Shown here: one piece after another, positions 1-51,875 of the stretch | Layout: each line of letters opens with the position of its first letter | Position numbering within the stretch: position 1 is the first letter of the stretch | Virus record (IMG/VR): IMGVR_UViG_3300038420_000034 | Strand: one strand, 5' to 3' | DNA: 51,875 bases | Origin: a virus | Position numbers and translations under genes: made by a program | The notes under the pieces: generated by a model | Told to the model about the DNA's origin: nothing | Databases searched by the model: none | What the model saw: the letters and a program-made list of their open reading frames with translations, nothing else

Positions 1-363
1 AAAGAGACTCGACATCAGGTCAAGGTAGTTGACGGCCGAGTCACCGATGTCACCTGTTGGGCTGAACTGGATGTGAGAAGATGTCAAGCCACGTGGGACA
101 AAGCCAGGCGGGGCCGCATGCATCCGATAAGCCATAACCTTCCGATCAGGGTCAAACTTGCACGAGACAAAGACAGTTGGCCGGTCACCAGCCTGATACC
201 CAATGTCATCAACCAAGACCTCGTGGCCAGTCTTAGAAAGGTCTTCCAAGTCCCAGACCAAGACATCGTCATCCTTGACTGAGAGGCGCCAGACGCCCAG
301 CTCGCTCTCGATCTGGGTGCCGTCGTAGTTCGCCCTCAGTGAGTTAAGGAACTCGTCAAACAC
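1..363 (-). CDS. hypothetical protein (3' part lies beyond the window start; 5' end in window)
   Basis: Open minus-strand frame from a GTG at 363 running off the window edge (...VFDEFLNSLRANYDGTQIESELGVWRLSVKDDDVLVWDLEDL...). Non-repetitive translation. Starts 7 nt downstream of tmk stop. Not in the ORF track because no stop lies in the window. Confidence 0.35.
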   Translation of the reverse strand, partial: MFDEFLNSLRANYDGTQIESELGVWRLSVKDDDVLVWDLEDLSKTGHEVLVDDIGYQAGDRPTVFVSCKFDPDRKVMAYRMHAAPPGFVPRGLTSSHIQFSPTGDIGDSAVNYLDLMSSLF

Positions 364-370
364 AGCCTAA

Positions 371-1051
371 CTACGCCTGAGGGTCGAGGCCCATCGAAGA
401 CATCGTGGAGTGCCCGGCCAAGTCGAGCCACCTCTTGCTAAACAGCGCCCAGATGGCCTCATGGACATCCTGGATGCCCTTGGACGCGTCGATGATAACC
501 ACACGATGCTTATCTCTCTCCGCCAAGGCCGCATAGCCCTGGTCAACCCGAAGAAAGAAGTCCTTGTCGGCTGCCTCAAACCGATCAGGCTTGAATGGCA
601 TCTTGGACATCCGCTCAACCTGCCTGGCCTCACGGTCAGCATGTGGGGCCACCAGGAGGAACGTGATGTCCGGAGCAAGTCCAATTGTTGCAAATGAGAT
701 GATGGCCTCAACGTGGTTCATCGGCAGCCCTCGCCCATGGCCCTGGTAAACCCACGACGAATCCGCAAACCTGTCACAGATGACAACCTTGCCTTCTGTT
801 AAGGCCGGTCCTATGACCTCCCTAACAAGTTGGGCCCGGCTGGCATTCATCAAGAGCAGCTCAGTTTCCGGGCACATGTTAGCACCGGCAACACTGTGCT
901 TGAGGATGTTTCGACACTCCTCACCGATTGACGTGCCACCAGGTTCTCGGATGACCACCGGGTCTACCTTCTGCCTTCTCAACCTGTTGGCAAGAAGTTC
1001 AACTTGGACAGTCTTCCCGACATACTCATTTCCTTCAAATGTTGCAAACAT
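371..1051 (-). CDS. tmk: thymidylate kinase (dTMP kinase)
   Basis: P-loop FEGNEYVGKT; REPGGT; LLLMNASRAQLV; DRFADSSWVYQGHGRGL. All are collinear with bacterial Tmk (IEGLEGAGKTT / REPGGT / DRHDLSTQAYQGGGRG). Confidence 0.85.
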   Translation of the reverse strand: MFATFEGNEYVGKTVQVELLANRLRRQKVDPVVIREPGGTSIGEECRNILKHSVAGANMCPETELLLMNASRAQLVREVIGPALTEGKVVICDRFADSSWVYQGHGRGLPMNHVEAIISFATIGLAPDITFLLVAPHADREARQVERMSKMPFKPDRFEAADKDFFLRVDQGYAALAERDKHRVVIIDASKGIQDVHEAIWALFSKRWLDLAGHSTMSSMGLDPQA

Positions 1052-1054
1052 AGG

Positions 1055-1378
1055 TCAGTTTTTCCACATCAACAGTTGTGCTTCAAGCCACCGCATCTTC
1101 ATCTTAGGGTGCTTCTCAAGGACACGGCCAAGCTTGACTTGAACCTCACCGTCTGACATTGACTCCCGGATGACCTCGGCTAGTGGATGAGCCGGCATTG
1201 GCTTCCACAGACAGATCAAGCACCGCTTTGGGTCCATCTCAACGGCCACGATAAAGCCAGCCGTGTGAGTCTGTGAGTCACGGCCAAACACAAAGGCCCC
1301 TGGAACTGGCTCCGCACCGTCTGGCCGATAGTCCCAAGGTATCCAGTAGAGCTGCATCGTCTCAGCCATTACTGTCAA
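1055..1378 (-). CDS. hypothetical protein (107 aa)
   Basis: Clean ORF tightly packed between tmk (3-nt gap) and the repeat protein. No recognisable motif. Confidence 0.5.
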   Translation of the reverse strand: MTVMAETMQLYWIPWDYRPDGAEPVPGAFVFGRDSQTHTAGFIVAVEMDPKRCLICLWKPMPAHPLAEVIRESMSDGEVQVKLGRVLEKHPKMKMRWLEAQLLMWKN

Positions 1379-1397
1379 GCTAGGAGGAGAACTTGGA

Positions 1398-2132
1398 CTA
1401 GAATATGGCGGCCCTGCGGCGAACTGCAGAAGGCGGCGGGCCAGTCGACACGTGCAGCACGCCTGAAGATGTAAATGGGCTTAAGAAAGCAGCCCCAACT
1501 ATCTGGAAGGTCTCGACTAACACGCCTGCTGCCGTAACTGAGGAGAGATAAGTTACGCCTGTTATGCTAAAGGTCTCAACCAGCGTGCCAGCAGCGGTAA
1601 AACTAGAGACCACGCCAGCCCCTGAGATGATGAAATTCTCGGCTAGAACACCCGCGGCAGTAAAGCTGCTTAAGGTAGCCTCACCAGAAATTGCAAACCC
1701 TTCGGCTAAGACACCAGCAGCAGTAAAACTGCTAACTGTAGAAGTGCCGATGATGGCGAAGTCTTCATCCAGGACACCCGCGGCCGTAAAGCTAGAGACG
1801 GTCGCCTCACCCGAAGATGAAAAAGACTCTAAAAGTGTCCCAGCTGCCGTGAACTGGTAGAAGGTCCCAGTGCCGGCAAGGGTGAAAGTTTCAACCAGGA
1901 CACCGGCGGCGGTAAAGCTGCTTAAGATCGCCGCGCCAGTTGTTACACTGAAGGACTCGGTTAACGAGCCAGAAGCTGTAAAACTACTGACGACTGCCGC
2001 CCCAGTTAAGGTTGCGGGTGGGATGAACCCAACATCAACTAACGGGGCACCATACTGCCAACTGCCAAACTCAGGGTCGCCCTGGTCTAGCAGTGGCACC
2101 CCATCACGCCAACTGTTGAACTCACTGCCCAC
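1398..2132 (-). CDS. repeat-containing putative fibre/structural protein (9 x 22-aa repeat)
   Basis: Nine tandem copies of the unit (V/L)SSFTAAGVLxExFxIxGxxT in the translation. C-terminal G/P-rich tail. Sits within the structural block. Confidence 0.6.
   Translation of the reverse strand: MGSEFNSWRDGVPLLDQGDPEFGSWQYGAPLVDVGFIPPATLTGAAVVSSFTASGSLTESFSVTTGAAILSSFTAAGVLVETFTLAGTGTFYQFTAAGTLLESFSSSGEATVSSFTAAGVLDEDFAIIGTSTVSSFTAAGVLAEGFAISGEATLSSFTAAGVLAENFIISGAGVVSSFTAAGTLVETFSITGVTYLSSVTAAGVLVETFQIVGAAFLSPFTSSGVLHVSTGPPPSAVRRRAAIF
1436..1997 (-). repeat. 66-bp-period coding tandem repeat (encodes SSFTAAGVL.E.F units)
   Basis: Periodic ccgc[gc]gc[ag]gtaaa[ag]ct... motif visible in the nucleotide sequence. 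Corresponds to the 22-aa protein repeats. Confidence 0.55.
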
Positions 2133-2135
2133 ATG

Positions 2136-2699
2136 CTACGTAACCGCCAGGTGGTCGAAATAGACAACGCCAGCAGGCGTCGAACCAGACAATCCCCACA
2201 CGGTTGAGTTGTTGTGCAGCTCAACCCAAAGCACACCAGCCGCCGTGATAGATGGGGTGGTCAGAGGGCCAACAGAGACCCACCCAGTTCCACCCGTAGA
2301 AGAAAGCGTCAGGTCTGTGCTGACCCCAATTGCAGCGTTGGCCTTGATCACGATGCTTGGGTAGGGCGCCGTGTTGCAAGGTTGCTTCATGAAGACCGAG
2401 ATAGAGTGCGTGCTCCCAGCACTTACGGCCCACCGAAAGCGCCAGAACCCAGGAAAGTTTAGCTGAAGACACGGTTGGGCCGGGGTCCCATCTGTCACAT
2501 TCTGGATGATGAACTGGCCCATGTGGCGCCCTGCCGCGGTGTCGCCACTCCAGGTCGTGGCCCCCTCCAAGTTAAGGCCATTCATGGCGCCTACCCACCT
2601 CTGCCGAGAACCAACTACGGGGGTGCTGACCGCCACTGGCGTCAGAGATGACCGGCCTCTGGCCGAACACCCGGCATTTGACACGTAGATGTTTGGCAT
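2136..2699 (-). CDS. hypothetical Ser/Thr/Gly-rich protein (187 aa), putative fibre-associated
   Basis: ORF abuts paralog A1 (2700) and the repeat protein. Composition resembles the fibre-like neighbours. Confidence 0.5.
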   Translation of the reverse strand: MPNIYVSNAGCSARGRSSLTPVAVSTPVVGSRQRWVGAMNGLNLEGATTWSGDTAAGRHMGQFIIQNVTDGTPAQPCLQLNFPGFWRFRWAVSAGSTHSISVFMKQPCNTAPYPSIVIKANAAIGVSTDLTLSSTGGTGWVSVGPLTTPSITAAGVLWVELHNNSTVWGLSGSTPAGVVYFDHLAVT

Positions 2700-3713
2700 T
2701 TAGTTTATCTCAACTGTGTTGGTTATCTCCATCAGAAAGACACCGCCGCCCCACCCAGGCTTGATGACGTTGAACTGCCGAGACGAGTAGTCCCCGGAGC
2801 CGGAGATGACCATGCCATCTGAGAAGCTAGCCATTGGGTGACAGGGATACCAAAGCCCACGGAGCCGGCCTCTGACATTCCAGTTGGCATCCAAGATCCA
2901 AACTGGGCTTATGTAGAGTGACGAGTCCATCGGGTTAGGAAGTGGGATTGACCCAACCAACGGGATGCCAGTTGTCGTTGACATCAGGCCACTGTATCTC
3001 CCTGGGTCACCAACTGGATACCCGATCATGCTCCAACTAGTTCCAGCATAGTTGTCGGCCAGGTAAAGGCCGTAGGCATCGGCCACCGTTGTCACAACTG
3101 GGGTAACCTGCCGGTCAAGGCACCCATTAAGCAGGCCTGTGACCCCGCGGTCTGAGTTGGCCAGGCAGATGGCGCACCGGTTCAGGTCAGAGCTGCCCCA
3201 CAGTGAGTAGATGTCACCAAATAGGTATGCCCCATAGTAACCAGAGCCATCGTTGATGAACAGATAACTTGTGCTGGCGTCGGCATAGAGCTGCCATGAC
3301 CGTGGACTAGTCCCGTCATTACTCTTTTGATAGCCATAGCCTCCGGTGCCCCCTTGAGCAGCTGTCTGAGCCGCGGTTGGAAACGGGCCCGTGCCAGCTA
3401 CGAGTGACGTCATGGTCTTGTAACCAGCGCCCCAGGCCGCCCTAAAACCCATGGACACGGTATCTGGCTGGTTGTCGTTAAGGTAGAGGTAATAGCCACA
3501 CCCAGCGCCTTGCTTGAAGATCCCTATGTTGCCACTGTCGTTGATGACACTGCCGGCTGAACCCATCTTAGTCCAGCCAGCCGCTGCCTTACCAGAGTAG
3601 CCACTGACAAGACACTGGTTATAGAGGCTAAGGAGGGTGGCGCCATTGCCGTAAAGTGGCCCAGGCCCACCATAGTCAGCCGAGGTGTAGACTGTAAATT
3701 GGCTTACGGCCAT
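2700..3713 (-). CDS. tandem paralog A1 (337 aa), putative virion host-recognition protein
   Basis: N-terminus MAVSQFTVYTSADYGGPGPL...NQCLVSGYSGKAAAGWTK...GIFKQGAGCGYYLYLNDN. C-terminus IRGRLRGLWYPCHP...GVFLMEITNTVEIN. Both are shared with four neighbours. 48-nt stretches are identical to A2. Confidence 0.6.
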   Translation of the reverse strand: MAVSQFTVYTSADYGGPGPLYGNGATLLSLYNQCLVSGYSGKAAAGWTKMGSAGSVINDSGNIGIFKQGAGCGYYLYLNDNQPDTVSMGFRAAWGAGYKTMTSLVAGTGPFPTAAQTAAQGGTGGYGYQKSNDGTSPRSWQLYADASTSYLFINDGSGYYGAYLFGDIYSLWGSSDLNRCAICLANSDRGVTGLLNGCLDRQVTPVVTTVADAYGLYLADNYAGTSWSMIGYPVGDPGRYSGLMSTTTGIPLVGSIPLPNPMDSSLYISPVWILDANWNVRGRLRGLWYPCHPMASFSDGMVISGSGDYSSRQFNVIKPGWGGGVFLMEITNTVEIN

Positions 3714-3716
3714 AGG

Positions 3717-4748
3717 CTAGTTGGTCTCGACGGTGTTGCTTGTCTCCATCAAAAAGACACCGTTGCCCCACCCAGGACAGATGACGTTAAACGTCTTGGG
3801 TGAGAGGTCGTTAGTTCCGGAAATGGATGCACCATCTGAAAAGTTTACCAACGGATGGCAAGGATACCAGAGCCCCCTCAGCCTGCCCCTGATGTTCCAG
3901 TTGTAGTCCAACACCCAGATCGGACTTATGTGATATGAGGAGTCTGCTGGATTTGGAAATGGGATAGAGCCAATCAGTGGCAATGGTGTCCCTGCCGCCA
4001 TGACACCGTTATATTTTGACGGGTCTCCGACTGGGTAGCCGACCGTGCTTCCAACGGTCCCGGCATAGCTGTCAGACATGTAGAAGCCATACATGTCTGC
4101 CGCCGTCGTCACCAGTGGGGTAAGCTGCCGGTCAAGGCACCCATACGCAAGGTTCGGAAGCGCGCCTGCTCCACGATCTCCACCAGCCAGGCAGATGGCA
4201 CACCGGTTCAGGTCAGAGCTGCCCCACAAGGAGTAGATGTCACCGAACATGTAGGACCCATAGCCACCATTGCCATCAAACATGAAGAAGTAAAACGTGC
4301 TAGAGTCAGCATAGAGCTGCCATGGCCTGGCCGTGTTTGTGTCTATGCCCTTGACGATGCCGTAGTTAGCCGTCCCACCAATCTCAGTTGCAACTTGCAG
4401 GTCTGTTGGAAACGTGCCCCACCCAGTCGGTGTAAGTGCCGTCATGGTCTTATAGCCACGGGCATACGCACCTTTGTTAACTGCGCCACCGCCACCATCT
4501 GGGGCGTTGTCGTTAAGGTAGAGGTAATAGCCACACCCAGCGCCTTGCTTGAAGATCCCCACGTTAGAGCTATCGTTGATCACGCTGCCAACCGAACCTA
4601 ACTTAGTCCAGCCCGCAGCAGCATGGCCAGAGTAGCCACTGACAAGGCACTGGTTGAAGATATTGAGAAGCCCACCAGCCCCAGTGCACAGAAGAGGCCC
4701 CGGGCTTCCATAGTCACTCGAGGTGTAAAGTGTGAATTGACTAGCCAT
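3717..4748 (-). CDS. tandem paralog A2 (343 aa)
   Basis: Same conserved termini (MASQFTLYTSSDYGSPGPL... / ...GVFLMETSNTVETN). Variable core. Confidence 0.6.
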   Translation of the reverse strand: MASQFTLYTSSDYGSPGPLLCTGAGGLLNIFNQCLVSGYSGHAAAGWTKLGSVGSVINDSSNVGIFKQGAGCGYYLYLNDNAPDGGGGAVNKGAYARGYKTMTALTPTGWGTFPTDLQVATEIGGTANYGIVKGIDTNTARPWQLYADSSTFYFFMFDGNGGYGSYMFGDIYSLWGSSDLNRCAICLAGGDRGAGALPNLAYGCLDRQLTPLVTTAADMYGFYMSDSYAGTVGSTVGYPVGDPSKYNGVMAAGTPLPLIGSIPFPNPADSSYHISPIWVLDYNWNIRGRLRGLWYPCHPLVNFSDGASISGTNDLSPKTFNVICPGWGNGVFLMETSNTVETN

Positions 4749-4753
4749 GGGTC

Positions 4754-5770
4754 CTAGTTCGTCTCAACAGTGTTGCTTGTCTCTACGCAGAAAAGCCCAT
4801 TGCCCCACCCGGGCTTAACCACGGTAAAGGTCTTAGGCGAAAGGTCGCCAGAGCCAGAAAAGGTCGCGGCATCCGAAAAATTTGCCAGTGCATGACAAGG
4901 ATACCAGAGCCCACGCAGCCTGCCCCTGATGTTCCAGCTGGCATCCATCACCCAGATTGGGCTCAGGTAGTATGAGGAGTCCGGCACGTTTGGAAATGGG
5001 ACCGAGCCCACAAACGCAATCGGGAGCGTGGCCGACATGACACCATTGAACTTTGCTGGGTCCCCGACCGTGTAGCCGAGTGTGCTTCCAAAGGTCCCCT
5101 TGTAGTTGTCGGACATGTAGAAGCCATATTTGTTCACGCCTGTCACCAGTGGGGTAAACTGCCGGTCAAGGCACCCCATCGTAAAGACCGGAATTGAACC
5201 TGTGCCACGGTCTGTGTTAGACCCACAGAAGGCACACCGGTTCAGGTCAGAGCTGCCCCACAGGGAGTAGATGTCACCGAACATGTAGGACCCATAGCCT
5301 CCAGAGCCATCAAGGATAAACAGGTAAAACGTGCTAGAGTCAGCCCAAAGCTTCCAGGCACGGCCAGTCGATGCATCTTGGCTCTTGCAAAACCCAAACC
5401 CACCAGAAGAACCTTGGGCAGTCACCTGATACTGCATTGGAAACACACCCCACGCGGTTGTAAGCGACGTCATGGCCTTGTAACCAAGGGCATTCGCACC
5501 CTTGTCACCCATGCCACCGTCTGGGGCATTGTCGTTGACGTAAAGGTAGTAACCACACCCTGCACCCTGCTTGAAGATCCCAATGTTTCCAGAGTCATTG
5601 ATGACACTGCCAGCCGAGCCCATCTTGGTCCAGCCTGCAGCGGCATGACCAGAGTAGCCACTGACAAGACACTGGTTGAGGAGGCCAAGGAAGTTTCCAA
5701 CCGCATTACCATAGAGAAGCCCAGGGCCGCCACTGTCACTCGACGTGTAAAGTGTGAATAGGCTAGCCAT
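4754..5770 (-). CDS. tandem paralog A3 (338 aa)
   Basis: Same family (MASLFTLYTSSDSGGPGLL... / ...GLFCVETSNTVETN). Confidence 0.6.
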   Translation of the reverse strand: MASLFTLYTSSDSGGPGLLYGNAVGNFLGLLNQCLVSGYSGHAAAGWTKMGSAGSVINDSGNIGIFKQGAGCGYYLYVNDNAPDGGMGDKGANALGYKAMTSLTTAWGVFPMQYQVTAQGSSGGFGFCKSQDASTGRAWKLWADSSTFYLFILDGSGGYGSYMFGDIYSLWGSSDLNRCAFCGSNTDRGTGSIPVFTMGCLDRQFTPLVTGVNKYGFYMSDNYKGTFGSTLGYTVGDPAKFNGVMSATLPIAFVGSVPFPNVPDSSYYLSPIWVMDASWNIRGRLRGLWYPCHALANFSDAATFSGSGDLSPKTFTVVKPGWGNGLFCVETSNTVETN

Positions 5771-5775
5771 GGCCT

Positions 5776-6810
5776 CTAGTTCGTCTCGACGGTGTTGCTT
5801 GTCTCAATGCAGTAGATGCCACCATTGGCGCCAGGGCACAAGACCATGAAGGTCTTGCCTGCATAGTCACCAGAGCCAGAAAAGGTCACCCCACTCTGAA
5901 AGCTAGAGGCAGGGTGGCAGATGTGATAGAGCCCTCGCATCCTGCCTCGGATCTCAAAGCCAGTGCTGTCGTAGACATAGATCGGTGACATGTGGATCTG
6001 ACCATCGGCCAAGCTTGGCCTTGGCACGTTGCCAGAGATCGGAACCCCAAGTGTGGTCGTGATCTGCGTGCTGACCTTGCCCAGGTCACCACAGAGCCAG
6101 ACTGGGATGCTGATAGGCGTCCCAGCATAGGTGGAATACATGTAGCGCCCGGAGTAGCCCACCACAGCGTTGTTGCCACCTGCTGTTGAAGTGTAAGGGG
6201 TGTTTAGCTCATCCAGGCCACCATAGCCACACCCAACCGTGGCCTGGTTGATCGCATTTCTCCCTGTGATGATGACACGATTGGCATCCGCACTGCCGTA
6301 GTAGGAGTAGATGTCACCAAAGCAAAAGTCGAAAAACCCGCCAGCCCCAAGGGTAGTATCACCTGTGGCGATGAAGAAGTAGAACGTGCTTGCGTCAGCA
6401 AAGAGCCACCAAGGCCACTGGGTAGTCCCATCAGCCGTAGAGCTCTTGCGCTCTACCAAGACACTCCACGTGGTAAGCTGGGTGATGGTGGGAAAGATGT
6501 TATAGTTTTGTGCCTGGGCAAAGCTGGTGCCAGGGTTGTTAGTCCCCTGCGCCCAATATTCCTTAGCAGAGTAGTCCGAGGCCGCGTTGTCCCAGATGAT
6601 GCAGTAAAGCTGAGCACCGGCACCTTGCTTGAGGACACCATGGTTTGAAGAGTCGGCATAGGGCTTCACCCAGCCAGCTGCTGCCTTGCCAGTATAACCA
6701 CTGCAGAGGCACTGGTTCAGGACGTTGAGCACCGTGCCCGCCGAGCCTGTGATTGGCCCTGGGCCGGCCACGTCACGTGATGAGTAGATGGTGAACTGAC
6801 TGACGGCCAT
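5776..6810 (-). CDS. tandem paralog B1 (344 aa)
   Basis: Diverged subtype (MAVSQFTIYSSRDVAGPGPI...NQCLCSGYTGKAAAGW / EIRGRMRGLYHICHP...GGIYCIETSNTVETN). Confidence 0.6.
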   Translation of the reverse strand: MAVSQFTIYSSRDVAGPGPITGSAGTVLNVLNQCLCSGYTGKAAAGWVKPYADSSNHGVLKQGAGAQLYCIIWDNAASDYSAKEYWAQGTNNPGTSFAQAQNYNIFPTITQLTTWSVLVERKSSTADGTTQWPWWLFADASTFYFFIATGDTTLGAGGFFDFCFGDIYSYYGSADANRVIITGRNAINQATVGCGYGGLDELNTPYTSTAGGNNAVVGYSGRYMYSTYAGTPISIPVWLCGDLGKVSTQITTTLGVPISGNVPRPSLADGQIHMSPIYVYDSTGFEIRGRMRGLYHICHPASSFQSGVTFSGSGDYAGKTFMVLCPGANGGIYCIETSNTVETN

Positions 6811-6815
6811 AGCCT

Positions 6816-7874
6816 CTAGTTCGTCTCAACGGTGTTGCTTGTCTCAATGCAGTAGGCACCGCCATTCTGCCCTGGTGACAGGATCATGAAGGTCTTGCCC
6901 GCATAGTCACCAGCACCTGAGAAGGTCATCCTGCCACCCTGAAAACTTGACGCTGAGTGGCAGACATGGTAAAACCCACGCATCCGCCCACGGATGGCCC
7001 AAGTTGTAGGGTTGTCGTAGATGAAAACTGGCGCCACATAGACACTGTTATCGGCCATGTTCGACCGTGGGATGTTGCCTGCCAGTGGAACTCCCACCGA
7101 AGTTGTGAGCTGCGTGCTGACCTTGCCCAGGTCACCACAGATCCAGATAGGGATGCTAGCATTGGAGACGCCACCACCGTGGCCATACCAGTCGGCCATG
7201 TAACGGCCTGAATAGCCAGCTGCGCCGGGTGCGCCACTGTTGCCTCCTACAGTTGAGACATAAGGTGTGTTCAACTCATCCAAGCCACCCAGGCCACACC
7301 CAACAGACGCGTTGTTGATGGAGACCCTGCCAGCGATAAAGACACGCTCAGTATCACTGCTGCCATACAGAGAGTAGATGTCCCCAAACCCAAAGTCCAT
7401 GTATCCACCCAGGCCAAGGGTCGTGTCGCCTGTCGCGATGAACATGTAGATCGTGCGCGCGTCGGCAAAGAGATACCATGGCCTTAAGGTTGTTGAGTCA
7501 GCCGTGGCACTCTTGCGGACGATCAGTTGGCCCCATATGGTAAGTTGTATAGCATTTGGAAACTGCCCGCCTCCAGAAGACGTGTGAGCTCCATAAAACG
7601 CCGCCTCAGCAGCTGTGGTAGGAAAGGTAGCGCCATTGTCAGTCACCCCAAGGTAAAGCCCAAACGGGGCCGAGTTGACGCCAGCACCCTGCTGAAACAA
7701 TGCAAAATTTGAGGCAATTGGGGCAACCTTAGACCAGCCTGCAGCGGCATGGCCAGAGTAGCCAGAACACAGGCACTGGTCAAGGACGTTGATAAACGAC
7801 CCAGCAGACCCGGTGATGAAACCAGGCCCGCCAGCATCGTATGACGAGTAGACGGTAAACTGGCTGAAGGCCAT
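6816..7874 (-). CDS. tandem paralog B2 (352 aa)
   Basis: Subtype B (MAFSQFTVYSSYDAGGPGFI... / ...GGAYCIETSNTVETN). Confidence 0.6.
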   Translation of the reverse strand: MAFSQFTVYSSYDAGGPGFITGSAGSFINVLDQCLCSGYSGHAAAGWSKVAPIASNFALFQQGAGVNSAPFGLYLGVTDNGATFPTTAAEAAFYGAHTSSGGGQFPNAIQLTIWGQLIVRKSATADSTTLRPWYLFADARTIYMFIATGDTTLGLGGYMDFGFGDIYSLYGSSDTERVFIAGRVSINNASVGCGLGGLDELNTPYVSTVGGNSGAPGAAGYSGRYMADWYGHGGGVSNASIPIWICGDLGKVSTQLTTSVGVPLAGNIPRSNMADNSVYVAPVFIYDNPTTWAIRGRMRGFYHVCHSASSFQGGRMTFSGAGDYAGKTFMILSPGQNGGAYCIETSNTVETN

Positions 7875-7892
7875 ACCTAAAGGCCCACCAGG

Positions 7893-8303
7893 TTACTCGT
7901 TCTGGGTGATGGTCAGGGATGAGCAGGTGACCGACGCGCCCGACGAGACCGACGTTGAGTTGATGATCAAGTCAGCCCCGCTGCCACTCGCACCCACCGT
8001 GAAGTCACAGACAACGGCCGTGCCGGAGGTAAGGGCCCTGGCAAACGTGGCCACGCCCGTGTATATCGCCGTGCCACCCGTGATGGTCCTGGCCGTGATG
8101 GTGCTGCTCGTGCTGGCATCCGACCCAGGGATCGTGAACGCCGTGGCGTCAAACGTCAACGTCGCCAACAGGTGGTTGCCACCCCCTAACGCCGTGTCCG
8201 GTGTCGTGGGCTGGGTGCCACTGTAGATGTTGATGGTGCCTCCATTACAGAGGGCTGCGATGGCGGCCAAGGCCGCCTCTCTTGTTGCTGCTGCCGAATA
8301 CAT
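7893..8303 (-). CDS. hypothetical structural protein (136 aa from Met at 8303)
   Basis: Track ORF 7893..8342 trimmed to the internal ATG at 8303, which has an AGGAGA SD 8 nt upstream and removes the overlap with the upstream gene. Thr/Ser/Gly-rich. Confidence 0.5.
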   Translation of the reverse strand: MYSAAATREAALAAIAALCNGGTINIYSGTQPTTPDTALGGGNHLLATLTFDATAFTIPGSDASTSSTITARTITGGTAIYTGVATFARALTSGTAVVCDFTVGASGSGADLIINSTSVSSGASVTCSSLTITQNE

Positions 8304-8314
8304 AGTTTTGTCTC

Positions 8315-8740
8315 CTAACCAATCTCTGCTATCACCGTCCAACCCGTGGCAGTGCCCAAGGCCAGGACGTTGAATCGTATCTTGTCACCGCTCGTCACCG
8401 TTCCCAGTGAAGGGCTGGTCGTGACACCCTCATAGGCGCCTGACCCGATAGTCACTGTCCCTATCGTTGCCGCTGAAAAGGCGCCGGTGCCTGACGACTT
8501 TTCAAACCTGACCGATGGCGAGCCACCAGCCACGCTCACCCTAAACACAAGCCGACGAATGACCCACACCAGTGGTGACATCCCATCGGCCGGACTATAC
8601 GGCACCAAGACCTCCGCCACATCAGGCCCGGTGGCTATTGGCGTATAGGCCGCGCAAAGCAACATCGACCGACCATCAACGGGCACGACCCCAACCTTCC
8701 AGTTAAGGGCCTGCAACCTTGAGATCGTCTCGACCAGCAT
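8315..8740 (-). CDS. hypothetical protein (141 aa)
   Basis: ORF between the giant protein (7-nt gap) and the 7893 gene. Confidence 0.5.
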   Translation of the reverse strand: MLVETISRLQALNWKVGVVPVDGRSMLLCAAYTPIATGPDVAEVLVPYSPADGMSPLVWVIRRLVFRVSVAGGSPSVRFEKSSGTGAFSAATIGTVTIGSGAYEGVTTSPSLGTVTSGDKIRFNVLALGTATGWTVIAEIG

Positions 8741-8747
8741 GCGTTAA

Positions 8748-11700
8748 CTACGTCAAAAAGTCAACTGCGATCTCGACATAGTTGCTGCTGAGGTTCACAC
8801 CATTTGAGGCAAAGGCCCGCACCACAAACGCCCCCTGGTAACCAGTCGAGGCATAGGCGTCTTGGGCGGTAAAGGCTGCAACCAGGTCATCATTGCTAAG
8901 CAGGTAAGAGTTGACCCCAGGCCTGAGCGTCACGCTCAGCATGGTGGTCTGGCTTCCAAGGACATAGAACTTCAGGACGGTGCTGGTTGCCTGGTCGGCC
9001 TGCATCCAGGTGACCGGGATGCTGTCACCAGAACGATACGTCGGGAATGACGACCCCTTGACAAGCAGGTTCATCGGGGCCAGTGGGACGTTCCCGGCAG
9101 TCACGGTCACGTAGATCGTCCGGGTGTCGGTCTTGCCACCCGTGTCAGTTGCCGTGACCTGTATCTGGAACGTCCCGGCAACCGTGGGGACGCCGCTGAT
9201 GATGTTGCCAACCAACGTCATGCCTGGTGGCACCTGGAGCGCCGTAAATGCCACCGGTGCCGCGCCCATGGCCGTCAAGACGTATGTGAACTGGGCGCCG
9301 AGCACCGCGTTCACGGACAAGGGTGAGGAGATGATGACAGGTGGGATCGTCACGGTCGTTGAGGCCCCAAGGACATCGGTCACCACCACGCTTCCAGTGA
9401 TGATGGCCGAGGCAGGGCCAGGCGTGACGATCACTGGGTTGCCAACACGAGTCGTCGCAACTGGGTTTGTAAAGGTCCACGCATAGGCCATGGCCATCCC
9501 AGCAGGGCTCGTGACCGTCACGCTGATGATCGCTGGCTGCCCGGCGGTGACAGGGCCACTTCCCGACAGTGGCTCAACGTGGAAAAAGTCCACCACAGGG
9601 TCGGAGTCTTGCGCCACGATGATGTCAACAGACCCAGTGCCGGTCTTCCCAATGGTTGTCGTTACCACAACTACCGCCTTCAGCGTGCCAGGAGACTGGC
9701 CGGCCATGTCGACGACCAACACGTTCTGCGCCGCCCCTCCGTTGATCGCCTGGGTTGTGCCTGGCAGGTATTGGTCCGTGGCCCACCCGTTGACCTTCAA
9801 CAGCTGCCAGGAGAAGCTCTCGATGTCATAGCCATCAAGGTCCAACGCGACGGCCGTCAACGTCACCACCGTTGGGATGGTGATGGGAACTGGGGTGCCC
9901 ACCACGGTTGGTGGGATCGTGATGTCGGGTGGGATGGCCGTCACGGCCACCACGACAGGCTGGCTAGTCACCACCCTGAAGCTGACCAGCATTGACGCTG
10001 TGGCCCCATAGTTGTCAACCAATGTCAAGGTCAGGTCTGCAGTCTCGGTGATGGTCAGGTTGAAGGTCACCGTCCCCTGGACATGGCCACTGACAACCGA
10101 CGTGATGACCTGTGGCGTGGCAGACCCGATAGACACGGTGATGGAGCCACCGGGGCTGCTGTCTGGGTCCTTGGCCGTGACTGTCACCACCGTCGAATAG
10201 CCAGGGGCCATGTCATTGTTGCTAACACCCAACGAGAGAACCTGTGGGGCCTGGTTGACCGTCGTGACGACCGTCTGTGAAACTGACCGGCCAAGGTCAT
10301 CGACGGCTGTCACCGTGACCGAGAGTGAGCCACCTGTGTTAGCCACCTTGGCCTGCTGTGCCACCGACGCGTCAGTGACCACAACCGTGCCATCCCAAAA
10401 TGACCAAACTAAAGATGTGGCATTTGAAACTCCTGAGACCTGGTAGACGATCGTGCTCCCTTGGTTGGGCGTAGACCCACCAAATGGCGTAAACGACCCA
10501 CCGATGATCGTCCCAGCTGCCAGGCTAAAGCTGCCTGGCCCAAGTGGGCTCACGGTCAGCACACCACCCGCAAAAAATGACTGGACCGTGCCTGGAGGCA
10601 TGGTAGGAACTGCCACAGGCAGGATGTCCTCACGCCTCCTGACCGTCACGCCCGTCACCGACTCGCTCAAGACTGATGCTGGTGTCCTGATGGCCTGGGT
10701 GACGGCGCCCCATGGCGATGGCCCACTCAGGCCTCCATCTGGCAGTATCCGAGTAGCTGGGTCAGACTCGTGCACCCACTCACTGATTGACCCATCCCAG
10801 TTGACAATGCCAACCCACCCACCAGGGACAGAGTTGGGAAGTGAGTCACCCTCGGCGGTGTCCAGTGGCATCAGCGTGGTTGGTGAGTCAACCCGGTAGA
10901 GTGTCGGCAACACCCTCTCAACCACCACCCCATAGATGGCCAAGGCATAGGAGACATTTTGCTGTGTGGCGTTGAGCTTCCCACCCCACGAGATCTCAAG
11001 CAACCAGCCAGAGCCAACGGCCTCCGAAAGCTCAAAGTCATACGTCACCGTCCCCCTTGGGTTGACTAGCCCGGTCCCTGTGACCACCATTGGAAATGAC
11101 ATCACCTGGCCGATGGTGACCTCGACGTTGAGCCCAGCAAAGTCCTTGGGAACCTGCCCAACATTCCCAGCATCAAGCGTCAGCCTGTAAGGCCCAGCTG
11201 CCAATGCCGCTGGCATGTAAAATGTCAGGCTGCCACGCTGGTCAGTGGCCGGCGTGCTGATGCCAAGGCCAAAGCTATTCGAGTCAACCCAGCTGGAGAG
11301 AAGCGTGGTGCTTGTGGAGGCGCCCAGGTCCACGACGGTGGTTGACGATGTGTAGAGAAACAGGGTCGACCACGGCATGCCCGCACTGACCCCACGCGAG
11401 ATCGTGCCATCCAGGCCAACGGTCAAGAGATACCCGCCCCCATCGACGAGGTGCATTGTCCGGCCACCTGACGCCACCTGCGTGGCCACAAGCACGGCCG
11501 AGTTCGTCCCATCCGAGTTGAGCACGCTGACGGCCTTGATCTCCCACGCGATGGCCCTGTAGAGGATGCGCCAGGTTGAGGATGTCACAGAGCCAGCTAT
11601 GTCAACCACCTGAAATGACGTTGAGCTGACGATGGTAGCGTCAAAGAAGGCCCCGCCAGATGGTGACTCATTCGAAATAAACCTGACCCGATCTCCAACG

Positions 11701-13853
11701 ACCCAGCCTGTCGTGCCAGAGACTCCAGACAGTGAGAGGACCTGCCCAATGGTCAACGAAGACAGGGTGATCGTGTCCGTCGATGCCCCAGTATACTGCT
11801 CAGCCGTCCACACCCGGTGAAAGGCCACGTTGCGGTTGGGCTCCTGAGAGAGCACACCAGCCCACGTGCTGTTCGACCCAACGATCCCATTCTGAGTTGA
11901 GACCACAACCCGGCCATCAACCATCACCGGCCAGCCTTGGCAGCCCAACAGCCATGGGACGGTCGGAACAGACCCACTGTCAAGGCCGACGTCATCTATC
12001 CGTGGGTCACCGATGACGTCGACCTCGTTCATCAGCAGCCTGGTCGACTCACGCTCAAGGAGGTTCGATGCCAAGGCCAGGCCGCTGCCAAGAGAGACCC
12101 GGTCAAGGTAGACAAAGCTACTGTTGCGGTAGGCCTTCATGGCCCACGACACCCCGGCTGGGGTCAGCACCATCGACGGCCACCGGCCCTGTGGGACAGT
12201 CCTCTGAACAGGAGTCCGAAACTCAACCACCGACTTGACTGCCGTCCAGATCCTAAGGTCGCGGATGGTGAATGTCGTGGTGGTCTGCCCACCCACCACG
12301 ATGGTATCTGGGGCGCCCAGGGCAAAGCTGGTAGCGCAGGGACCGGCTGTCCATACTGGCGATGCATCTGGGTCAGTCGACCGCCACAGGCTGACCGAGG
12401 CGATGGTGGACCCATCATAGACAAGCCCAAGAAGGTAGTCGGTTGTCAGGGAGATCGTGGTGCTGGCCTGCACCACCCAAGGGGTCACATACAGCACACC
12501 AGCCGCGGAGAAAGACTGGACCGTGTCCGCCGCAGCTGGCCAGCTTGGGTTGGCTGCCACCGTCGACTCACCCGCCGCCACAGGCAAGACCCTGACCTCG
12601 AGCGTCATGACCCCCGTCCCAACTGCATAGTTGACAACCACCCAAAGTGGCCCAAGGCGAAGCAGGGTGGTCGTGCCATCGGAACCTGAGATGTTTAGCC
12701 GAGGCGAGAACCTAAACATCACCGTGGCCGGGCCATCTGGAAGCTCGTCGTGCATCTGCAGCGTGATGCTCTTCCCACGTGGCACGTAGAGGGCCCAGCC
12801 CCAATCCTTGATCAGCTGCCGGTCAGTGTTGAGAAACTGACTGAGGACACCCTGCCCACCCCACACGGCCTCGTTGACCACCATGGCCGACTCAGGGTGC
12901 TCGTTGAACGGCCACCACTCCCAGAGGTCGGCGTGAAAGTCGTCTGAGAAGAAGCCCTGCGGGTCAGCCACCAGCACGCCATAGACCAGCCCTACCTGGA
13001 CAAAGGTGTAGATGGTATAGCTTGAGTCAAGGTCTGGGGCCAGCCAGTTAGGGGCCACCGTAAACGTAGTCTTGCCCGCCGTAGTAGCTGTGTTGGCTAT
13101 GATCACCCTGACCTGGCCGGAGCCTAAGCCAGAGTTGAGCTTGACCAGCCAGCCAACGTAGGCATTGGCCACCACCCCAGTCAAGGTAGCATCACGAAAG
13201 GTTGACACCCCAGCCACCGTCGCCCCATCATAGACCAGGCTAGTCACGCCTGGCTTTAGGGCAAAGCAGCAGTCACCGAACTCATCAACCTGCCTGAGTG
13301 AAAGCTGGAGCGGCTCGATGCCGGCCTGAGAGCAGACGGCCGACACGAGCCATGGGGTATTGCCCTGGTCAAGGACAGTTGGCCGACGCACGATGACCTT
13401 GGCCTTGGCCAACCCGACAAGCCTGAAACTCTCGGCCAGCCTGGCATCACCAAGGCATGTCAGCGACCGGCTCCAGGGTGACTCGTCGATCAGGCTCCCA
13501 TCGACATACAGGCTGCTGTCGGCCCAGGTCTCACCATAGTAGTCCTGACTAGGTGACTCGATGATGGTCTCTTCAGGGAGGCCAAGGCTCTTTTGGTCCG
13601 ACGGGGCCAAGGTCCTAAGGAGGGCATCCTGGTTGGTCCGGATGACCTTCGTGGAGAGGTCTTGCCAGATGGCGATGATGTCAATCCACGCTGGGACCTC
13701 AGGCGGGACGTTTGCCACCCAGTTCCCCGTGTCCGTGTAGAGGTCGAGGGTGAGCGCGACAATCGAACCTCCTTCGGTGGGAATTTGGCCCGTATAGTGG
13801 ACCAAGTTGTGGTTGGTCGCGTCATACTCGCCCGTGAAGATGATCTCAGCCAT
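8748..13853 (-). CDS. giant virion structural protein (1701 aa), putative tail fibre/adhesin with Ig-like beta-repeat regions
   Basis: 5.1-kb uninterrupted ORF. Extremely T/V/S/G-rich C-terminal half, typical of Ig-like/beta-sandwich repeats. AGGAA SD before the start at 13853. Confidence 0.7.
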   Translation of the reverse strand: MAEIIFTGEYDATNHNLVHYTGQIPTEGGSIVALTLDLYTDTGNWVANVPPEVPAWIDIIAIWQDLSTKVIRTNQDALLRTLAPSDQKSLGLPEETIIESPSQDYYGETWADSSLYVDGSLIDESPWSRSLTCLGDARLAESFRLVGLAKAKVIVRRPTVLDQGNTPWLVSAVCSQAGIEPLQLSLRQVDEFGDCCFALKPGVTSLVYDGATVAGVSTFRDATLTGVVANAYVGWLVKLNSGLGSGQVRVIIANTATTAGKTTFTVAPNWLAPDLDSSYTIYTFVQVGLVYGVLVADPQGFFSDDFHADLWEWWPFNEHPESAMVVNEAVWGGQGVLSQFLNTDRQLIKDWGWALYVPRGKSITLQMHDELPDGPATVMFRFSPRLNISGSDGTTTLLRLGPLWVVVNYAVGTGVMTLEVRVLPVAAGESTVAANPSWPAAADTVQSFSAAGVLYVTPWVVQASTTISLTTDYLLGLVYDGSTIASVSLWRSTDPDASPVWTAGPCATSFALGAPDTIVVGGQTTTTFTIRDLRIWTAVKSVVEFRTPVQRTVPQGRWPSMVLTPAGVSWAMKAYRNSSFVYLDRVSLGSGLALASNLLERESTRLLMNEVDVIGDPRIDDVGLDSGSVPTVPWLLGCQGWPVMVDGRVVVSTQNGIVGSNSTWAGVLSQEPNRNVAFHRVWTAEQYTGASTDTITLSSLTIGQVLSLSGVSGTTGWVVGDRVRFISNESPSGGAFFDATIVSSTSFQVVDIAGSVTSSTWRILYRAIAWEIKAVSVLNSDGTNSAVLVATQVASGGRTMHLVDGGGYLLTVGLDGTISRGVSAGMPWSTLFLYTSSTTVVDLGASTSTTLLSSWVDSNSFGLGISTPATDQRGSLTFYMPAALAAGPYRLTLDAGNVGQVPKDFAGLNVEVTIGQVMSFPMVVTGTGLVNPRGTVTYDFELSEAVGSGWLLEISWGGKLNATQQNVSYALAIYGVVVERVLPTLYRVDSPTTLMPLDTAEGDSLPNSVPGGWVGIVNWDGSISEWVHESDPATRILPDGGLSGPSPWGAVTQAIRTPASVLSESVTGVTVRRREDILPVAVPTMPPGTVQSFFAGGVLTVSPLGPGSFSLAAGTIIGGSFTPFGGSTPNQGSTIVYQVSGVSNATSLVWSFWDGTVVVTDASVAQQAKVANTGGSLSVTVTAVDDLGRSVSQTVVTTVNQAPQVLSLGVSNNDMAPGYSTVVTVTAKDPDSSPGGSITVSIGSATPQVITSVVSGHVQGTVTFNLTITETADLTLTLVDNYGATASMLVSFRVVTSQPVVVAVTAIPPDITIPPTVVGTPVPITIPTVVTLTAVALDLDGYDIESFSWQLLKVNGWATDQYLPGTTQAINGGAAQNVLVVDMAGQSPGTLKAVVVVTTTIGKTGTGSVDIIVAQDSDPVVDFFHVEPLSGSGPVTAGQPAIISVTVTSPAGMAMAYAWTFTNPVATTRVGNPVIVTPGPASAIITGSVVVTDVLGASTTVTIPPVIISSPLSVNAVLGAQFTYVLTAMGAAPVAFTALQVPPGMTLVGNIISGVPTVAGTFQIQVTATDTGGKTDTRTIYVTVTAGNVPLAPMNLLVKGSSFPTYRSGDSIPVTWMQADQATSTVLKFYVLGSQTTMLSVTLRPGVNSYLLSNDDLVAAFTAQDAYASTGYQGAFVVRAFASNGVNLSSNYVEIAVDFLT

Positions 13854-13942
13854 TACGTTCCTAACAACATCCTCAGTTCTTCAAGAAAGAACAGGAGGGT
13901 GAACTTTGAATGGCTGAACTAGCCGATCAACACGGCCTGAAG

Positions 13943-15196
13943 TCATTCGGGAAGAGGATTTTCCTCACTCTCAGGGTCGATCATGACCGACGGCTTCTTC
14001 GGCTCCTTGGCTGGGGCCTTTCCAGACAGCTCTTGGATCTTCCGCCACTTCGATGGTGACAGCCTCTGATATGCGTCACCATGGGTCAGTTGAAACTTGA
14101 TCAGGTCAGGCCTGGCCGTGTAGAGGTCCATCAGGAGGTCATCATCCAGGTCGTTGATGCTGAAGTTGTTCCCCTCAAGGTAGCTGTGCTCACCTGTCAA
14201 GCCCTTGATTATCGGCTGCTTGAGCAGCTCCACGATGGCCGGGTGATACTCTTCATCTGGCTTTTTGTTAGCCTTGCCCTTCATCTCCCCAAGATGGCCT
14301 TGTGGAGTAATGATGAACGTCAGCTTCGGCTCAAACAGGCCGATGAACTTGGTCGATGGCGCACGGTAGGAGATGAGACGGTCCTCCGGCCTCGAAGACG
14401 CGCCACCCACGTTTCCGCAGTGACTCATCAACTTGCCCTCGTATGAGTCACCACCAGCGTCAAGGATAACCCACTTTGTGCCATCGGGGAACTGGACGAT
14501 GGGCTTGCCCTCAGGCAGCTTCTCGATGGCCTCGATGGCATCGCCGATGGAGTTCAGGTCACGGTAGACGTCGTCGGTCTTGCGGTCATTGCCTTGGGCA
14601 TCGACATACTTCATGTTCCTCAGCCCGGTGGCCACGGCGATGGCGCCTCGCATTGGCATGAGCTCCGCCACGCGCTGCTCAATCTCACGCCAGCCACAGT
14701 TGCAGTGGGCGTGGGGCGCGTTGGTCGAGGCAGGGCAGTCGGCACCGTGGCCATCGCCTGCCCCCTCACGGCCACGGAGCAAGACACGGAGGACCCGAGG
14801 GTTCAGCTTGGTGACATCCAGGTTGCCAAGCCTGGCCACCTTCTCGTTGAGGGTCTTGTAGACGGCCAAAAACTGGCCGGTGCCCTCACCTCCAGGGGCC
14901 CGTGGGTCAAAGAAGAAGATGGCCTCCTCAACCACCCGGTCCATGGTATAGCCACGGGCCTCAAGCTTCGCCTGGGCCCTCAGCCACTTTGGGTCTGGGT
15001 CACCCTCCTTGTCCATGCTCATCCAGATCCCAGTCCGCTGGATGATGCGGGCCACCCAGAAGCAACCGTCACTTGACTGGATGACCTCCCTTACCTTGGT
15101 GAACAGCTCCCTGACGAGGTTCTTCTCCTCCTCACATAGGTCGGCCCACCACTGGGAGGTCTCAACCAGCTGCAACATCTGTTGTTGCCTACCCAT
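13943..15196 (-). CDS. hypothetical protein (417 aa)
   Basis: AGGAGG SD 7 nt before ATG at 15196. No motif I can name. Confidence 0.6.
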   Translation of the reverse strand: MGRQQQMLQLVETSQWWADLCEEEKNLVRELFTKVREVIQSSDGCFWVARIIQRTGIWMSMDKEGDPDPKWLRAQAKLEARGYTMDRVVEEAIFFFDPRAPGGEGTGQFLAVYKTLNEKVARLGNLDVTKLNPRVLRVLLRGREGAGDGHGADCPASTNAPHAHCNCGWREIEQRVAELMPMRGAIAVATGLRNMKYVDAQGNDRKTDDVYRDLNSIGDAIEAIEKLPEGKPIVQFPDGTKWVILDAGGDSYEGKLMSHCGNVGGASSRPEDRLISYRAPSTKFIGLFEPKLTFIITPQGHLGEMKGKANKKPDEEYHPAIVELLKQPIIKGLTGEHSYLEGNNFSINDLDDDLLMDLYTARPDLIKFQLTHGDAYQRLSPSKWRKIQELSGKAPAKEPKKPSVMIDPESEENPLPE

Positions 15197-15812
15197 GGTG
15201 TAACCTCCTGGCGATCTTCATCTGGTGTCTCAGGACAAGCCTGGCACGCTGGGTTAGGGTCTCGCGGTTGATCGTCTGGCCCTCTGGCGATGGCGCGATC
15301 TGAGGCTCTTGGGCAACGTTGAAGTCGCCCGCCTCAAGCAAGATGTTGACAATGTCTACCGGGTCGTCCACGGCATCAAGAACCTGCCTGGCTGTAAAGG
15401 CCGAGTCGATGATGCCACGACTAGGCGGGCTTGGTGGATCTTCATCGGTCCACCGCATCAGCCCGAACTCGTCTTCGTGCGCCATGACATAACTAGTGGT
15501 GTCAAACTCAGCCCTGGCTGAGAACCGGGTGCCCTTTGGGACGTGGAGCGCTGAGAGGTAGGGCTCCTTGATGACCATGCCACCACTCGGCTCCATGGGG
15601 TCTTCACCCATGTAGTAGAGCTGGCCGTCCTTGAGCCCATAGAGGAAGTAGGTGAACATGTCACGCTCAATGCCGTCGACACGCAGGAAGTCCCACATCT
15701 CCGAGCGGTCTTTACCAATAATCACCATGCCGTCGCCATCGTCAACCACGGGTTCAGACCACTTTGCTCGGATAGACCACTCCCGACCGTCGATGTTTAC
15801 CTTAAGTGGCAT
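15189..15812 (-). CDS. modular-family protein (207 aa; SRGIIDSAF...ARQVLDAV unit)
   Basis: Contains the ...SRGIIDS...ARQVLD... and C-terminal ...QMKIARRL... elements shared with the 15.8-25.7 kb family. Confidence 0.55.
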   Translation of the reverse strand: MPLKVNIDGREWSIRAKWSEPVVDDGDGMVIIGKDRSEMWDFLRVDGIERDMFTYFLYGLKDGQLYYMGEDPMEPSGGMVIKEPYLSALHVPKGTRFSARAEFDTTSYVMAHEDEFGLMRWTDEDPPSPPSRGIIDSAFTARQVLDAVDDPVDIVNILLEAGDFNVAQEPQIAPSPEGQTINRETLTQRARLVLRHQMKIARRLHHG

Positions 15813-16464
15813 GACCGGCCCTCATAGCACTGGAGATCTTGCCACGATTAACCTTGATGATTCGACGCCTTAGCTCGGCATATTCCTCTGGGTCAGCAAG
15901 CACGTAATAGTCATGGCCTCCTCCCTCAACCTTCACGACCTTGTCACCCGGCTTGATATATGAAGAAAACGAGGCCAGTTGATCCGCCATTGAGCGGTAA
16001 ATCCTCTGAGACGTCGAATCGGATGAACTAACATACCGAAAATCATTGACAATGGGCAGAGCATCTTCGGTTTCCACGTTGAACGTCTCGACTCCAACCA
16101 TGCCAATGGGTGGGTTATCAACTGATTTTACCCAAGCCTTAGCCCGTGCTATGGCCTTCATCTTGACGGTTTCTAGCTCCTCGGCAAATTTTACCTTGAT
16201 CGCATCTGACAAGACCGGGTTACCCAATGAAGACATCCCACGATTTAGAGATGTGACAAAAGCAACCTGTTCACTGGACATCGGCATAGACGCCTCAAAA
16301 CTTCTTGACTCGCCTCCAGACAAAAATGCCGTCGTCGTGCACCTAAAAATCTTCTTTGAAAAATCCACCTCGGCATAGAAATCGACCTTGGGCTTTCCAG
16401 GATTTCCGACTATATATCGAGGCATTTCAAGCAGTAAAGAATCGATGATATTTCGTGACTTCAT
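15802..16464 (-). CDS. modular-family protein (220 aa)
   Basis: Starts MKSRNIIDSLLLEMPRYIVGNPGKP. Ends GDKVVKVEGGGHDYYVLADPEEYAELRRRI...SSAMRAG. Both match module ends found in the larger paralogs. Confidence 0.55.
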   Translation of the reverse strand: MKSRNIIDSLLLEMPRYIVGNPGKPKVDFYAEVDFSKKIFRCTTTAFLSGGESRSFEASMPMSSEQVAFVTSLNRGMSSLGNPVLSDAIKVKFAEELETVKMKAIARAKAWVKSVDNPPIGMVGVETFNVETEDALPIVNDFRYVSSSDSTSQRIYRSMADQLASFSSYIKPGDKVVKVEGGGHDYYVLADPEEYAELRRRIIKVNRGKISSAMRAGHAT

Positions 16465-16982
16465 GCAACTCTTTCGCCAACAGGGCCCCTGTGCGTGCGG
16501 CAGATGGATCTTGAGTATAAGCCCCTGTCTTTAGTGGTTGAATCGCAATTGATTATGCCAGAATCTCTAAAATCATGATGAATCGACACGCCATTGAGTC
16601 CAAGCGACTTTATCCTATGACAGTTTGGACACAAACACTGACGATTAGCAGCTGAATTACCACCGCCGTCAGCCACTGGAATAACGTGGTCAATGTCAAA
16701 AAACAATGGATCTTTACAAGATCGTTTACACCGAGCGCACCTCCAACCGACATTAAGAAGTGGAAGTCCACATATCTGGTTAAGCAACTCAATCCTAATT
16801 ACGGTCGAATATCGGATTGTTCGGCCAAGTTTTTTCTGAAAAACGATCCACTTAACCTTTTCCATCCTAACTCCAGAACCCGTATATTCTCTGACAAATT
16901 CTGGACCATAGATTTTCGAATACTTAGCCAACCTAAGCGCTGATTTACGCCTGAACTCGATAATATATTTTTGAGTCTTCAT
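16461..16982 (-). CDS. HNH endonuclease (free-standing homing-endonuclease-like)
   Basis: CARCKRSC...DIDHVIPVADGGGNSAANRQCLCPNCHRIK = HNH motif with the Zn-binding C pairs. ATGA-type 4-nt overlaps at both ends. Confidence 0.8.
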   Translation of the reverse strand: MKTQKYIIEFRRKSALRLAKYSKIYGPEFVREYTGSGVRMEKVKWIVFQKKLGRTIRYSTVIRIELLNQICGLPLLNVGWRCARCKRSCKDPLFFDIDHVIPVADGGGNSAANRQCLCPNCHRIKSLGLNGVSIHHDFRDSGIINCDSTTKDRGLYSRSICRTHRGPVGERVA

Positions 16983-18025
16983 CGAGTCAGAGAATCAATA
17001 ACGGCCCGGCTCTCAGGAAGCTGCTCGTCCTCACCACTGGTATCAAAATCCCACGGAAGTTCATGGACCTCATGCTCTCCTTCACCGGGTTGAAGATCGT
17101 GGTGAAGGTCCATCATCCACTTAATTGAATGACGTGGCCTTTCGATAGCATGTGAAGCACTACTGTGGTGCAACGCGGGTGTTGGCACCCCATGCTCAAA
17201 CACGTAAAGCCGTTCCTGGTTGAATTTCGTGATCTTGCACTCCGCGCTAGTGTAGCACTGCCTCACCTGTGATAGGTGAGAGCCCGCATCGAGACAGCTT
17301 CTGACAACCTTGGAAAAGCTGTTGTTGGAGGCGTCAACCTCCTCTTGCGTGGCCCTGATGCCAAACATGGCTGCCTCACCAACCTCACTGATGAACATGC
17401 CGCTGACCAACCCGGTCAGCTTGTGCCGCTTCGCATAGGCATCAGCATTGCACCAGATGAAGAGCCCCTCTTTCTGGCTAAGCGCTGGGCCGAACTTATC
17501 GCCGATCAAAAAACCGGCCCCGAACAGGCCCGTTGGGCAACCGTGGCCAAGCATGTAGACCCGTGGAAATTGCTTGATGGTGGCCAACAGCTCATCCTCA
17601 CCAATGCGGCCGGAGATGACAGGATAACCGTGGCCTTCGTAGATTGGCCTTAGAAAGTCAGTCGAGCGGTCGTCAAGGTGGATGACCAGAGTGTCAGGCT
17701 GTCGCAAAAACTTGCGGCGACTTGCCTCATCGACAACGACTCTGGCCTTTGAAGCTTGACGCATGACTGAATACGTATGAGCCCGCATCGATGCTTGGAC
17801 CTCAGCAGTCTTGGGATAGTAGGCGTGGGCGTATCCTTTCTGAGAGAAGTTGGAGTGCTTTACTGAAGATGGCCCTTTATACACCTGACCGTGTTCGTGC
17901 ATGGCCTTCAAGGCCTCTTCCATGCCATTGACATACGGCCTGAAATTGATCGATGACAGACCATGGCCACAACCAAGTTTTCCATTGGCCTCAAGATATG
18001 TGGCTATTGCCCGGTCGAGTGTCAT
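16979..18025 (-). CDS. hypothetical protein (348 aa) ending in the family motif ...ESRAVIDSLTR
   Basis: Long clean ORF. C-terminus carries the xSRxVIDSL element that begins the gene immediately downstream of the HNH insertion. Confidence 0.6.
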   Translation of the reverse strand: MTLDRAIATYLEANGKLGCGHGLSSINFRPYVNGMEEALKAMHEHGQVYKGPSSVKHSNFSQKGYAHAYYPKTAEVQASMRAHTYSVMRQASKARVVVDEASRRKFLRQPDTLVIHLDDRSTDFLRPIYEGHGYPVISGRIGEDELLATIKQFPRVYMLGHGCPTGLFGAGFLIGDKFGPALSQKEGLFIWCNADAYAKRHKLTGLVSGMFISEVGEAAMFGIRATQEEVDASNNSFSKVVRSCLDAGSHLSQVRQCYTSAECKITKFNQERLYVFEHGVPTPALHHSSASHAIERPRHSIKWMMDLHHDLQPGEGEHEVHELPWDFDTSGEDEQLPESRAVIDSLTR

Positions 18026-18058
18026 AACACAGAGTCAATGACAGTCTTCACTCTCGGT

Positions 18059-20011
18059 TCATCCATTTTTCCAAGCATCAGGGTCGACGCCAAACTCACC
18101 CTCGCCACCCTCAGGCTCTGGCCCTGGTTCTTGCTCTCTGAACGTCCCGTGACTCTCGCGCTCTTCATTCTCCATGTCAGCCTTCAGCTCTGCTGCCATC
18201 TGCTTGATCAACTTCTGGGCCTCAGGGCCACCCGCTTGGATGGTCTTCATCGTGGCGTTGAACTCATCTTTGGGAAGCTGGATAAGCTTGCTGTAGAGGT
18301 GGGCCGTGATCTCGTCCTCATCCTGGCCGATGGCCGCTACAAACCGCTGCCAAAGCCCGCGGCCCATGATCGGATACGCGGGACTGACAGACCAGTTTGC
18401 CAAGTCAGCCTTGTCAATGACCTCCTTGGCCTTCGATGGGTCAGACGGCAGGCCCTCATAGGAGATCAGCTCCAACAGGCCCTTAGTCAACTCCTGCACC
18501 AGCATCGGAAAGATCATTGCCCTGACCTTGATAACCGGGACCTTGTTCTCGTCCGGCTCAAAGTCTAACTCAGCTGACCCTCCTGCGGCCTCAGGAGTTT
18601 GAGCGGCCATCGATACTTGACTGTCGCCCATGGCAAAATAACCGATCTCGGTCCCGGCCATGGCCATGCCATAAAGCGTGGGCAGGTTGGGGTTGATCTT
18701 GGCGAACCTCTTGTTGAACAGCTGGTAGGCGTAGTTCTTCGAGACCGCCCCACCAGCAATCATCGCATTGATGATCCGACGTTTCATCACCTCGGGGTCG
18801 AAGCCCTTAAACTCCTCAGCAGCCTTGACCTCTTCGGCCTCTCCTGGGCCTTCGGCCTCCGGCTCTTCACCTTCTGGCTCTTCACCTTCTTCGCCAGGTT
18901 CTTCCTCAGGCTCTTCATCGCCACCGATGCGGATGTTCTCAAGCTCGCCGCTGACACCGAGCTTGGCATCAATCTGAAATTCTCCCGCCTCGTATGGCTC
19001 TTTGAACTTCTTGAACTCCGGCTGTTCAAAGATCAGCTCAATGGCAAGCTTCTCCAATGCTCGACGATAGGGTCTTTCCATCTCCATCGCATCACGGATG
19101 GCCACCATCATAGCCTGGTAGATTGACCCGATGTTAAGCTTAGCCTCTTCACCATGGATCCTGTTCAGAAACGTGACCAACCTCTGAAGCGTGTCCTTAT
19201 ATTGGCCCGACTCCGGATAACCGCCAAGGTCCATGGGCATCTCCATCAGAACCTTATCAATTGCTTTTCGCGCGCTCATGCTTTCTCGTTTCGTTTTCTT
19301 CAGCCGCTGCTGTAACAACTGGCGGAGCCACTCACGTTCAAGCGGTCGCATGTCAAATGGAGTCCCGTCCGAGTGAAGCCACTCAAGCTTAACCGTCCTC
19401 CAATCAACGTGACACTGGGTCCCGGCTATCCTGATCAACTCACCATGCACACTGTAAGCCAGGTCTGGAATACCAGCGTGCAATCCAGGGTCAGCGTGGC
19501 CAGTTATCCAATTTCGAAAATCTGTCAAACTAGTCAGCGAAATTCCAGAGGCCGACTTTGTCACTGAGATGGGCTTTCCACTGGCCATAGCCGTGACCCT
19601 GACATGGAGGTCATCTGTGCCAGACTCACCCAGCCTCTGCCGAAGCACGTCCTTAATCCGATCACGCTCAAGAACCCGCATGTCCCATGGGCTGCCATCG
19701 GCATGGACCCACTGAACACTCCAATAGGCTGACACGATCCTATATTGCGCATCTTTGAACGCCTCAGACTCGTGGTCTTCCAACTTAGGGAACATCTTTG
19801 TCAACTTGTCAATAAACTTACCCGCCGCTATCCCGTCCATCAGGTCATGTTCCTTCCTGATGTTATACACACTGGAATAGTTGACGGGCCAGTCTCGAAC
19901 CTCGGGATATGTCAAGTTGCCAGTCGGCACGGTAACCGTAAGCTTAATGGGCAAGGCCGGTTGTGCCGGGCTTGCAATCGTGGCGCTGGCCTTGGCAAAG
20001 AGGTCTTTCAC
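18059..20011 (-). CDS. modular-family large protein (650 aa) with acidic E/P-rich tract
   Basis: Two xHxDG[ST]P[WF]DMR.LER units. SARKAIDKVLMEMP unit. GGDEEPEEEPGEEGEEPEGEEPEAEGPGEAEE low-complexity tract. N-terminus MKDLFAKA... is paralogous to the 646-aa neighbour. Confidence 0.65.
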   Translation of the reverse strand: MKDLFAKASATIASPAQPALPIKLTVTVPTGNLTYPEVRDWPVNYSSVYNIRKEHDLMDGIAAGKFIDKLTKMFPKLEDHESEAFKDAQYRIVSAYWSVQWVHADGSPWDMRVLERDRIKDVLRQRLGESGTDDLHVRVTAMASGKPISVTKSASGISLTSLTDFRNWITGHADPGLHAGIPDLAYSVHGELIRIAGTQCHVDWRTVKLEWLHSDGTPFDMRPLEREWLRQLLQQRLKKTKRESMSARKAIDKVLMEMPMDLGGYPESGQYKDTLQRLVTFLNRIHGEEAKLNIGSIYQAMMVAIRDAMEMERPYRRALEKLAIELIFEQPEFKKFKEPYEAGEFQIDAKLGVSGELENIRIGGDEEPEEEPGEEGEEPEGEEPEAEGPGEAEEVKAAEEFKGFDPEVMKRRIINAMIAGGAVSKNYAYQLFNKRFAKINPNLPTLYGMAMAGTEIGYFAMGDSQVSMAAQTPEAAGGSAELDFEPDENKVPVIKVRAMIFPMLVQELTKGLLELISYEGLPSDPSKAKEVIDKADLANWSVSPAYPIMGRGLWQRFVAAIGQDEDEITAHLYSKLIQLPKDEFNATMKTIQAGGPEAQKLIKQMAAELKADMENEERESHGTFREQEPGPEPEGGEGEFGVDPDAWKNG

Positions 20012-21948
20012 GACTCGTATTCCCTCTCTCCCCTCATGGCCTTTGACAGCTTCTGACGAGTTGACAGTGTAATCTGACGCTGAAATGCCTGCTCCTCATC
20101 TGGGTTAAGCAAGAGATAGTAGGTCCAAGGGTGGTCTTCACCCCTGACCTTGATAACCCTGTCACCAGGTCTGTGGGCCTTGTTGATCAACGCGGCCATC
20201 ACATCAGCCGAGGTATGGTTGGCACGAGTTCTGACAAACCTGAAATCCTTGATCCACTGGAGTGACGGGCCACTGAGCCTGACCTCCTCAGGGCGCCTGA
20301 CCCGGATGGTCTGTGGCCGGTTCTTATCGTTCTTGTCAATCCAGGCCTTGGCCCTCTGCCCAAACTTGAACTCAACATCGTCAAGCTTGCCAGAGGCCTT
20401 TAACTCCTTTTCTAACTCATTGGCAATCTTGCACCTATCCACGTGGGCCTGCACCGCATGCCATCTTACGGCCATCTCCGGTGGCAGTGGCTCAGAATAC
20501 AACAGCCAACGTCGAGCCCCATTTCCAGCCATGATGGTGCCATTGCAGCTAATCTCTGGGGTTATCGAGTTGACATAAGCATGACCGCCTTTGACAACCC
20601 CAGAAGACTTGCCATACTTTGGTTTTCCAATGTGATACTCTGGAGACTCCACCAGCCTGTCAATGACCTGCCGTGCCTCGCCGATCCCGCGTCTCATAGC
20701 CTGCCTGACCTTCCTGCGTTCGTATGGCCTGACATCGTAGGGTGTGCCGTCCTTGTGAACCCACCTGAGAAACTTCACACTCCTGAACTCAGGCATGTCA
20801 GCCCGCAAAATATCATTGATGAGCTGAGCATCTTCAGGATCGGGGATGGTTAACACCGAACTCCCATAAGAAGACAACGGCCAACCATCCGTAACATGAT
20901 AGGGTGGGCCAAAGCTGAAACATGACCCAACATGAAAGTTAAGCCAGCCAATGACACCATCCCACTCCACATCATGCGGGATATCGATACGAACAGTAAA
21001 GGCCACCTCGTGTGTCTGATGTCCCGGATATACTCGGCCTATCTCCCACGAACGTTTGAACTGCTTAGCCTTGTGAGGGTTCATCCTCAGGATGACCTCA
21101 CACTCCGCATATAGGTCAGGCGGCCCAAGGACACCTTTAGGGTCAAGCTCGTCCTCGCCAATGTTTATCCACTTAGTCGTCATGACATCCTTAAGCCGCT
21201 GACACTCAAGTGGTCGAACATCGTATGGCTCTCCACCAAACTTGATCCACTCAAACTTGGCCCTATCCTTGTGATACTTGAGAACATCCGCCATGTAAAC
21301 CACCACACGATGAATAGCGGGCCTAGTCAAGACAGGGTAGGTCCGCTTGACGTAGTCAACCAAAGCCCCAATCAGTGGGTTGAATATCCGGCTGTCTATG
21401 TAATACTCCTGGGGCCACCGCAATCGCCCGGTCAACCAATCTTTAAGAGTGTCCCACAAGACACCCTTCGTCGAAACAGTGGCCTTCGCCACCAACTCCA
21501 CCCCAGTGCATGAGTTTGGGATGTTGATGGTCACCCTCATGTAGAGGCCTTCAACCTCATCGATGACCTGCCTTGCCAATGACTCAGCCGTGGCATCGAT
21601 GCCACGGGCCATCGCCTGACCTACACGTTCACGCTCGAGTGGCCGGATGTCGTATGGAGAGCCGTCAGAGTGAAGATACTCAAATTTAGCCTGTTCCCAG
21701 TTTATCCGATGAGCATCTTTGAAGCCCGCTTGATTATTAAACTGGCTTCTAACCGAGTTGTAAACTTCAAAATCCATCATCTCGATGGCAGGCCTCTGGG
21801 AACCTGAAAAATTCTTGGACCAACTCCGAACATCGTCCCACGACACCTTCTCTGGAACTTGAACTATGTGAGAAGCCTTGTCAAGACCTGCCAGGCCTGC
21901 CTGGTCGTAGACCACAGGAACCGTGACCTTGACAAAGAAGTCCTTCAT
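20008..21948 (-). CDS. modular-family large protein (646 aa)
   Basis: Three DG(S/T/E)PYD(I/V)RP(L/Y)E units. Two ARQVID units. C-terminal YYLLLNPDEEQAF...SKAMRGE module. Confidence 0.65.
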   Translation of the reverse strand: MKDFFVKVTVPVVYDQAGLAGLDKASHIVQVPEKVSWDDVRSWSKNFSGSQRPAIEMMDFEVYNSVRSQFNNQAGFKDAHRINWEQAKFEYLHSDGSPYDIRPLERERVGQAMARGIDATAESLARQVIDEVEGLYMRVTINIPNSCTGVELVAKATVSTKGVLWDTLKDWLTGRLRWPQEYYIDSRIFNPLIGALVDYVKRTYPVLTRPAIHRVVVYMADVLKYHKDRAKFEWIKFGGEPYDVRPLECQRLKDVMTTKWINIGEDELDPKGVLGPPDLYAECEVILRMNPHKAKQFKRSWEIGRVYPGHQTHEVAFTVRIDIPHDVEWDGVIGWLNFHVGSCFSFGPPYHVTDGWPLSSYGSSVLTIPDPEDAQLINDILRADMPEFRSVKFLRWVHKDGTPYDVRPYERRKVRQAMRRGIGEARQVIDRLVESPEYHIGKPKYGKSSGVVKGGHAYVNSITPEISCNGTIMAGNGARRWLLYSEPLPPEMAVRWHAVQAHVDRCKIANELEKELKASGKLDDVEFKFGQRAKAWIDKNDKNRPQTIRVRRPEEVRLSGPSLQWIKDFRFVRTRANHTSADVMAALINKAHRPGDRVIKVRGEDHPWTYYLLLNPDEEQAFQRQITLSTRQKLSKAMRGEREYES

Positions 21949-21957
21949 CGCCCATGG

Positions 21958-22236
21958 CTAAAAGCCCGAGATGCCGGCTATAGGACCTTTTGCCAACTCG
22001 GTGGCCTTTGCCTTGGGTCTCGGGCGAACGCCCGGCCTAGGTGTGAACTTCCACGGCCGGACGCCAGGACGCCTCACCGGATCAGGTGGTCTCTGAGGCC
22101 TGGTTGGCGTTCGAACCGGCGTTGGGGTAATGACCGGGACTGGCCCGGAGCGCCCAAAACCAATGTTCCGGTCGAAGCATGGAACTCCGGCTACCCCGGT
22201 GAACTCGTCGATGACCTGTCGTGCTTTGCTGCTCAT
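21958..22236 (-). CDS. small modular-family protein (92 aa) starting MSSKARQVIDEF
   Basis: N-terminal ARQVID unit followed by a P/R-rich tail. Fits the gap between neighbours. Confidence 0.4.
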   Translation of the reverse strand: MSSKARQVIDEFTGVAGVPCFDRNIGFGRSGPVPVITPTPVRTPTRPQRPPDPVRRPGVRPWKFTPRPGVRPRPKAKATELAKGPIAGISGF

Positions 22237-22238
22237 AA

Positions 22239-23348
22239 TTAACCTTCCGCAAAAATTGGGTTTCCAGGAGTCAGTCCAGCCTTTGGCCTTGGGCTGACAG
22301 TCTCTTTAGGGTTGAACCGCCGCCGATATCCAGCCTCAAATGGAGAACCTTTAACTGCTTGCCAGAGCTTGGGGTGGTGCCGGTTGTAACGCAGCGCATA
22401 CTCATACGCCGTAAATGGCTGCCGCAAGACCTGGTCCAGCTCAACAACAGCGTTATTGGAAAAGGCGTAGGCCGGCTTCGGATCATGCTCTATCTCGGCA
22501 TCAATAATTTGTCGCGCATTCATGCCTAGCCTAAGTAGTCCTGATTCACCCACCACCCGACCGTGGATAACCTTCGGCCTACCGGCTGAGATACGCTTTT
22601 GCATGACCCGCTTGAGGTGGTCAGCCTGGAGCGGCCGAACATCATAGGGCGTGCCGTCCTTGTGAACATAGTCAACAACACCTACCACCCCGATCCCAGG
22701 GTGAGGCTTGTGAGAGGCCTCAACCTTGGCCTTGAACTCTGGGTGTTGGTCGGCAATCTCACTGTTCCACCACTGTTTCGGGCCTTCACTCGTATACCTG
22801 GCCCGCATATACCCACCAATCATCTCAAATGGGACATGGTCTGGAACTGGCACGGTGACATCGAGCTCATTAAAGTCACTGTGGTCAAACTCGGCCCACG
22901 CTTCTTTCCCACGGGTATAGATGCGAAGCTTGACGATGGCATGCAGGCCTGGGTGAGGGTGGCTAACCTGTCTTGGTTCACCCATGTTTTCACCCAAGGC
23001 CTGGTCAATGACGCCACGGCTCTTGCTGGCCTTGGCCACGACCATCCTCAGGCACCGCCTAGCCACGTCCTCAGCATCCAGTGGTGCCTCAAAGTAGTCA
23101 GTCAACTCGACCTTGTCAACCTCCATGTCAAGGTTGGTGCTCTCCCCGTCAAACTCAGCCTTGCGGATCTCTCTTGCCTCCTTGGGATATACCTGCTCAA
23201 ACTGCTCCCACACCCGGTCTACCTTGTCATTCCACCAGGGGACCTTCACCGTCAACACGACATTTCGCCAGGCCTCACCTCGAGTCCCATGGGCCGCATA
23301 GTCTCCCACGCGGACCCTGATCTTAGCGTGAAGGTCGGGGTGGTTCAT
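22239..23348 (-). CDS. modular-family protein (369 aa)
   Basis: YVHKDGTPYDVRPLQADHLKRVMQKR. KSRGVIDQALGENMGEP. MNARQIIDAEIEHDP. Confidence 0.6.
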   Translation of the reverse strand: MNHPDLHAKIRVRVGDYAAHGTRGEAWRNVVLTVKVPWWNDKVDRVWEQFEQVYPKEAREIRKAEFDGESTNLDMEVDKVELTDYFEAPLDAEDVARRCLRMVVAKASKSRGVIDQALGENMGEPRQVSHPHPGLHAIVKLRIYTRGKEAWAEFDHSDFNELDVTVPVPDHVPFEMIGGYMRARYTSEGPKQWWNSEIADQHPEFKAKVEASHKPHPGIGVVGVVDYVHKDGTPYDVRPLQADHLKRVMQKRISAGRPKVIHGRVVGESGLLRLGMNARQIIDAEIEHDPKPAYAFSNNAVVELDQVLRQPFTAYEYALRYNRHHPKLWQAVKGSPFEAGYRRRFNPKETVSPRPKAGLTPGNPIFAEG

Positions 23349-25687
23349 GCGATCTTGGCCTCGACCCCACGCCTCATGGCCCCGGTAACCAACGCCCGAT
23401 TTGCGTCAAGCACACGACTCTTGAACAGGGCCTTCTCCTTCTGGTTCATCAAGACATAGTATTCAAAGCGGACGCCACCCTTCGAGGACTCAGGGCCAAG
23501 GAGCCTCACCAACTCATCCTCAGGCTGCTTCAGCTGGGCAAATGCGATGGCATCTGCCACCGACCTTGTAGAAGACCTGGCGTGACGAATGTAGCGAAAG
23601 CCTTGGATAAGCGGCTTGATGTCGAACTTTACAAACACCCGCTTGATGCCCTTCATCTTCACGAACTGTTGGCCGGCCTTCTCTTGGTCTATCCAACGCC
23701 AAGCATCATTGGCCGCTCTCCTCGCCAGCCTCTTATACATCTCCGAACTGTCGATGGAGTTCATGACCTTCTTCCTGAACTCCTCATCATGCCGATACCA
23801 GTCATGTGGGTGGGCTGCCTTGGCCTCCTGCCACTCCCTGCGTATCTCAGGCGAGAATGGCTCGGTGGCGACAAACTGCCTGTTGGTCCCATCTGGCAAG
23901 ATGGCGTAGACCTTGACGCTAAACCCAGTCCCACTGTAGACGTCACAGTTGACCGAGTATCGCTCCTCCGGGACGACCTTTGGTCCCGATGGCCTTCCAG
24001 TGGTATACTGTGGCATCTCAACCAACAGCTCCTCACCTAGTGGAGGCTGCTCGGCCGTCTCACCTTGCGGGAAGTCTAGGCCTTGCAGCTTCTGGCTTCG
24101 CTTATCTGCGGCTGCCTCCACGTTCTTCCTGACAACCTCCCGCATGATGTCCTCCCACTGCCTCTTGGTGCAGAGGACGTAATACAGCCCGCAGAGCATG
24201 CCCAGCCACTTCATCCTGACCTGGTGAAGCTCCTCATCCGACTGCTTGGTTGACACCAAGGCCAGCAGGTTCTCAAAGTTGTTGTAGGCCTCAGAGCTGG
24301 TCCACTTGACATCCTTGAACAGCTCGGGGGCGCTGTGGTATGAGACGTTGACGATCTGCAGCGGGTCGGCCCTGAACGTATTGACCTTGTTCCTGCTGGC
24401 CCACTCCCTGGCCGACGAGCTAAAGTCTCCCGTGTAATAGTAGGGTGACTCAGCCAAGCTATCAATGACCCCACGAGACCGACTCATGGCCTTCGACACC
24501 TGTCTCTTCCCAATAAGTTGGATGGCTTGCATTAACCTTACCTTCTCCTCTGGGTTTACAAGCACGTAAAATCCATGTTCATCATGCTGTGCTTGCACGT
24601 TGAGCATCTCATCTTCAGGCCTGCGCAACAATGAAAATGCCACAAGCTGCTCTGGCCTTGACCAGTTTGGCGTAAATCGATAGGGTTCAACCAACTTTCT
24701 CATGACCTCTTGACTGCCATCAATAACCGATCCAGCCGGAACAGTTACCTGCTTGACCTGCGCCAGTGGAACTACCGATTGCCCTGGCTCCATGTTTGGT
24801 CCTGGATAATCGACTCTTCCAGTCAGGTCTTGCCTGAGCACGTGGATCGGCATCTCACTGATAAGCTGAGAGTCAATCACCGACCTGGCCTCACCGACCT
24901 TGCCCATAAGGAGACTCCACGCGGTGTCATGCGCCTTTCGATACTCAGGGTGCCTGAAGCCACCAAACCCATGTTCCCTACCCCAGACGTATGGCGGCTG
25001 CCGCCTCTTGTAGCCAAGCACCTGTGACTTGGTGTAGCGGACACCTGGAAAGTAGTCTAGGTCGTCCTTGTGGATGGTGGGGTCGATGATGGTGCCATCG
25101 GCCGCCTCGATCCAGCCATGCTCAACCGCCACGCCATTTGACTTTAGCCTGGCGAACCCCTCGACATAGAGGTAGTCACCATCGACCTTGCTGATGCGGC
25201 GCAAGACCTTGACGCAGTTAAGCCAGCACTGCTTTGGCGAGGCGCCGAACTTGTCGCCCCACTTCCTCGATAGCTCCATGTCCTTGGCCTCATTCCTAGC
25301 GGCCGCACCCCGCTTCATAGCCGCGTCCACACAGGCTCTTTCCAGTGGCCCGATATCATACCTTGAGCTATCTTCATGGACCCACTCAACACTGCTAAGC
25401 CTGATGTCATCCACAGATTTTTCCTGGCCTTGCAGCAGGCCTTGCGTCTGCAAAAGCTTCATGTTAACGGCTGTATCCGTGGAGTCAAGAAAATCCCAAG
25501 CAAACCTCCAAGCCAGTGTCCTGCCGAAACCTGGTCGCTGGATATTTCGAATGTTCTCCCGCTCAAGCTGACCCTTTGTCTTCTGGCAGTGAAAGCACCC
25601 GACCACTGGCACATAGCCAGGGAAGTCACTCGGGTCAAGCAGCTCAAACTTTCCACCACAGGCCGGACATTTTCCAAGGTCACTCAT
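23345..25687 (-). CDS. modular-family large protein (780 aa) with N-terminal Cys4 zinc ribbon
   Basis: MSDLGKCPACGG...CFHCQ. WVHEDSSRYDIGPLERACVDAAMKRG. GEARSVIDSQLISEMP. RSRGVIDSLAESPYYYTGD. Two ...Y(Y/V)LxNxxEK...AM(S/R)RG modules. Confidence 0.65.
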   Translation of the reverse strand: MSDLGKCPACGGKFELLDPSDFPGYVPVVGCFHCQKTKGQLERENIRNIQRPGFGRTLAWRFAWDFLDSTDTAVNMKLLQTQGLLQGQEKSVDDIRLSSVEWVHEDSSRYDIGPLERACVDAAMKRGAAARNEAKDMELSRKWGDKFGASPKQCWLNCVKVLRRISKVDGDYLYVEGFARLKSNGVAVEHGWIEAADGTIIDPTIHKDDLDYFPGVRYTKSQVLGYKRRQPPYVWGREHGFGGFRHPEYRKAHDTAWSLLMGKVGEARSVIDSQLISEMPIHVLRQDLTGRVDYPGPNMEPGQSVVPLAQVKQVTVPAGSVIDGSQEVMRKLVEPYRFTPNWSRPEQLVAFSLLRRPEDEMLNVQAQHDEHGFYVLVNPEEKVRLMQAIQLIGKRQVSKAMSRSRGVIDSLAESPYYYTGDFSSSAREWASRNKVNTFRADPLQIVNVSYHSAPELFKDVKWTSSEAYNNFENLLALVSTKQSDEELHQVRMKWLGMLCGLYYVLCTKRQWEDIMREVVRKNVEAAADKRSQKLQGLDFPQGETAEQPPLGEELLVEMPQYTTGRPSGPKVVPEERYSVNCDVYSGTGFSVKVYAILPDGTNRQFVATEPFSPEIRREWQEAKAAHPHDWYRHDEEFRKKVMNSIDSSEMYKRLARRAANDAWRWIDQEKAGQQFVKMKGIKRVFVKFDIKPLIQGFRYIRHARSSTRSVADAIAFAQLKQPEDELVRLLGPESSKGGVRFEYYVLMNQKEKALFKSRVLDANRALVTGAMRRGVEAKIA

Positions 25688-25690
25688 AGC

Positions 25691-26224
25691 TCACTTGTTC
25701 AGGTGCAGCTCCAAGACTATGAACTGCGTGACGACGTTCGACACTGGTGCCTCGGCATTCAACGCGGTCTTGGCCGCCGCCAGCCCGGCCGTGGTCACGA
25801 TCAGCTCAGCCCTGGCGGCGTCACGCTTCTCGGTCAGCCGCTTGACTGAGTCGGCCAAGGCCTTCTCTCGCTCGGCCAGCTTGCTGACCTTTTGCTCAAG
25901 TTGTGGGTCACTGCGATGTCTTAGTTGGACATCGTCAATCGCAAGCCAAACGACTCCAATGACTGTGAACAGGATGAGGGTGATGATGGCCAAAACCCAC
26001 CATGGAAACGGCCTTCTTGTGGATGGGATGATCTCTGAATCTACATGCATAACAGTAGGTTGTCTAATTGTTTCTGGGTCGTCATAGATTGGATCTGGAT
26101 TGTGGCACTCTGGGCATCCCACATCACGCGTCTCATATCGAACATGGCACCGAGAACATGTTACCAACCGGCTGGTGAACCTGCGTGGTGGGCCATTTTC
26201 ACCCCAGTGGATGAGCACACTCAT
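25691..26224 (-). CDS. membrane protein: N-terminal zinc ribbon, one TM helix, C-terminal coiled coil (177 aa)
   Basis: CSRCH...CPECH. WWVLAIITLILFTVIGVVWLAI hydrophobic span. Heptad-like LEQKVSKLAEREKALADSVKRLTEKRDAARAEL. Confidence 0.6.
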   Translation of the reverse strand: MSVLIHWGENGPPRRFTSRLVTCSRCHVRYETRDVGCPECHNPDPIYDDPETIRQPTVMHVDSEIIPSTRRPFPWWVLAIITLILFTVIGVVWLAIDDVQLRHRSDPQLEQKVSKLAEREKALADSVKRLTEKRDAARAELIVTTAGLAAAKTALNAEAPVSNVVTQFIVLELHLNK

Positions 26225-26439
26225 CGAATATCCAGGCCCATCTCATGACGAATGGCAAAGGCCTCACCCAGAGAGATGGTGCGTTGACTGTTGGTAAACT
26301 GAACTTGGACTCCACGCTCATTAGCCCTATCAATGAGCGCATCAATGAGCTCAAGGTCCGTAACGTTGAACTCGTCACTGTCAAGGATAGCATCCAGACG
26401 GTTGACATTGAAATCAGGTTTGGCCGTGTGAATTATCAT
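26221..26439 (-). CDS. hypothetical protein (72 aa, from MIIHTAKPDF)
   Basis: Track ORF 26221..26679 trimmed to the ATG at 26439. This leaves a 1-nt gap to the DHFR stop and removes an implausible 240-nt overlap. Confidence 0.45.
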   Translation of the reverse strand: MIIHTAKPDFNVNRLDAILDSDEFNVTDLELIDALIDRANERGVQVQFTNSQRTISLGEAFAIRHEMGLDIR

Positions 26440-26440
26440 C

Positions 26441-26923
26441 TCACATCCTCTCCATCCTCTCGATGGTGCACTGGGCATCATCAAGGTATGTCTCGACATG
26501 GCTAAACATGTTGTCGATGGCCTCCTCGTTGTAAAACTGAGTGTCACCCGTGATAGTCTTGTCCTTGACAAGGGTCCGAAAGAGCTCCATGACCTGAGGC
26601 CAAAACAGTCGGTAGATCTCTGCGCCACCTGCCACGATGCCATCTGGAGGCGCCGCCTCTGGAGAGCCAAACGTGACAAACGGGCTCTCTGTCAACTGAG
26701 GGTGGTGAGAGACAACATAGACCCGCCGCCCAGGAAGCAGACTGGCATCACGCGTCAGAGCCACCCTAAGGCTGATGATAGACTCCCACGTCTTTCGGCC
26801 CATGATCAGCGTGCGGCCCATAGTCAGCTTCTTGAACCACTGAAAGTCTTGTGGGAGATGCCAAGGCAACTTGCCCTTGTCACCAATCACACCCGATCGA
26901 GTCATTGCGATGATGGCCTTCAT
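26441..26923 (-). CDS. folA: dihydrofolate reductase
   Basis: MKAIIAMTRSGVIGDKGKLPWHLPQDFQWFKKLTMGRTLIMGRKTWESI...LPGRRVYVVS: canonical DHFR N-terminal signature and length (160 aa). Confidence 0.85.
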   Translation of the reverse strand: MKAIIAMTRSGVIGDKGKLPWHLPQDFQWFKKLTMGRTLIMGRKTWESIISLRVALTRDASLLPGRRVYVVSHHPQLTESPFVTFGSPEAAPPDGIVAGGAEIYRLFWPQVMELFRTLVKDKTITGDTQFYNEEAIDNMFSHVETYLDDAQCTIERMERM

Positions 26924-27273
26924 GGCACCTTCTTAAGTTTATCCTCACAGGCTTCGAGCCTGACAATTGTCTCGTTCAGGTAGTTCTCAACACACGTCAG
27001 GCAGACGTATCCGCCAAGGTCATCCCGACGATACGGGGTTGGCTTGTCCAGGCCGCACTTAGCACATCGAGTGTGCTGGCCAGGAGGGACGACCTCAGCG
27101 GCACTGGCCAGTTTCCCTGGGTCGTCATCGGCTATCTTGTCGATGATCCCATCGTGGTGCTTCCTGACATAGCTCTGATGTGGCCCATCCATCTTGTCAC
27201 TGGCCCCGAGCATATAGCCCAAGGCCCACAGCAAGAACCGCCGCTCATCCGGTGTCAACTCAAGGGTTGTCAT
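26920..27273 (-). CDS. hypothetical Cys-rich protein (117 aa)
   Basis: CAKCG...CLTC pairs suggest a Zn-binding ribbon. ATGA overlap with folA. Confidence 0.5.
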   Translation of the reverse strand: MTTLELTPDERRFLLWALGYMLGASDKMDGPHQSYVRKHHDGIIDKIADDDPGKLASAAEVVPPGQHTRCAKCGLDKPTPYRRDDLGGYVCLTCVENYLNETIVRLEACEDKLKKVP

Positions 27274-27275
27274 GA

Positions 27276-36019: not shown

Positions 36020-37056
36020 GCCACATCATCTCCGAGCATTGGGACCGTGAACTTGCCAGCCATGCTAAGTGGCCCCACGGTGACCATCGCATGAACCACA
36101 TCGTGGTCTATGGTGGGCAGTATGGAAGTGAAGGCAAGGCCTCAGCCGCCGAGTATTGGGCCAAGCGGCTGAAGGCTGAAAACCCACGCAAGGTGCTCTT
36201 TGTCATGGGTGAGAATGGGCCAAACTCCGGACACACCAGCTCTAAGGGGGTCACCAAGAACATCCCAGCCTCCAGCTTCTGGGCCGACTACGTCCTCATG
36301 GGCCCAGACACGGTCGTCGACCCAGAGGCCCTGAACAAGGACTGGAAGGCCGTCAACCGGCCCATCTTCATCCACGAGCACGCGGCCCTGCTCAGCCTGG
36401 CCATGAAGGCAGAGGAGGCCGACCTCGTCAAGCGCATCTCCTCCACCGGGTCAGGGACCGGCGCCGCCCGCGCGTGGAAGTTCTTCCAGCGCCAGCGAAG
36501 CGCCGTCGTGCAGGACGGGCACCTCTACACCCTCAATGACATCAGCGTCGTTGACGACAAGGAATACTTTGACATCGTTCGCCTGGCCGCCTCTGAGATG
36601 GCCATCTTCGAGTGCTCACAGGGGCTGTTGCTTGACACAAACTTTGGGCTGTTCCCATTCGTCACGTCACGCTCCACGCTGCCAAGGGTGGCGGTTGAGC
36701 GCAACGGCCTTGGTGGGCTTCCCTGGAGCTACGTAGGCGTCTACCGCACGTATCCCATAAGGACGGGCGGCCCATCTGGCCCGACCGCCGGTGGCGAGGT
36801 GACCTGGCAAAGCCTTGGGCAGCCCCCGGAGATCACCACGGTCACCAAGCGAGTCAGGCGGGTCTTCAACTTCTCAACGGCCGAGTTTGCAAAAAGCATG
36901 ACGCTGGCCAGGCCTGACGGGCTCATGTTCACCTTCCTCGACTACATCGGCCTGGACCCGAACAACGTGCGGGATCTCTACGAGTTCATCGAGTGGACCA
37001 GGTATCAAAACATCGCCATCTTGGTCTTGTCCGCGTTGTTGGTGACCTCAACATAG
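36016..37056 (+). CDS. adenylosuccinate synthetase family enzyme, short form (346 aa); PurZ candidate
   Basis: Collinear PurA motifs: P-loop GGQYGSEGKAS (PurA GTQWGDEGKGK). GPNSGHT (GHNAGHT). STGSGTGAA (TTGRGIGPA). FECSQGLLLDTNFGLFPFVTSRST ([24 protein letters not shown]). TTVTKRVRR (GATTGRRRR). Lacks the bacterial C-terminal extension. Confidence 0.75.
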   Translation: MSHIISEHWDRELASHAKWPHGDHRMNHIVVYGGQYGSEGKASAAEYWAKRLKAENPRKVLFVMGENGPNSGHTSSKGVTKNIPASSFWADYVLMGPDTVVDPEALNKDWKAVNRPIFIHEHAALLSLAMKAEEADLVKRISSTGSGTGAARAWKFFQRQRSAVVQDGHLYTLNDISVVDDKEYFDIVRLAASEMAIFECSQGLLLDTNFGLFPFVTSRSTLPRVAVERNGLGGLPWSYVGVYRTYPIRTGGPSGPTAGGEVTWQSLGQPPEITTVTKRVRRVFNFSTAEFAKSMTLARPDGLMFTFLDYIGLDPNNVRDLYEFIEWTRYQNIAILVLSALLVTST

Positions 37057-37151
37057 CACGCGACAATGCTGTCCTCCTTGTGGTCTGTCAGATATTCCCA
37101 GATGCAGAAGGTCGAGTCAAGCCCACCGGACCATAGGACCCCGACCTTCAT
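37002..37151 (-). pseudogene. N-terminal remnant of a PP-loop ATPase (QueC/ExsB-like), 49 codons
   Basis: MKVGVLWSGGLDSTFCIWEYLTDHKEDSIVACYVEV... = SGGxDS PP-loop at the position seen in QueC. Frame terminates after 49 codons inside the antisense of the PurA-like gene. Confidence 0.35.
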
Positions 37152-37300
37152 ACCTTTCGCTGGTCGTAGGCGACGATCTCATCAAAAGGAAACGGAGCCT
37201 CGATAAGATGCTTGGTGCCATACCGTCTAACCCACGCCTCAAGCGTCATGGGCTTCTGGTTACTTCGCCTTATCTTCTTCCGTGTGACACTGGCTTTCAT
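37148..37300 (-). CDS. possible small basic protein (50 aa), not in ORF track
   Basis: MKASVTRKKIRRSNQKPMTLEAWVRRYGTKHLIEAPFPFDEIVAYDQRKV. ATGA junctions on both sides. Confidence 0.3.
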   Translation of the reverse strand: MKASVTRKKIRRSNQKPMTLEAWVRRYGTKHLIEAPFPFDEIVAYDQRKV

Positions 37301-37566
37301 AGGCCAAGGAAAAAACCATCTGGGTGAAGAACCTCCAACGACTCCTGGCTGGTGTTGTGGATCATCTGGATCTCAGCCCAAGCTGAGTCGCCGGCTACCT
37401 CAAACTTGGTCACCACCCCAATGACATTCAACAACGTCACCGGGCTCTGAGACCCTACCAGCAGTGTTCGATTAACAACTCTAGGCTGGGCCCTGTCCAC
37501 CATGCCTTGGATCGCCGAAAGTGGCATCCGGTCAGATGCCTTAAAAAGTCTTGCTCGGATAGTCAC
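37297..37566 (-). CDS. hypothetical protein (89 aa)
   Basis: ORF in coupled chain. Confidence 0.45.
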   Translation of the reverse strand: MTIRARLFKASDRMPLSAIQGMVDRAQPRVVNRTLLVGSQSPVTLLNVIGVVTKFEVAGDSAWAEIQMIHNTSQESLEVLHPDGFFLGL

Positions 37567-37569
37567 AGG

Positions 37570-37821
37570 TCACATCCTTAACTCATCTGGAAATGACCTC
37601 TTGCGCACCACCTCCACCAGGTGCCAACACATCATCACCTGGTCAACACTAAGCGAGTCCACTGAGTCAGGCCAAAGGTGAAGCTCACTCATCGTGTAGA
37701 CAGCATCACGCAAGCTATGCCGAACCGACACTGGTTCGGCAGACGGCCTGCCAAGCCACCTCTCTACCTCGGCCCGGTGCTCATCCCGACTCATCTCTTG
37801 CTTTTTGCCGTTGTTGCTCAT
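37570..37821 (-). CDS. hypothetical protein (83 aa)
   Basis: ORF in coupled chain. Confidence 0.45.
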   Translation of the reverse strand: MSNNGKKQEMSRDEHRAEVERWLGRPSAEPVSVRHSLRDAVYTMSELHLWPDSVDSLSVDQVMMCWHLVEVVRKRSFPDELRM

Positions 37822-38119
37822 TAAGCTTATCTGCCATCGCTGGGTCGCAGCCTTCGCTCAGATACACAAACGGTGGGACCCTGACATTGCGGTCTGGCAA
37901 CAGGCTCTTCACCGTGCCCATGACAGCCTCTGGAGGCTCGCGGCGCCGCTCTAGCTCAAGGTCCACGATACAGTTTCTGAGTTGACTCAAGCAGCCTACC
38001 ATCTGCTGGTAGGGTGTGCCCACACGCTTGGCCTCTGCAATCTGCTGCTCATACTGGACAACCTGGGCCTTCCACGACCTGATCAGCTGCCCTGGTCTTG
38101 GTCTGGTCCACTCTGGCAT
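37781..38119 (-). CDS. hypothetical protein (112 aa)
   Basis: ORF. Helical basic protein. Confidence 0.45.
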   Translation of the reverse strand: MPEWTRPRPGQLIRSWKAQVVQYEQQIAEAKRVGTPYQQMVGCLSQLRNCIVDLELERRREPPEAVMGTVKSLLPDRNVRVPPFVYLSEGCDPAMADKLNEQQRQKARDESG

Positions 38120-38514
38120 AGTATCTCTTTGATGGCGTCTGAAAGCAACATCCCAGTGTCAAAAGACTGACTGCCACGGTGCCCAACCAAGGCAACCCGC
38201 GCATAGTGTGGGTCGCCCGCAAATCCCTGTCGGTCCCATGGCATCCCAGCAAAGAACGTAACCCGCCCTTGGGTGCATGGGCAGACAGAGACACTCGGGC
38301 TTACCCCTGCGCCACAGACTGGGCAGACCCAGCCACTAGGTCGTGTCCGACACTCAAGTGCAAAGCAGGCCTGACATAGCCACGGCCCACCATTGACCTG
38401 ATATGAAAGCCCTTTGGTTGGGCCGCCACATCGTTCACAGTGGCGCTCAGCTGCCGTGCCTATAGGTTGACTCATACCTGCTCCATCGCATATCGCTTCA
38501 TCTCTTCCTTCCAC
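38083..38514 (-). CDS. hypothetical Cys-rich protein (143 aa)
   Basis: CERCGG...CQAC...CPVCG...C.C zinc-ribbon pairs. Confidence 0.45.
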   Translation of the reverse strand: MEGRDEAICDGAGMSQPIGTAAERHCERCGGPTKGLSYQVNGGPWLCQACFALECRTRPSGWVCPVCGAGVSPSVSVCPCTQGRVTFFAGMPWDRQGFAGDPHYARVALVGHRGSQSFDTGMLLSDAIKEILCQSGPDQDQGS

Positions 38515-39089
38515 TGCGGAAACTTGCCAAACCCATTGGCCCAGAAGTGGTGGGCCAATGAACCCCGGCTAACCCTTGACTCAGGGCAAGACACGACGTC
38601 CTCCGGGATGACGCTGACAAGCCGACGCACCCATGGGAGGAACTCATGCATCAGGACAAGCGAGGCCTGGTCGTGAGAGTGGGTCTTGTATTGTGAGGCC
38701 TCGCCCATGCTGGCCCAGGTCTTCAACAGCTCATAGGCCTGCCAAGTCACCACCATGAACCCAGTTGAGATGCCACTTGGGTCGGATGAGATACACAGTG
38801 GGCCCTTCATCCAGTCGGGCATGTTGACGCCCTTGTTGAAGACCACGTCCACGTCAGCATAGACGATGCGATGGACAACCTTCTCATCGAACAACTCAAT
38901 CATCCGATCCACCTTGGCCATGTAAGGCCCAGGCTTGTCATCGACAGTCAGAAAGTCAAAATACCCCATCCCATTGCGCTTCGCAAACTGCTGGGCCGAC
39001 CCGTTGGTGATCTCAGCTATCTCACCATAGACTGGACTATGGCACCTGACAAGGATGCTGTCCATGTTATTGTAGGCGCAGACACTCAC
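38472..39089 (-). CDS. putative nucleotide-sugar transferase-like protein (205 aa)
   Basis: YADVDVVF acidic DxD-like motif after a beta-alpha-beta-like N-terminus. Assignment tentative. Confidence 0.45.
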   Translation of the reverse strand: MSVCAYNNMDSILVRCHSPVYGEIAEITNGSAQQFAKRNGMGYFDFLTVDDKPGPYMAKVDRMIELFDEKVVHRIVYADVDVVFNKGVNMPDWMKGPLCISSDPSGISTGFMVVTWQAYELLKTWASMGEASQYKTHSHDQASLVLMHEFLPWVRRLVSVIPEDVVSCPESRVSRGSLAHHFWANGFGKFPQWKEEMKRYAMEQV

Positions 39090-39144
39090 TTTGGTGACTC
39101 ACCCGCGGTGTCCGACTCACCTGTGGGCTTGCCATCCTTATACT

Positions 39145-40419
39145 TCACCTGATATGGGGCATAGACAAAACCCACCTCATTGCAGACGACTGGTCATCTT
39201 CAGCAGTCCACGTGGCCTTTAGCTTCTTGGTCTTGGCCACCAACGGGGCCGACACCAGGATCAGCCCGGTCGGCCGCTTCGACTCGCCTATGCATTCCCA
39301 CTCCTTCTCACCCTCGGACGTCCACGGCTCAGTCTTGGCGTCAACCAGCGCCTTGTAGACGCGATTGCCCTTGGTCACCGTCGAGCCTGCCTTGTAAAAC
39401 CCAGGCTCCCACTCCTCATGGTCTGTCTGGCGATACTTGTGCTCAACCGTGCAGCGGCCATACTCCGGGGTCAGCCAGATGGCGTCCCCAACCATGGGTG
39501 AGATCTGGCTGTAGAAACAGCCTGTGAACAGGGTGAACATCCGGCCAGTGTCGTGGTTCTTGTAGTCGAGCCGGCTGATGTGGGATGGCAGGCCTTCAAG
39601 CTGGATCTTCTGCTTGGAGTTGTAGAGAAACTCCAGGACCCACCCCGTCATCTCGAACTGGTGCCCACTGCCACAGTGGTGGAGCCTCACCATCTGGCTG
39701 AACAGCTCCTTCGCGTCGGCCTTCCCATCAAATGCCGCGTCAATGATCTTGTCCACGCGAGCCCTGCATTTTGTCAGCCAGGCAACTATCCTCGGGTTGA
39801 GCTTCTCAAACACGCCGGCGACGTCCTTGATGCTCTGCCTGAGCAAGACCCAGTCCTCGTAGATCCCGTCGACCCGGATGTTTGGGATGCCACAGAGGAG
39901 CGTGCCATAGCGATAGTATGGCGAGACCACGTCACAGAAGGCGATGTTCAGGGCCAGCTGTGAGTCGTGGGTCGCCGTCGTGAAGTCAGGCAGGAACATC
40001 TCCACGACCAGTGGGTTGGGCACGGCCTTCCGCAAGGCCGAGATGAGCTTGTAGGGGTCGATGGCCTCAACATCAGCCGTGCCCACGATGATCTCAGCCT
40101 GAGCATCTGGAGTCTTGGTGAACAGGCCAGCATAGCACTTTGGGTCACCACGGACCACCCTGGCAATCTCGCAGACGATGACATACCACAGGTCGTCTGG
40201 CCGCAGCACGGCCGAGTAGTGGTTCTCCCACGCCATGGCCAGGTAGCTCAAGAAGCCCTCATGGCAGATGGTGGTGTCCATCGGTGGCTTCCTGAAGACG
40301 ACGGCGTCAGTGCTGCCAAACAGCCTCTTCAGGGCCCTCCACCGGGCGCTGATCTCCGTTGTCTCCAGCGGCCTTACCTCCCTCTCACACAGTTGGATTG
40401 TCTTCATGTTATGCGTCAA
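39145..40419 (-). CDS. hypothetical protein (424 aa)
   Basis: Long clean ORF in the GT/kinase-like neighbourhood. No motif assigned. Confidence 0.6.
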   Translation of the reverse strand: MTHNMKTIQLCEREVRPLETTEISARWRALKRLFGSTDAVVFRKPPMDTTICHEGFLSYLAMAWENHYSAVLRPDDLWYVIVCEIARVVRGDPKCYAGLFTKTPDAQAEIIVGTADVEAIDPYKLISALRKAVPNPLVVEMFLPDFTTATHDSQLALNIAFCDVVSPYYRYGTLLCGIPNIRVDGIYEDWVLLRQSIKDVAGVFEKLNPRIVAWLTKCRARVDKIIDAAFDGKADAKELFSQMVRLHHCGSGHQFEMTGWVLEFLYNSKQKIQLEGLPSHISRLDYKNHDTGRMFTLFTGCFYSQISPMVGDAIWLTPEYGRCTVEHKYRQTDHEEWEPGFYKAGSTVTKGNRVYKALVDAKTEPWTSEGEKEWECIGESKRPTGLILVSAPLVAKTKKLKATWTAEDDQSSAMRWVLSMPHIR

Positions 40420-40981
40420 CTAGAGACGGCAGGCAAGGTGGCCCTCCGGCTGTCAATGTGTCGTTCAGTGGCCCCACCACGGTAAACTTCACCCAACTCG
40501 TGCTGTCGCCAGAGCTTGGGCAAAGTTGGATGCAGTCCCACCACCGGTGGTCGTCCTGCCGGCCACAGGCAACTACCTGCCACACCCTCGAGTTGTGGGT
40601 GAACTTGTCCGACACCACATAGAACCCTATGCCGGGCATGGCCAAGACGACACGGTAACCCAGCCTCAGCGCGGTGTGAAGCTCATCAACCAACCCACCG
40701 AAGTTGGTGACAGCTGGTCCCTTGGCAGGAGGCCAGCCGGCCTTGTAGACGTCCAAGATGACCCGGTCTCGCTCAAAGGCCTGGACATCAAGGATGCACG
40801 TGGCCGGTTCATAGAGTGATGGCTGCGCAAGCCGGCGAGCCAGGCTGCTCTTGCCAACCTTTCGCCCGCCGACCAAGATGGTCAGCTGTGGCGTGGATGG
40901 TCTGCTGGCGATGGCCTCAACTATGGTGGGCAAGGCCAGCGGCACCACGGCCATTGCCCTTAACATATCTCTTCGATTCAT
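40409..40981 (-). CDS. Walker-A (P-loop) protein, possible small kinase (190 aa)
   Basis: ILVGGRKVGKSSLARRL = GxxxxGK[ST]. The annotated N-terminus (MNRRDMLRAMAVVPLALP) looks like a twin-arginine leader. That is odd for a P-loop enzyme, so the true start may be M10. Confidence 0.5.
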   Translation of the reverse strand: MNRRDMLRAMAVVPLALPTIVEAIASRPSTPQLTILVGGRKVGKSSLARRLAQPSLYEPATCILDVQAFERDRVILDVYKAGWPPAKGPAVTNFGGLVDELHTALRLGYRVVLAMPGIGFYVVSDKFTHNSRVWQVVACGRQDDHRWWDCIQLCPSSGDSTSWVKFTVVGPLNDTLTAGGPPCLPSLVDA

Positions 40982-41624
40982 ACTCTTTCCTCATGGCTAC
41001 AACTGCGTTTAGACACTCTTGCGTCTTGACACCGTGGACATAGGTCCCGCCACCTCTGATGGCCTTTCTCACCATGTCATAGTGCCCAGAGGTGATGACC
41101 GCACCTGGGATGTAGACGGCCCTGTCATGGTTGAGCATCGGCACCCCGGCGATCATCGCCAAGGCGGCAAGGTATCGGTCATCACACCCATGCTCATAGA
41201 CCTCATGGTGGACGTTGGCCACCTGTCTCAGCCTCCTCAGTGACTCACGGTCTATGGTCCATGGTGGGCCGAGGTAGTGTGACGCCATGAACCGAGCTCC
41301 CTCAAAGTTTGGGCGGTCAATGCCATAAAAACCAGGCCTGACGTAAAGCTGAGGGTCAAGGCAAAGTGAGTCATACTCAAAGATCACCCAGATGTCATGC
41401 GGCTCAGTCCACAGGAAGTTCAGCAGGTTTACCCAACGGGCAATGGCAGCTGGACCAGTGTGGTCAGCCATGCCATAGCAAAACACACGGTGCTTGGTGC
41501 TTACCCTCGAGTTTTTAGGACAGGCAACCAAGATCGGCAACCCATGCATCTCCCAAAATGGAGCCAGCATGTCAAACACCTGCTGGCCACCACCCCAGGC
41601 GGTAATCACGACCCCAACGTTCAC
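40917..41624 (-). CDS. hypothetical protein (235 aa), possible glycosyltransferase-like
   Basis: VGVVITAWGG...FEYDSL pattern. Weak. Confidence 0.5.
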   Translation of the reverse strand: MNVGVVITAWGGGQQVFDMLAPFWEMHGLPILVACPKNSRVSTKHRVFCYGMADHTGPAAIARWVNLLNFLWTEPHDIWVIFEYDSLCLDPQLYVRPGFYGIDRPNFEGARFMASHYLGPPWTIDRESLRRLRQVANVHHEVYEHGCDDRYLAALAMIAGVPMLNHDRAVYIPGAVITSGHYDMVRKAIRGGGTYVHGVKTQECLNAVVAMRKEYESKRYVKGNGRGAAGLAHHS

Positions 41625-41881
41625 ACCGTAGCAGGTGTAGCAGCAACAGGTGTGGTGGCGGCCGCCGGCTTGCTGATGAAGACATTTACGCCAACCATGA
41701 CCTCCTGGCCATCGTGCTTCTCAGGCACAACACGGTTTCCACCAGTTCCGGCCAGGCTGAGCCCGCCACCCTTGGTGGCCTTTGGTGGGTCATTGAGCGG
41801 CAGGACAATGGTGACGGTCTTGGCGGCCTTGTCAATGGTGACAGACGCACCTGGCTGTAGTGGCAATATCGGGAATCCCAT
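41621..41881 (-). CDS. hypothetical protein (86 aa)
   Basis: ATGA junction with the 40917 gene. Confidence 0.4.
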   Translation of the reverse strand: MGFPILPLQPGASVTIDKAAKTVTIVLPLNDPPKATKGGGLSLAGTGGNRVVPEKHDGQEVMVGVNVFISKPAAATTPVAATPATV

Positions 41882-41889
41882 AGTGTTTT

Positions 41890-42123
41890 TTATGTTGTCT
41901 CAAATTTCGGCGGCCCAGAGCAGTTATCACCCTTCGACGTCATCAGCCCTTCTTTTCTACGCCTTCTGACGCCGGCCTCGAGGTGACTTCCCTTGAGGCA
42001 GACCAGCCCATCGTTACCCAACGCAAGGAAAGAACACCCTTTGCTGCCGGGGTGGGCCAACCCCTTCTTGCAGACCTCGTCAACCTGCTTTTTCGGCAAC
42101 TTAGTCGGTTCTGACATTATCAA
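41890..42123 (-). CDS. hypothetical Cys-containing small protein (77 aa)
   Basis: ORF fitting an intergenic gap. Confidence 0.35.
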   Translation of the reverse strand: MIMSEPTKLPKKQVDEVCKKGLAHPGSKGCSFLALGNDGLVCLKGSHLEAGVRRRRKEGLMTSKGDNCSGPPKFETT

Positions 42124-42341
42124 TTGCTTTTACGCACACGAGCAATGTAATCACGCACCTGTGGATCTACCTTAGCCTGCATTGAAGCTATCATGTTGGC
42201 AGCTGTTTCTTGGTCAAACGTGATAAGCCAATGAAGCTCATCATCAATAGTGCCATGCCTGACCATCAGGATAAACTCATGATCAATCGGCACTACTTCA
42301 CGAACCTTCGCTGCAACAACCTTAAACTGCTCTGCGTTCAT
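42120..42341 (-). CDS. hypothetical small protein (73 aa from MNAEQFKVV)
   Basis: Track ORF trimmed to ATG 42341 to limit overlap with the GT2 gene. Confidence 0.35.
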   Translation of the reverse strand: MNAEQFKVVAAKVREVVPIDHEFILMVRHGTIDDELHWLITFDQETAANMIASMQAKVDPQVRDYIARVRKSN

Positions 42342-43038
42342 TTCTAGAGATGTAAGCCAAGACGGCCCTCGCCGCCGGCTGTGCATAACCACACACGACA
42401 TCAGAGTAGGCCTTCTTGTCACGCTCCCACCACGAGGCCATGGCCTCATCATAGGTCTGGTCAGTCTTGCACTTGGCCATGGTTGGGTGGTTGTGCTCCG
42501 TAAACAGCTCCTCAAGGTAGACAGCGGAGTTCAGGTGCTGGCTCACGTCGGCCAGCCAGTTGTCAGCGTAGTAGTGCTTGAGGGCCGGGTGAATGAGGTA
42601 GCCCAAGGCCCGTGGGATAACCGCGTCAACAAAAGGGTGGGTTGGCAAGTTCCTGTTGTGGATCCCATCCCGGCCATAGGCCACGGCCCCCGGCACCTTC
42701 ACACCCAGGACAAGCTGGTCCCACTCTGGGGTCTTGAAGACGACGTCATCAGCGCCCCACGCAACCCAGTCATAGTCATTGACGTGGGCCATCACCCCGA
42801 TGTTGACCCACTCGACAAATGACCTGCGTGGGCCAACCACGGTCATGACATGAAAGTAAGGCTGGAGCACCACTGGGATTGGATATGGGTCCATTCGCGT
42901 CACGTCATCATCGTCATAGCAGATCAAGATGTCGGCCTTTCCACTACTGTTGTTGAAGATGGAGGCCACAGCCTCGACCAACCTTCCTGGCCGGCCTCTC
43001 GTTGGCATGACAATTAGGATTCGATTGCTCATGGTCAT
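42322..43038 (-). CDS. GT-A fold (family-2-like) glycosyltransferase
   Basis: ILIVMPTRGRPGRL...ILICYDDDD...WGADDVVF pattern typical of GT2 Rossmann-like N-terminal domain with DxD. Confidence 0.65.
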   Translation of the reverse strand: MTMSNRILIVMPTRGRPGRLVEAVASIFNNSSGKADILICYDDDDVTRMDPYPIPVVLQPYFHVMTVVGPRRSFVEWVNIGVMAHVNDYDWVAWGADDVVFKTPEWDQLVLGVKVPGAVAYGRDGIHNRNLPTHPFVDAVIPRALGYLIHPALKHYYADNWLADVSQHLNSAVYLEELFTEHNHPTMAKCKTDQTYDEAMASWWERDKKAYSDVVCGYAQPAARAVLAYISRNERRAV

Positions 43039-43283
43039 ACTCGCACCATAGCCTGGGCCTTGGCGTAGATTTTTACAAACTTCTCAACAACATGTGACCG
43101 AATCACATGGTAGCACTGCTCACACAAAAATAAGTTATGAGCACCATCAAGGTTGACAACCGTGCCCTCGGTAAGCCGCCAAGCCTCCAGAATATCGTGG
43201 CCATCACCTGTAAGGGTCAGGTGTGGACAGAGGATCGCACACTTACGCAAATCTATAGGATTTTGTCCTGGCTCTTTATTCAT
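43035..43283 (-). CDS. hypothetical protein (82 aa)
   Basis: ATGA junction. C/H-containing. Confidence 0.45.
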   Translation of the reverse strand: MNKEPGQNPIDLRKCAILCPHLTLTGDGHDILEAWRLTEGTVVNLDGAHNLFLCEQCYHVIRSHVVEKFVKIYAKAQAMVRV

Positions 43284-43495
43284 GACCTCAACAACAGTTC
43301 AACTTGCTCAGCATACTTGGCCTCCTGGCCCGCCGCTCGGATGGTTGCATGCCGATTATACGGGTTTGACGCAAAGTTACGGTCCATCTGAAGCTGGCGC
43401 AGCCACTCTTCATGCTTTGCCTTCCACTGGGCATGCTTTACTTGAACTCGCCTAAGCCGCCAGTTTCGGTAGGTGGTGCGGAGTTCCTTTATCAC
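43280..43495 (-). CDS. hypothetical basic protein (71 aa)
   Basis: ORF in coupled chain. Confidence 0.4.
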   Translation of the reverse strand: MIKELRTTYRNWRLRRVQVKHAQWKAKHEEWLRQLQMDRNFASNPYNRHATIRAAGQEAKYAEQVELLLRS

Positions 43496-43791
43496 AGGCC
43501 ACTTCTCGAGATAAACTGACCGACATATCCAGCTGGTGGCGCCTTGTCCTGCGTAGCCATCACCTGGCTAACCGTGTCACGGACCATGGAGTCACACTGC
43601 ATCCCATACTCAACGGCATCAGCCAGGTCTAGGAGGTCACGTGGGTAAACCTTAAGCCTGTCAGCTTCAACAGAGCTGTGGCCTTTCATCACCGAGCCAC
43701 GGCCAGACTCAAGGTTCAAGGCTGGCTCACTGGCACTGGTGGCCATGGCAAGCTGCCTTAGCCGTTCGACTATGACCTTGACGTTGTTCAT
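43492..43791 (-). CDS. hypothetical protein (99 aa from MNNVKVIVERL)
   Basis: Trimmed to ATG 43791 (ATGA with upstream stop at 43788). Confidence 0.45.
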   Translation of the reverse strand: MNNVKVIVERLRQLAMATSASEPALNLESGRGSVMKGHSSVEADRLKVYPRDLLDLADAVEYGMQCDSMVRDTVSQVMATQDKAPPAGYVGQFISRSGL

Positions 43792-44111
43792 CTTGGAAAA
43801 TAGTGCACCTTTCCACCTGTCAAGATAAAACCTTTCACCCAAACTTTCCATGAATACTGGCCATCTGGCAAGACCACGGCCGGGCCAAACTTGGCCCACT
43901 CAACGTGGGTCAGCTTCAGCCGCCCATTGATGTAGTCTATCACCTCTCGCTTAAGACTGTCAGAGGCGACTGGGTAATCGTCAACCCTCTCTGTTGGTGG
44001 TGTCAACTGCAGACACTTGGTGACCCACCTTCTTCCAAGACGGCTATCTTTAGCTTGGATTAAAGTCCAATGCTGGGCTATCTCCTCTGAAGTTAGGACA
44101 TCCACACTCAT
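43788..44111 (-). CDS. hypothetical protein (107 aa from MSVDVLTSEE)
   Basis: Trimmed to ATG 44111 (ATGA with upstream stop 44108). Confidence 0.45.
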   Translation of the reverse strand: MSVDVLTSEEIAQHWTLIQAKDSRLGRRWVTKCLQLTPPTERVDDYPVASDSLKREVIDYINGRLKLTHVEWAKFGPAVVLPDGQYSWKVWVKGFILTGGKVHYFPR

Positions 44112-44323
44112 GCGTCCTCGTAAGCACACTCGTTGGAACAGTAGACGGCAACCTGAGATGGCGGTATTGGCCTGCCACAATCTGGGTTCTCACACACCCG
44201 CCCTCTTGGGTGACTAGCTGGCAGCCAGCCCTTCTGGTTGCAGGTCTCGCAGCCATGCCCGCCACAGTCGTTGCACTGGACTGCGTCAGGTGGGTAGTGC
44301 TTGTCTCTTGGGATGTCCATCAT
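44108..44323 (-). CDS. zinc-finger small protein (71 aa from MMDIPRDKHY)
   Basis: CNDCGGHGCETC...CENPDCG...CSNEC. Trimmed to ATG 44323 (ATGA). Confidence 0.45.
   Translation of the reverse strand: MMDIPRDKHYPPDAVQCNDCGGHGCETCNQKGWLPASHPRGRVCENPDCGRPIPPSQVAVYCSNECAYEDA

Positions 44324-51875: not shown

What the first reader, a model, noticed from the sequence alone, without database searches (positions are those of the whole stretch)
2700..7874. Five tandem paralogous ~340-aa genes with conserved N- and C-termini and variable cores (3 type-A, 2 type-B)
The genes are separated by only 3-5 nt. The first ~75 and last ~60 residues are conserved (…NQCL(V/C)SGY(S/T)G.AAAGW… and …IRGR(L/M)RGL(W/Y)…ETSNTVETN). 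The central ~200 aa differs in each copy. Type-A copies share identical 20-48-nt DNA stretches (e.g. at 3474..3524 and 4511..4561), which indicates recent duplication or gene conversion. The array lies in the structural block next to the giant fibre-like protein. Constant ends with variable cores are what exchangeable host-recognition modules look like. This may be a multi-receptor-binding-protein repertoire.
Basis: partly seen in the sequence, partly recalled or inferred. Interest (0 to 1): 0.65.

Follow-up and report, generated by a model that had tools for sequence, protein, structure and literature searches.

The report
Five tandem phage tail-arm subunit genes
Five neighbouring genes of an uncultivated phage encode old, diverged copies of one globular tail protein whose predicted fold matches only the two proteins that build the pilus-grasping side arms of Pseudomonas phage JBD30, so they are more likely parts of one tail appendage than five alternative host-recognition proteins.

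Summary
Five same-strand (minus) genes of 337-352 aa lie 3-5 nt apart: two B-type copies (63% identical), three A-type copies (64-69%), and 42-44% identity between types.

They belong to PHROG 9600, an uncharacterised "tail assembly protein" family with about 4,500 clusters in metagenomes. A homologue, AXL1 gp46, was found by mass spectrometry in purified virions.

The copies are old (dS 0.8-2.2) and under purifying selection (dN/dS 0.17-0.34). They form one clade (97% bootstrap). "Constant ends, variable middle" is the conservation profile of the whole family. Only one 54-nt identical tract exceeds chance.

Related loci carry 1-5 tandem copies, flanked by a conserved ~120-aa domain upstream and a carbohydrate-binding-module-like protein downstream.

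Best reading: these are co-assembling subunits of a tail appendage. This is inferred, not shown. I rate it a new variant of a known kind, of moderate interest.

The parts
6816..7874 (-). g1, B-type paralog (352 aa), first gene of the array
   Evidence: ORF. PHROG 9600 E=5.8e-25. 63% identical to g2.
5776..6810 (-). g2, B-type paralog (344 aa)
   Evidence: ORF. PHROG 9600 E=1.8e-27. The B clade has 100% bootstrap.
4754..5770 (-). g3, A-type paralog (338 aa); this is the copy that was modelled
3717..4748 (-). g4, A-type paralog (343 aa)
   Evidence: PHROG 9600 E=1.7e-27. 69% identical to g3 and 67% to g5.
2700..3713 (-). g5, A-type paralog (337 aa), last gene of the array
   Evidence: PHROG 9600 E=1.1e-28. 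The A clade has 100% bootstrap.
3471..3524 (.). 54-nt tract identical to 4506-4559 (g5 versus g4); the only candidate gene-conversion tract
   Evidence: Exact match. Local pS is 0.05 against about 0.6 gene-wide. Codon-shuffle null P=0.0003.
2136..2699 (-). 187-aa protein directly downstream of the array. Residues 1-59 are disordered; residues 60-187 form a carbohydrate-binding-module-like beta-sandwich. Candidate sugar-binding end piece.
7893..8342 (-). 149-aa protein between the anchor-domain gene and the array
   Evidence: PHROG 3758 'virion structural protein' E=2.7e-24. No relative in isolated phages or in the related loci.
8315..8740 (-). 141-aa protein made almost entirely of a ~120-aa domain. 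In other phages this domain is the C-terminus of the protein just upstream of the array. Candidate docking platform.
   Evidence: BLASTP at 42-56% identity to the last ~120 residues of upstream proteins of 163-1127 aa in at least 12 loci (alignment). No PDB, Pfam or PHROG relative.
8748..13853 (-). 1701-aa Ig-domain protein upstream of the module
   Evidence: Pfam He_PIG E=6.6e-8. Related loci carry Laminin_G_3 plus Ig-like proteins of 1153-1219 aa at the same position.

Best explanation
The five genes encode paralogous globular structural subunits of a tail appendage. They belong to the PHROG 9600 family and share the fold of the JBD30 'tail-fibre-forming' proteins gp47 and gp48.

The proposed mechanism has four inferred steps:
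1. The five genes are expressed as one tightly coupled operon.
2. B-type and A-type subunits associate through the conserved N-terminal helix region and the C-terminal strands. They stack into a lateral arm made of globular units rather than a trimeric coiled fibre.
3. The arm docks on the conserved ~120-aa domain encoded just upstream.
4. The arm carries, or works with, the carbohydrate-binding-module-like protein encoded just downstream. The loop-rich variable middle (about residues 180-260) faces outward and may contact the cell surface.

Shown here: homology, fold, age of the duplications, selection, and conservation of the flanking genes. Shown for a homologue: presence in virions. Inferred: co-assembly, geometry, the docking partner and the ligand.
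For: - Family: full-length PHROG 9600 matches, E=1e-25 to 5e-36. The family has 4,512 clusters at E<=1e-3, nearly all single-domain proteins of 310-380 aa.
- Precedent: in JBD30 each arm is three gp47:gp48 heterodimers that embrace the type IV pilus (PMC11445458).
- Virion presence: the homologue AXL1 gp46 (30% identity, 97% coverage) was detected in CsCl-purified virions with 54 PSMs (PMC9206674).
- Operon: the gaps are 3-5 nt, and internal promoter or terminator matches do not exceed chance.
- Age and selection: dS 0.8-2.2 and dN/dS 0.17-0.34.
- Two diverged types in fixed order recur elsewhere. Other arrays split into an upstream clade and a downstream clade (82% and 80% bootstrap).
- Parallel case: L007 has 3+2 copies with positional orthologues in L026. 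Individual positions are therefore maintained over long times.
- Flanking genes: the upstream domain and the downstream CBM-like protein co-occur with the array across loci.
Against: - No complex was modelled or observed, so heteromer formation is argued by analogy only.
- Many relatives have a single copy, so heteromers cannot be obligatory for the family.
- The sequence link to gp47/gp48 (PHROG 687) is undetectable.
- The gene position differs from JBD30, where the pair lies between the tape measure and distal tail protein genes.
- The A and B types show no obvious charge complementarity.
- The morphotype of this phage could not be determined.
- Five subunits do not map simply onto the six positions of a JBD30 arm.
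Confidence: 0.5

Rival explanations
1. Multi-receptor repertoire. Each paralog forms its own receptor-binding unit on a common attachment site. The variable loops give five specificities and a broad or switchable host range.
For: - The most variable segments are loop-rich and of lower model confidence: about residues 81-90, 111-135 and 180-260.
- In some 20-codon windows of the residue 90-130 region, pN is about equal to pS between A-type copies.
- Copy number varies from 1 to 5 among relatives.
- The window's five copies form a lineage-specific expansion (97% bootstrap). The nearest relatives seen have one or two copies.
- The JBD30 homologous fold does contact a receptor.
Against: - The protein is one globular domain with no separable anchor and head.
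- The same conservation profile holds in single-copy phages.
- The duplicates are old, and dN/dS is 0.17-0.34 overall.
- The two-type structure recurs, and positional orthologues are kept between L007 and L026. That looks like fixed roles rather than rapid turnover.
- A dedicated CBM-like candidate binder is encoded next to the array in 26 loci.
Confidence: 0.3
2. Virion-borne enzymes. The invariant acidic, basic and histidine residues (D80, D144, D166, R282, R286, H293, E330 in g3 numbering) form an active site that acts on a surface polymer. The paralogs would have different substrate specificities.
For: - These residues are conserved in 86-99% of 185 family members.
- The JBD30 authors say gp47 was classified as a hydrolase of the nitrilase superfamily.
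Against: - There is no Pfam domain.
- Conserved charged residues are equally expected at subunit interfaces.
Confidence: 0.07
3. Non-structural tail assembly chaperones, as the database name 'tail assembly protein' suggests. On this view they are absent from the finished virion.
For: Only the inherited annotation in Salvo, DLP4, AXL1 and other records.
Against: - The AXL1 homologue gp46 is abundant in purified virions.
- The only fold relatives are virion components resolved by cryo-EM.
- The name traces to annotation, not to an experiment.
Confidence: 0.05

Closest known systems
Pseudomonas phage JBD30 gp47 and gp48, 'tail-fibre-forming proteins' (PDB 8rk3; PHROG 687)
   Same: - Similar size (305-317 aa).
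- Adjacent paralogous genes of two diverged types.
- Located in the tail module.
- Homologues of both families occur in type IV pilus phages.
   Different: - No detectable sequence relationship: 11-12% identity, hhalign probability 0.4%, no cross-hits between PHROG 687 and PHROG 9600.
- Five genes instead of two.
- The A and B types are 43% identical, whereas gp47 and gp48 are 19%.
- The gene position differs: not between the tape measure and distal tail protein genes.
- Salvo carries both families at different positions (gp47/gp46 versus gp40). They are therefore distinct components.
PHROG 9600 'tail assembly protein' of isolated siphophages (Xylella phages Sano and Salvo gp40, Stenotrophomonas phages DLP4 and AXL1 gp46, Xanthomonas phages Bosa and Xp12)
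   Same: - Same sequence family: about 30% identity over 91-98% of the length.
- The same conserved N-terminal and C-terminal motifs.
- Located at the distal end of the tail gene block.
- The AXL1 member is in virions.
   Different: - Isolated phages carry one copy. The one exception among the phage records is a metagenome-assembled genome with two.
- In those phages the gene lies between a small protein that follows the Mtd_N-domain protein and a tail fibre gene.
- They lack the ~120-aa upstream domain and the CBM-like downstream protein.
Tandem arrays of the same family in uncultivated phages (for example L007/L026 with five copies, L016 with four, L014 and L019 with three)
   Same: - Tandem, same strand, gaps of a few nt.
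- Two diverged types with lineage-specific duplication of each.
- The same flanking upstream domain and CBM-like protein.
   Different: - The window's 2+3 array arose independently of the upstream/downstream split seen in the other arrays. Its five copies are monophyletic, also when only core columns are used.
- The rest of the genome shares no detectable similarity with those loci.
Multi-tailspike or branched receptor-binding systems (CBA120 TSP1-4, K1-5/SP6, PhiK64-1); recalled from general knowledge, not tested here
   Same: Several receptor-related genes in a row at the end of the tail block.
   Different: Those proteins combine a short conserved N-terminal adaptor with unrelated large trimeric enzymatic heads. 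Here each protein is one small globular domain that is homologous along its whole length.

Membership tests
PHROG 9600 ('tail assembly protein') | Significant, near full-length match to the family profile | tested here: met
   All five match with E=5.8e-25 to 5e-36, covering profile positions 4 to about 306 of 330.
PHROG 9600 ('tail assembly protein') | Reciprocal similarity to named members (Salvo gp40, AXL1 gp46) | tested here: met
   tblastn with g3 gives 29-32% identity over 91-98% of the query in 44 phage records. Salvo gp40 scores E=3.6e-128 on PHROG 9600. An HMM built from the window and metagenome sequences finds Salvo gp40 at E=1e-59.
PHROG 9600 ('tail assembly protein') | Component of the virion | not testable with these tools
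   Known only for the homologue AXL1 gp46, by mass spectrometry of purified virions (PMC9206674).
JBD30 gp47/gp48 tail-fibre-forming proteins (PHROG 687) | Shared three-dimensional fold | tested here: met
   [not shown]
JBD30 gp47/gp48 tail-fibre-forming proteins (PHROG 687) | Sequence-level membership | tested here: not met
   The five proteins do not hit PHROG 687. gp47, gp48 and Salvo gp47/gp46 hit PHROG 687 and not PHROG 9600. Profile searches of the PDB do not find 8rk3. hhalign probability is 0.4%.
JBD30 gp47/gp48 tail-fibre-forming proteins (PHROG 687) | Gene pair located between the tape measure and distal tail protein genes | tested here: not met
   In JBD30 and Salvo the pair follows the tape measure gene. 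Here the array follows a 1701-aa Ig protein and two small genes, and no tape measure gene was recognised.
JBD30 gp47/gp48 tail-fibre-forming proteins (PHROG 687) | Two paralogous types that form heterodimers stacking into an arm | not testable with these tools
   Two types exist. No multimer prediction or structure was available.
JBD30 gp47/gp48 tail-fibre-forming proteins (PHROG 687) | Binding of the type IV pilus | not testable with these tools
   The host is unknown (peat metagenome relatives). Isolated phages with PHROG 9600 members infect pilus-phage hosts, but they also carry the PHROG 687 pair.
Modular receptor-binding proteins (conserved adaptor plus exchangeable head) | Separable conserved anchor domain joined to a non-homologous receptor-binding domain | tested here: not met
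   The model is a single domain (pTM 0.88). The paralogs align over their full length with invariant mid-protein motifs. Both ends are conserved across 185 family members.
Recently duplicated or concerted-evolution gene array | Low synonymous divergence, or long conversion tracts | tested here: not met
   dS is 0.8-2.2 for all pairs. Only one 54-nt tract exceeds the codon-shuffle null. Monophyly holds with core columns alone (84%).

The most novel reading that the evidence does not exclude
The appendage is a genetically 'spelled-out' heteropolymer. Each of the five paralogs fills one fixed position in a lateral arm of globular subunits, between a ~120-aa docking domain and a sugar-binding end protein. 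Arm length and geometry would then be set by gene copy number. Two unrelated phage lineages would have reached five-subunit arms (2+3 and 3+2) independently. PHROG 9600 and PHROG 687 would together form a large, unrecognised superfamily of arm-building proteins, distinct from trimeric fibres and tailspikes.
Probability: 0.3. Interest if true: 0.6.

Novelty: new variant of a known kind. Interest (0 to 1): 0.45.

Why it matters
PHROG 9600 is large (about 4,500 clusters at 50% identity), has no solved structure, and carries a name ('tail assembly protein') that appears to be wrong. Linking it by fold to the JBD30 arm proteins gives it a testable structural role.

It also suggests that arms built from stacked globular subunits are far more widespread than the single solved example. 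The fold occurs in loci with sipho-, myo- and podovirus-type marker genes.

The arrays of 1-5 copies with conserved flanking genes offer a natural series. It could be used to ask how such appendages are lengthened or diversified, and whether the variable loops or the neighbouring CBM-like protein recognise the host. The answer would matter for predicting and engineering host range.

Tried and rejected
- DNA-level search of the array against isolated phages found nothing.
- Pfam found nothing for the five proteins or their small neighbours.
- Sequence and profile searches of the PDB gave only chance hits: polyhedrin at E=0.9 and triosephosphate isomerase at E=0.3.
- hhalign between a 185-member family alignment and a gp47/gp48/Salvo alignment was not significant.
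- Recent duplication was rejected on dS.
- Widespread gene conversion was rejected. My first run-length test was flawed because all-gap columns broke the runs. After correction only the g4/g5 54-nt tract is exceptional.
- I tested whether terminal gene conversion alone creates the monophyly of the five copies. Core-only trees still give 84%.
- Near-identical contigs from other samples (99.8% identity, about 11 SNPs over 4.9 kb) have too few differences to test for diversifying selection.
- No extra, more distant family member was found in the window at E<=10.
- The ~120-aa upstream domain has no PDB or PHROG relative.
- The 149-aa and 187-aa neighbours have no relatives in isolated phages.
- A scan of one genome per prokaryotic species found a single relative, on a 53.6-kb contig of a MAG labelled Patescibacteria. 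That gives no host clue.
- The phage morphotype could not be assigned. The large structural ORFs have no PHROG or Pfam hits.
- No charge dichotomy between the A and B types.
- No tRNA genes in the window, and no relevant tandem DNA repeat in its first 9 kb.
Full report
**1. Observation**

The window carries five consecutive minus-strand ORFs:
- g1: 6816-7874, 352 aa
- g2: 5776-6810, 344 aa
- g3: 4754-5770, 338 aa
- g4: 3717-4748, 343 aa
- g5: 2700-3713, 337 aa

All start with ATG. The gaps between them are 5, 5, 5 and 3 nt.

A protein alignment shows full-length homology, with 92 invariant columns and 63% mean column identity. g1/g2 (B type) are 63% identical, g3/g4/g5 (A type) are 64-69%, and the two types are 42-44% identical.

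The middle is more variable than the ends, but it is not different in each copy. Core identity is 56-64% within a type and about 36% between types. A mid-protein FGDIYS motif is invariant.

The longest identical DNA run is 54 nt (3471-3524 = 4506-4559). I used a null that shuffles synonymous codon pairs only among positions with the same amino acid. Against it, this run is exceptional (P=0.0003). The 30-36-nt runs of the other pairs are not (P=0.07-0.12, which corrects a flaw).

Synonymous divergence is near saturation (dS 0.8-2.2), and dN/dS is 0.17-0.34 for every pair. The copies are therefore old, all are under purifying selection, and at most one short conversion tract is detectable.

**2. 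Family**

Pfam has no match. All five match PHROG 9600, 'tail assembly protein', over nearly the whole profile (E=5.8e-25 to 5e-36).

tblastn finds homologues of about 30% identity in 44 isolated-phage records. With one exception each record has a single copy. They include Xylella phages Sano and Salvo, Stenotrophomonas phages DLP4, AXL1, DLP3 and DLP5, and Xanthomonas and Pseudomonas phages. Several of these hosts are infected through type IV pili (and the papers listed).

An exhaustive profile search gives 4,512 clusters at E<=1e-3 and 1,148 at E<=1e-30. Nearly all are single-domain proteins of 310-380 aa.

The name has no experimental basis that I could find. In contrast, AXL1 gp46 was detected in CsCl-purified virions by HPLC-MS, with 54 PSMs and 35% coverage. 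That is more than either annotated tail fibre protein (PMC9206674). I confirmed from coordinates that gp46 is the homologue.

**3. Fold**

I modelled g3 with AlphaFold2, using 25 sequences in the alignment. The model has pLDDT 82.1 and pTM 0.88 and is one mostly-beta globular domain with a conserved N-terminal helix.

By length and gene table these chains are gp47 and gp48. The JBD30 paper describes them as tail-fibre-forming proteins of similar fold. Three gp47:gp48 heterodimers, each rotated 180 degrees relative to the next, form each of three bent arms. The arms protrude from the baseplate and embrace the type IV pilus (PMC11445458).

At the sequence level there is no link:
- gp47, gp48 and Salvo gp47/gp46 belong to PHROG 687.
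- Profile searches of the PDB miss 8rk3.
- hhalign is not significant.

Salvo carries both families at different positions: gp47/gp46 after the tape measure gene, and gp40 before the tail fibre gene. PHROG 9600 is therefore a distinct component with the same fold, not an orthologue of gp47/gp48.

**4. Comparative anatomy**

I collected 25 IMG/VR loci and several metagenome contigs. An HMM scan of their ORFs shows 1 to 5 family members per locus. They are always tandem, on one strand, and a few nt apart.

A neighbour-joining tree with 200 bootstraps shows:
- The window's five copies form one clade (97%), split into A (100%) and B (100%).
- Using only core columns still gives 84% for that clade. 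Terminal homogenisation therefore does not explain it.
- Most other arrays split into an upstream clade (82%) and a downstream clade (80%), each duplicated in a lineage-specific way.

L007 has 3+2 copies, with 60-74% identity within a type and 35-38% between types. That mirrors the window's 2+3. L007 also has positional orthologues in L026 (56-73% identical).

The closest relatives of the window proteins that I could place are single- or two-copy. They lie on contigs with SU10-type capsid and adaptor genes.

The array thus arose by duplication in this phage's own lineage, and a similar five-gene, two-type layout arose separately elsewhere.

**5. Family-wide conservation**

Across 185 members, the N-terminal 50 residues, residues 281-290 and the last 8 residues are the most conserved. 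Residues 180-260 are the most variable. The variable stretches coincide with the coil-rich, lower-confidence parts of the model.

'Constant ends, variable middle' is therefore a property of the fold. Single-copy phages show it too.

**6. Flanking genes**

- Upstream protein (141 aa, 8315-8740): it corresponds to the last ~120 residues of the protein directly upstream of the array in at least 12 loci. The N-terminal parts of those proteins vary from 40 to 1,000 residues. It has no known relative.
- Further upstream: a PHROG 3758 'virion structural protein' (149 aa) and a 1701-aa Ig-domain protein.
- Neither flanking domain is detectable in Salvo, in the two-copy metagenome-assembled phage genome MW202621 (locus L002) or in JBD30, nor in any isolated phage.
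- No internal promoter or terminator signal exceeds chance.

**7. Interpretation**

Established:
- These are tail-block genes of a virion-protein family.
- They have the fold of arm-building, receptor-contacting proteins.
- They are anciently duplicated and individually conserved.

Inferred: they co-assemble. The reasons are:
- the heterodimeric precedent in JBD30;
- the recurrent two-type structure in fixed gene order;
- the tight operon, which suits fixed stoichiometry;
- the conservation of the probable contact regions;
- the retention of positional orthologues.

Points against, or left open:
- Many relatives manage with one copy.
- No complex could be modelled.
- Five subunits do not map simply onto the six positions of a JBD30 arm.
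- The A and B types show no charge complementarity.

The variable loops could carry specificity, and some windows have pN about equal to pS. However, it is not what 'constant ends, variable core' demonstrates.

The enzyme reading has no fold support. The chaperone reading is contradicted by the AXL1 proteomics.

**8. Novelty and score**

The kind is known: paralogous globular tail-fibre-forming proteins, as in JBD30.

What appears new:
- the fold assignment of PHROG 9600;
- its expansion into arrays of up to five copies, with two independent 2+3 and 3+2 cases;
- the conserved three-part module.

I rate it a new variant of a known kind, with interest about 0.45.

Noticed in passing
window 36016-37056 (+): A 346-aa adenylosuccinate-synthetase-like protein. 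It hits PHROG 1211 (E=1.9e-42). Its best PDB matches are three 363-aa 'adenylosuccinate synthetase' chains (6tnh, 6fm1, 6fko; E about 1e-30), which I recall, without checking here, to be vibriophage PhiVC8 PurZ. Next is 7odx, deposited as PurZ (E=1.6e-16). Cellular PurA scores lower. The phage may make 2-aminoadenine (Z) DNA. No partner gene such as DatZ or MazZ was identified: the 189-aa phosphoesterase at 28227-28796 has only a weak hit to aq_1665.
   Followed up: partly
window 33031-35664 (+): An 877-aa ORF with Pfam major-vault-protein domains (MVP_shoulder E=9e-19, Vault_3 E=1.6e-9). It lies on the opposite strand to most genes, in a 33-37 kb stretch of raised GC (0.62) that also holds the PurZ-like gene. 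This is an unusual gene for a phage genome.
   Followed up: no
window 16461-16982 (-): An HNH endonuclease (PHROG 589 and related families, E=6e-10) inside the structural gene block, in the only low-GC kilobase of the window (0.44 against about 0.57). It is probably a mobile homing-type insertion.
   Followed up: no
window 1398-2132 (-): A 244-aa protein made of about ten repeats of a 17-18-residue unit (SSFTAAGVLxExFxIxGxx). It hits part of the 1533-residue profile of PHROG 38263 (E=2e-11). Similar 'SF(S/F)A(A/G)GVL' motifs occur in the 1701-aa protein. It is possibly another fibrous tail component downstream of the CBM-like gene.
   Followed up: no
window about 1004-1053, compared with L003 4876-5893: A near-identical contig from another sample (99.8% identity) carries about 1 kb here where the window has about 50 nt. 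This is a strain-level indel just beyond the tail module.
   Followed up: no
window 45026-46099 (-) and 42322-43038 (-): A DNA methyltransferase (PHROG 56, E=3.5e-29) and a protein matching a glycosyltransferase family (PHROG 14945, E=1.7e-40) and, more weakly, a DNA methyltransferase family (PHROG 2675). Together with the PurZ-like gene they hint at modified DNA.
   Followed up: no
L007 1068-3245 and L030 4314-7051: The ~120-aa upstream domain occurs twice in some relatives. L007 has two tandem copies within one 725-aa protein. L030 has two consecutive proteins that each end in the domain.
   Followed up: partly
window 13943-25687 (-): The large presumed structural ORFs (417, 348, 650, 646, 369 and 780 aa) have no PHROG or Pfam match at all. 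The capsid, portal and tail type of this phage remain unidentified, and the genome is very distant from described phages.
   Followed up: partly

Follow-up and report, generated by a model that had tools for sequence, protein, structure and literature searches.

The proteins of the locus described here are mosaics of 2 small, previously undescribed globular modules, which we call domain A and module B, and of assorted unrelated cores, all joined through one conserved junction. Within this junction lies a short reusable helix, VID, which has the look of a tag for addressing or processing. The window, by which we mean the entire stretch of 51,875 nucleotides that was analysed, probably derives from an uncultivated jumbo phage. 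All family genes are on its minus strand, in the frames implied by a preliminary description of the region. The genes considered here are as follows.

15189..15812, minus strand: g1, 207 aa; unrelated core that contains VID-like helices in tandem (SRGIIDSAF, ARQVLDAV and VDIVNILLEAG)
15802..16464, minus strand: g2, 220 aa; standalone module B with VID at the N-terminus (MKSRNIIDSLLLE), then MPRY...FRYV...YYVL...AMRAG
16461..16982, minus strand: g3; endonuclease of the HNH homing type, located between g4 and g2 and outside the family
16979..18025, minus strand: g4, 348 aa; module C (..KGYAHAYYPKT..SMR) at the N-terminus, unrelated core, VID at the C-terminus (ESRAVIDSLTR*)
18059..20011, minus strand: g5, 650 aa; 2 domains A (aa 7-129, 134-240), VID (aa 247-257), g5-core (aa 246-650)
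20008..21948, minus strand: g6, 646 aa; 3 domains A (aa 3-120, 134-263, 278-424), 2 VID units (aa 125-133, 425-434), module B (aa 436-646)
21958..22236, minus strand: g7, 92 aa; VID at the N-terminus, then a Pro/Arg-rich tail (RPGVRPW..RPGVRPRPKA)
22239..23348, minus strand: g8, 369 aa; a degenerate domain A at aa 5-107 and a further domain A at aa 134-255, each followed by VID, and then a variable C-terminus finishing in a Pro/Arg tail
23345..25687, minus strand: g9, 780 aa; from N- to C-terminus, a Cys4 ribbon at aa 7-35, the DGxP unit at aa 92-130 and an unrelated core, followed by VID, the module B C-terminal subdomain mc at aa 332-409, VID again, a different core and a complete module B at aa 558-780
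46570..47079, minus strand: gC, 169 aa; VID at the N-terminus with an AMR helix directly behind it (MQARQAIDFAHLWRDYQRDRVRRAMRHEEP), followed by a core of unrelated sequence
50919..51389, minus strand: gA, 156 aa; VID at the N-terminus (MDARTTIDRVCE), Cys/His-rich core, C-terminal ..QMRRGG
51389..51874, minus strand: gB; VID (KAIIDMVCE, then SPEY) and, from module B, the C-terminal subdomain; the N-terminus of gB lies beyond the contig end

The preliminary description had proposed a run of 8 consecutive family genes; the family genes are real, but the run contains a non-member, g3, of which a deleted remnant is present in sister strains. Of the 2 further members that had been placed at 50919..51859, gB has both VID and part of module B, whereas the likeness of gA to the family is confined to its end motifs. 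The gB gene had been called as 51389..51859, and because its ORF reads upstream past the called start as KAIIDMVCESPEY, gB also bears a VID unit. We observed an additional carrier of VID and the AMR helix in gC. The family genes lie in a tight, same-strand run with the genes for a 1701-aa Ig-domain protein and for 5 paralogues with matches to the 'tail assembly protein' family of PHROG; no head genes or head module were found in the window, and no head module in the other loci analysed.

Profile searches detected exactly 7 copies of the DG[ST]P-YD-RPLER unit (2 in g5, 3 in g6, and 1 each in g8 and g9), at E values of 1e-18 to 1e-20 each, and zero matches in other frames or genes; together with an eighth, degenerate copy in g8, this bears out the earlier estimate of at least 7. 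The second module noted earlier, GDxVxKV..YYVL..AMRxG, is likewise recurrent, with 5 copies (g2, g6, gB and 2 in g9). The motif [AS][RK].[VIAT]ID occurs 14 times, every time in a minus-strand coding frame and never in plus frames, compared with 0.19 occurrences expected by chance and a maximum of 2 in 2000 residue shuffles. VID is at the start of g2, g7, gA and gC, as well as of the extended gB ORF, and AMRRG is at the end of g2, g6, g9, gA and gB; the VID/AMRRG junction marks protein ends, as had been suspected.

At residues that are identical between paralogous units, the same codon is used in only 37–39% of cases, close to the expectation from codon usage; the units are ~60% identical in nucleotides, no DNA repeats were found among them, and dN/dS relative to a sister strain is 0.11–0.18. 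Together with the motif counts, the codon and dN/dS values show that the family consists of lineage-specific, real proteins under purifying selection, conserved at the protein level.

DGxP and YYVL had been taken for independent units of ~45 aa, which is incorrect. The DGxP...AMRRG segment is the C-terminal strand-turn-helix of domain A (~105–145 aa), and YYVL...AMRxG is the C-terminal part of module B (~220 aa), which makes up all of g2 and the C-termini of g6 and g9. The long members do string modules around unrelated cores, as had been claimed. Domain A is located as follows.

20677..21117, minus strand: example of domain A (g6_A3), ending in WVHKDGTPYDVRPYERRKVRQAMRRG
19625-19993, 19292-19612, 21589-21942, 21160-21549 and 22584-22949, minus strand: other copies of domain A
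23028-23336, minus strand: degenerate copy of domain A
25298-25414, minus strand: partial copy of domain A

AlphaFold2 models of moderate confidence (pLDDT about 71, from alignments of 5–7 sequences) have the AMRRG helix well packed within the modelled domains. In agreement with the earlier statement that the units fit no known family, they gave no match in Pfam, PHROGs, NCBIfam, PDB or BFVD; domain A had no sequence or fold match in any curated domain family, no Pfam domain was found in the family proteins of the window or in 44 module B representatives, and tblastn with g6 retrieved no match from 50,697 GenBank phage records. Among 1.84 billion protein representatives, module B accounts for 45 clusters, and the family is distributed over a few uncultivated jumbo-phage contigs. 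The N-terminal subdomain of module B may resemble the dsRBD-like alpha-beta-beta-beta-alpha fold (Staufen dsRBD5, TRBP, R2D2 and the uS5 N-domain), with weak fold scores, 6–16% identity and a model of moderate confidence; we regard this as fold resemblance rather than family membership.

The conserved junction consists, in this order, of the end of the last helix of the preceding domain (R.RV..AMRRG, which in relatives reads ..A[LM]GE[SA] and not RRG), a flexible stretch with [LIVM]-G-E, the VID helix ([AS]R.VID.L), and then [LIVM]-x-E-[MSA]-P. VID is an amphipathic helix of 10–15 aa, found at N-termini and domain junctions, with a mean hydrophobic moment of 0.44 against a background of 0.28. 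It was left unpacked by AlphaFold2: its pLDDT is 36–64 in the domain A model and <50 in that of module B, whereas the domain helices adjacent to it score 80–90. Its positions are listed below.

20647..20676, minus strand: example of the VID junction helix, ARQVIDRLVE, then SPEY, with IGE ahead
15396-15422, 16426-16458, 16982-17011, 19241-19273, 21550-21576, 22195-22224, 22989-23021, 22488-22517, 24854-24889, 24449-24478, 24017-24040, 47047-47073, 51351-51383 and 51845-51874, minus strand: other VID units

The [LIVM]GE motif is enriched 6-fold and is located at domain ends. Counted by eye, as motif matches only, [LIV]-x-E comes directly after 11 of the 14 VID units; beyond this putative cut [MSA]-P-x-[YF] is conserved as well. 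VID precedes at least 6 different cores (domain A, module B, g5-core, the g7 tail, and the gA and gC cores), and VID is optional, certain module B homologues beginning exactly at MP[QE][FY] without it. Proteins that lack AMRRG can also carry it (g5-core and g7), and it occurs at C-termini as well (in g4 and in a 107-aa protein of L008 and L017). In its low pLDDT, its amphipathic character, its unrelated cores and its dispensability for module B, VID behaves as a separable tag.

Comparison of near-identical strains showed blocks of 99–100% identity, broken up by blocks that are unrelated or 75–88% identical. The strains differ by gene fusions, gene fissions and swapped cassettes, with the breaks located at VID junctions. 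Two breakpoints are placed as follows.

24017..24040, minus strand: breakpoint 1, which is the VID unit, within the junction ..LGEELLVE, then MPQY
22558..22583, minus strand: breakpoint 2, right behind the last helix of domain A2 of g8 (..RPKVIHGR)

Beyond the first of these, module B is a gene of its own in L016, starting VNAKTLIDSLLVEMPQY; past the second, a GNAT cassette replaces the region in L016 and L017 (Acetyltransf_1 at 23.7 bits, the cut-off being 20.7). Homing endonucleases adjoin 2 junctions. Time and again, genes have been joined, divided or exchanged as cassettes at exactly this junction, even between near-identical strains, and the locus is hyperplastic and effector-like.

Elsewhere, g5-core is a standalone protein of ~430 aa, present in about 30 jumbo-phage contigs, and most of these homologues start with A-E-R-I-V-x-x-I-L-E-[AM]-[PG]. 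In 4 distant loci, 9 of 109 proteins had an N-terminal tag match that exceeds the 99th percentile for internal windows, among them the products of non-homologous genes directly upstream and downstream of g5-core; the tail of g7 is also kept in the gene immediately upstream of g5-core in distant jumbo phages. By these sequence comparisons, the VID-type tag appears to be old and common to distant jumbo phages. In more distant jumbo phages g5-core is located between DNA polymerase A/DnaB and NAD-dependent ligase, a replication context that speaks against the address-and-cleavage explanation offered below.

We tentatively favor the possibility that VID is an address and Glu-cleavage tag, analogous to the CTS of phage T4, on a variable set of cargo proteins. 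The helix would belong to no fold and would serve to bring cargo or effector proteins, in a set that changes, to a single common partner, most plausibly the prohead core, in which case the proteins would be packaged and later ejected. The Glu motifs that flank VID would be cut sites of a Glu-specific prohead protease, and cleavage there would remove the tag and divide the multi-domain proteins into modules. The preliminary description had suggested either a reused recognition or processing site or head-to-tail docking, and is partly supported overall: the former is the best fit to a flexible, optional VID on unrelated cores, to its usual [LIVM]-x-E end and to a related tag on non-homologous neighbouring genes in distant jumbo phages, and the latter is weaker, as discussed below.

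In T4, gp21 cleaves after L/I-X-E, and the 10-aa CTS is the sole feature common to otherwise diverse internal proteins (PMC9026906, PMC3012670). Like the VID carriers, the otherwise unrelated T4 proteins IPI, IPII, IPIII and Alt have in common a short amphipathic N-terminal peptide, of ~10 aa; in T4 it ends in hydrophobic-x-Glu, a site with which the VID units agree as a motif match. Their locus is hypervariable between close strains, with cargo that can be enzymatic (PMC3012670, PMC9026906). In our locus, which is also hypervariable among close relatives, a short conserved N-terminal peptide is found on the otherwise unrelated g2, g7, gA, gC and gB ORF products. Unlike the T4 CTS, with which it shares no sequence similarity, VID is also internal and C-terminal, and its C-terminal placement goes against the parallel; the carriers here are large and multi-domain and have repeated domains of their own. 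A bare protease site would not need the conserved [MSA]-P-x-[YF] after the cut, which counts against cleavage, and Gly-Glu-Ser/Ala could be mere helix-capping residues; the moderate confidence of the structure models and a window devoid of head genes also speak against the address-and-cleavage explanation.

Glu-specific processing of N-terminal propeptides is also known for the inner-body proteins of phiKZ and for paralogue families A and B of SPN3US, whose propeptides are cleaved by gp245 (PMC10052503, PMC9026906). The giant-phage setting and the many paralogues in a row are similar, but the motif is A/S/G-x-E in those phages and [LIVM]-x-E here, and their propeptides are long and diverse whereas the tag here is a defined, conserved helix; no homology to these head paralogues was detected by PHROGs, Pfam, or tblastn of g6 against GenBank phages. 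Polyvalent proteins (Iyer et al. 2017, PMC5512222) share the multi-domain, shuffled architectures and, in the GNAT of a strain variant, an enzymatic domain; otherwise Pfam detected no known polyvalent-protein domain in the family proteins, the domains of which are mostly new, non-enzymatic-looking repeats. Polymorphic toxin cassettes (e.g., VENN in CdiA) also have a short conserved peptide at the exchange point of variable modules, but the junction here is not conserved as DNA, the element is that of a phage and not a bacterial locus, and Pfam revealed no secretion domain and no immunity gene or domain at the locus.

Ordinary paralogue expansion, in which VID, [LIV]GE and AMRRG would be inherited linker or helix-capping residues with no addressing or processing role, accommodates several of these observations. 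AMRRG sits in a confidently modelled terminal helix; helices are commonly C-capped by a Gly that comes after a hydrophobic residue; and shuffling at linkers is expected regardless, since only in-frame, domain-preserving recombinants survive. We nevertheless consider such an expansion somewhat unlikely, given that VID is found on unrelated cores and at the exact N-termini of non-homologous neighbours in distant phages, that it is dispensable for module B and modelled unpacked, and that it is N-terminal in most g5-core homologues of the jumbo-phage contigs.

Alternatively, VID could be an uncleaved docking helix that binds a common hub, or the R.RV..AMRRG of another member, for head-to-tail or scaffold assembly, for example onto a tail or fibre complex encoded immediately downstream. 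Charges are complementary, VID being D/E-rich and AMRRG R-rich, gC carries the VID and AMR helices back to back, and fibre- and tail-like genes adjoin the cluster. However, the C-terminal helix of relatives ends in the non-basic ..A[LM]GE[SA], the AMRRG helix is buried in the fold, and g5-core and g7 bear VID without AMRRG; we judge docking unlikely.

By analogy with encapsulation, VID might instead direct proteins to a non-capsid intracellular compartment, such as a replication factory or an MVP/SPFH-like cage. The location of g5-core within the replication module of distant relatives would fit, as would an 877-aa window protein with MVP shoulder and vault-repeat domains, and the Band_7 proteins that relatives encode 4–5 kb from g5-core. 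Tags such as AERIVNHILE presumably look similar to the amphipathic encapsulation peptides at the N-termini of Pdu and Eut enzymes, and VID, like these, is a terminal helix of amphipathic character with a flexible linker. This likeness amounts to generic amphipathicity, though, and the MVP-like protein and the VID carriers neither co-vary nor are adjacent in the window (~8 kb apart, on opposite strands); Pfam gave no match to the microcompartment shell proteins BMC-H/P among the subset of window ORFs that was scanned. Such targeting seems improbable. The idea that the units are DNA-level recombination or gene-conversion sites driving cassette exchange, suggested by the strain-level breakpoints inside junctions and by the neighbouring homing endonucleases, is least probable of all and is largely refuted by the codon analysis; the ~60% nucleotide identity and the lack of DNA repeats among the units also count against it.

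In its broadest form, which we hold to be quite improbable, the compartment analogy would make VID and its relatives (A-E-x-I-V-x-x-L-L-E) the general cargo-addressing peptide of an entire jumbo-phage clade, which would load varying proteins into a non-capsid, phage-built compartment, e.g., a cage of the MVP/SPFH-like protein encoded by these phages. If that were true, VID would be the phage counterpart of the targeting peptides of encapsulins and microcompartments.

We observed that the recurring units of this locus are borne by a run of minus-strand genes.

Genes of the family locus
g1, 15189-15812, minus strand, family protein
g2, 15802-16464, minus strand, module B as the whole protein
g3, 16461-16982, minus strand, HNH endonuclease
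g4, 16979-18025, minus strand, module C at the N-terminus and VID at the C-terminus
g5, 18059-20011, minus strand, family protein
g6, 20008-21948, minus strand, module B at the C-terminus
g7, 21958-22236, minus strand, Pro/Arg-rich motif RPG[TV]RPW..(x)..RPGV.PRPKA
g8, 22239-23348, minus strand, one degenerate and a second A domain
g9, 23345-25687, minus strand, module B at the C-terminus and a module B C-terminal subdomain in mid-protein

A profile search found exactly seven DG[ST]P-YD-RPLER units (two in g5, three in g6, and one each in g8 and g9), with domain E-values of 1e-18 to 1e-20 and no match in other frames of the window; the earlier count of at least seven is borne out, and the frames are correct. 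The VID peptide, [AS][RK].[VIAT]ID, occurs 14 times, always in minus-strand coding frames of the window, against 0.19 copies expected by chance (maximum 2 in 2000 shuffles), and the YYVL...AMRxG module is present in five copies, which confirms the recurrence reported in the preliminary description. The window gene gB is cut off by the contig end; its ORF extends upstream as KAIIDMVCESPEY.

Although the units do recur as described, the YYVL and DGxP sequences are not self-contained, being the ends of a ~220-aa module (module B) and of a ~105-145-aa domain (domain A), respectively. Alignment of the regions upstream of the DGxP units gave a domain A that starts with [DG]L[HY].[RK]V.V..P and ends with a strand, a DG.P.D turn and a helix closing on AMRRG (in relatives, this helix reads ..R.RV..A[LM]GE[SA] at its end), with seven good copies and the degenerate one of g8. 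AlphaFold modelling, which had been proposed for single units, was done on whole domains: the AlphaFold2 model of domain A, with the seven window copies as input, has pLDDT 71 and pTM 0.61 and the element order hairpin, two helices, strand, long helix, VID helix, and the model of module B has pLDDT 72. The C-terminal ~85-aa subdomain of module B (FR[YF][VI]...GD.V.KV...YYVL.NPEE...AMRxG) also stands alone in mid-g9 and in gB, and a third shared N-terminal module, module C (..KGYAHAYYPKT..SMR), occurs in g4 and in relatives.

The expectation that the units fit no known domain family held: Pfam, PHROGs and NCBIfam scans of all family proteins matched only HNH for g3, and no significant PDB match came from sequence and profile searches with g9, g4, g5-core (aa 246-650 of g5), domain A or module B. 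A separate rescan of the g9 and g4 cores at E up to 10 was again negative, which leaves unsupported a suspected motif-level likeness of the g9 core to transglutaminase/papain (QCWLNC...EHGWIE...IDPT) and of the g4 core to caspase (MLGHG...IWCNAD). By megablast and tblastn against GenBank phages, neither the locus nor g6 was matched, and g5-core matched weakly two records of uncultured phages (about 640 kb). A word-indexed protein search with g6 returned only the g6 protein of its own contig, and with the unit alignment returned no match, the 49-aa profile being probably too short for the method. Domain A and module B are two domains without relatives in the libraries searched.

Relatives occur on 220-250-kb contigs, of which one is listed in IMG/VR. 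The DGxP pattern matched one 230-kb IMG/VR contig (L001) and four JGI metagenome contigs, the latter searched with a degenerate DNA pattern; in all, the analysis yielded roughly 20 copies of domain A. The metagenome search with a unit HMM that had been suggested was run with the module B profile and gave 45 clusters at E <=1e-3 among 1.84 billion representatives, with no Pfam domain in any; the surroundings of these other module B proteins are mostly 2-kb contigs and uninformative. On a 24-kb high-GC contig (L011, 5961-14371), a protein with four module B C-terminal subdomains lies near an AAA ATPase, a Multi_ubiq protein and a 1213-aa E1_FCCH (ubiquitin-activating) protein. Domain A, module B and VID occur in varied orders in L001, L007, L008 and L009, which show synteny with the window. 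In the window g5-core is fused to a pair of A domains, in L008 and L017 (P0003) to a single one, and in L001, L007 and L009 it is a standalone protein with VID at its start; these cases are direct fusion or fission at the junction. The g7 gene, separate in the window, is appended to two A domains in L001.

VID differs in kind from the DGxP and YYVL units. An amphipathic peptide of 10-15 residues (mean hydrophobic moment 0.44, background 0.28), it was modelled as a non-packing helix (pLDDT <50 for g2 residues 1-23, and 36-64 where the domain A model ends), and stands before domain A, module B, g5-core, the g7 Pro/Arg tail and the cores of window genes gA and gC. Glu motifs flank it, [LIVM]-G-E on the upstream side, where the preceding domain ends, and [LIVM]-x-E-[MSA]-P-x-[YF] on the downstream side; the former is enriched 6-fold in the family, with 8 of its 10 occurrences at junctions. 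Since several standalone module B proteins begin with VID and others exactly at MP[QE][FY], VID is an optional N-terminal extension. An internal translation start at the Met of E-M-P was rejected, there being no convincing Shine-Dalgarno sequence upstream.

Comparison of the window with near-identical strains of its phage (L016, L017, L020 and L008) revealed blocks of 99-100% identity alternating with blocks of 75-88% and with unrelated DNA. One breakpoint falls within the junction of the last module B in g9, with identity beginning at ..LLVEMPQY; in L016 this module is a separate gene starting VNAKTLIDSLLVEMPQY, with an HNH_3+AP2 endonuclease directly upstream (L016 1862-2437). A second directly follows the final helix of the second A domain in g8; beyond it, L016 and L017 have a GNAT acetyltransferase domain (Acetyltransf_1, score above the Pfam cut-off), then VID, then a Pro/Arg tail, the window C-terminus being different. 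The g3 HNH gene is intact in the window, and L008 and L017 are without 258 nt of it (window 16504-16761; L008 remnant, 3393-3613). As the g3 HNH and L016 HNH_3+AP2 genes adjoin junctions, homing endonucleases flank two independent junctions of the family. The HNH gene was rejected as the cause of the g4/g2 split, since the sister strains have a partly deleted copy of it at the same position, from which the order of events is not readable.

About 30 standalone homologues of the last 405 residues of g5 occur on jumbo-phage contigs, and most of these proteins start with a peptide equivalent to VID, e.g. MASKAERLVNHILEAGIDPGDYPDW and MSHANRIVDLLLEMPIDVGDYPDF. In distant phages the g5-core gene sits between DNA polymerase A/DnaB and NAD-dependent ligase, with neither domain A nor module B nearby. 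Scored with a matrix made from g5-core N-termini, 9 of the 109 proteins encoded at four distant loci exceed the 99th percentile of internal windows, and the match is N-terminal every time. Among them are direct neighbours of g5-core (a g7-like Pro/Arg protein on the upstream side, an acidic protein on the downstream side) and small proteins farther off. The g7 motif is kept in the gene immediately upstream of g5-core in distant phages (L003 9626-9994, L005 9438-10001, L010 9423-9995); such genes sometimes carry an extra C-terminal domain. The tag is older than the domain A/module B family. Sharing of an N-terminus across unrelated genes is expected of an address or recognition peptide and not of a helix intrinsic to a fold. 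In one distant relative (L005 / L006 3075-8786), DNA polymerase A has 1903 aa and probably contains an intein, because weak Hom_end and LAGLIDADG_3 matches split two Pol A segments.

The window, a 51,875-bp JGI metagenome contig that is complete as a contig, looks like part of a large phage by its gene content: a thymidylate kinase, a Dam methylase, a DHFR-like ORF and, as listed below, the five paralogues, the Ig-domain protein, the PurZ-type synthetase and the MVP-like protein.

Other genes of the window
2700-7874, minus strand, five tandem paralogues of 337-352 aa (one scanned: phrog_9600 'tail assembly protein', 1.1e-28)
8748-13853, minus strand, 1701-aa protein with Ig-like He_PIG domain, directly upstream of the five paralogues in the direction of transcription
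13943-15196, minus strand, g0, 417 aa, conserved motif ..KLM[SG]HCGN.GG..
33031-35664, plus strand, MVP-like protein, 877 aa (Pfam MVP_shoulder 9e-19; Vault_3, vault repeat, 1.6e-9)
36016-37056, plus strand, PurZ-type adenylosuccinate synthetase (phrog_1211, 1.9e-42)
50398-50922, minus strand, dual-specificity protein phosphatase (PF22741, 3.5e-18; polymorphic-toxin and 'Swiss Army Knife' PTPase models also match)

The five paralogues have almost identical N- and C-termini. The g0 protein has no database match and is conserved beside the family in L001, L007, L008, L009 and L017. The PurZ-like synthetase suggests a genome with 2-aminoadenine (Z) substitution; dGTP_diPhyd_N genes occur in relatives (L003 20264-20722, L010 17921-18541), and Band_7/SPFH proteins lie 4-5 kb off g5-core in distant ones (L002 15683-16954, L003 14583-15767). 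The phosphatase N-terminus resembles a lipoprotein signal (..LAGC), and its start overlaps the gA stop.

The family is real, statistically solid and not described before; its parts are new and its probable logic is familiar. Its architecture and evolution can be read directly from these comparisons, and its function we infer. The closest precedent for the VID carriers is the T4 internal-protein system, in which the only feature common to diverse proteins is an N-terminal capsid targeting sequence (CTS) of 10 residues; the CTS attaches to the prohead core, the prohead protease gp21 cleaves it off after L/I-X-E, and the locus differs between close phages (PMC3012670, PMC9026906). Among giant phages, phiKZ and SPN3US, for example, also have big paralogous families of head and ejection proteins processed after Glu (PMC10052503). 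The VID junction resembles the T4 logic in its portable amphipathic peptide with hydrophobic-x-Glu on either side, in the hypervariability of its locus and in the enzymatic cassettes; we therefore tentatively favour the reading that it may be an address and processing tag of the CTS kind, on carriers resembling polyproteins. However, distant relatives have g5-core in a replication setting, VID is found at C-termini too, and Pro-x-Tyr is conserved past the putative cut. That VID and the junction motifs are plain structural linkers is somewhat unlikely; the N-terminal matches across unrelated genes point to an address. A docking helix that is never cleaved we consider unlikely. The replication context might suggest an address to a compartment other than the capsid, which is quite improbable. 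Finally, units serving as DNA-level recombination sites, for which strain breakpoints at junctions might speak, are highly improbable and largely refuted: the codon is the same at 37% of identical residues in the DGxP unit and at 39% in VID, about as codon usage predicts, and a DNA-repeat or gene-conversion explanation was rejected on these grounds. Unit conservation acts at the protein level, and dN/dS against a sister strain is 0.11-0.18 (g4, g5, g6).

In this uncultivated jumbo-phage group, then, the VID-type peptide is compact, conserved and behaves like a portable tag. Were it a packaging or processing signal, mature N-termini would be expected at [MSA]-P-x-[YF] and following [LIVM]-G-E, and no earlier CTS-like address system beyond the T4-like phages would have been predicted from sequence alone. 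VID would then mark a hypervariable, probably injected protein set, possibly with counter-defence effectors (GNAT is already present in one strain), and would offer a handle to load foreign proteins into giant-phage particles.

Follow-up and report, generated by a model that had tools for sequence, protein, structure and literature searches.

A probably selfish HNH endonuclease gene at a module junction of a phage gene cluster that carries a generic boundary motif

Introduction

A free-standing HNH endonuclease gene is located exactly between two phage genes that carry almost the same short protein motif at their facing ends. The question raised by this locus is whether the motif pair is the footprint of the endonuclease gene, which would then have split a longer gene or targeted the DNA that encodes the motif, or whether the motif belongs to the neighbouring genes themselves. 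The original prediction favoured the footprint. In this work, the locus was analysed in the window, which is the whole 51.9-kb contig, and was compared with related loci.

Results

Anatomy and composition of the HNH gene

The HNH gene (16461..16982, minus strand, 173 aa) was identified from its open reading frame (ORF), its ATGA overlaps, and its Pfam and PHROG matches. The reading of the ORFs, all three on the minus strand, agrees with the original prediction that it lies directly between a gene that ends with ESRAVIDSLTR and a gene that starts with MKSRNIIDSL, and that it shares a 4-nt ATGA start/stop overlap with each neighbour (16979-16982 and 16461-16464). The upstream gene (16979..18025, minus strand, 348 aa) ends with LPESRAVIDSLTR followed by the stop codon. 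The downstream gene (15802..16464, minus strand, 220 aa) starts with MKSRNIIDSLLLEMPRY.

Residues 82-125 of the 173-aa ORF match Pfam HNH (E=1.5e-10) and HNH_5 (E=6e-7), and the ORF matches 20 PHROG HNH families. The complete set of HNH (beta-beta-alpha-metal) residues can be read from the sequence (C82/C85, D98-H99, N113, C118/C121, and H122). The gene is an ORF of its own between the cluster genes and lies within neither an intron nor an intein. The sole database homolog of the HNH protein in the word-index protein search was the protein itself, the tblastn search against phages returned only matches to the HNH core with less than 47% identity, and in NCBIfam the only hit was that of the HNH protein to IscB, below threshold. 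A role of the HNH protein in packaging was rejected since there is no terminase gene nearby and the HNH gene is dispensable. Scans for promoters, terminators, and repeats around the locus stayed at chance level.

The composition of the HNH gene is foreign, with the lowest GC (0.429) and GC3 (0.397) among the 58 ORFs of the window. The adjacent 220-aa gene has the second-lowest GC in the window; the GC of 220-like modules in HNH-free relatives is normal. The first 30 nt of the HNH ORF (16953..16982, minus strand) also repeat, imperfectly and in direct orientation, the 26 nt at the start of the 220-aa gene (16439-16464), with 23 of 26 identities and three gaps in a local alignment. The score of 13 is the best among 57 ORF starts (the next is 8) and was reached by five of 5000 shuffles, for a repeat that was noticed post hoc and whose alignment requires those three gaps.

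The modular gene cluster around the HNH gene

The neighbours of the HNH gene belong to a cluster of modular paralogs (15189..25687, minus strand; 780, 369, 92, 646, 650, 348, 220, and 207 aa) in which the motif marks the limits of the modules. The 348-aa protein consists of an N-domain (residues 1 to ~93), a core (residues ~110-290), and an acidic tail with the C-terminal motif. An internal motif, ARVVVD (17729-17746, minus strand), lies between the N-domain and the core, and the C-terminal copy, SRAVIDSL (16988..17011, minus strand), is followed by TR and the stop codon. The 220-aa protein has the leader/linker SRNIIDSL and LLEMPRY (16414..16458, minus strand), as delimited by homolog alignment. 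The C-terminal domains of two paralogs, residues 424-640 in the 646-aa protein and residues 552-774 in the 780-aa protein, are homologous to it, and its gene is a free-standing copy of this C-terminal module. The other side of the 348-aa gene holds a dead remnant (18022..18062, minus strand) of an N-domain gene. The related loci L002-L006 have this 107-aa gene intact; in the window, its first 10 nt and last ~25 nt are left, the latter still encoding TVIDSVL before the stop codon, with an ATGA overlap with the 348-aa gene.

Syntenic clusters were found in L002, L011, and L012 (a 230-kb contig). The blastn search of positions 15000-22500 against 50,697 phage records gave no match, and neither did viral contig scans with the 220-aa and 417-aa proteins. 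The viral contig scan with the 348-aa protein found one distant locus, and the word-index protein search with the 220-aa protein matched only a truncated call of itself. This motif-delimited modular gene family of giant soil phages is uncharacterised.

The motif as a protein-level boundary tag

Within the cluster (15189-25687, nine adjacent modular genes, 3489 aa), the motif [SAG][RK].[VIL][IVL]D has 13 copies, and the remaining ORFs of the window (12052 aa) have two. In 2000 shuffles of the cluster proteins, the mean was 0.2 copies and the maximum was 2. The motif is internal in other paralogs, as had been noted at the outset, namely in the 646-, 780-, 369-, 650-, and 207-aa proteins, and it is also found inside the 348-aa protein. 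Nearly every module boundary of the cluster carries the motif, and in the window, L002, L011, and L012 it is seen in internal, N-terminal, and C-terminal positions.

At the DNA level, the two copies that flank the HNH gene are identical at 12 of 27 nt, their Ser codons differ (AGC vs TCA), and they are no closer to each other than random pairs of motif copies. The flanking copies are therefore neither an insertion duplication nor a conserved DNA target, and a target-site duplication was ruled out on the same count. The 14 motif-coding copies have 7-21 of 27 nt in common, with a shared core of about ATYGAY.

The 220-like domain has 35 homologs, of which about 20 are free-standing proteins with a length of 200-290 aa. 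Among the 14 free-standing homologs that were aligned, six begin with a recognisable leader, which has its clearest form, M.AK.(L/I)ID.LL.E, in P0128, P0138, and P0146, and five begin at MPQF, MPIF, or TMPQH. The IDxL part of the leader is optional among homologs, with the domain proper beginning at EMPxY/F. The tag would consist of a short leader/linker, [SA][RK]x[VI][IV]Dx[L] with (L)xE(M/S)PxY after it, beside almost every module whether fused or single. The xSRxVIDSL sequence is a generic protein-level boundary tag of the cluster and not an insertion scar of the HNH gene.

Endonuclease-free junctions in relatives

The reading of the motif pair as a footprint of the HNH gene is not supported, given the low identity of the flanks and three HNH-free junctions of relatives that have the same architecture. 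In L002-L006, the 107-aa gene ends with SKSRIVIDSML and overlaps the 348-aa gene by ATGA, with no endonuclease gene between them. In L012, a 159-aa gene that ends with SKSVIDDVFRRYR and its stop codon is followed by a 411-aa gene that starts with MKWPFLAMTAREIIDEV, and both together represent one split 646-like gene. A 172-aa gene of L012 that ends with AGRFID and its stop codon is followed by a 212-aa gene that starts with MTFGAKALIDSLLYEMPRH. There is no endonuclease gene at either junction of L012, and the three junctions carry the motif on one or both sides. Elsewhere in the L012 cluster, a further module boundary carries an endonuclease gene that is unrelated to the HNH gene.

The HNH gene is absent from the syntenic loci of L010, L011, and L012. 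L011 has a 543-aa ORF, located syntenically between 650-like and 417-like genes, that comprises a 348-type N-domain (E=2.5e-8) together with the 220-aa protein's best homolog (E=2.6e-33). L010 has the predicted caspase-fold core of the 348-aa protein (see below) fused in frame to the C-half of a 220-like domain. Because both motif copies and ~136 codons are missing from this fusion, it was judged a derived in-frame deletion and was rejected as a true empty site. The flanking modules are thus fused in two distant HNH-free relatives (L011 and L010) and separate in the third (L012), which makes an ancestral longer gene, perhaps at this very position, plausible, as the original prediction of a split gene requires. 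The part of that prediction that named the HNH gene as the cause of the split did not find support, and at HNH-free junctions relatives have separate genes with, in essence, the termini that were attributed to the endonuclease.

No HNH-free allele and no clean empty site were found among close relatives (>85% identical). When JGI metagenomes were scanned with an exact pattern for the junction of the 348-aa and HNH genes, L002 and a window-like contig that includes the HNH start were the only matches, and there was no empty site. The pre-insertion state (...GACTCGATGAAGTCACGAAAT...) is therefore a reconstruction. The three genes lie in three different frames. When the 518 nt from one ATGAAG start to the other are cut out, two ATGA-coupled genes in different frames are left, and removal of the insert does not restore a single frame.

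Decay and probable spread of the HNH gene

Three independent natural deletions have struck the interval 16237..16853 (minus strand) in L002, L003, and L005. The L003 deletion removed 259 nt (about 16504-16761, HNH codons ~75-160), the L002 deletion 595 nt (about 16261-16853), and the L005 deletion 582 nt (about 16237-16817). The catalytic core is lost in all three loci, with a microhomology of 1-2 nt at the deletion junctions, and all three keep the identical junction of the 348-aa and HNH genes. The HNH gene is thus polymorphic in presence, being absent from L010-L012 and partly deleted in L002, L003, and L005.

A column-wise comparison between the window and the L002/L003/L005 type revealed a near-identical tract with two mismatches (15830..17268, minus strand) that runs from the last 286 nt of the 348-aa gene through the HNH gene and across nearly all of the 220-aa gene. 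Upstream of the tract (17269-18048), there are 4-27 mismatches per 60 nt (8-45%). To the right of it, a divergent patch (20 of 180 at 15650-15828) is followed by ~100% identity again. The tract is not cleanly bounded on the right, so it is suggestive of co-conversion and nothing firmer.

A predicted caspase-fold core in the 348-aa protein

The upstream 348-aa gene encodes an unannotated predicted caspase-fold (His/Cys) protein. Its core (residues ~110-290) is predicted to have the caspase-hemoglobinase fold of the caspase/gingipain/CHAT/separase type. G160-H161-G162 and W191-C192 are invariant across 56 sequences, and H161 and C192 come after the consecutive predicted strands 155-159 and 186-190. 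The core shares its fold and the His (GHG) and Cys (WC) residues with clan CD (caspases, gingipains, separase, CHAT, and legumain). Unlike the clan CD families, it has no sequence-level membership in a family of Pfam, PHROG, or NCBIfam (Peptidase_C14, C13, C11, C25, and CHAT included). The PDB sequence search with the 348-aa family profile gave no match, and the BFVD fold search with the 348-aa model gave nothing informative.

Discussion

The HNH gene is probably a selfish, recently spread, and now decaying insertion at the junction of two coupled module genes in an uncultured peat-soil giant phage, and the motif around it is a generic tag and not its footprint. As part of this explanation, the gene is regarded as a recent and mobile element of the homing type. 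It would occupy the start/stop junction of two translationally coupled genes in a hyperplastic cluster of modular, polyprotein-like genes that repeatedly split, fuse, and lose parts at linkers without any endonuclease, and such a linker junction may be a place that tolerates an extra ORF. The original prediction of an insertion at a conserved unit boundary is in line with this, as the gene sits precisely at a module boundary. We infer that the HNH gene inserted at the start of a 220-type gene that was already separate, or no more than ~26 nt into it, leaving the imperfect repeat, and that it spread by recombination along with the downstream 220-aa allele.

The alternative closest to the original prediction is that the 348-aa and 220-aa genes were once one ORF (N-domain, core, linker, and 220-like module) that was split at the linker on arrival of the HNH gene, for example by homing with co-conversion. 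Both halves would have stayed functional because the linker separates autonomous modules, and phage Aeh1, whose nrdA was split in two by mobE, provides a precedent (PMC3045599). The 220-like module is always C-terminal, after the motif, in the 646- and 780-aa paralogs, two of the three distant HNH-free relatives have it in one ORF with 348-homologous parts (the syntenic 543-aa ORF of L011 and the ORF of L010 that joins the core and the 220 C-half), and a motif four residues before the stop codon resembles the relic of an internal linker. However, most 220-like homologs are free-standing, the L010 fusion is a derived deletion, and junctions with the motif, the stop codon, ATGA, and a start with or without the motif occur without an endonuclease. 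The two motif copies are unrelated at the DNA level, and excision of the insert gives no single frame. The 220-aa allele is, like the HNH gene, foreign in composition, which suggests an imported allele and not the old 3' part of a resident gene. The split is therefore rather unlikely.

It is very improbable that the HNH enzyme recognises the DNA that encodes VIDSL and is thereby drawn to module boundaries, among which it could move, because the motif is conserved only at the protein level. The insertion between two motif-coding stretches, the resemblance between the HNH ORF start and the leader-coding start of the 220-aa gene, and the endonuclease gene of L012 at another boundary would fit such targeting. 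But the divergence among the 14 coding copies leaves no conserved DNA target, a nuclease with so degenerate a site would make about 14 cuts in its own genome, a single boundary in the window is occupied, and the known free-standing phage endonucleases usually cleave at sites hundreds to thousands of bp away from the gene that encodes them (PMC2988022). It is hardly credible that the HNH protein was domesticated as part of the cluster, for instance as a packaged or injected nuclease with MKTQKYIIEF as an I-x-E leader. Its N-terminus does resemble the neighbouring leader and the capsid-targeting sequence (CTS) of T4 IPIII, and translational coupling links the HNH gene to its cluster neighbours on either side; yet it has been deleted three times independently in wild genomes, is absent from L010, L011, and L012, has the lowest GC in the window, and encodes a protein without a homolog in relatives.

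The selfish insertion that is preferred here can be compared with known endonuclease genes. Free-standing endonuclease genes of T4 are intergenic and spread with co-conversion of their flanks (PMC2988022). The HNH gene resembles the T4 mob/seg free-standing HNH/GIY-YIG genes ("intronless homing") in being a small ORF between intact conserved genes, in its sporadic occurrence among relatives, in its foreign composition, in flanks that may travel with it, and in decay after spread (PMC2988022). Unlike those genes, it is located at an ATGA overlap in a modular paralog cluster and not at a nucleotide-metabolism locus, and the protein of this putative homing gene has no sequence relative beyond the HNH core. 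As with mobE and nrdA of Aeh1, it lies exactly between ORFs that are parts of a single gene in some relatives and that have short tails (PMC3045599). In Aeh1, one enzyme was interrupted and the tails arose with the insertion, whereas in the cluster the tails are a pre-existing motif of about 14 boundaries, each half is an autonomous module, and like splits arise without an endonuclease. This locus illustrates how a short protein motif repeated at gene ends can mimic the footprint of a mobile element even when it is a family-wide module tag. The intact HNH copies and the three deletions in one peat-soil phage population form a natural time series of decay.

The motif itself may be a capsid-targeting and/or proteolytic-processing signal of packaged proteins, by analogy with T4. 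CTS leaders bring diverse proteins into T4 heads, where gp21 cuts after L/I-x-E (PMC9026906, PMC3012670), and paralog families of giant-phage heads are processed at short motifs (PMC5694885). The cluster likewise has a short conserved leader that is common to otherwise unrelated proteins, and the plasticity of its paralogs recalls the T4 internal proteins with a CTS and the phiKZ/SPN3US head paralogs. Its motif is hydrophobic-x-acidic as in the T4 CTS, with [VI][IV]D here and [IL][IL]E or [IV]xQE in related lineages. It does not follow the L/I-x-E cleavage consensus in the window, where [VI][IV]D is found; leaders of homologs from other lineages have I[IL]E. An Asp at the cleavage position of T4 blocks processing and leaves targeting (PMC9026906). 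Unlike the T4 CTS, the cluster motif is also internal and C-terminal, and its P1 residue would be an Asp that blocks processing of the gp21 type (PMC9026906). No head genes were found in the 51.9-kb window. As in the head systems of T4 and giant phages, homologs of the cluster adjoin S77 protease and gp23 genes (PMC9026906, PMC5694885, PMC3012670); specifically, Peptidase_S77 and Gp23 head genes are seen only near distant homologs, namely those of the 348-aa core in L007 and L008. Core homologs in other phages have lineage-specific leaders, M.RAR.I[IL]EAE or [IV].QEAD.LLP. A targeting or processing role of the motif, if real, could account for the shuffling and packaging of diverse cargo proteins by such phages.

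A further possibility, which we consider quite unlikely, is that the motif is the recognition and cleavage site of the caspase-fold protease of the cluster. In that case, the cluster would amount to a phage "polyprotein" system of packaged effectors, with selectively neutral fission and fusion at cleavable linkers that are exploited by selfish endonuclease genes driving module shuffling. The P1 specificity of clan CD enzymes is strict and could match the invariant Arg or Asp of the motif, and the MARTX CPD is a clan CD example of a self-processing polyprotein. The core of the 348-aa protein is bordered on both sides by the motif, as expected of a self-excising protease domain. L011 and L012 retain the motif at this locus without the caspase-fold core.

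The HNH gene and its neighbours

The locus probably holds an ordinary selfish HNH gene that spread recently, is now decaying, and lies at a start/stop junction in a plastic, motif-delimited cluster. The genes of the region all lie on the minus strand. Named by product size, they are in transcription order the 780-aa (23345-25687), 369-aa (22239-23348), 92-aa (21958-22236), 646-aa (20008-21948), 650-aa (18059-20011), 348-aa (16979-18025), HNH (173 aa, 16461-16982), 220-aa (15802-16464), 207-aa (15189-15812), and 417-aa (13943-15196) genes, followed by the gene of a 1701-aa fibre-like protein (8748-13853). The HNH product was identified by Pfam HNH (E=1.5e-10, residues 82-125), the PHROGs concur, and the full CxxC...DH...N...CxxCH set is present. 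The ORF coordinates agree with the original prediction that the HNH ORF lies between the 348-aa and 220-aa genes and overlaps each by 4 nt; both overlaps read ATGA. The boundary motif (xSRxVIDSL) predicted for both neighbours was also recovered, at the C-terminus of the 348-aa protein (LPESRAVIDSLTR, then stop) and the N-terminus of the 220-aa protein (MKSRNIIDSLLLEMPRY).

The boundary motif and the modular paralogs

A modular paralog family was found among the window ORFs when they were compared with each other by BLASTP. The 220-aa protein matches the C-terminal domains of the 646-aa (residues 424-640) and 780-aa (residues 552-774) proteins and also the 156-aa protein at 51389-51859, and repeated N-terminal modules are common to the 646, 650, 369, and 780-aa proteins. 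The pattern [SAG][RK].[VIL][IVL]D has 13 copies in the cluster against 0.2 expected (2000 shuffles, maximum 2) and just 2 in the window's remaining 12,052 residues. As had been proposed, the motif is internal in paralogs, between modules of the 780, 646, 369, and 650-aa proteins. The 207-aa protein has a tandem pair, the 92-aa and 220-aa proteins have a copy at the N-terminus, and the 348-aa protein has two copies, one internal and following the N-domain and one C-terminal.

The complete linker is ...[SA]RxVIDxL(L)xE(M/S)PxY.... A profile search with the 220-like domain identified 35 homologs. Among the 14 aligned free-standing homologs, five begin exactly at MPQF/MPIF/TMPQH, which is the 'EMPxY' part, and six exhibit a recognisable leader form, clearest in P0128, P0138, and P0146 (M.AK.(L/I)ID.LL.E). 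Since these homologs start with or without the leader, the IDxL part behaves as an optional leader. Judged from these sequences, the motif serves as a boundary tag throughout the modular family of the cluster.

Close relatives and decay of the HNH gene

The window is a complete JGI contig of 51.9 kb. No DNA match for it was found among known phages (blastn of 15000-22500, 50,697 phage records), and its close relatives are from peat metagenomes. Contigs L006 and L015 are window-like and have the HNH gene. Contigs L002-L005 represent a second genome type, which is 75-90% identical to the window over 17269-18048 and identical over 15830-17268 except for 2 mismatches. The HNH gene of this type was hit by three differing deletions, each with junction microhomology of 1-2 nt. 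L003 has lost 259 nt (HNH codons ~75-160, at L003 3613), L002 has lost 595 nt (HNH codon ~44 to 220-aa gene codon ~70, at L002 7793), and L005 has lost 582 nt (HNH codon ~56 to 220-aa gene codon ~76, at L005 1827). These deletions (window 16237-16853) are independent and the HNH catalytic core is gone in each; the 348|HNH junction is identical in all deletion-bearing relatives. A clean HNH-free empty site was not found in the close relatives or by an exact-pattern scan of JGI metagenomes.

L006 is itself recombinant, as its sequence resembles L002 upstream of ~17869 and the window downstream of it, and recombination is frequent in this phage population. The window and L002/L003 also differ by 20 mismatches in a 180-nt patch (15650-15828, the 207-aa gene start) with identical surroundings.

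The HNH gene exhibits the lowest GC (0.429) and GC3 (0.397) among 58 ORFs and the 220-aa gene the second lowest (0.474 and 0.507), where the window median GC is 0.562. Over its final 286 nt, the 348-aa gene has an ordinary composition (GC 0.524, GC3 0.632), and the 220-like modules of three HNH-free relatives (L010, L011, and L012) are normal (GC about 0.54, GC3 about 0.67). The low GC of the HNH and 220-aa genes (15802-16982) together with the identical tract fits joint import by recombination, which suggests that the HNH gene and the downstream 220-aa allele were imported together; as a caveat on this candidate co-conversion tract, the sequence is identical again to the right of the divergent patch. 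Such import is comparable to intronless homing with co-conversion, a known pattern (PMC2988022).

Origin of the start/stop junctions

The original prediction proposed that HNH insertion split a longer gene, and more distant, HNH-free relatives give a mixed answer: L011 and L010 have single ORFs and L012 has separate genes. The L011 locus is syntenic, flanked by 650-like and 417-like genes, and its 543-aa ORF matches the N-domain of the 348-aa protein at residues 7-98 (E=2.5e-8) and, at residues 332-540, is the 220-aa protein's best match (E=2.6e-33). In L010 (~80% nucleotide identity), one in-frame ORF brings together the caspase-fold core of the 348-aa protein and the C-half of the 220-like domain; it is a derived deletion, since neither motif copy is present and the tail of the 348-aa protein and the initial ~85 codons of the 220-aa gene are gone as well. 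L012, part of a 230-kb contig with the same downstream genes (here 418 and 1789 aa), has a 114-aa N-domain gene (C-terminus QIVIDSLYK), an unrelated 172-aa gene (C-terminus AGRFID), and a 212-aa 220-like gene (N-terminus MTFGAKALIDSLLYEMPRH). Its 646-like gene (4128-5839) is split at the first linker into a 159-aa gene ending in SKSVIDDVFRRYR and a 411-aa gene beginning with MKWPFLAMTAREIIDEV, with an ATGA overlap, a motif copy on each side, and no endonuclease in between. L002-L006 have an intact free-standing 107-aa paralog of the N-domain that ends in SKSRIVIDSML and overlaps the 348-aa gene by ATGA; the window retains its dead 41-nt remnant (18022-18062, minus strand; the initial 10 nt and the final ~25 nt of the gene). 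The L012 and L002-L006 junctions therefore indicate that motif-stop/start(-motif) junctions are a normal state of the cluster, and we consider it unlikely that the HNH insertion caused the split.

The motif copies flanking the HNH gene are identical at 12/27 nt and differ in their Ser codon (AGC or TCA), and any two of the 14 copies have 7-21 of 27 nt in common. The copies are, on these comparisons, evidently conserved at the protein and not the DNA level, which argues against both target-site duplication, for which the flanking pair was a candidate, and a conserved DNA recognition site in the motif. With copies so dissimilar and the same junctions present without an endonuclease, the proposed insertion footprint was not supported, and targeting of motif DNA by the HNH enzyme is very improbable.

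The selfish HNH gene would instead be parked at a start/stop junction within the plastic modular cluster that this giant soil phage carries. The 348-aa, HNH, and 220-aa genes are in three different frames, and if the 518 nt between both ATGAAG starts are taken out, a pair of ATGA-coupled genes is left. There is one possible scar of another kind: over its initial 30 nt, the HNH ORF can be aligned with the initial 26 nt of the 220-aa gene (23/26 identities, three gaps), the best of 57 ORF starts, with a score reached by 5/5000 shuffles. This match, noted post hoc, hints that a 220-type gene was already separate when the element inserted at its 5' end or within that end, and that the start of this gene was duplicated in the process.

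Three side observations concern these loci. The 159|411 overlap of L012 (CGATGAAG) is the same 8 nt as the 348|HNH junction. L012 also has a second, unrelated endonuclease gene (3669-4244, minus strand) that is flanked by two other module genes and lies on the opposite strand (PHROG endonuclease/HNH families 3322/1035/3118, E down to 8e-20; GC 0.444). The ends of two deletions and the L010 fusion cluster within ~45 nt (220-aa gene codons ~70-85), and all three spare the C-terminal subdomain of the 220-aa protein.

The caspase-fold protein and its leaders

Of greatest interest among the by-products are the system of boundary motifs and the unannotated caspase-fold protein with the motif on either side. 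Phage homologs of the caspase-fold core have lineage-specific leaders, M.RAR.I[IL]EAE or [IV].QEAD.LLP, and the latter also stands between modules of 400-600-aa proteins. Distant ~200-aa homologs begin directly with MKTLVIH. In L007 and L008, the core homolog is a few genes away from Peptidase_S77 and Gp23 genes. The pattern of lineage-specific leaders is similar to that of T4 capsid-targeting leaders and of the short hydrophobic-x-Glu sites for gp21-type proteases (PMC9026906, PMC3012670, PMC5694885). However, the window motif differs from these sites in its Asp; in T4, Asp there stops processing while targeting is still possible (PMC9026906). In another phage lineage (P0051-P0063), the core lies within 400-600-aa multi-module proteins whose modules are parted by [IV].[QRK]EAD.LLP, and G[RV][VI][IL]D[STA]LG comes after the core. 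The structure model of the 220-aa protein is confident (pLDDT 88.8), and a fold search with it gave no informative match.

Other genes of the window

Downstream of the fibre-like gene is a tandem array of five paralogous ~340-aa genes (2700-7874, minus strand), which are 38-68% identical and gave no family match. An 877-aa protein (33031-35664, plus strand) exhibits a major vault protein shoulder (E=9e-19) and a vault repeat (E=1.6e-9); vault domains are unusual in phage. The genes for thymidylate kinase (371-1051), an adenylosuccinate-synthetase-like protein (36016-37056), a DUF4419 protein (39145-40419), and a Dam-type N6-adenine methyltransferase (45026-46099) fit a large phage genome, as does the 230-kb contig of the relative L012.

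Follow-up and report, generated by a model that had tools for sequence, protein, structure and literature searches.

A probable pseudogene stub of a QueC-like PP-loop ATPase gene, fused tail-to-tail to a truncated purZ in an uncultivated phage

The described systems closest to the locus reported here are PurZ, the N6-succino-2-amino-2′-deoxyadenylate synthase of the phages phiVC8 and S-2L, QueC, the 7-cyano-7-deazaguanine synthase (PF06508/TIGR00364; B. subtilis structure 3bl5), and the proteins of PHROG 1550 ('QueC-like queuosine biosynthesis'), for which we know of no experimental determination of function. Full-length PHROG 1550 proteins are 210-290 aa long and combine an N-terminal signature, (V)LWSGGLDSTY...Y.E..NN..K, with a central GYVMNDDAISY block and a C-terminal WCE...CGxCxxC cluster. 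A SGGxDS PP-loop near the N-terminus is also a motif of QueC (PMC13329287).

We analysed a 51.9-kb contig (51,875 nucleotides, IMG/VR record IMGVR_UViG_3300038420_000034; hereafter the window), in which a short minus-strand open reading frame overlaps the 3′ end of a PurA-like (purZ) gene on the plus strand by 52 nt. The initial annotation had placed this frame at 37002-37151 and had it stop after 49 codons. The ORF listing confirmed the right end and the count, which comprises an ATG start, 48 amino acids (MKVGVLWSGGLDSTFCIWEYLTDHKEDSIVACYVEVTNNADKTKMAMF) and the TGA; the left end lay 3 nt beyond the stop, which is at 37005. The peptide, annotated by JGI as 'argininosuccinate synthase', carries a SGGLDS PP-loop at residues 8-13 and the N-terminal signature of PHROG 1550, whereas the remaining architecture of that family is missing, as is the Zn-binding C(x)8CxxCxxC motif of QueC, the ORF stopping at residue 48. 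Its ATG overlaps the stop of the preceding gene (Table 1), and such ATGA overlaps are the usual arrangement within a phage operon. Our analysis makes it very probable that the ORF is a pseudogene stub of a QueC-like gene at a breakpoint shared with a truncated purZ, likely produced by deletion or illegitimate recombination.

Table 1. Positions of the main features of the locus within the window.
Feature	Position	Strand	Remarks
Four-gene island (MVP-like 877 aa, 59 aa, 60 aa, purZ)	33031..37056	+	Surroundings on the - strand; bounded on the right by the junction
PurZ-homologous part of the PurA-like gene	36091..37017	+	Probable start M26 at 36091; longest ORF from 36016
Last three codons (A46, M47, F48) and TGA of the 48-aa ORF	37005..37016	-	Antisense of purZ codons Y-Q-N-I-A; not QueC-like
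QueC-like PP-loop ATPase gene remnant, present reading	37005..37151	-	ATG, 48 codons and TGA; identical 147 nt in 10 fetched contigs
Junction of PurZ (+) and QueC-like (-) homology; rearrangement breakpoint	37014..37019	.	PurZ ends with codon 37015-37017, QueC-like homology with M45 codon 37017-37019
Codons 1-45, of PHROG 1550 QueC-like origin	37017..37151	-	beta1, SGGLDS PP-loop, alpha1, beta2, NNxxKTKM; family HMM positions 4-46 of 234
Non-homologous 12-residue PurZ tail ILVLSALLVTST and TAG	37018..37056	+	Antisense to QueC-like codons 33-44; replaces the conserved C-terminus of about 22 residues
Upstream 50-aa ORF, last intact gene of the - strand operon	37148..37300	-	TGA shares ATGA with the remnant's ATG

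That the peptide is the N-terminus of a PP-loop ATPase, as had been proposed from the letters alone, was borne out by homology searches. A phmmer search against 1.84 billion representatives returned about 25 proteins, 180-294 aa in length, that align with residues 1/2-45/46 at 50-60% identity (whole-library E-values down to 4e-7), and the full-length proteins among them belong to PHROG 1550 with E-values of 1e-23 to 1e-34. The PHROG 1550 profile, an independent one, matched the peptide at E 2.7e-6. In a six-frame search of the window and three loci, a family HMM built without the query matched the stub at E 4e-18, a value that is inflated because the family members were picked through the query's own matches; the phmmer and PHROG 1550 results are free of this effect. 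Alignment with 21 family members showed that all ten invariant columns are kept (S8, G9, G10, D12, S13, T14, Y33, N38, N39 and K42) and that the likeness stops at residue 45: the nearly invariant E46 is A46 in the window, where the stub ends in KTKMAMF and a stop against a family consensus of KTKME. A word-indexed protein search with the peptide returned the peptide itself only, and tblastn against phages gave weak matches (E 0.02-0.8) to QueC-like or 'alpha hydrolase' genes, which we treat as leads.

Profile comparisons indicate that PHROG 1550 is a distant, QueC-like family and not demonstrably QueC. Its profile covers the entire B. subtilis QueC 3bl5, the C-terminal Cys cluster included, and its full-length members reach at most 34 bits with TIGR00364, for which the cut-off is 150.3. 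The peptide itself has no TIGR00364 match and scores 12.8 bits against Pfam QueC (cut-off 22). With the peptide alone, Pfam gave sub-threshold alignments beginning at profile position 1, 2 or 4, to Diphthami_syn_2 (1.9e-4), Arginosuc_synth (1.7e-3) and QueC (0.083).

About 80% of the QueC-like gene has been lost and its first fifth is left. The proposal that the ORF is an N-terminal remnant is supported by the end of the homology and by the fate of the rest: a six-frame search of the window gave no match to HMM positions 47-234 of the family, and neither reading past the TGA nor shifting the frame yielded more PP-loop sequence. The stub holds beta1, the PP-loop, alpha1 and beta2 only, and because the substrate-binding core (the GYVMNDDAISY region) and the WCE...CGxCxxC cluster are missing, we infer that it cannot be an active ATPase. 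The databases searched held no intact close allele: the metagenome scan gave identical truncated alleles and one distant partial, every close copy carried the truncated allele, and the intact queC/PP-loop homologues at the same position in relatives that the initial annotation had suggested looking for were not found. The short database entries of PHROG 1550 look like partial proteins from contig ends. These absences hold for the 51.9-kb contig, which is probably a fragment of a larger phage genome, and the missing parts might thus lie outside it; terminase, portal, capsid and DNA polymerase families were not detected among the 66 ORFs of the window.

The plus-strand gene (36016 or 36091..37056; 321 aa in the JGI gene call) is a PurZ homologue. 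Its protein is related to solved PurZ structures over the catalytic core (phiVC8 PurZ chains 6tnh/6fm1, E 2e-30, query residues 13-326; S-2L PurZ 7odx, 1.6e-16), its nearest metagenomic relatives are 60-67% identical (67% for P0003 and P0004), and alignment with the 17 closest of them showed all invariant positions kept. All 17 homologues end in a conserved C-terminus, ...F.EWLxFYxIxEVRRxPVxVSNKTGxFVxY, whose last approximately 22 residues (EVRRxPVxVSNKTGxF...) are missing from the window protein; the C-terminal profile aligns only up to ...EWTRYQNIA, at profile position 29 of 51. An HMM of the motif found no match in any frame of the window and recovered the controls (L011-L013). We sought the place of the lost motif on solved PurZ or PurA structures through a sequence profile, and the alignment ended short of it. 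The hydrophobic tail of the PurA-like protein, which had been noted as atypical, is indeed without similarity to the conserved C-terminus of its relatives. A MAFFT alignment had suggested that the tail might be a diverged native C-terminus, a candidate that we rejected: its best PSSM score was -10 bits, a value reached by 29% of shuffled sequences and 31% of random 12-mers. The suspicion that this tail was tied to the destroyed locus proved correct, the tail being read from the antisense of the QueC-like codons (Table 1) as a by-product of the same junction.

Because the two homologies abut within 37014-37019, purZ and the QueC-like gene are, on sequence comparison, both cut at a single breakpoint and fused tail-to-tail. 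Terminator, promoter and repeat scans around the junction gave nothing meaningful, and blastn of 35800-38200 against 50,697 phage records found no match. The ten contigs that carry the junction within the identical ORF come from different samples, assembled by JGI, ENA and Logan, and two further JGI metagenome matches have 100% protein identity to the stub. Over all aligned stretches the contigs share about 99.3-100% identity with the window; because such identity marks one near-clonal population, they are uninformative on selection.

The same contigs bear on the idea that the junction is an assembly chimera, or that an ORF arising by chance in GC-rich DNA happens to look like a PP-loop protein. 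The Pfam matches of the peptide alone do stay under the gathering thresholds, and by our estimate a SGGxDS hexapeptide by itself is no rarity when 60% GC DNA is translated in six frames. However, the junction recurs in at least 10 contigs from different pipelines and samples, and the homology is significant in the phmmer, PHROG 1550 and family HMM searches alike, which leaves this explanation scarcely credible.

We propose instead that purZ and the QueC-like gene were once adjacent and convergent, and that one event, most likely a deletion or else an illegitimate recombination, took the 3′ ends of both. The first 45 codons of the PHROG 1550 gene would thereby have been joined to three codons and a stop from foreign DNA, and purZ would have lost its last approximately 22 codons; each gene now continues into the opposite strand of its neighbour as far as a stop that happens to lie there, which gives PurZ its hydrophobic tail and the stub its AMF and stop. 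The stub may still be translated, as it retains the ATG and the overlap with the upstream gene. Deletion or illegitimate recombination is the simplest explanation because the population shows many deletions relative to the window, namely of 37314-38292, of 50 bp within purZ (36463-36512) and of 2301 bp in the MVP-like gene. An inversion within the contig was excluded, since neither the QueC-like nor the purZ 3′ piece is present in the window. Counting against this account, none of the relatives recovered preserves the ancestral arrangement, which limits both the preference for deletion over an insertion with loss and the proposed adjacency of the two genes. Counting against a remnant, the reading frame of the stub is free of internal stops and frameshifts and all its invariant residues are retained, which fits a recent event and would also fit continued use.

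The population deletions have features of their own. The 2301-bp deletion (33231-35531), found in two assemblies (L002 and L003), is in-frame and flanked by a 9-nt direct repeat, CGGGGCCAT. The 979-bp segment 37314-38292, which holds ORFs of 89, 83 and 112 aa and part of a 143-aa ORF, is missing from most population variants, and its loss yields a 115-aa ORF immediately upstream of the remnant. Because the same two assemblies, which are independent, also carry the 50-bp deletion, which is frameshifting, purZ appears to be dispensable or decaying in part of the population.

The initial annotation had read the locus as the scar of an insertion that destroyed a resident 7-deazaguanine gene, with one DNA-modification pathway replacing another. 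In this reading, the plus-strand purZ island entered a functional QueC gene and the 2-aminoadenine pathway took the place of the deazaguanine pathway. An insertion draws on several observations: the island is the sole plus-strand block in a minus-strand region and has its own divergent promoter-like region, its GC content is 0.615-0.622 compared with 0.54-0.58 in flanking 1-kb bins, purZ occurs in unrelated contexts across phages and is hence mobile, and the QueC-like gene is indeed broken at the island's edge with the rest gone. However, purZ too is cut short at the junction, the island lacks flanking repeats, whether direct or inverted, and the QueC-like 3′ part lies neither at the island's other edge nor elsewhere in the window; on the far side (32570-33030) we found a promoter-like region and two small unrelated ORFs. 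Because purZ is also truncated and no QueC-like 3′ part lies across the island, deletion is simpler than a clean insertion; an insertion with simultaneous loss of both 3′ ends is a less probable alternative, with no flanking repeats or remnants in its favour. What stands of the earlier reading is thus the broken gene, not the insertion.

The replacement of pathways is not supported either. PHROG 1550 reaches 34 bits against a QueC equivalog cut-off of 150, and the search of the contig for queD, queE, folE and dpdA, proposed as a check, came back empty: the FolE, QueD, QueE and TGT/DpdA families were not detected among the 66 window ORFs (Pfam E≤1e-3, PHROGs E≤1e-5), and nor, at the same thresholds, were MazG- or HD-type PurZ partners. 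We therefore do not retain the term 7-deazaguanine gene. Both genes are intact, about 46 kb apart, on the 230-kb phage contig Ga0335085_10000140, which carries the best full-length QueC-like relative (P0124) together with one of the 67%-identical PurZ relatives (P0004) and is the closest phage with both genes; some population variants of the window, moreover, have a frameshifted purZ. A QueC-like HMM scan found no QueC-like gene within 5 kb of purZ at any of 80 other IMG/VR PurZ loci. This coexistence speaks against the claim of replacement, and insertion combined with replacement is, taken as a whole, unlikely.

A stand-alone product offers another reading, in which the 48 residues are a genuine micro-protein under selection, for example an ATP/PPi-binding peptide or a regulator. 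The intact ATG, the translational coupling through the ATGA overlap, the lack of internal lesions with every invariant residue kept, and the identical sequence in every contig found would all suit such a product. On the other hand, the last three residues and the stop derive from purZ antisense, the homology to a family of 210-290-aa enzymes stops exactly at the breakpoint, about 80% of the fold is missing with its Zn/Cys cluster, the identity among contigs extends over all flanks and reflects near-clonal DNA and not selection, and the short family members resemble contig-end partials. We consider this reading very unlikely; the 'functional mini-ORF' of the initial annotation is likewise unlikely for a fragment of beta1, PP-loop, alpha1 and beta2. 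The broader notion that the fusion is not inert, either because the coupled PP-loop peptide is functional or because purZ is active with a C-terminus taken from the antisense of a dead gene, seems to us hardly more probable; if true, an active chimeric purZ would be a modest natural example of a truncated enzyme rescued by overprinting.

Gene neighbourhoods in relatives were compared with the window. The contexts of the three closest PurZ homologues showed no synteny, and the window has no homologues of the genes that lie downstream of the QueC-like gene in L014, where it is intact, or of purZ in L012. None of the IMG/VR scans in which PurZ, DUF4419 or the 205-aa neighbour served as the single query returned a relative. 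A DUF4419 gene (39145-40419, minus strand) precedes the QueC-like remnant by about 2 kb, and on the 230-kb contig a 41%-identical DUF4419 gene (L014 5018-6202) precedes the intact QueC-like gene by 1.8 kb; DUF4419 and the QueC-like gene may form a functional pairing. Separately, PHROG 1550 genes adjoin or overlap a dCMP deaminase gene in Serratia phage phiMAM1 (L095 4908-6893) and on the 169-kb contig of P0125. Because they sit beside dCMP deaminase, there are hints of a role for PHROG 1550 in pyrimidine/nucleotide metabolism rather than in queuosine synthesis. The putative link among PHROG 1550 QueC-like genes, dCMP deaminase and DUF4419 may merit separate study.

Recognisable functions elsewhere in the window comprise thymidylate kinase, DHFR, DUF4419, an MVP-like protein, PTPase, a D12 adenine methyltransferase, GGACT, GIY-YIG and HNH nucleases, a phosphoesterase and a glycosyltransferase. 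The methyltransferase, a D12-class N6-adenine DNA enzyme (45026-46099, minus strand; Pfam 1e-17), would be odd beside purZ if the genome had swapped A for 2-aminoadenine. The 877-aa MVP-like protein (33031-35664, plus strand) matches Pfam MVP_shoulder at 9e-19 and Vault_3 at 1.6e-9, placing a major-vault-protein-like gene on a phage contig. Five tandem paralogues of 337-352 aa (2700-7874, minus strand), all beginning MA.SQFT.Y.S.D..GPG, are probably tail-fibre or receptor-binding paralogues. The divergent intergenic region 32905-33030, to the left of the island, contains the motif TGTAAACAAG twice (32933 and 32971) and a promoter-like site, TTTACA-17-TATATT, for the 53-aa ORF on the minus strand.

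We regard the fusion as an ordinary genome-decay event in an uncultivated phage, whose population sheds accessory nucleotide-metabolism genes by small deletions and in which antisense read-through makes odd protein tails. For annotation, the 48-aa ORF is best entered as a pseudogene fragment; it is not an argininosuccinate synthase and is no evidence for a 7-deazaguanine pathway or 7-deazaguanine DNA. The window purZ is C-terminally altered and perhaps non-functional, and its sister variants are frameshifted, which should be flagged before a 2-aminoadenine genome is inferred.

Compared with the known systems, the stub shares with PHROG 1550 proteins (phiMAM1 gp175 and the metagenomic P0124, P0125 and P0131) the first 45 residues, that is, a hydrophobic beta1, the SGGLDST PP-loop, alpha1 and a beta2 with Y..(I/V).NN..K(T/V)K, but differs from them in lacking the GYVMNDDAISY block, the FPL.K motif and the WCE...CGxCxxC cluster. 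With QueC it has in common the N-terminal PP-loop, and its parent family spans the whole of 3bl5, whereas the curated cut-offs of PF06508 and TIGR00364 are not reached and the preQ0-pathway partner genes are missing from the window. The plus-strand gene resembles PurZ of phiVC8 and S-2L as a homologue with a QYGSEGK P-loop but, unlike them, stands in a window in which Pfam and PHROGs detected no MazG- or HD-type partner, and it differs from its own 17 closest homologues in that the 22-residue C-terminal motif has given way to an unrelated hydrophobic tail of 12 residues.
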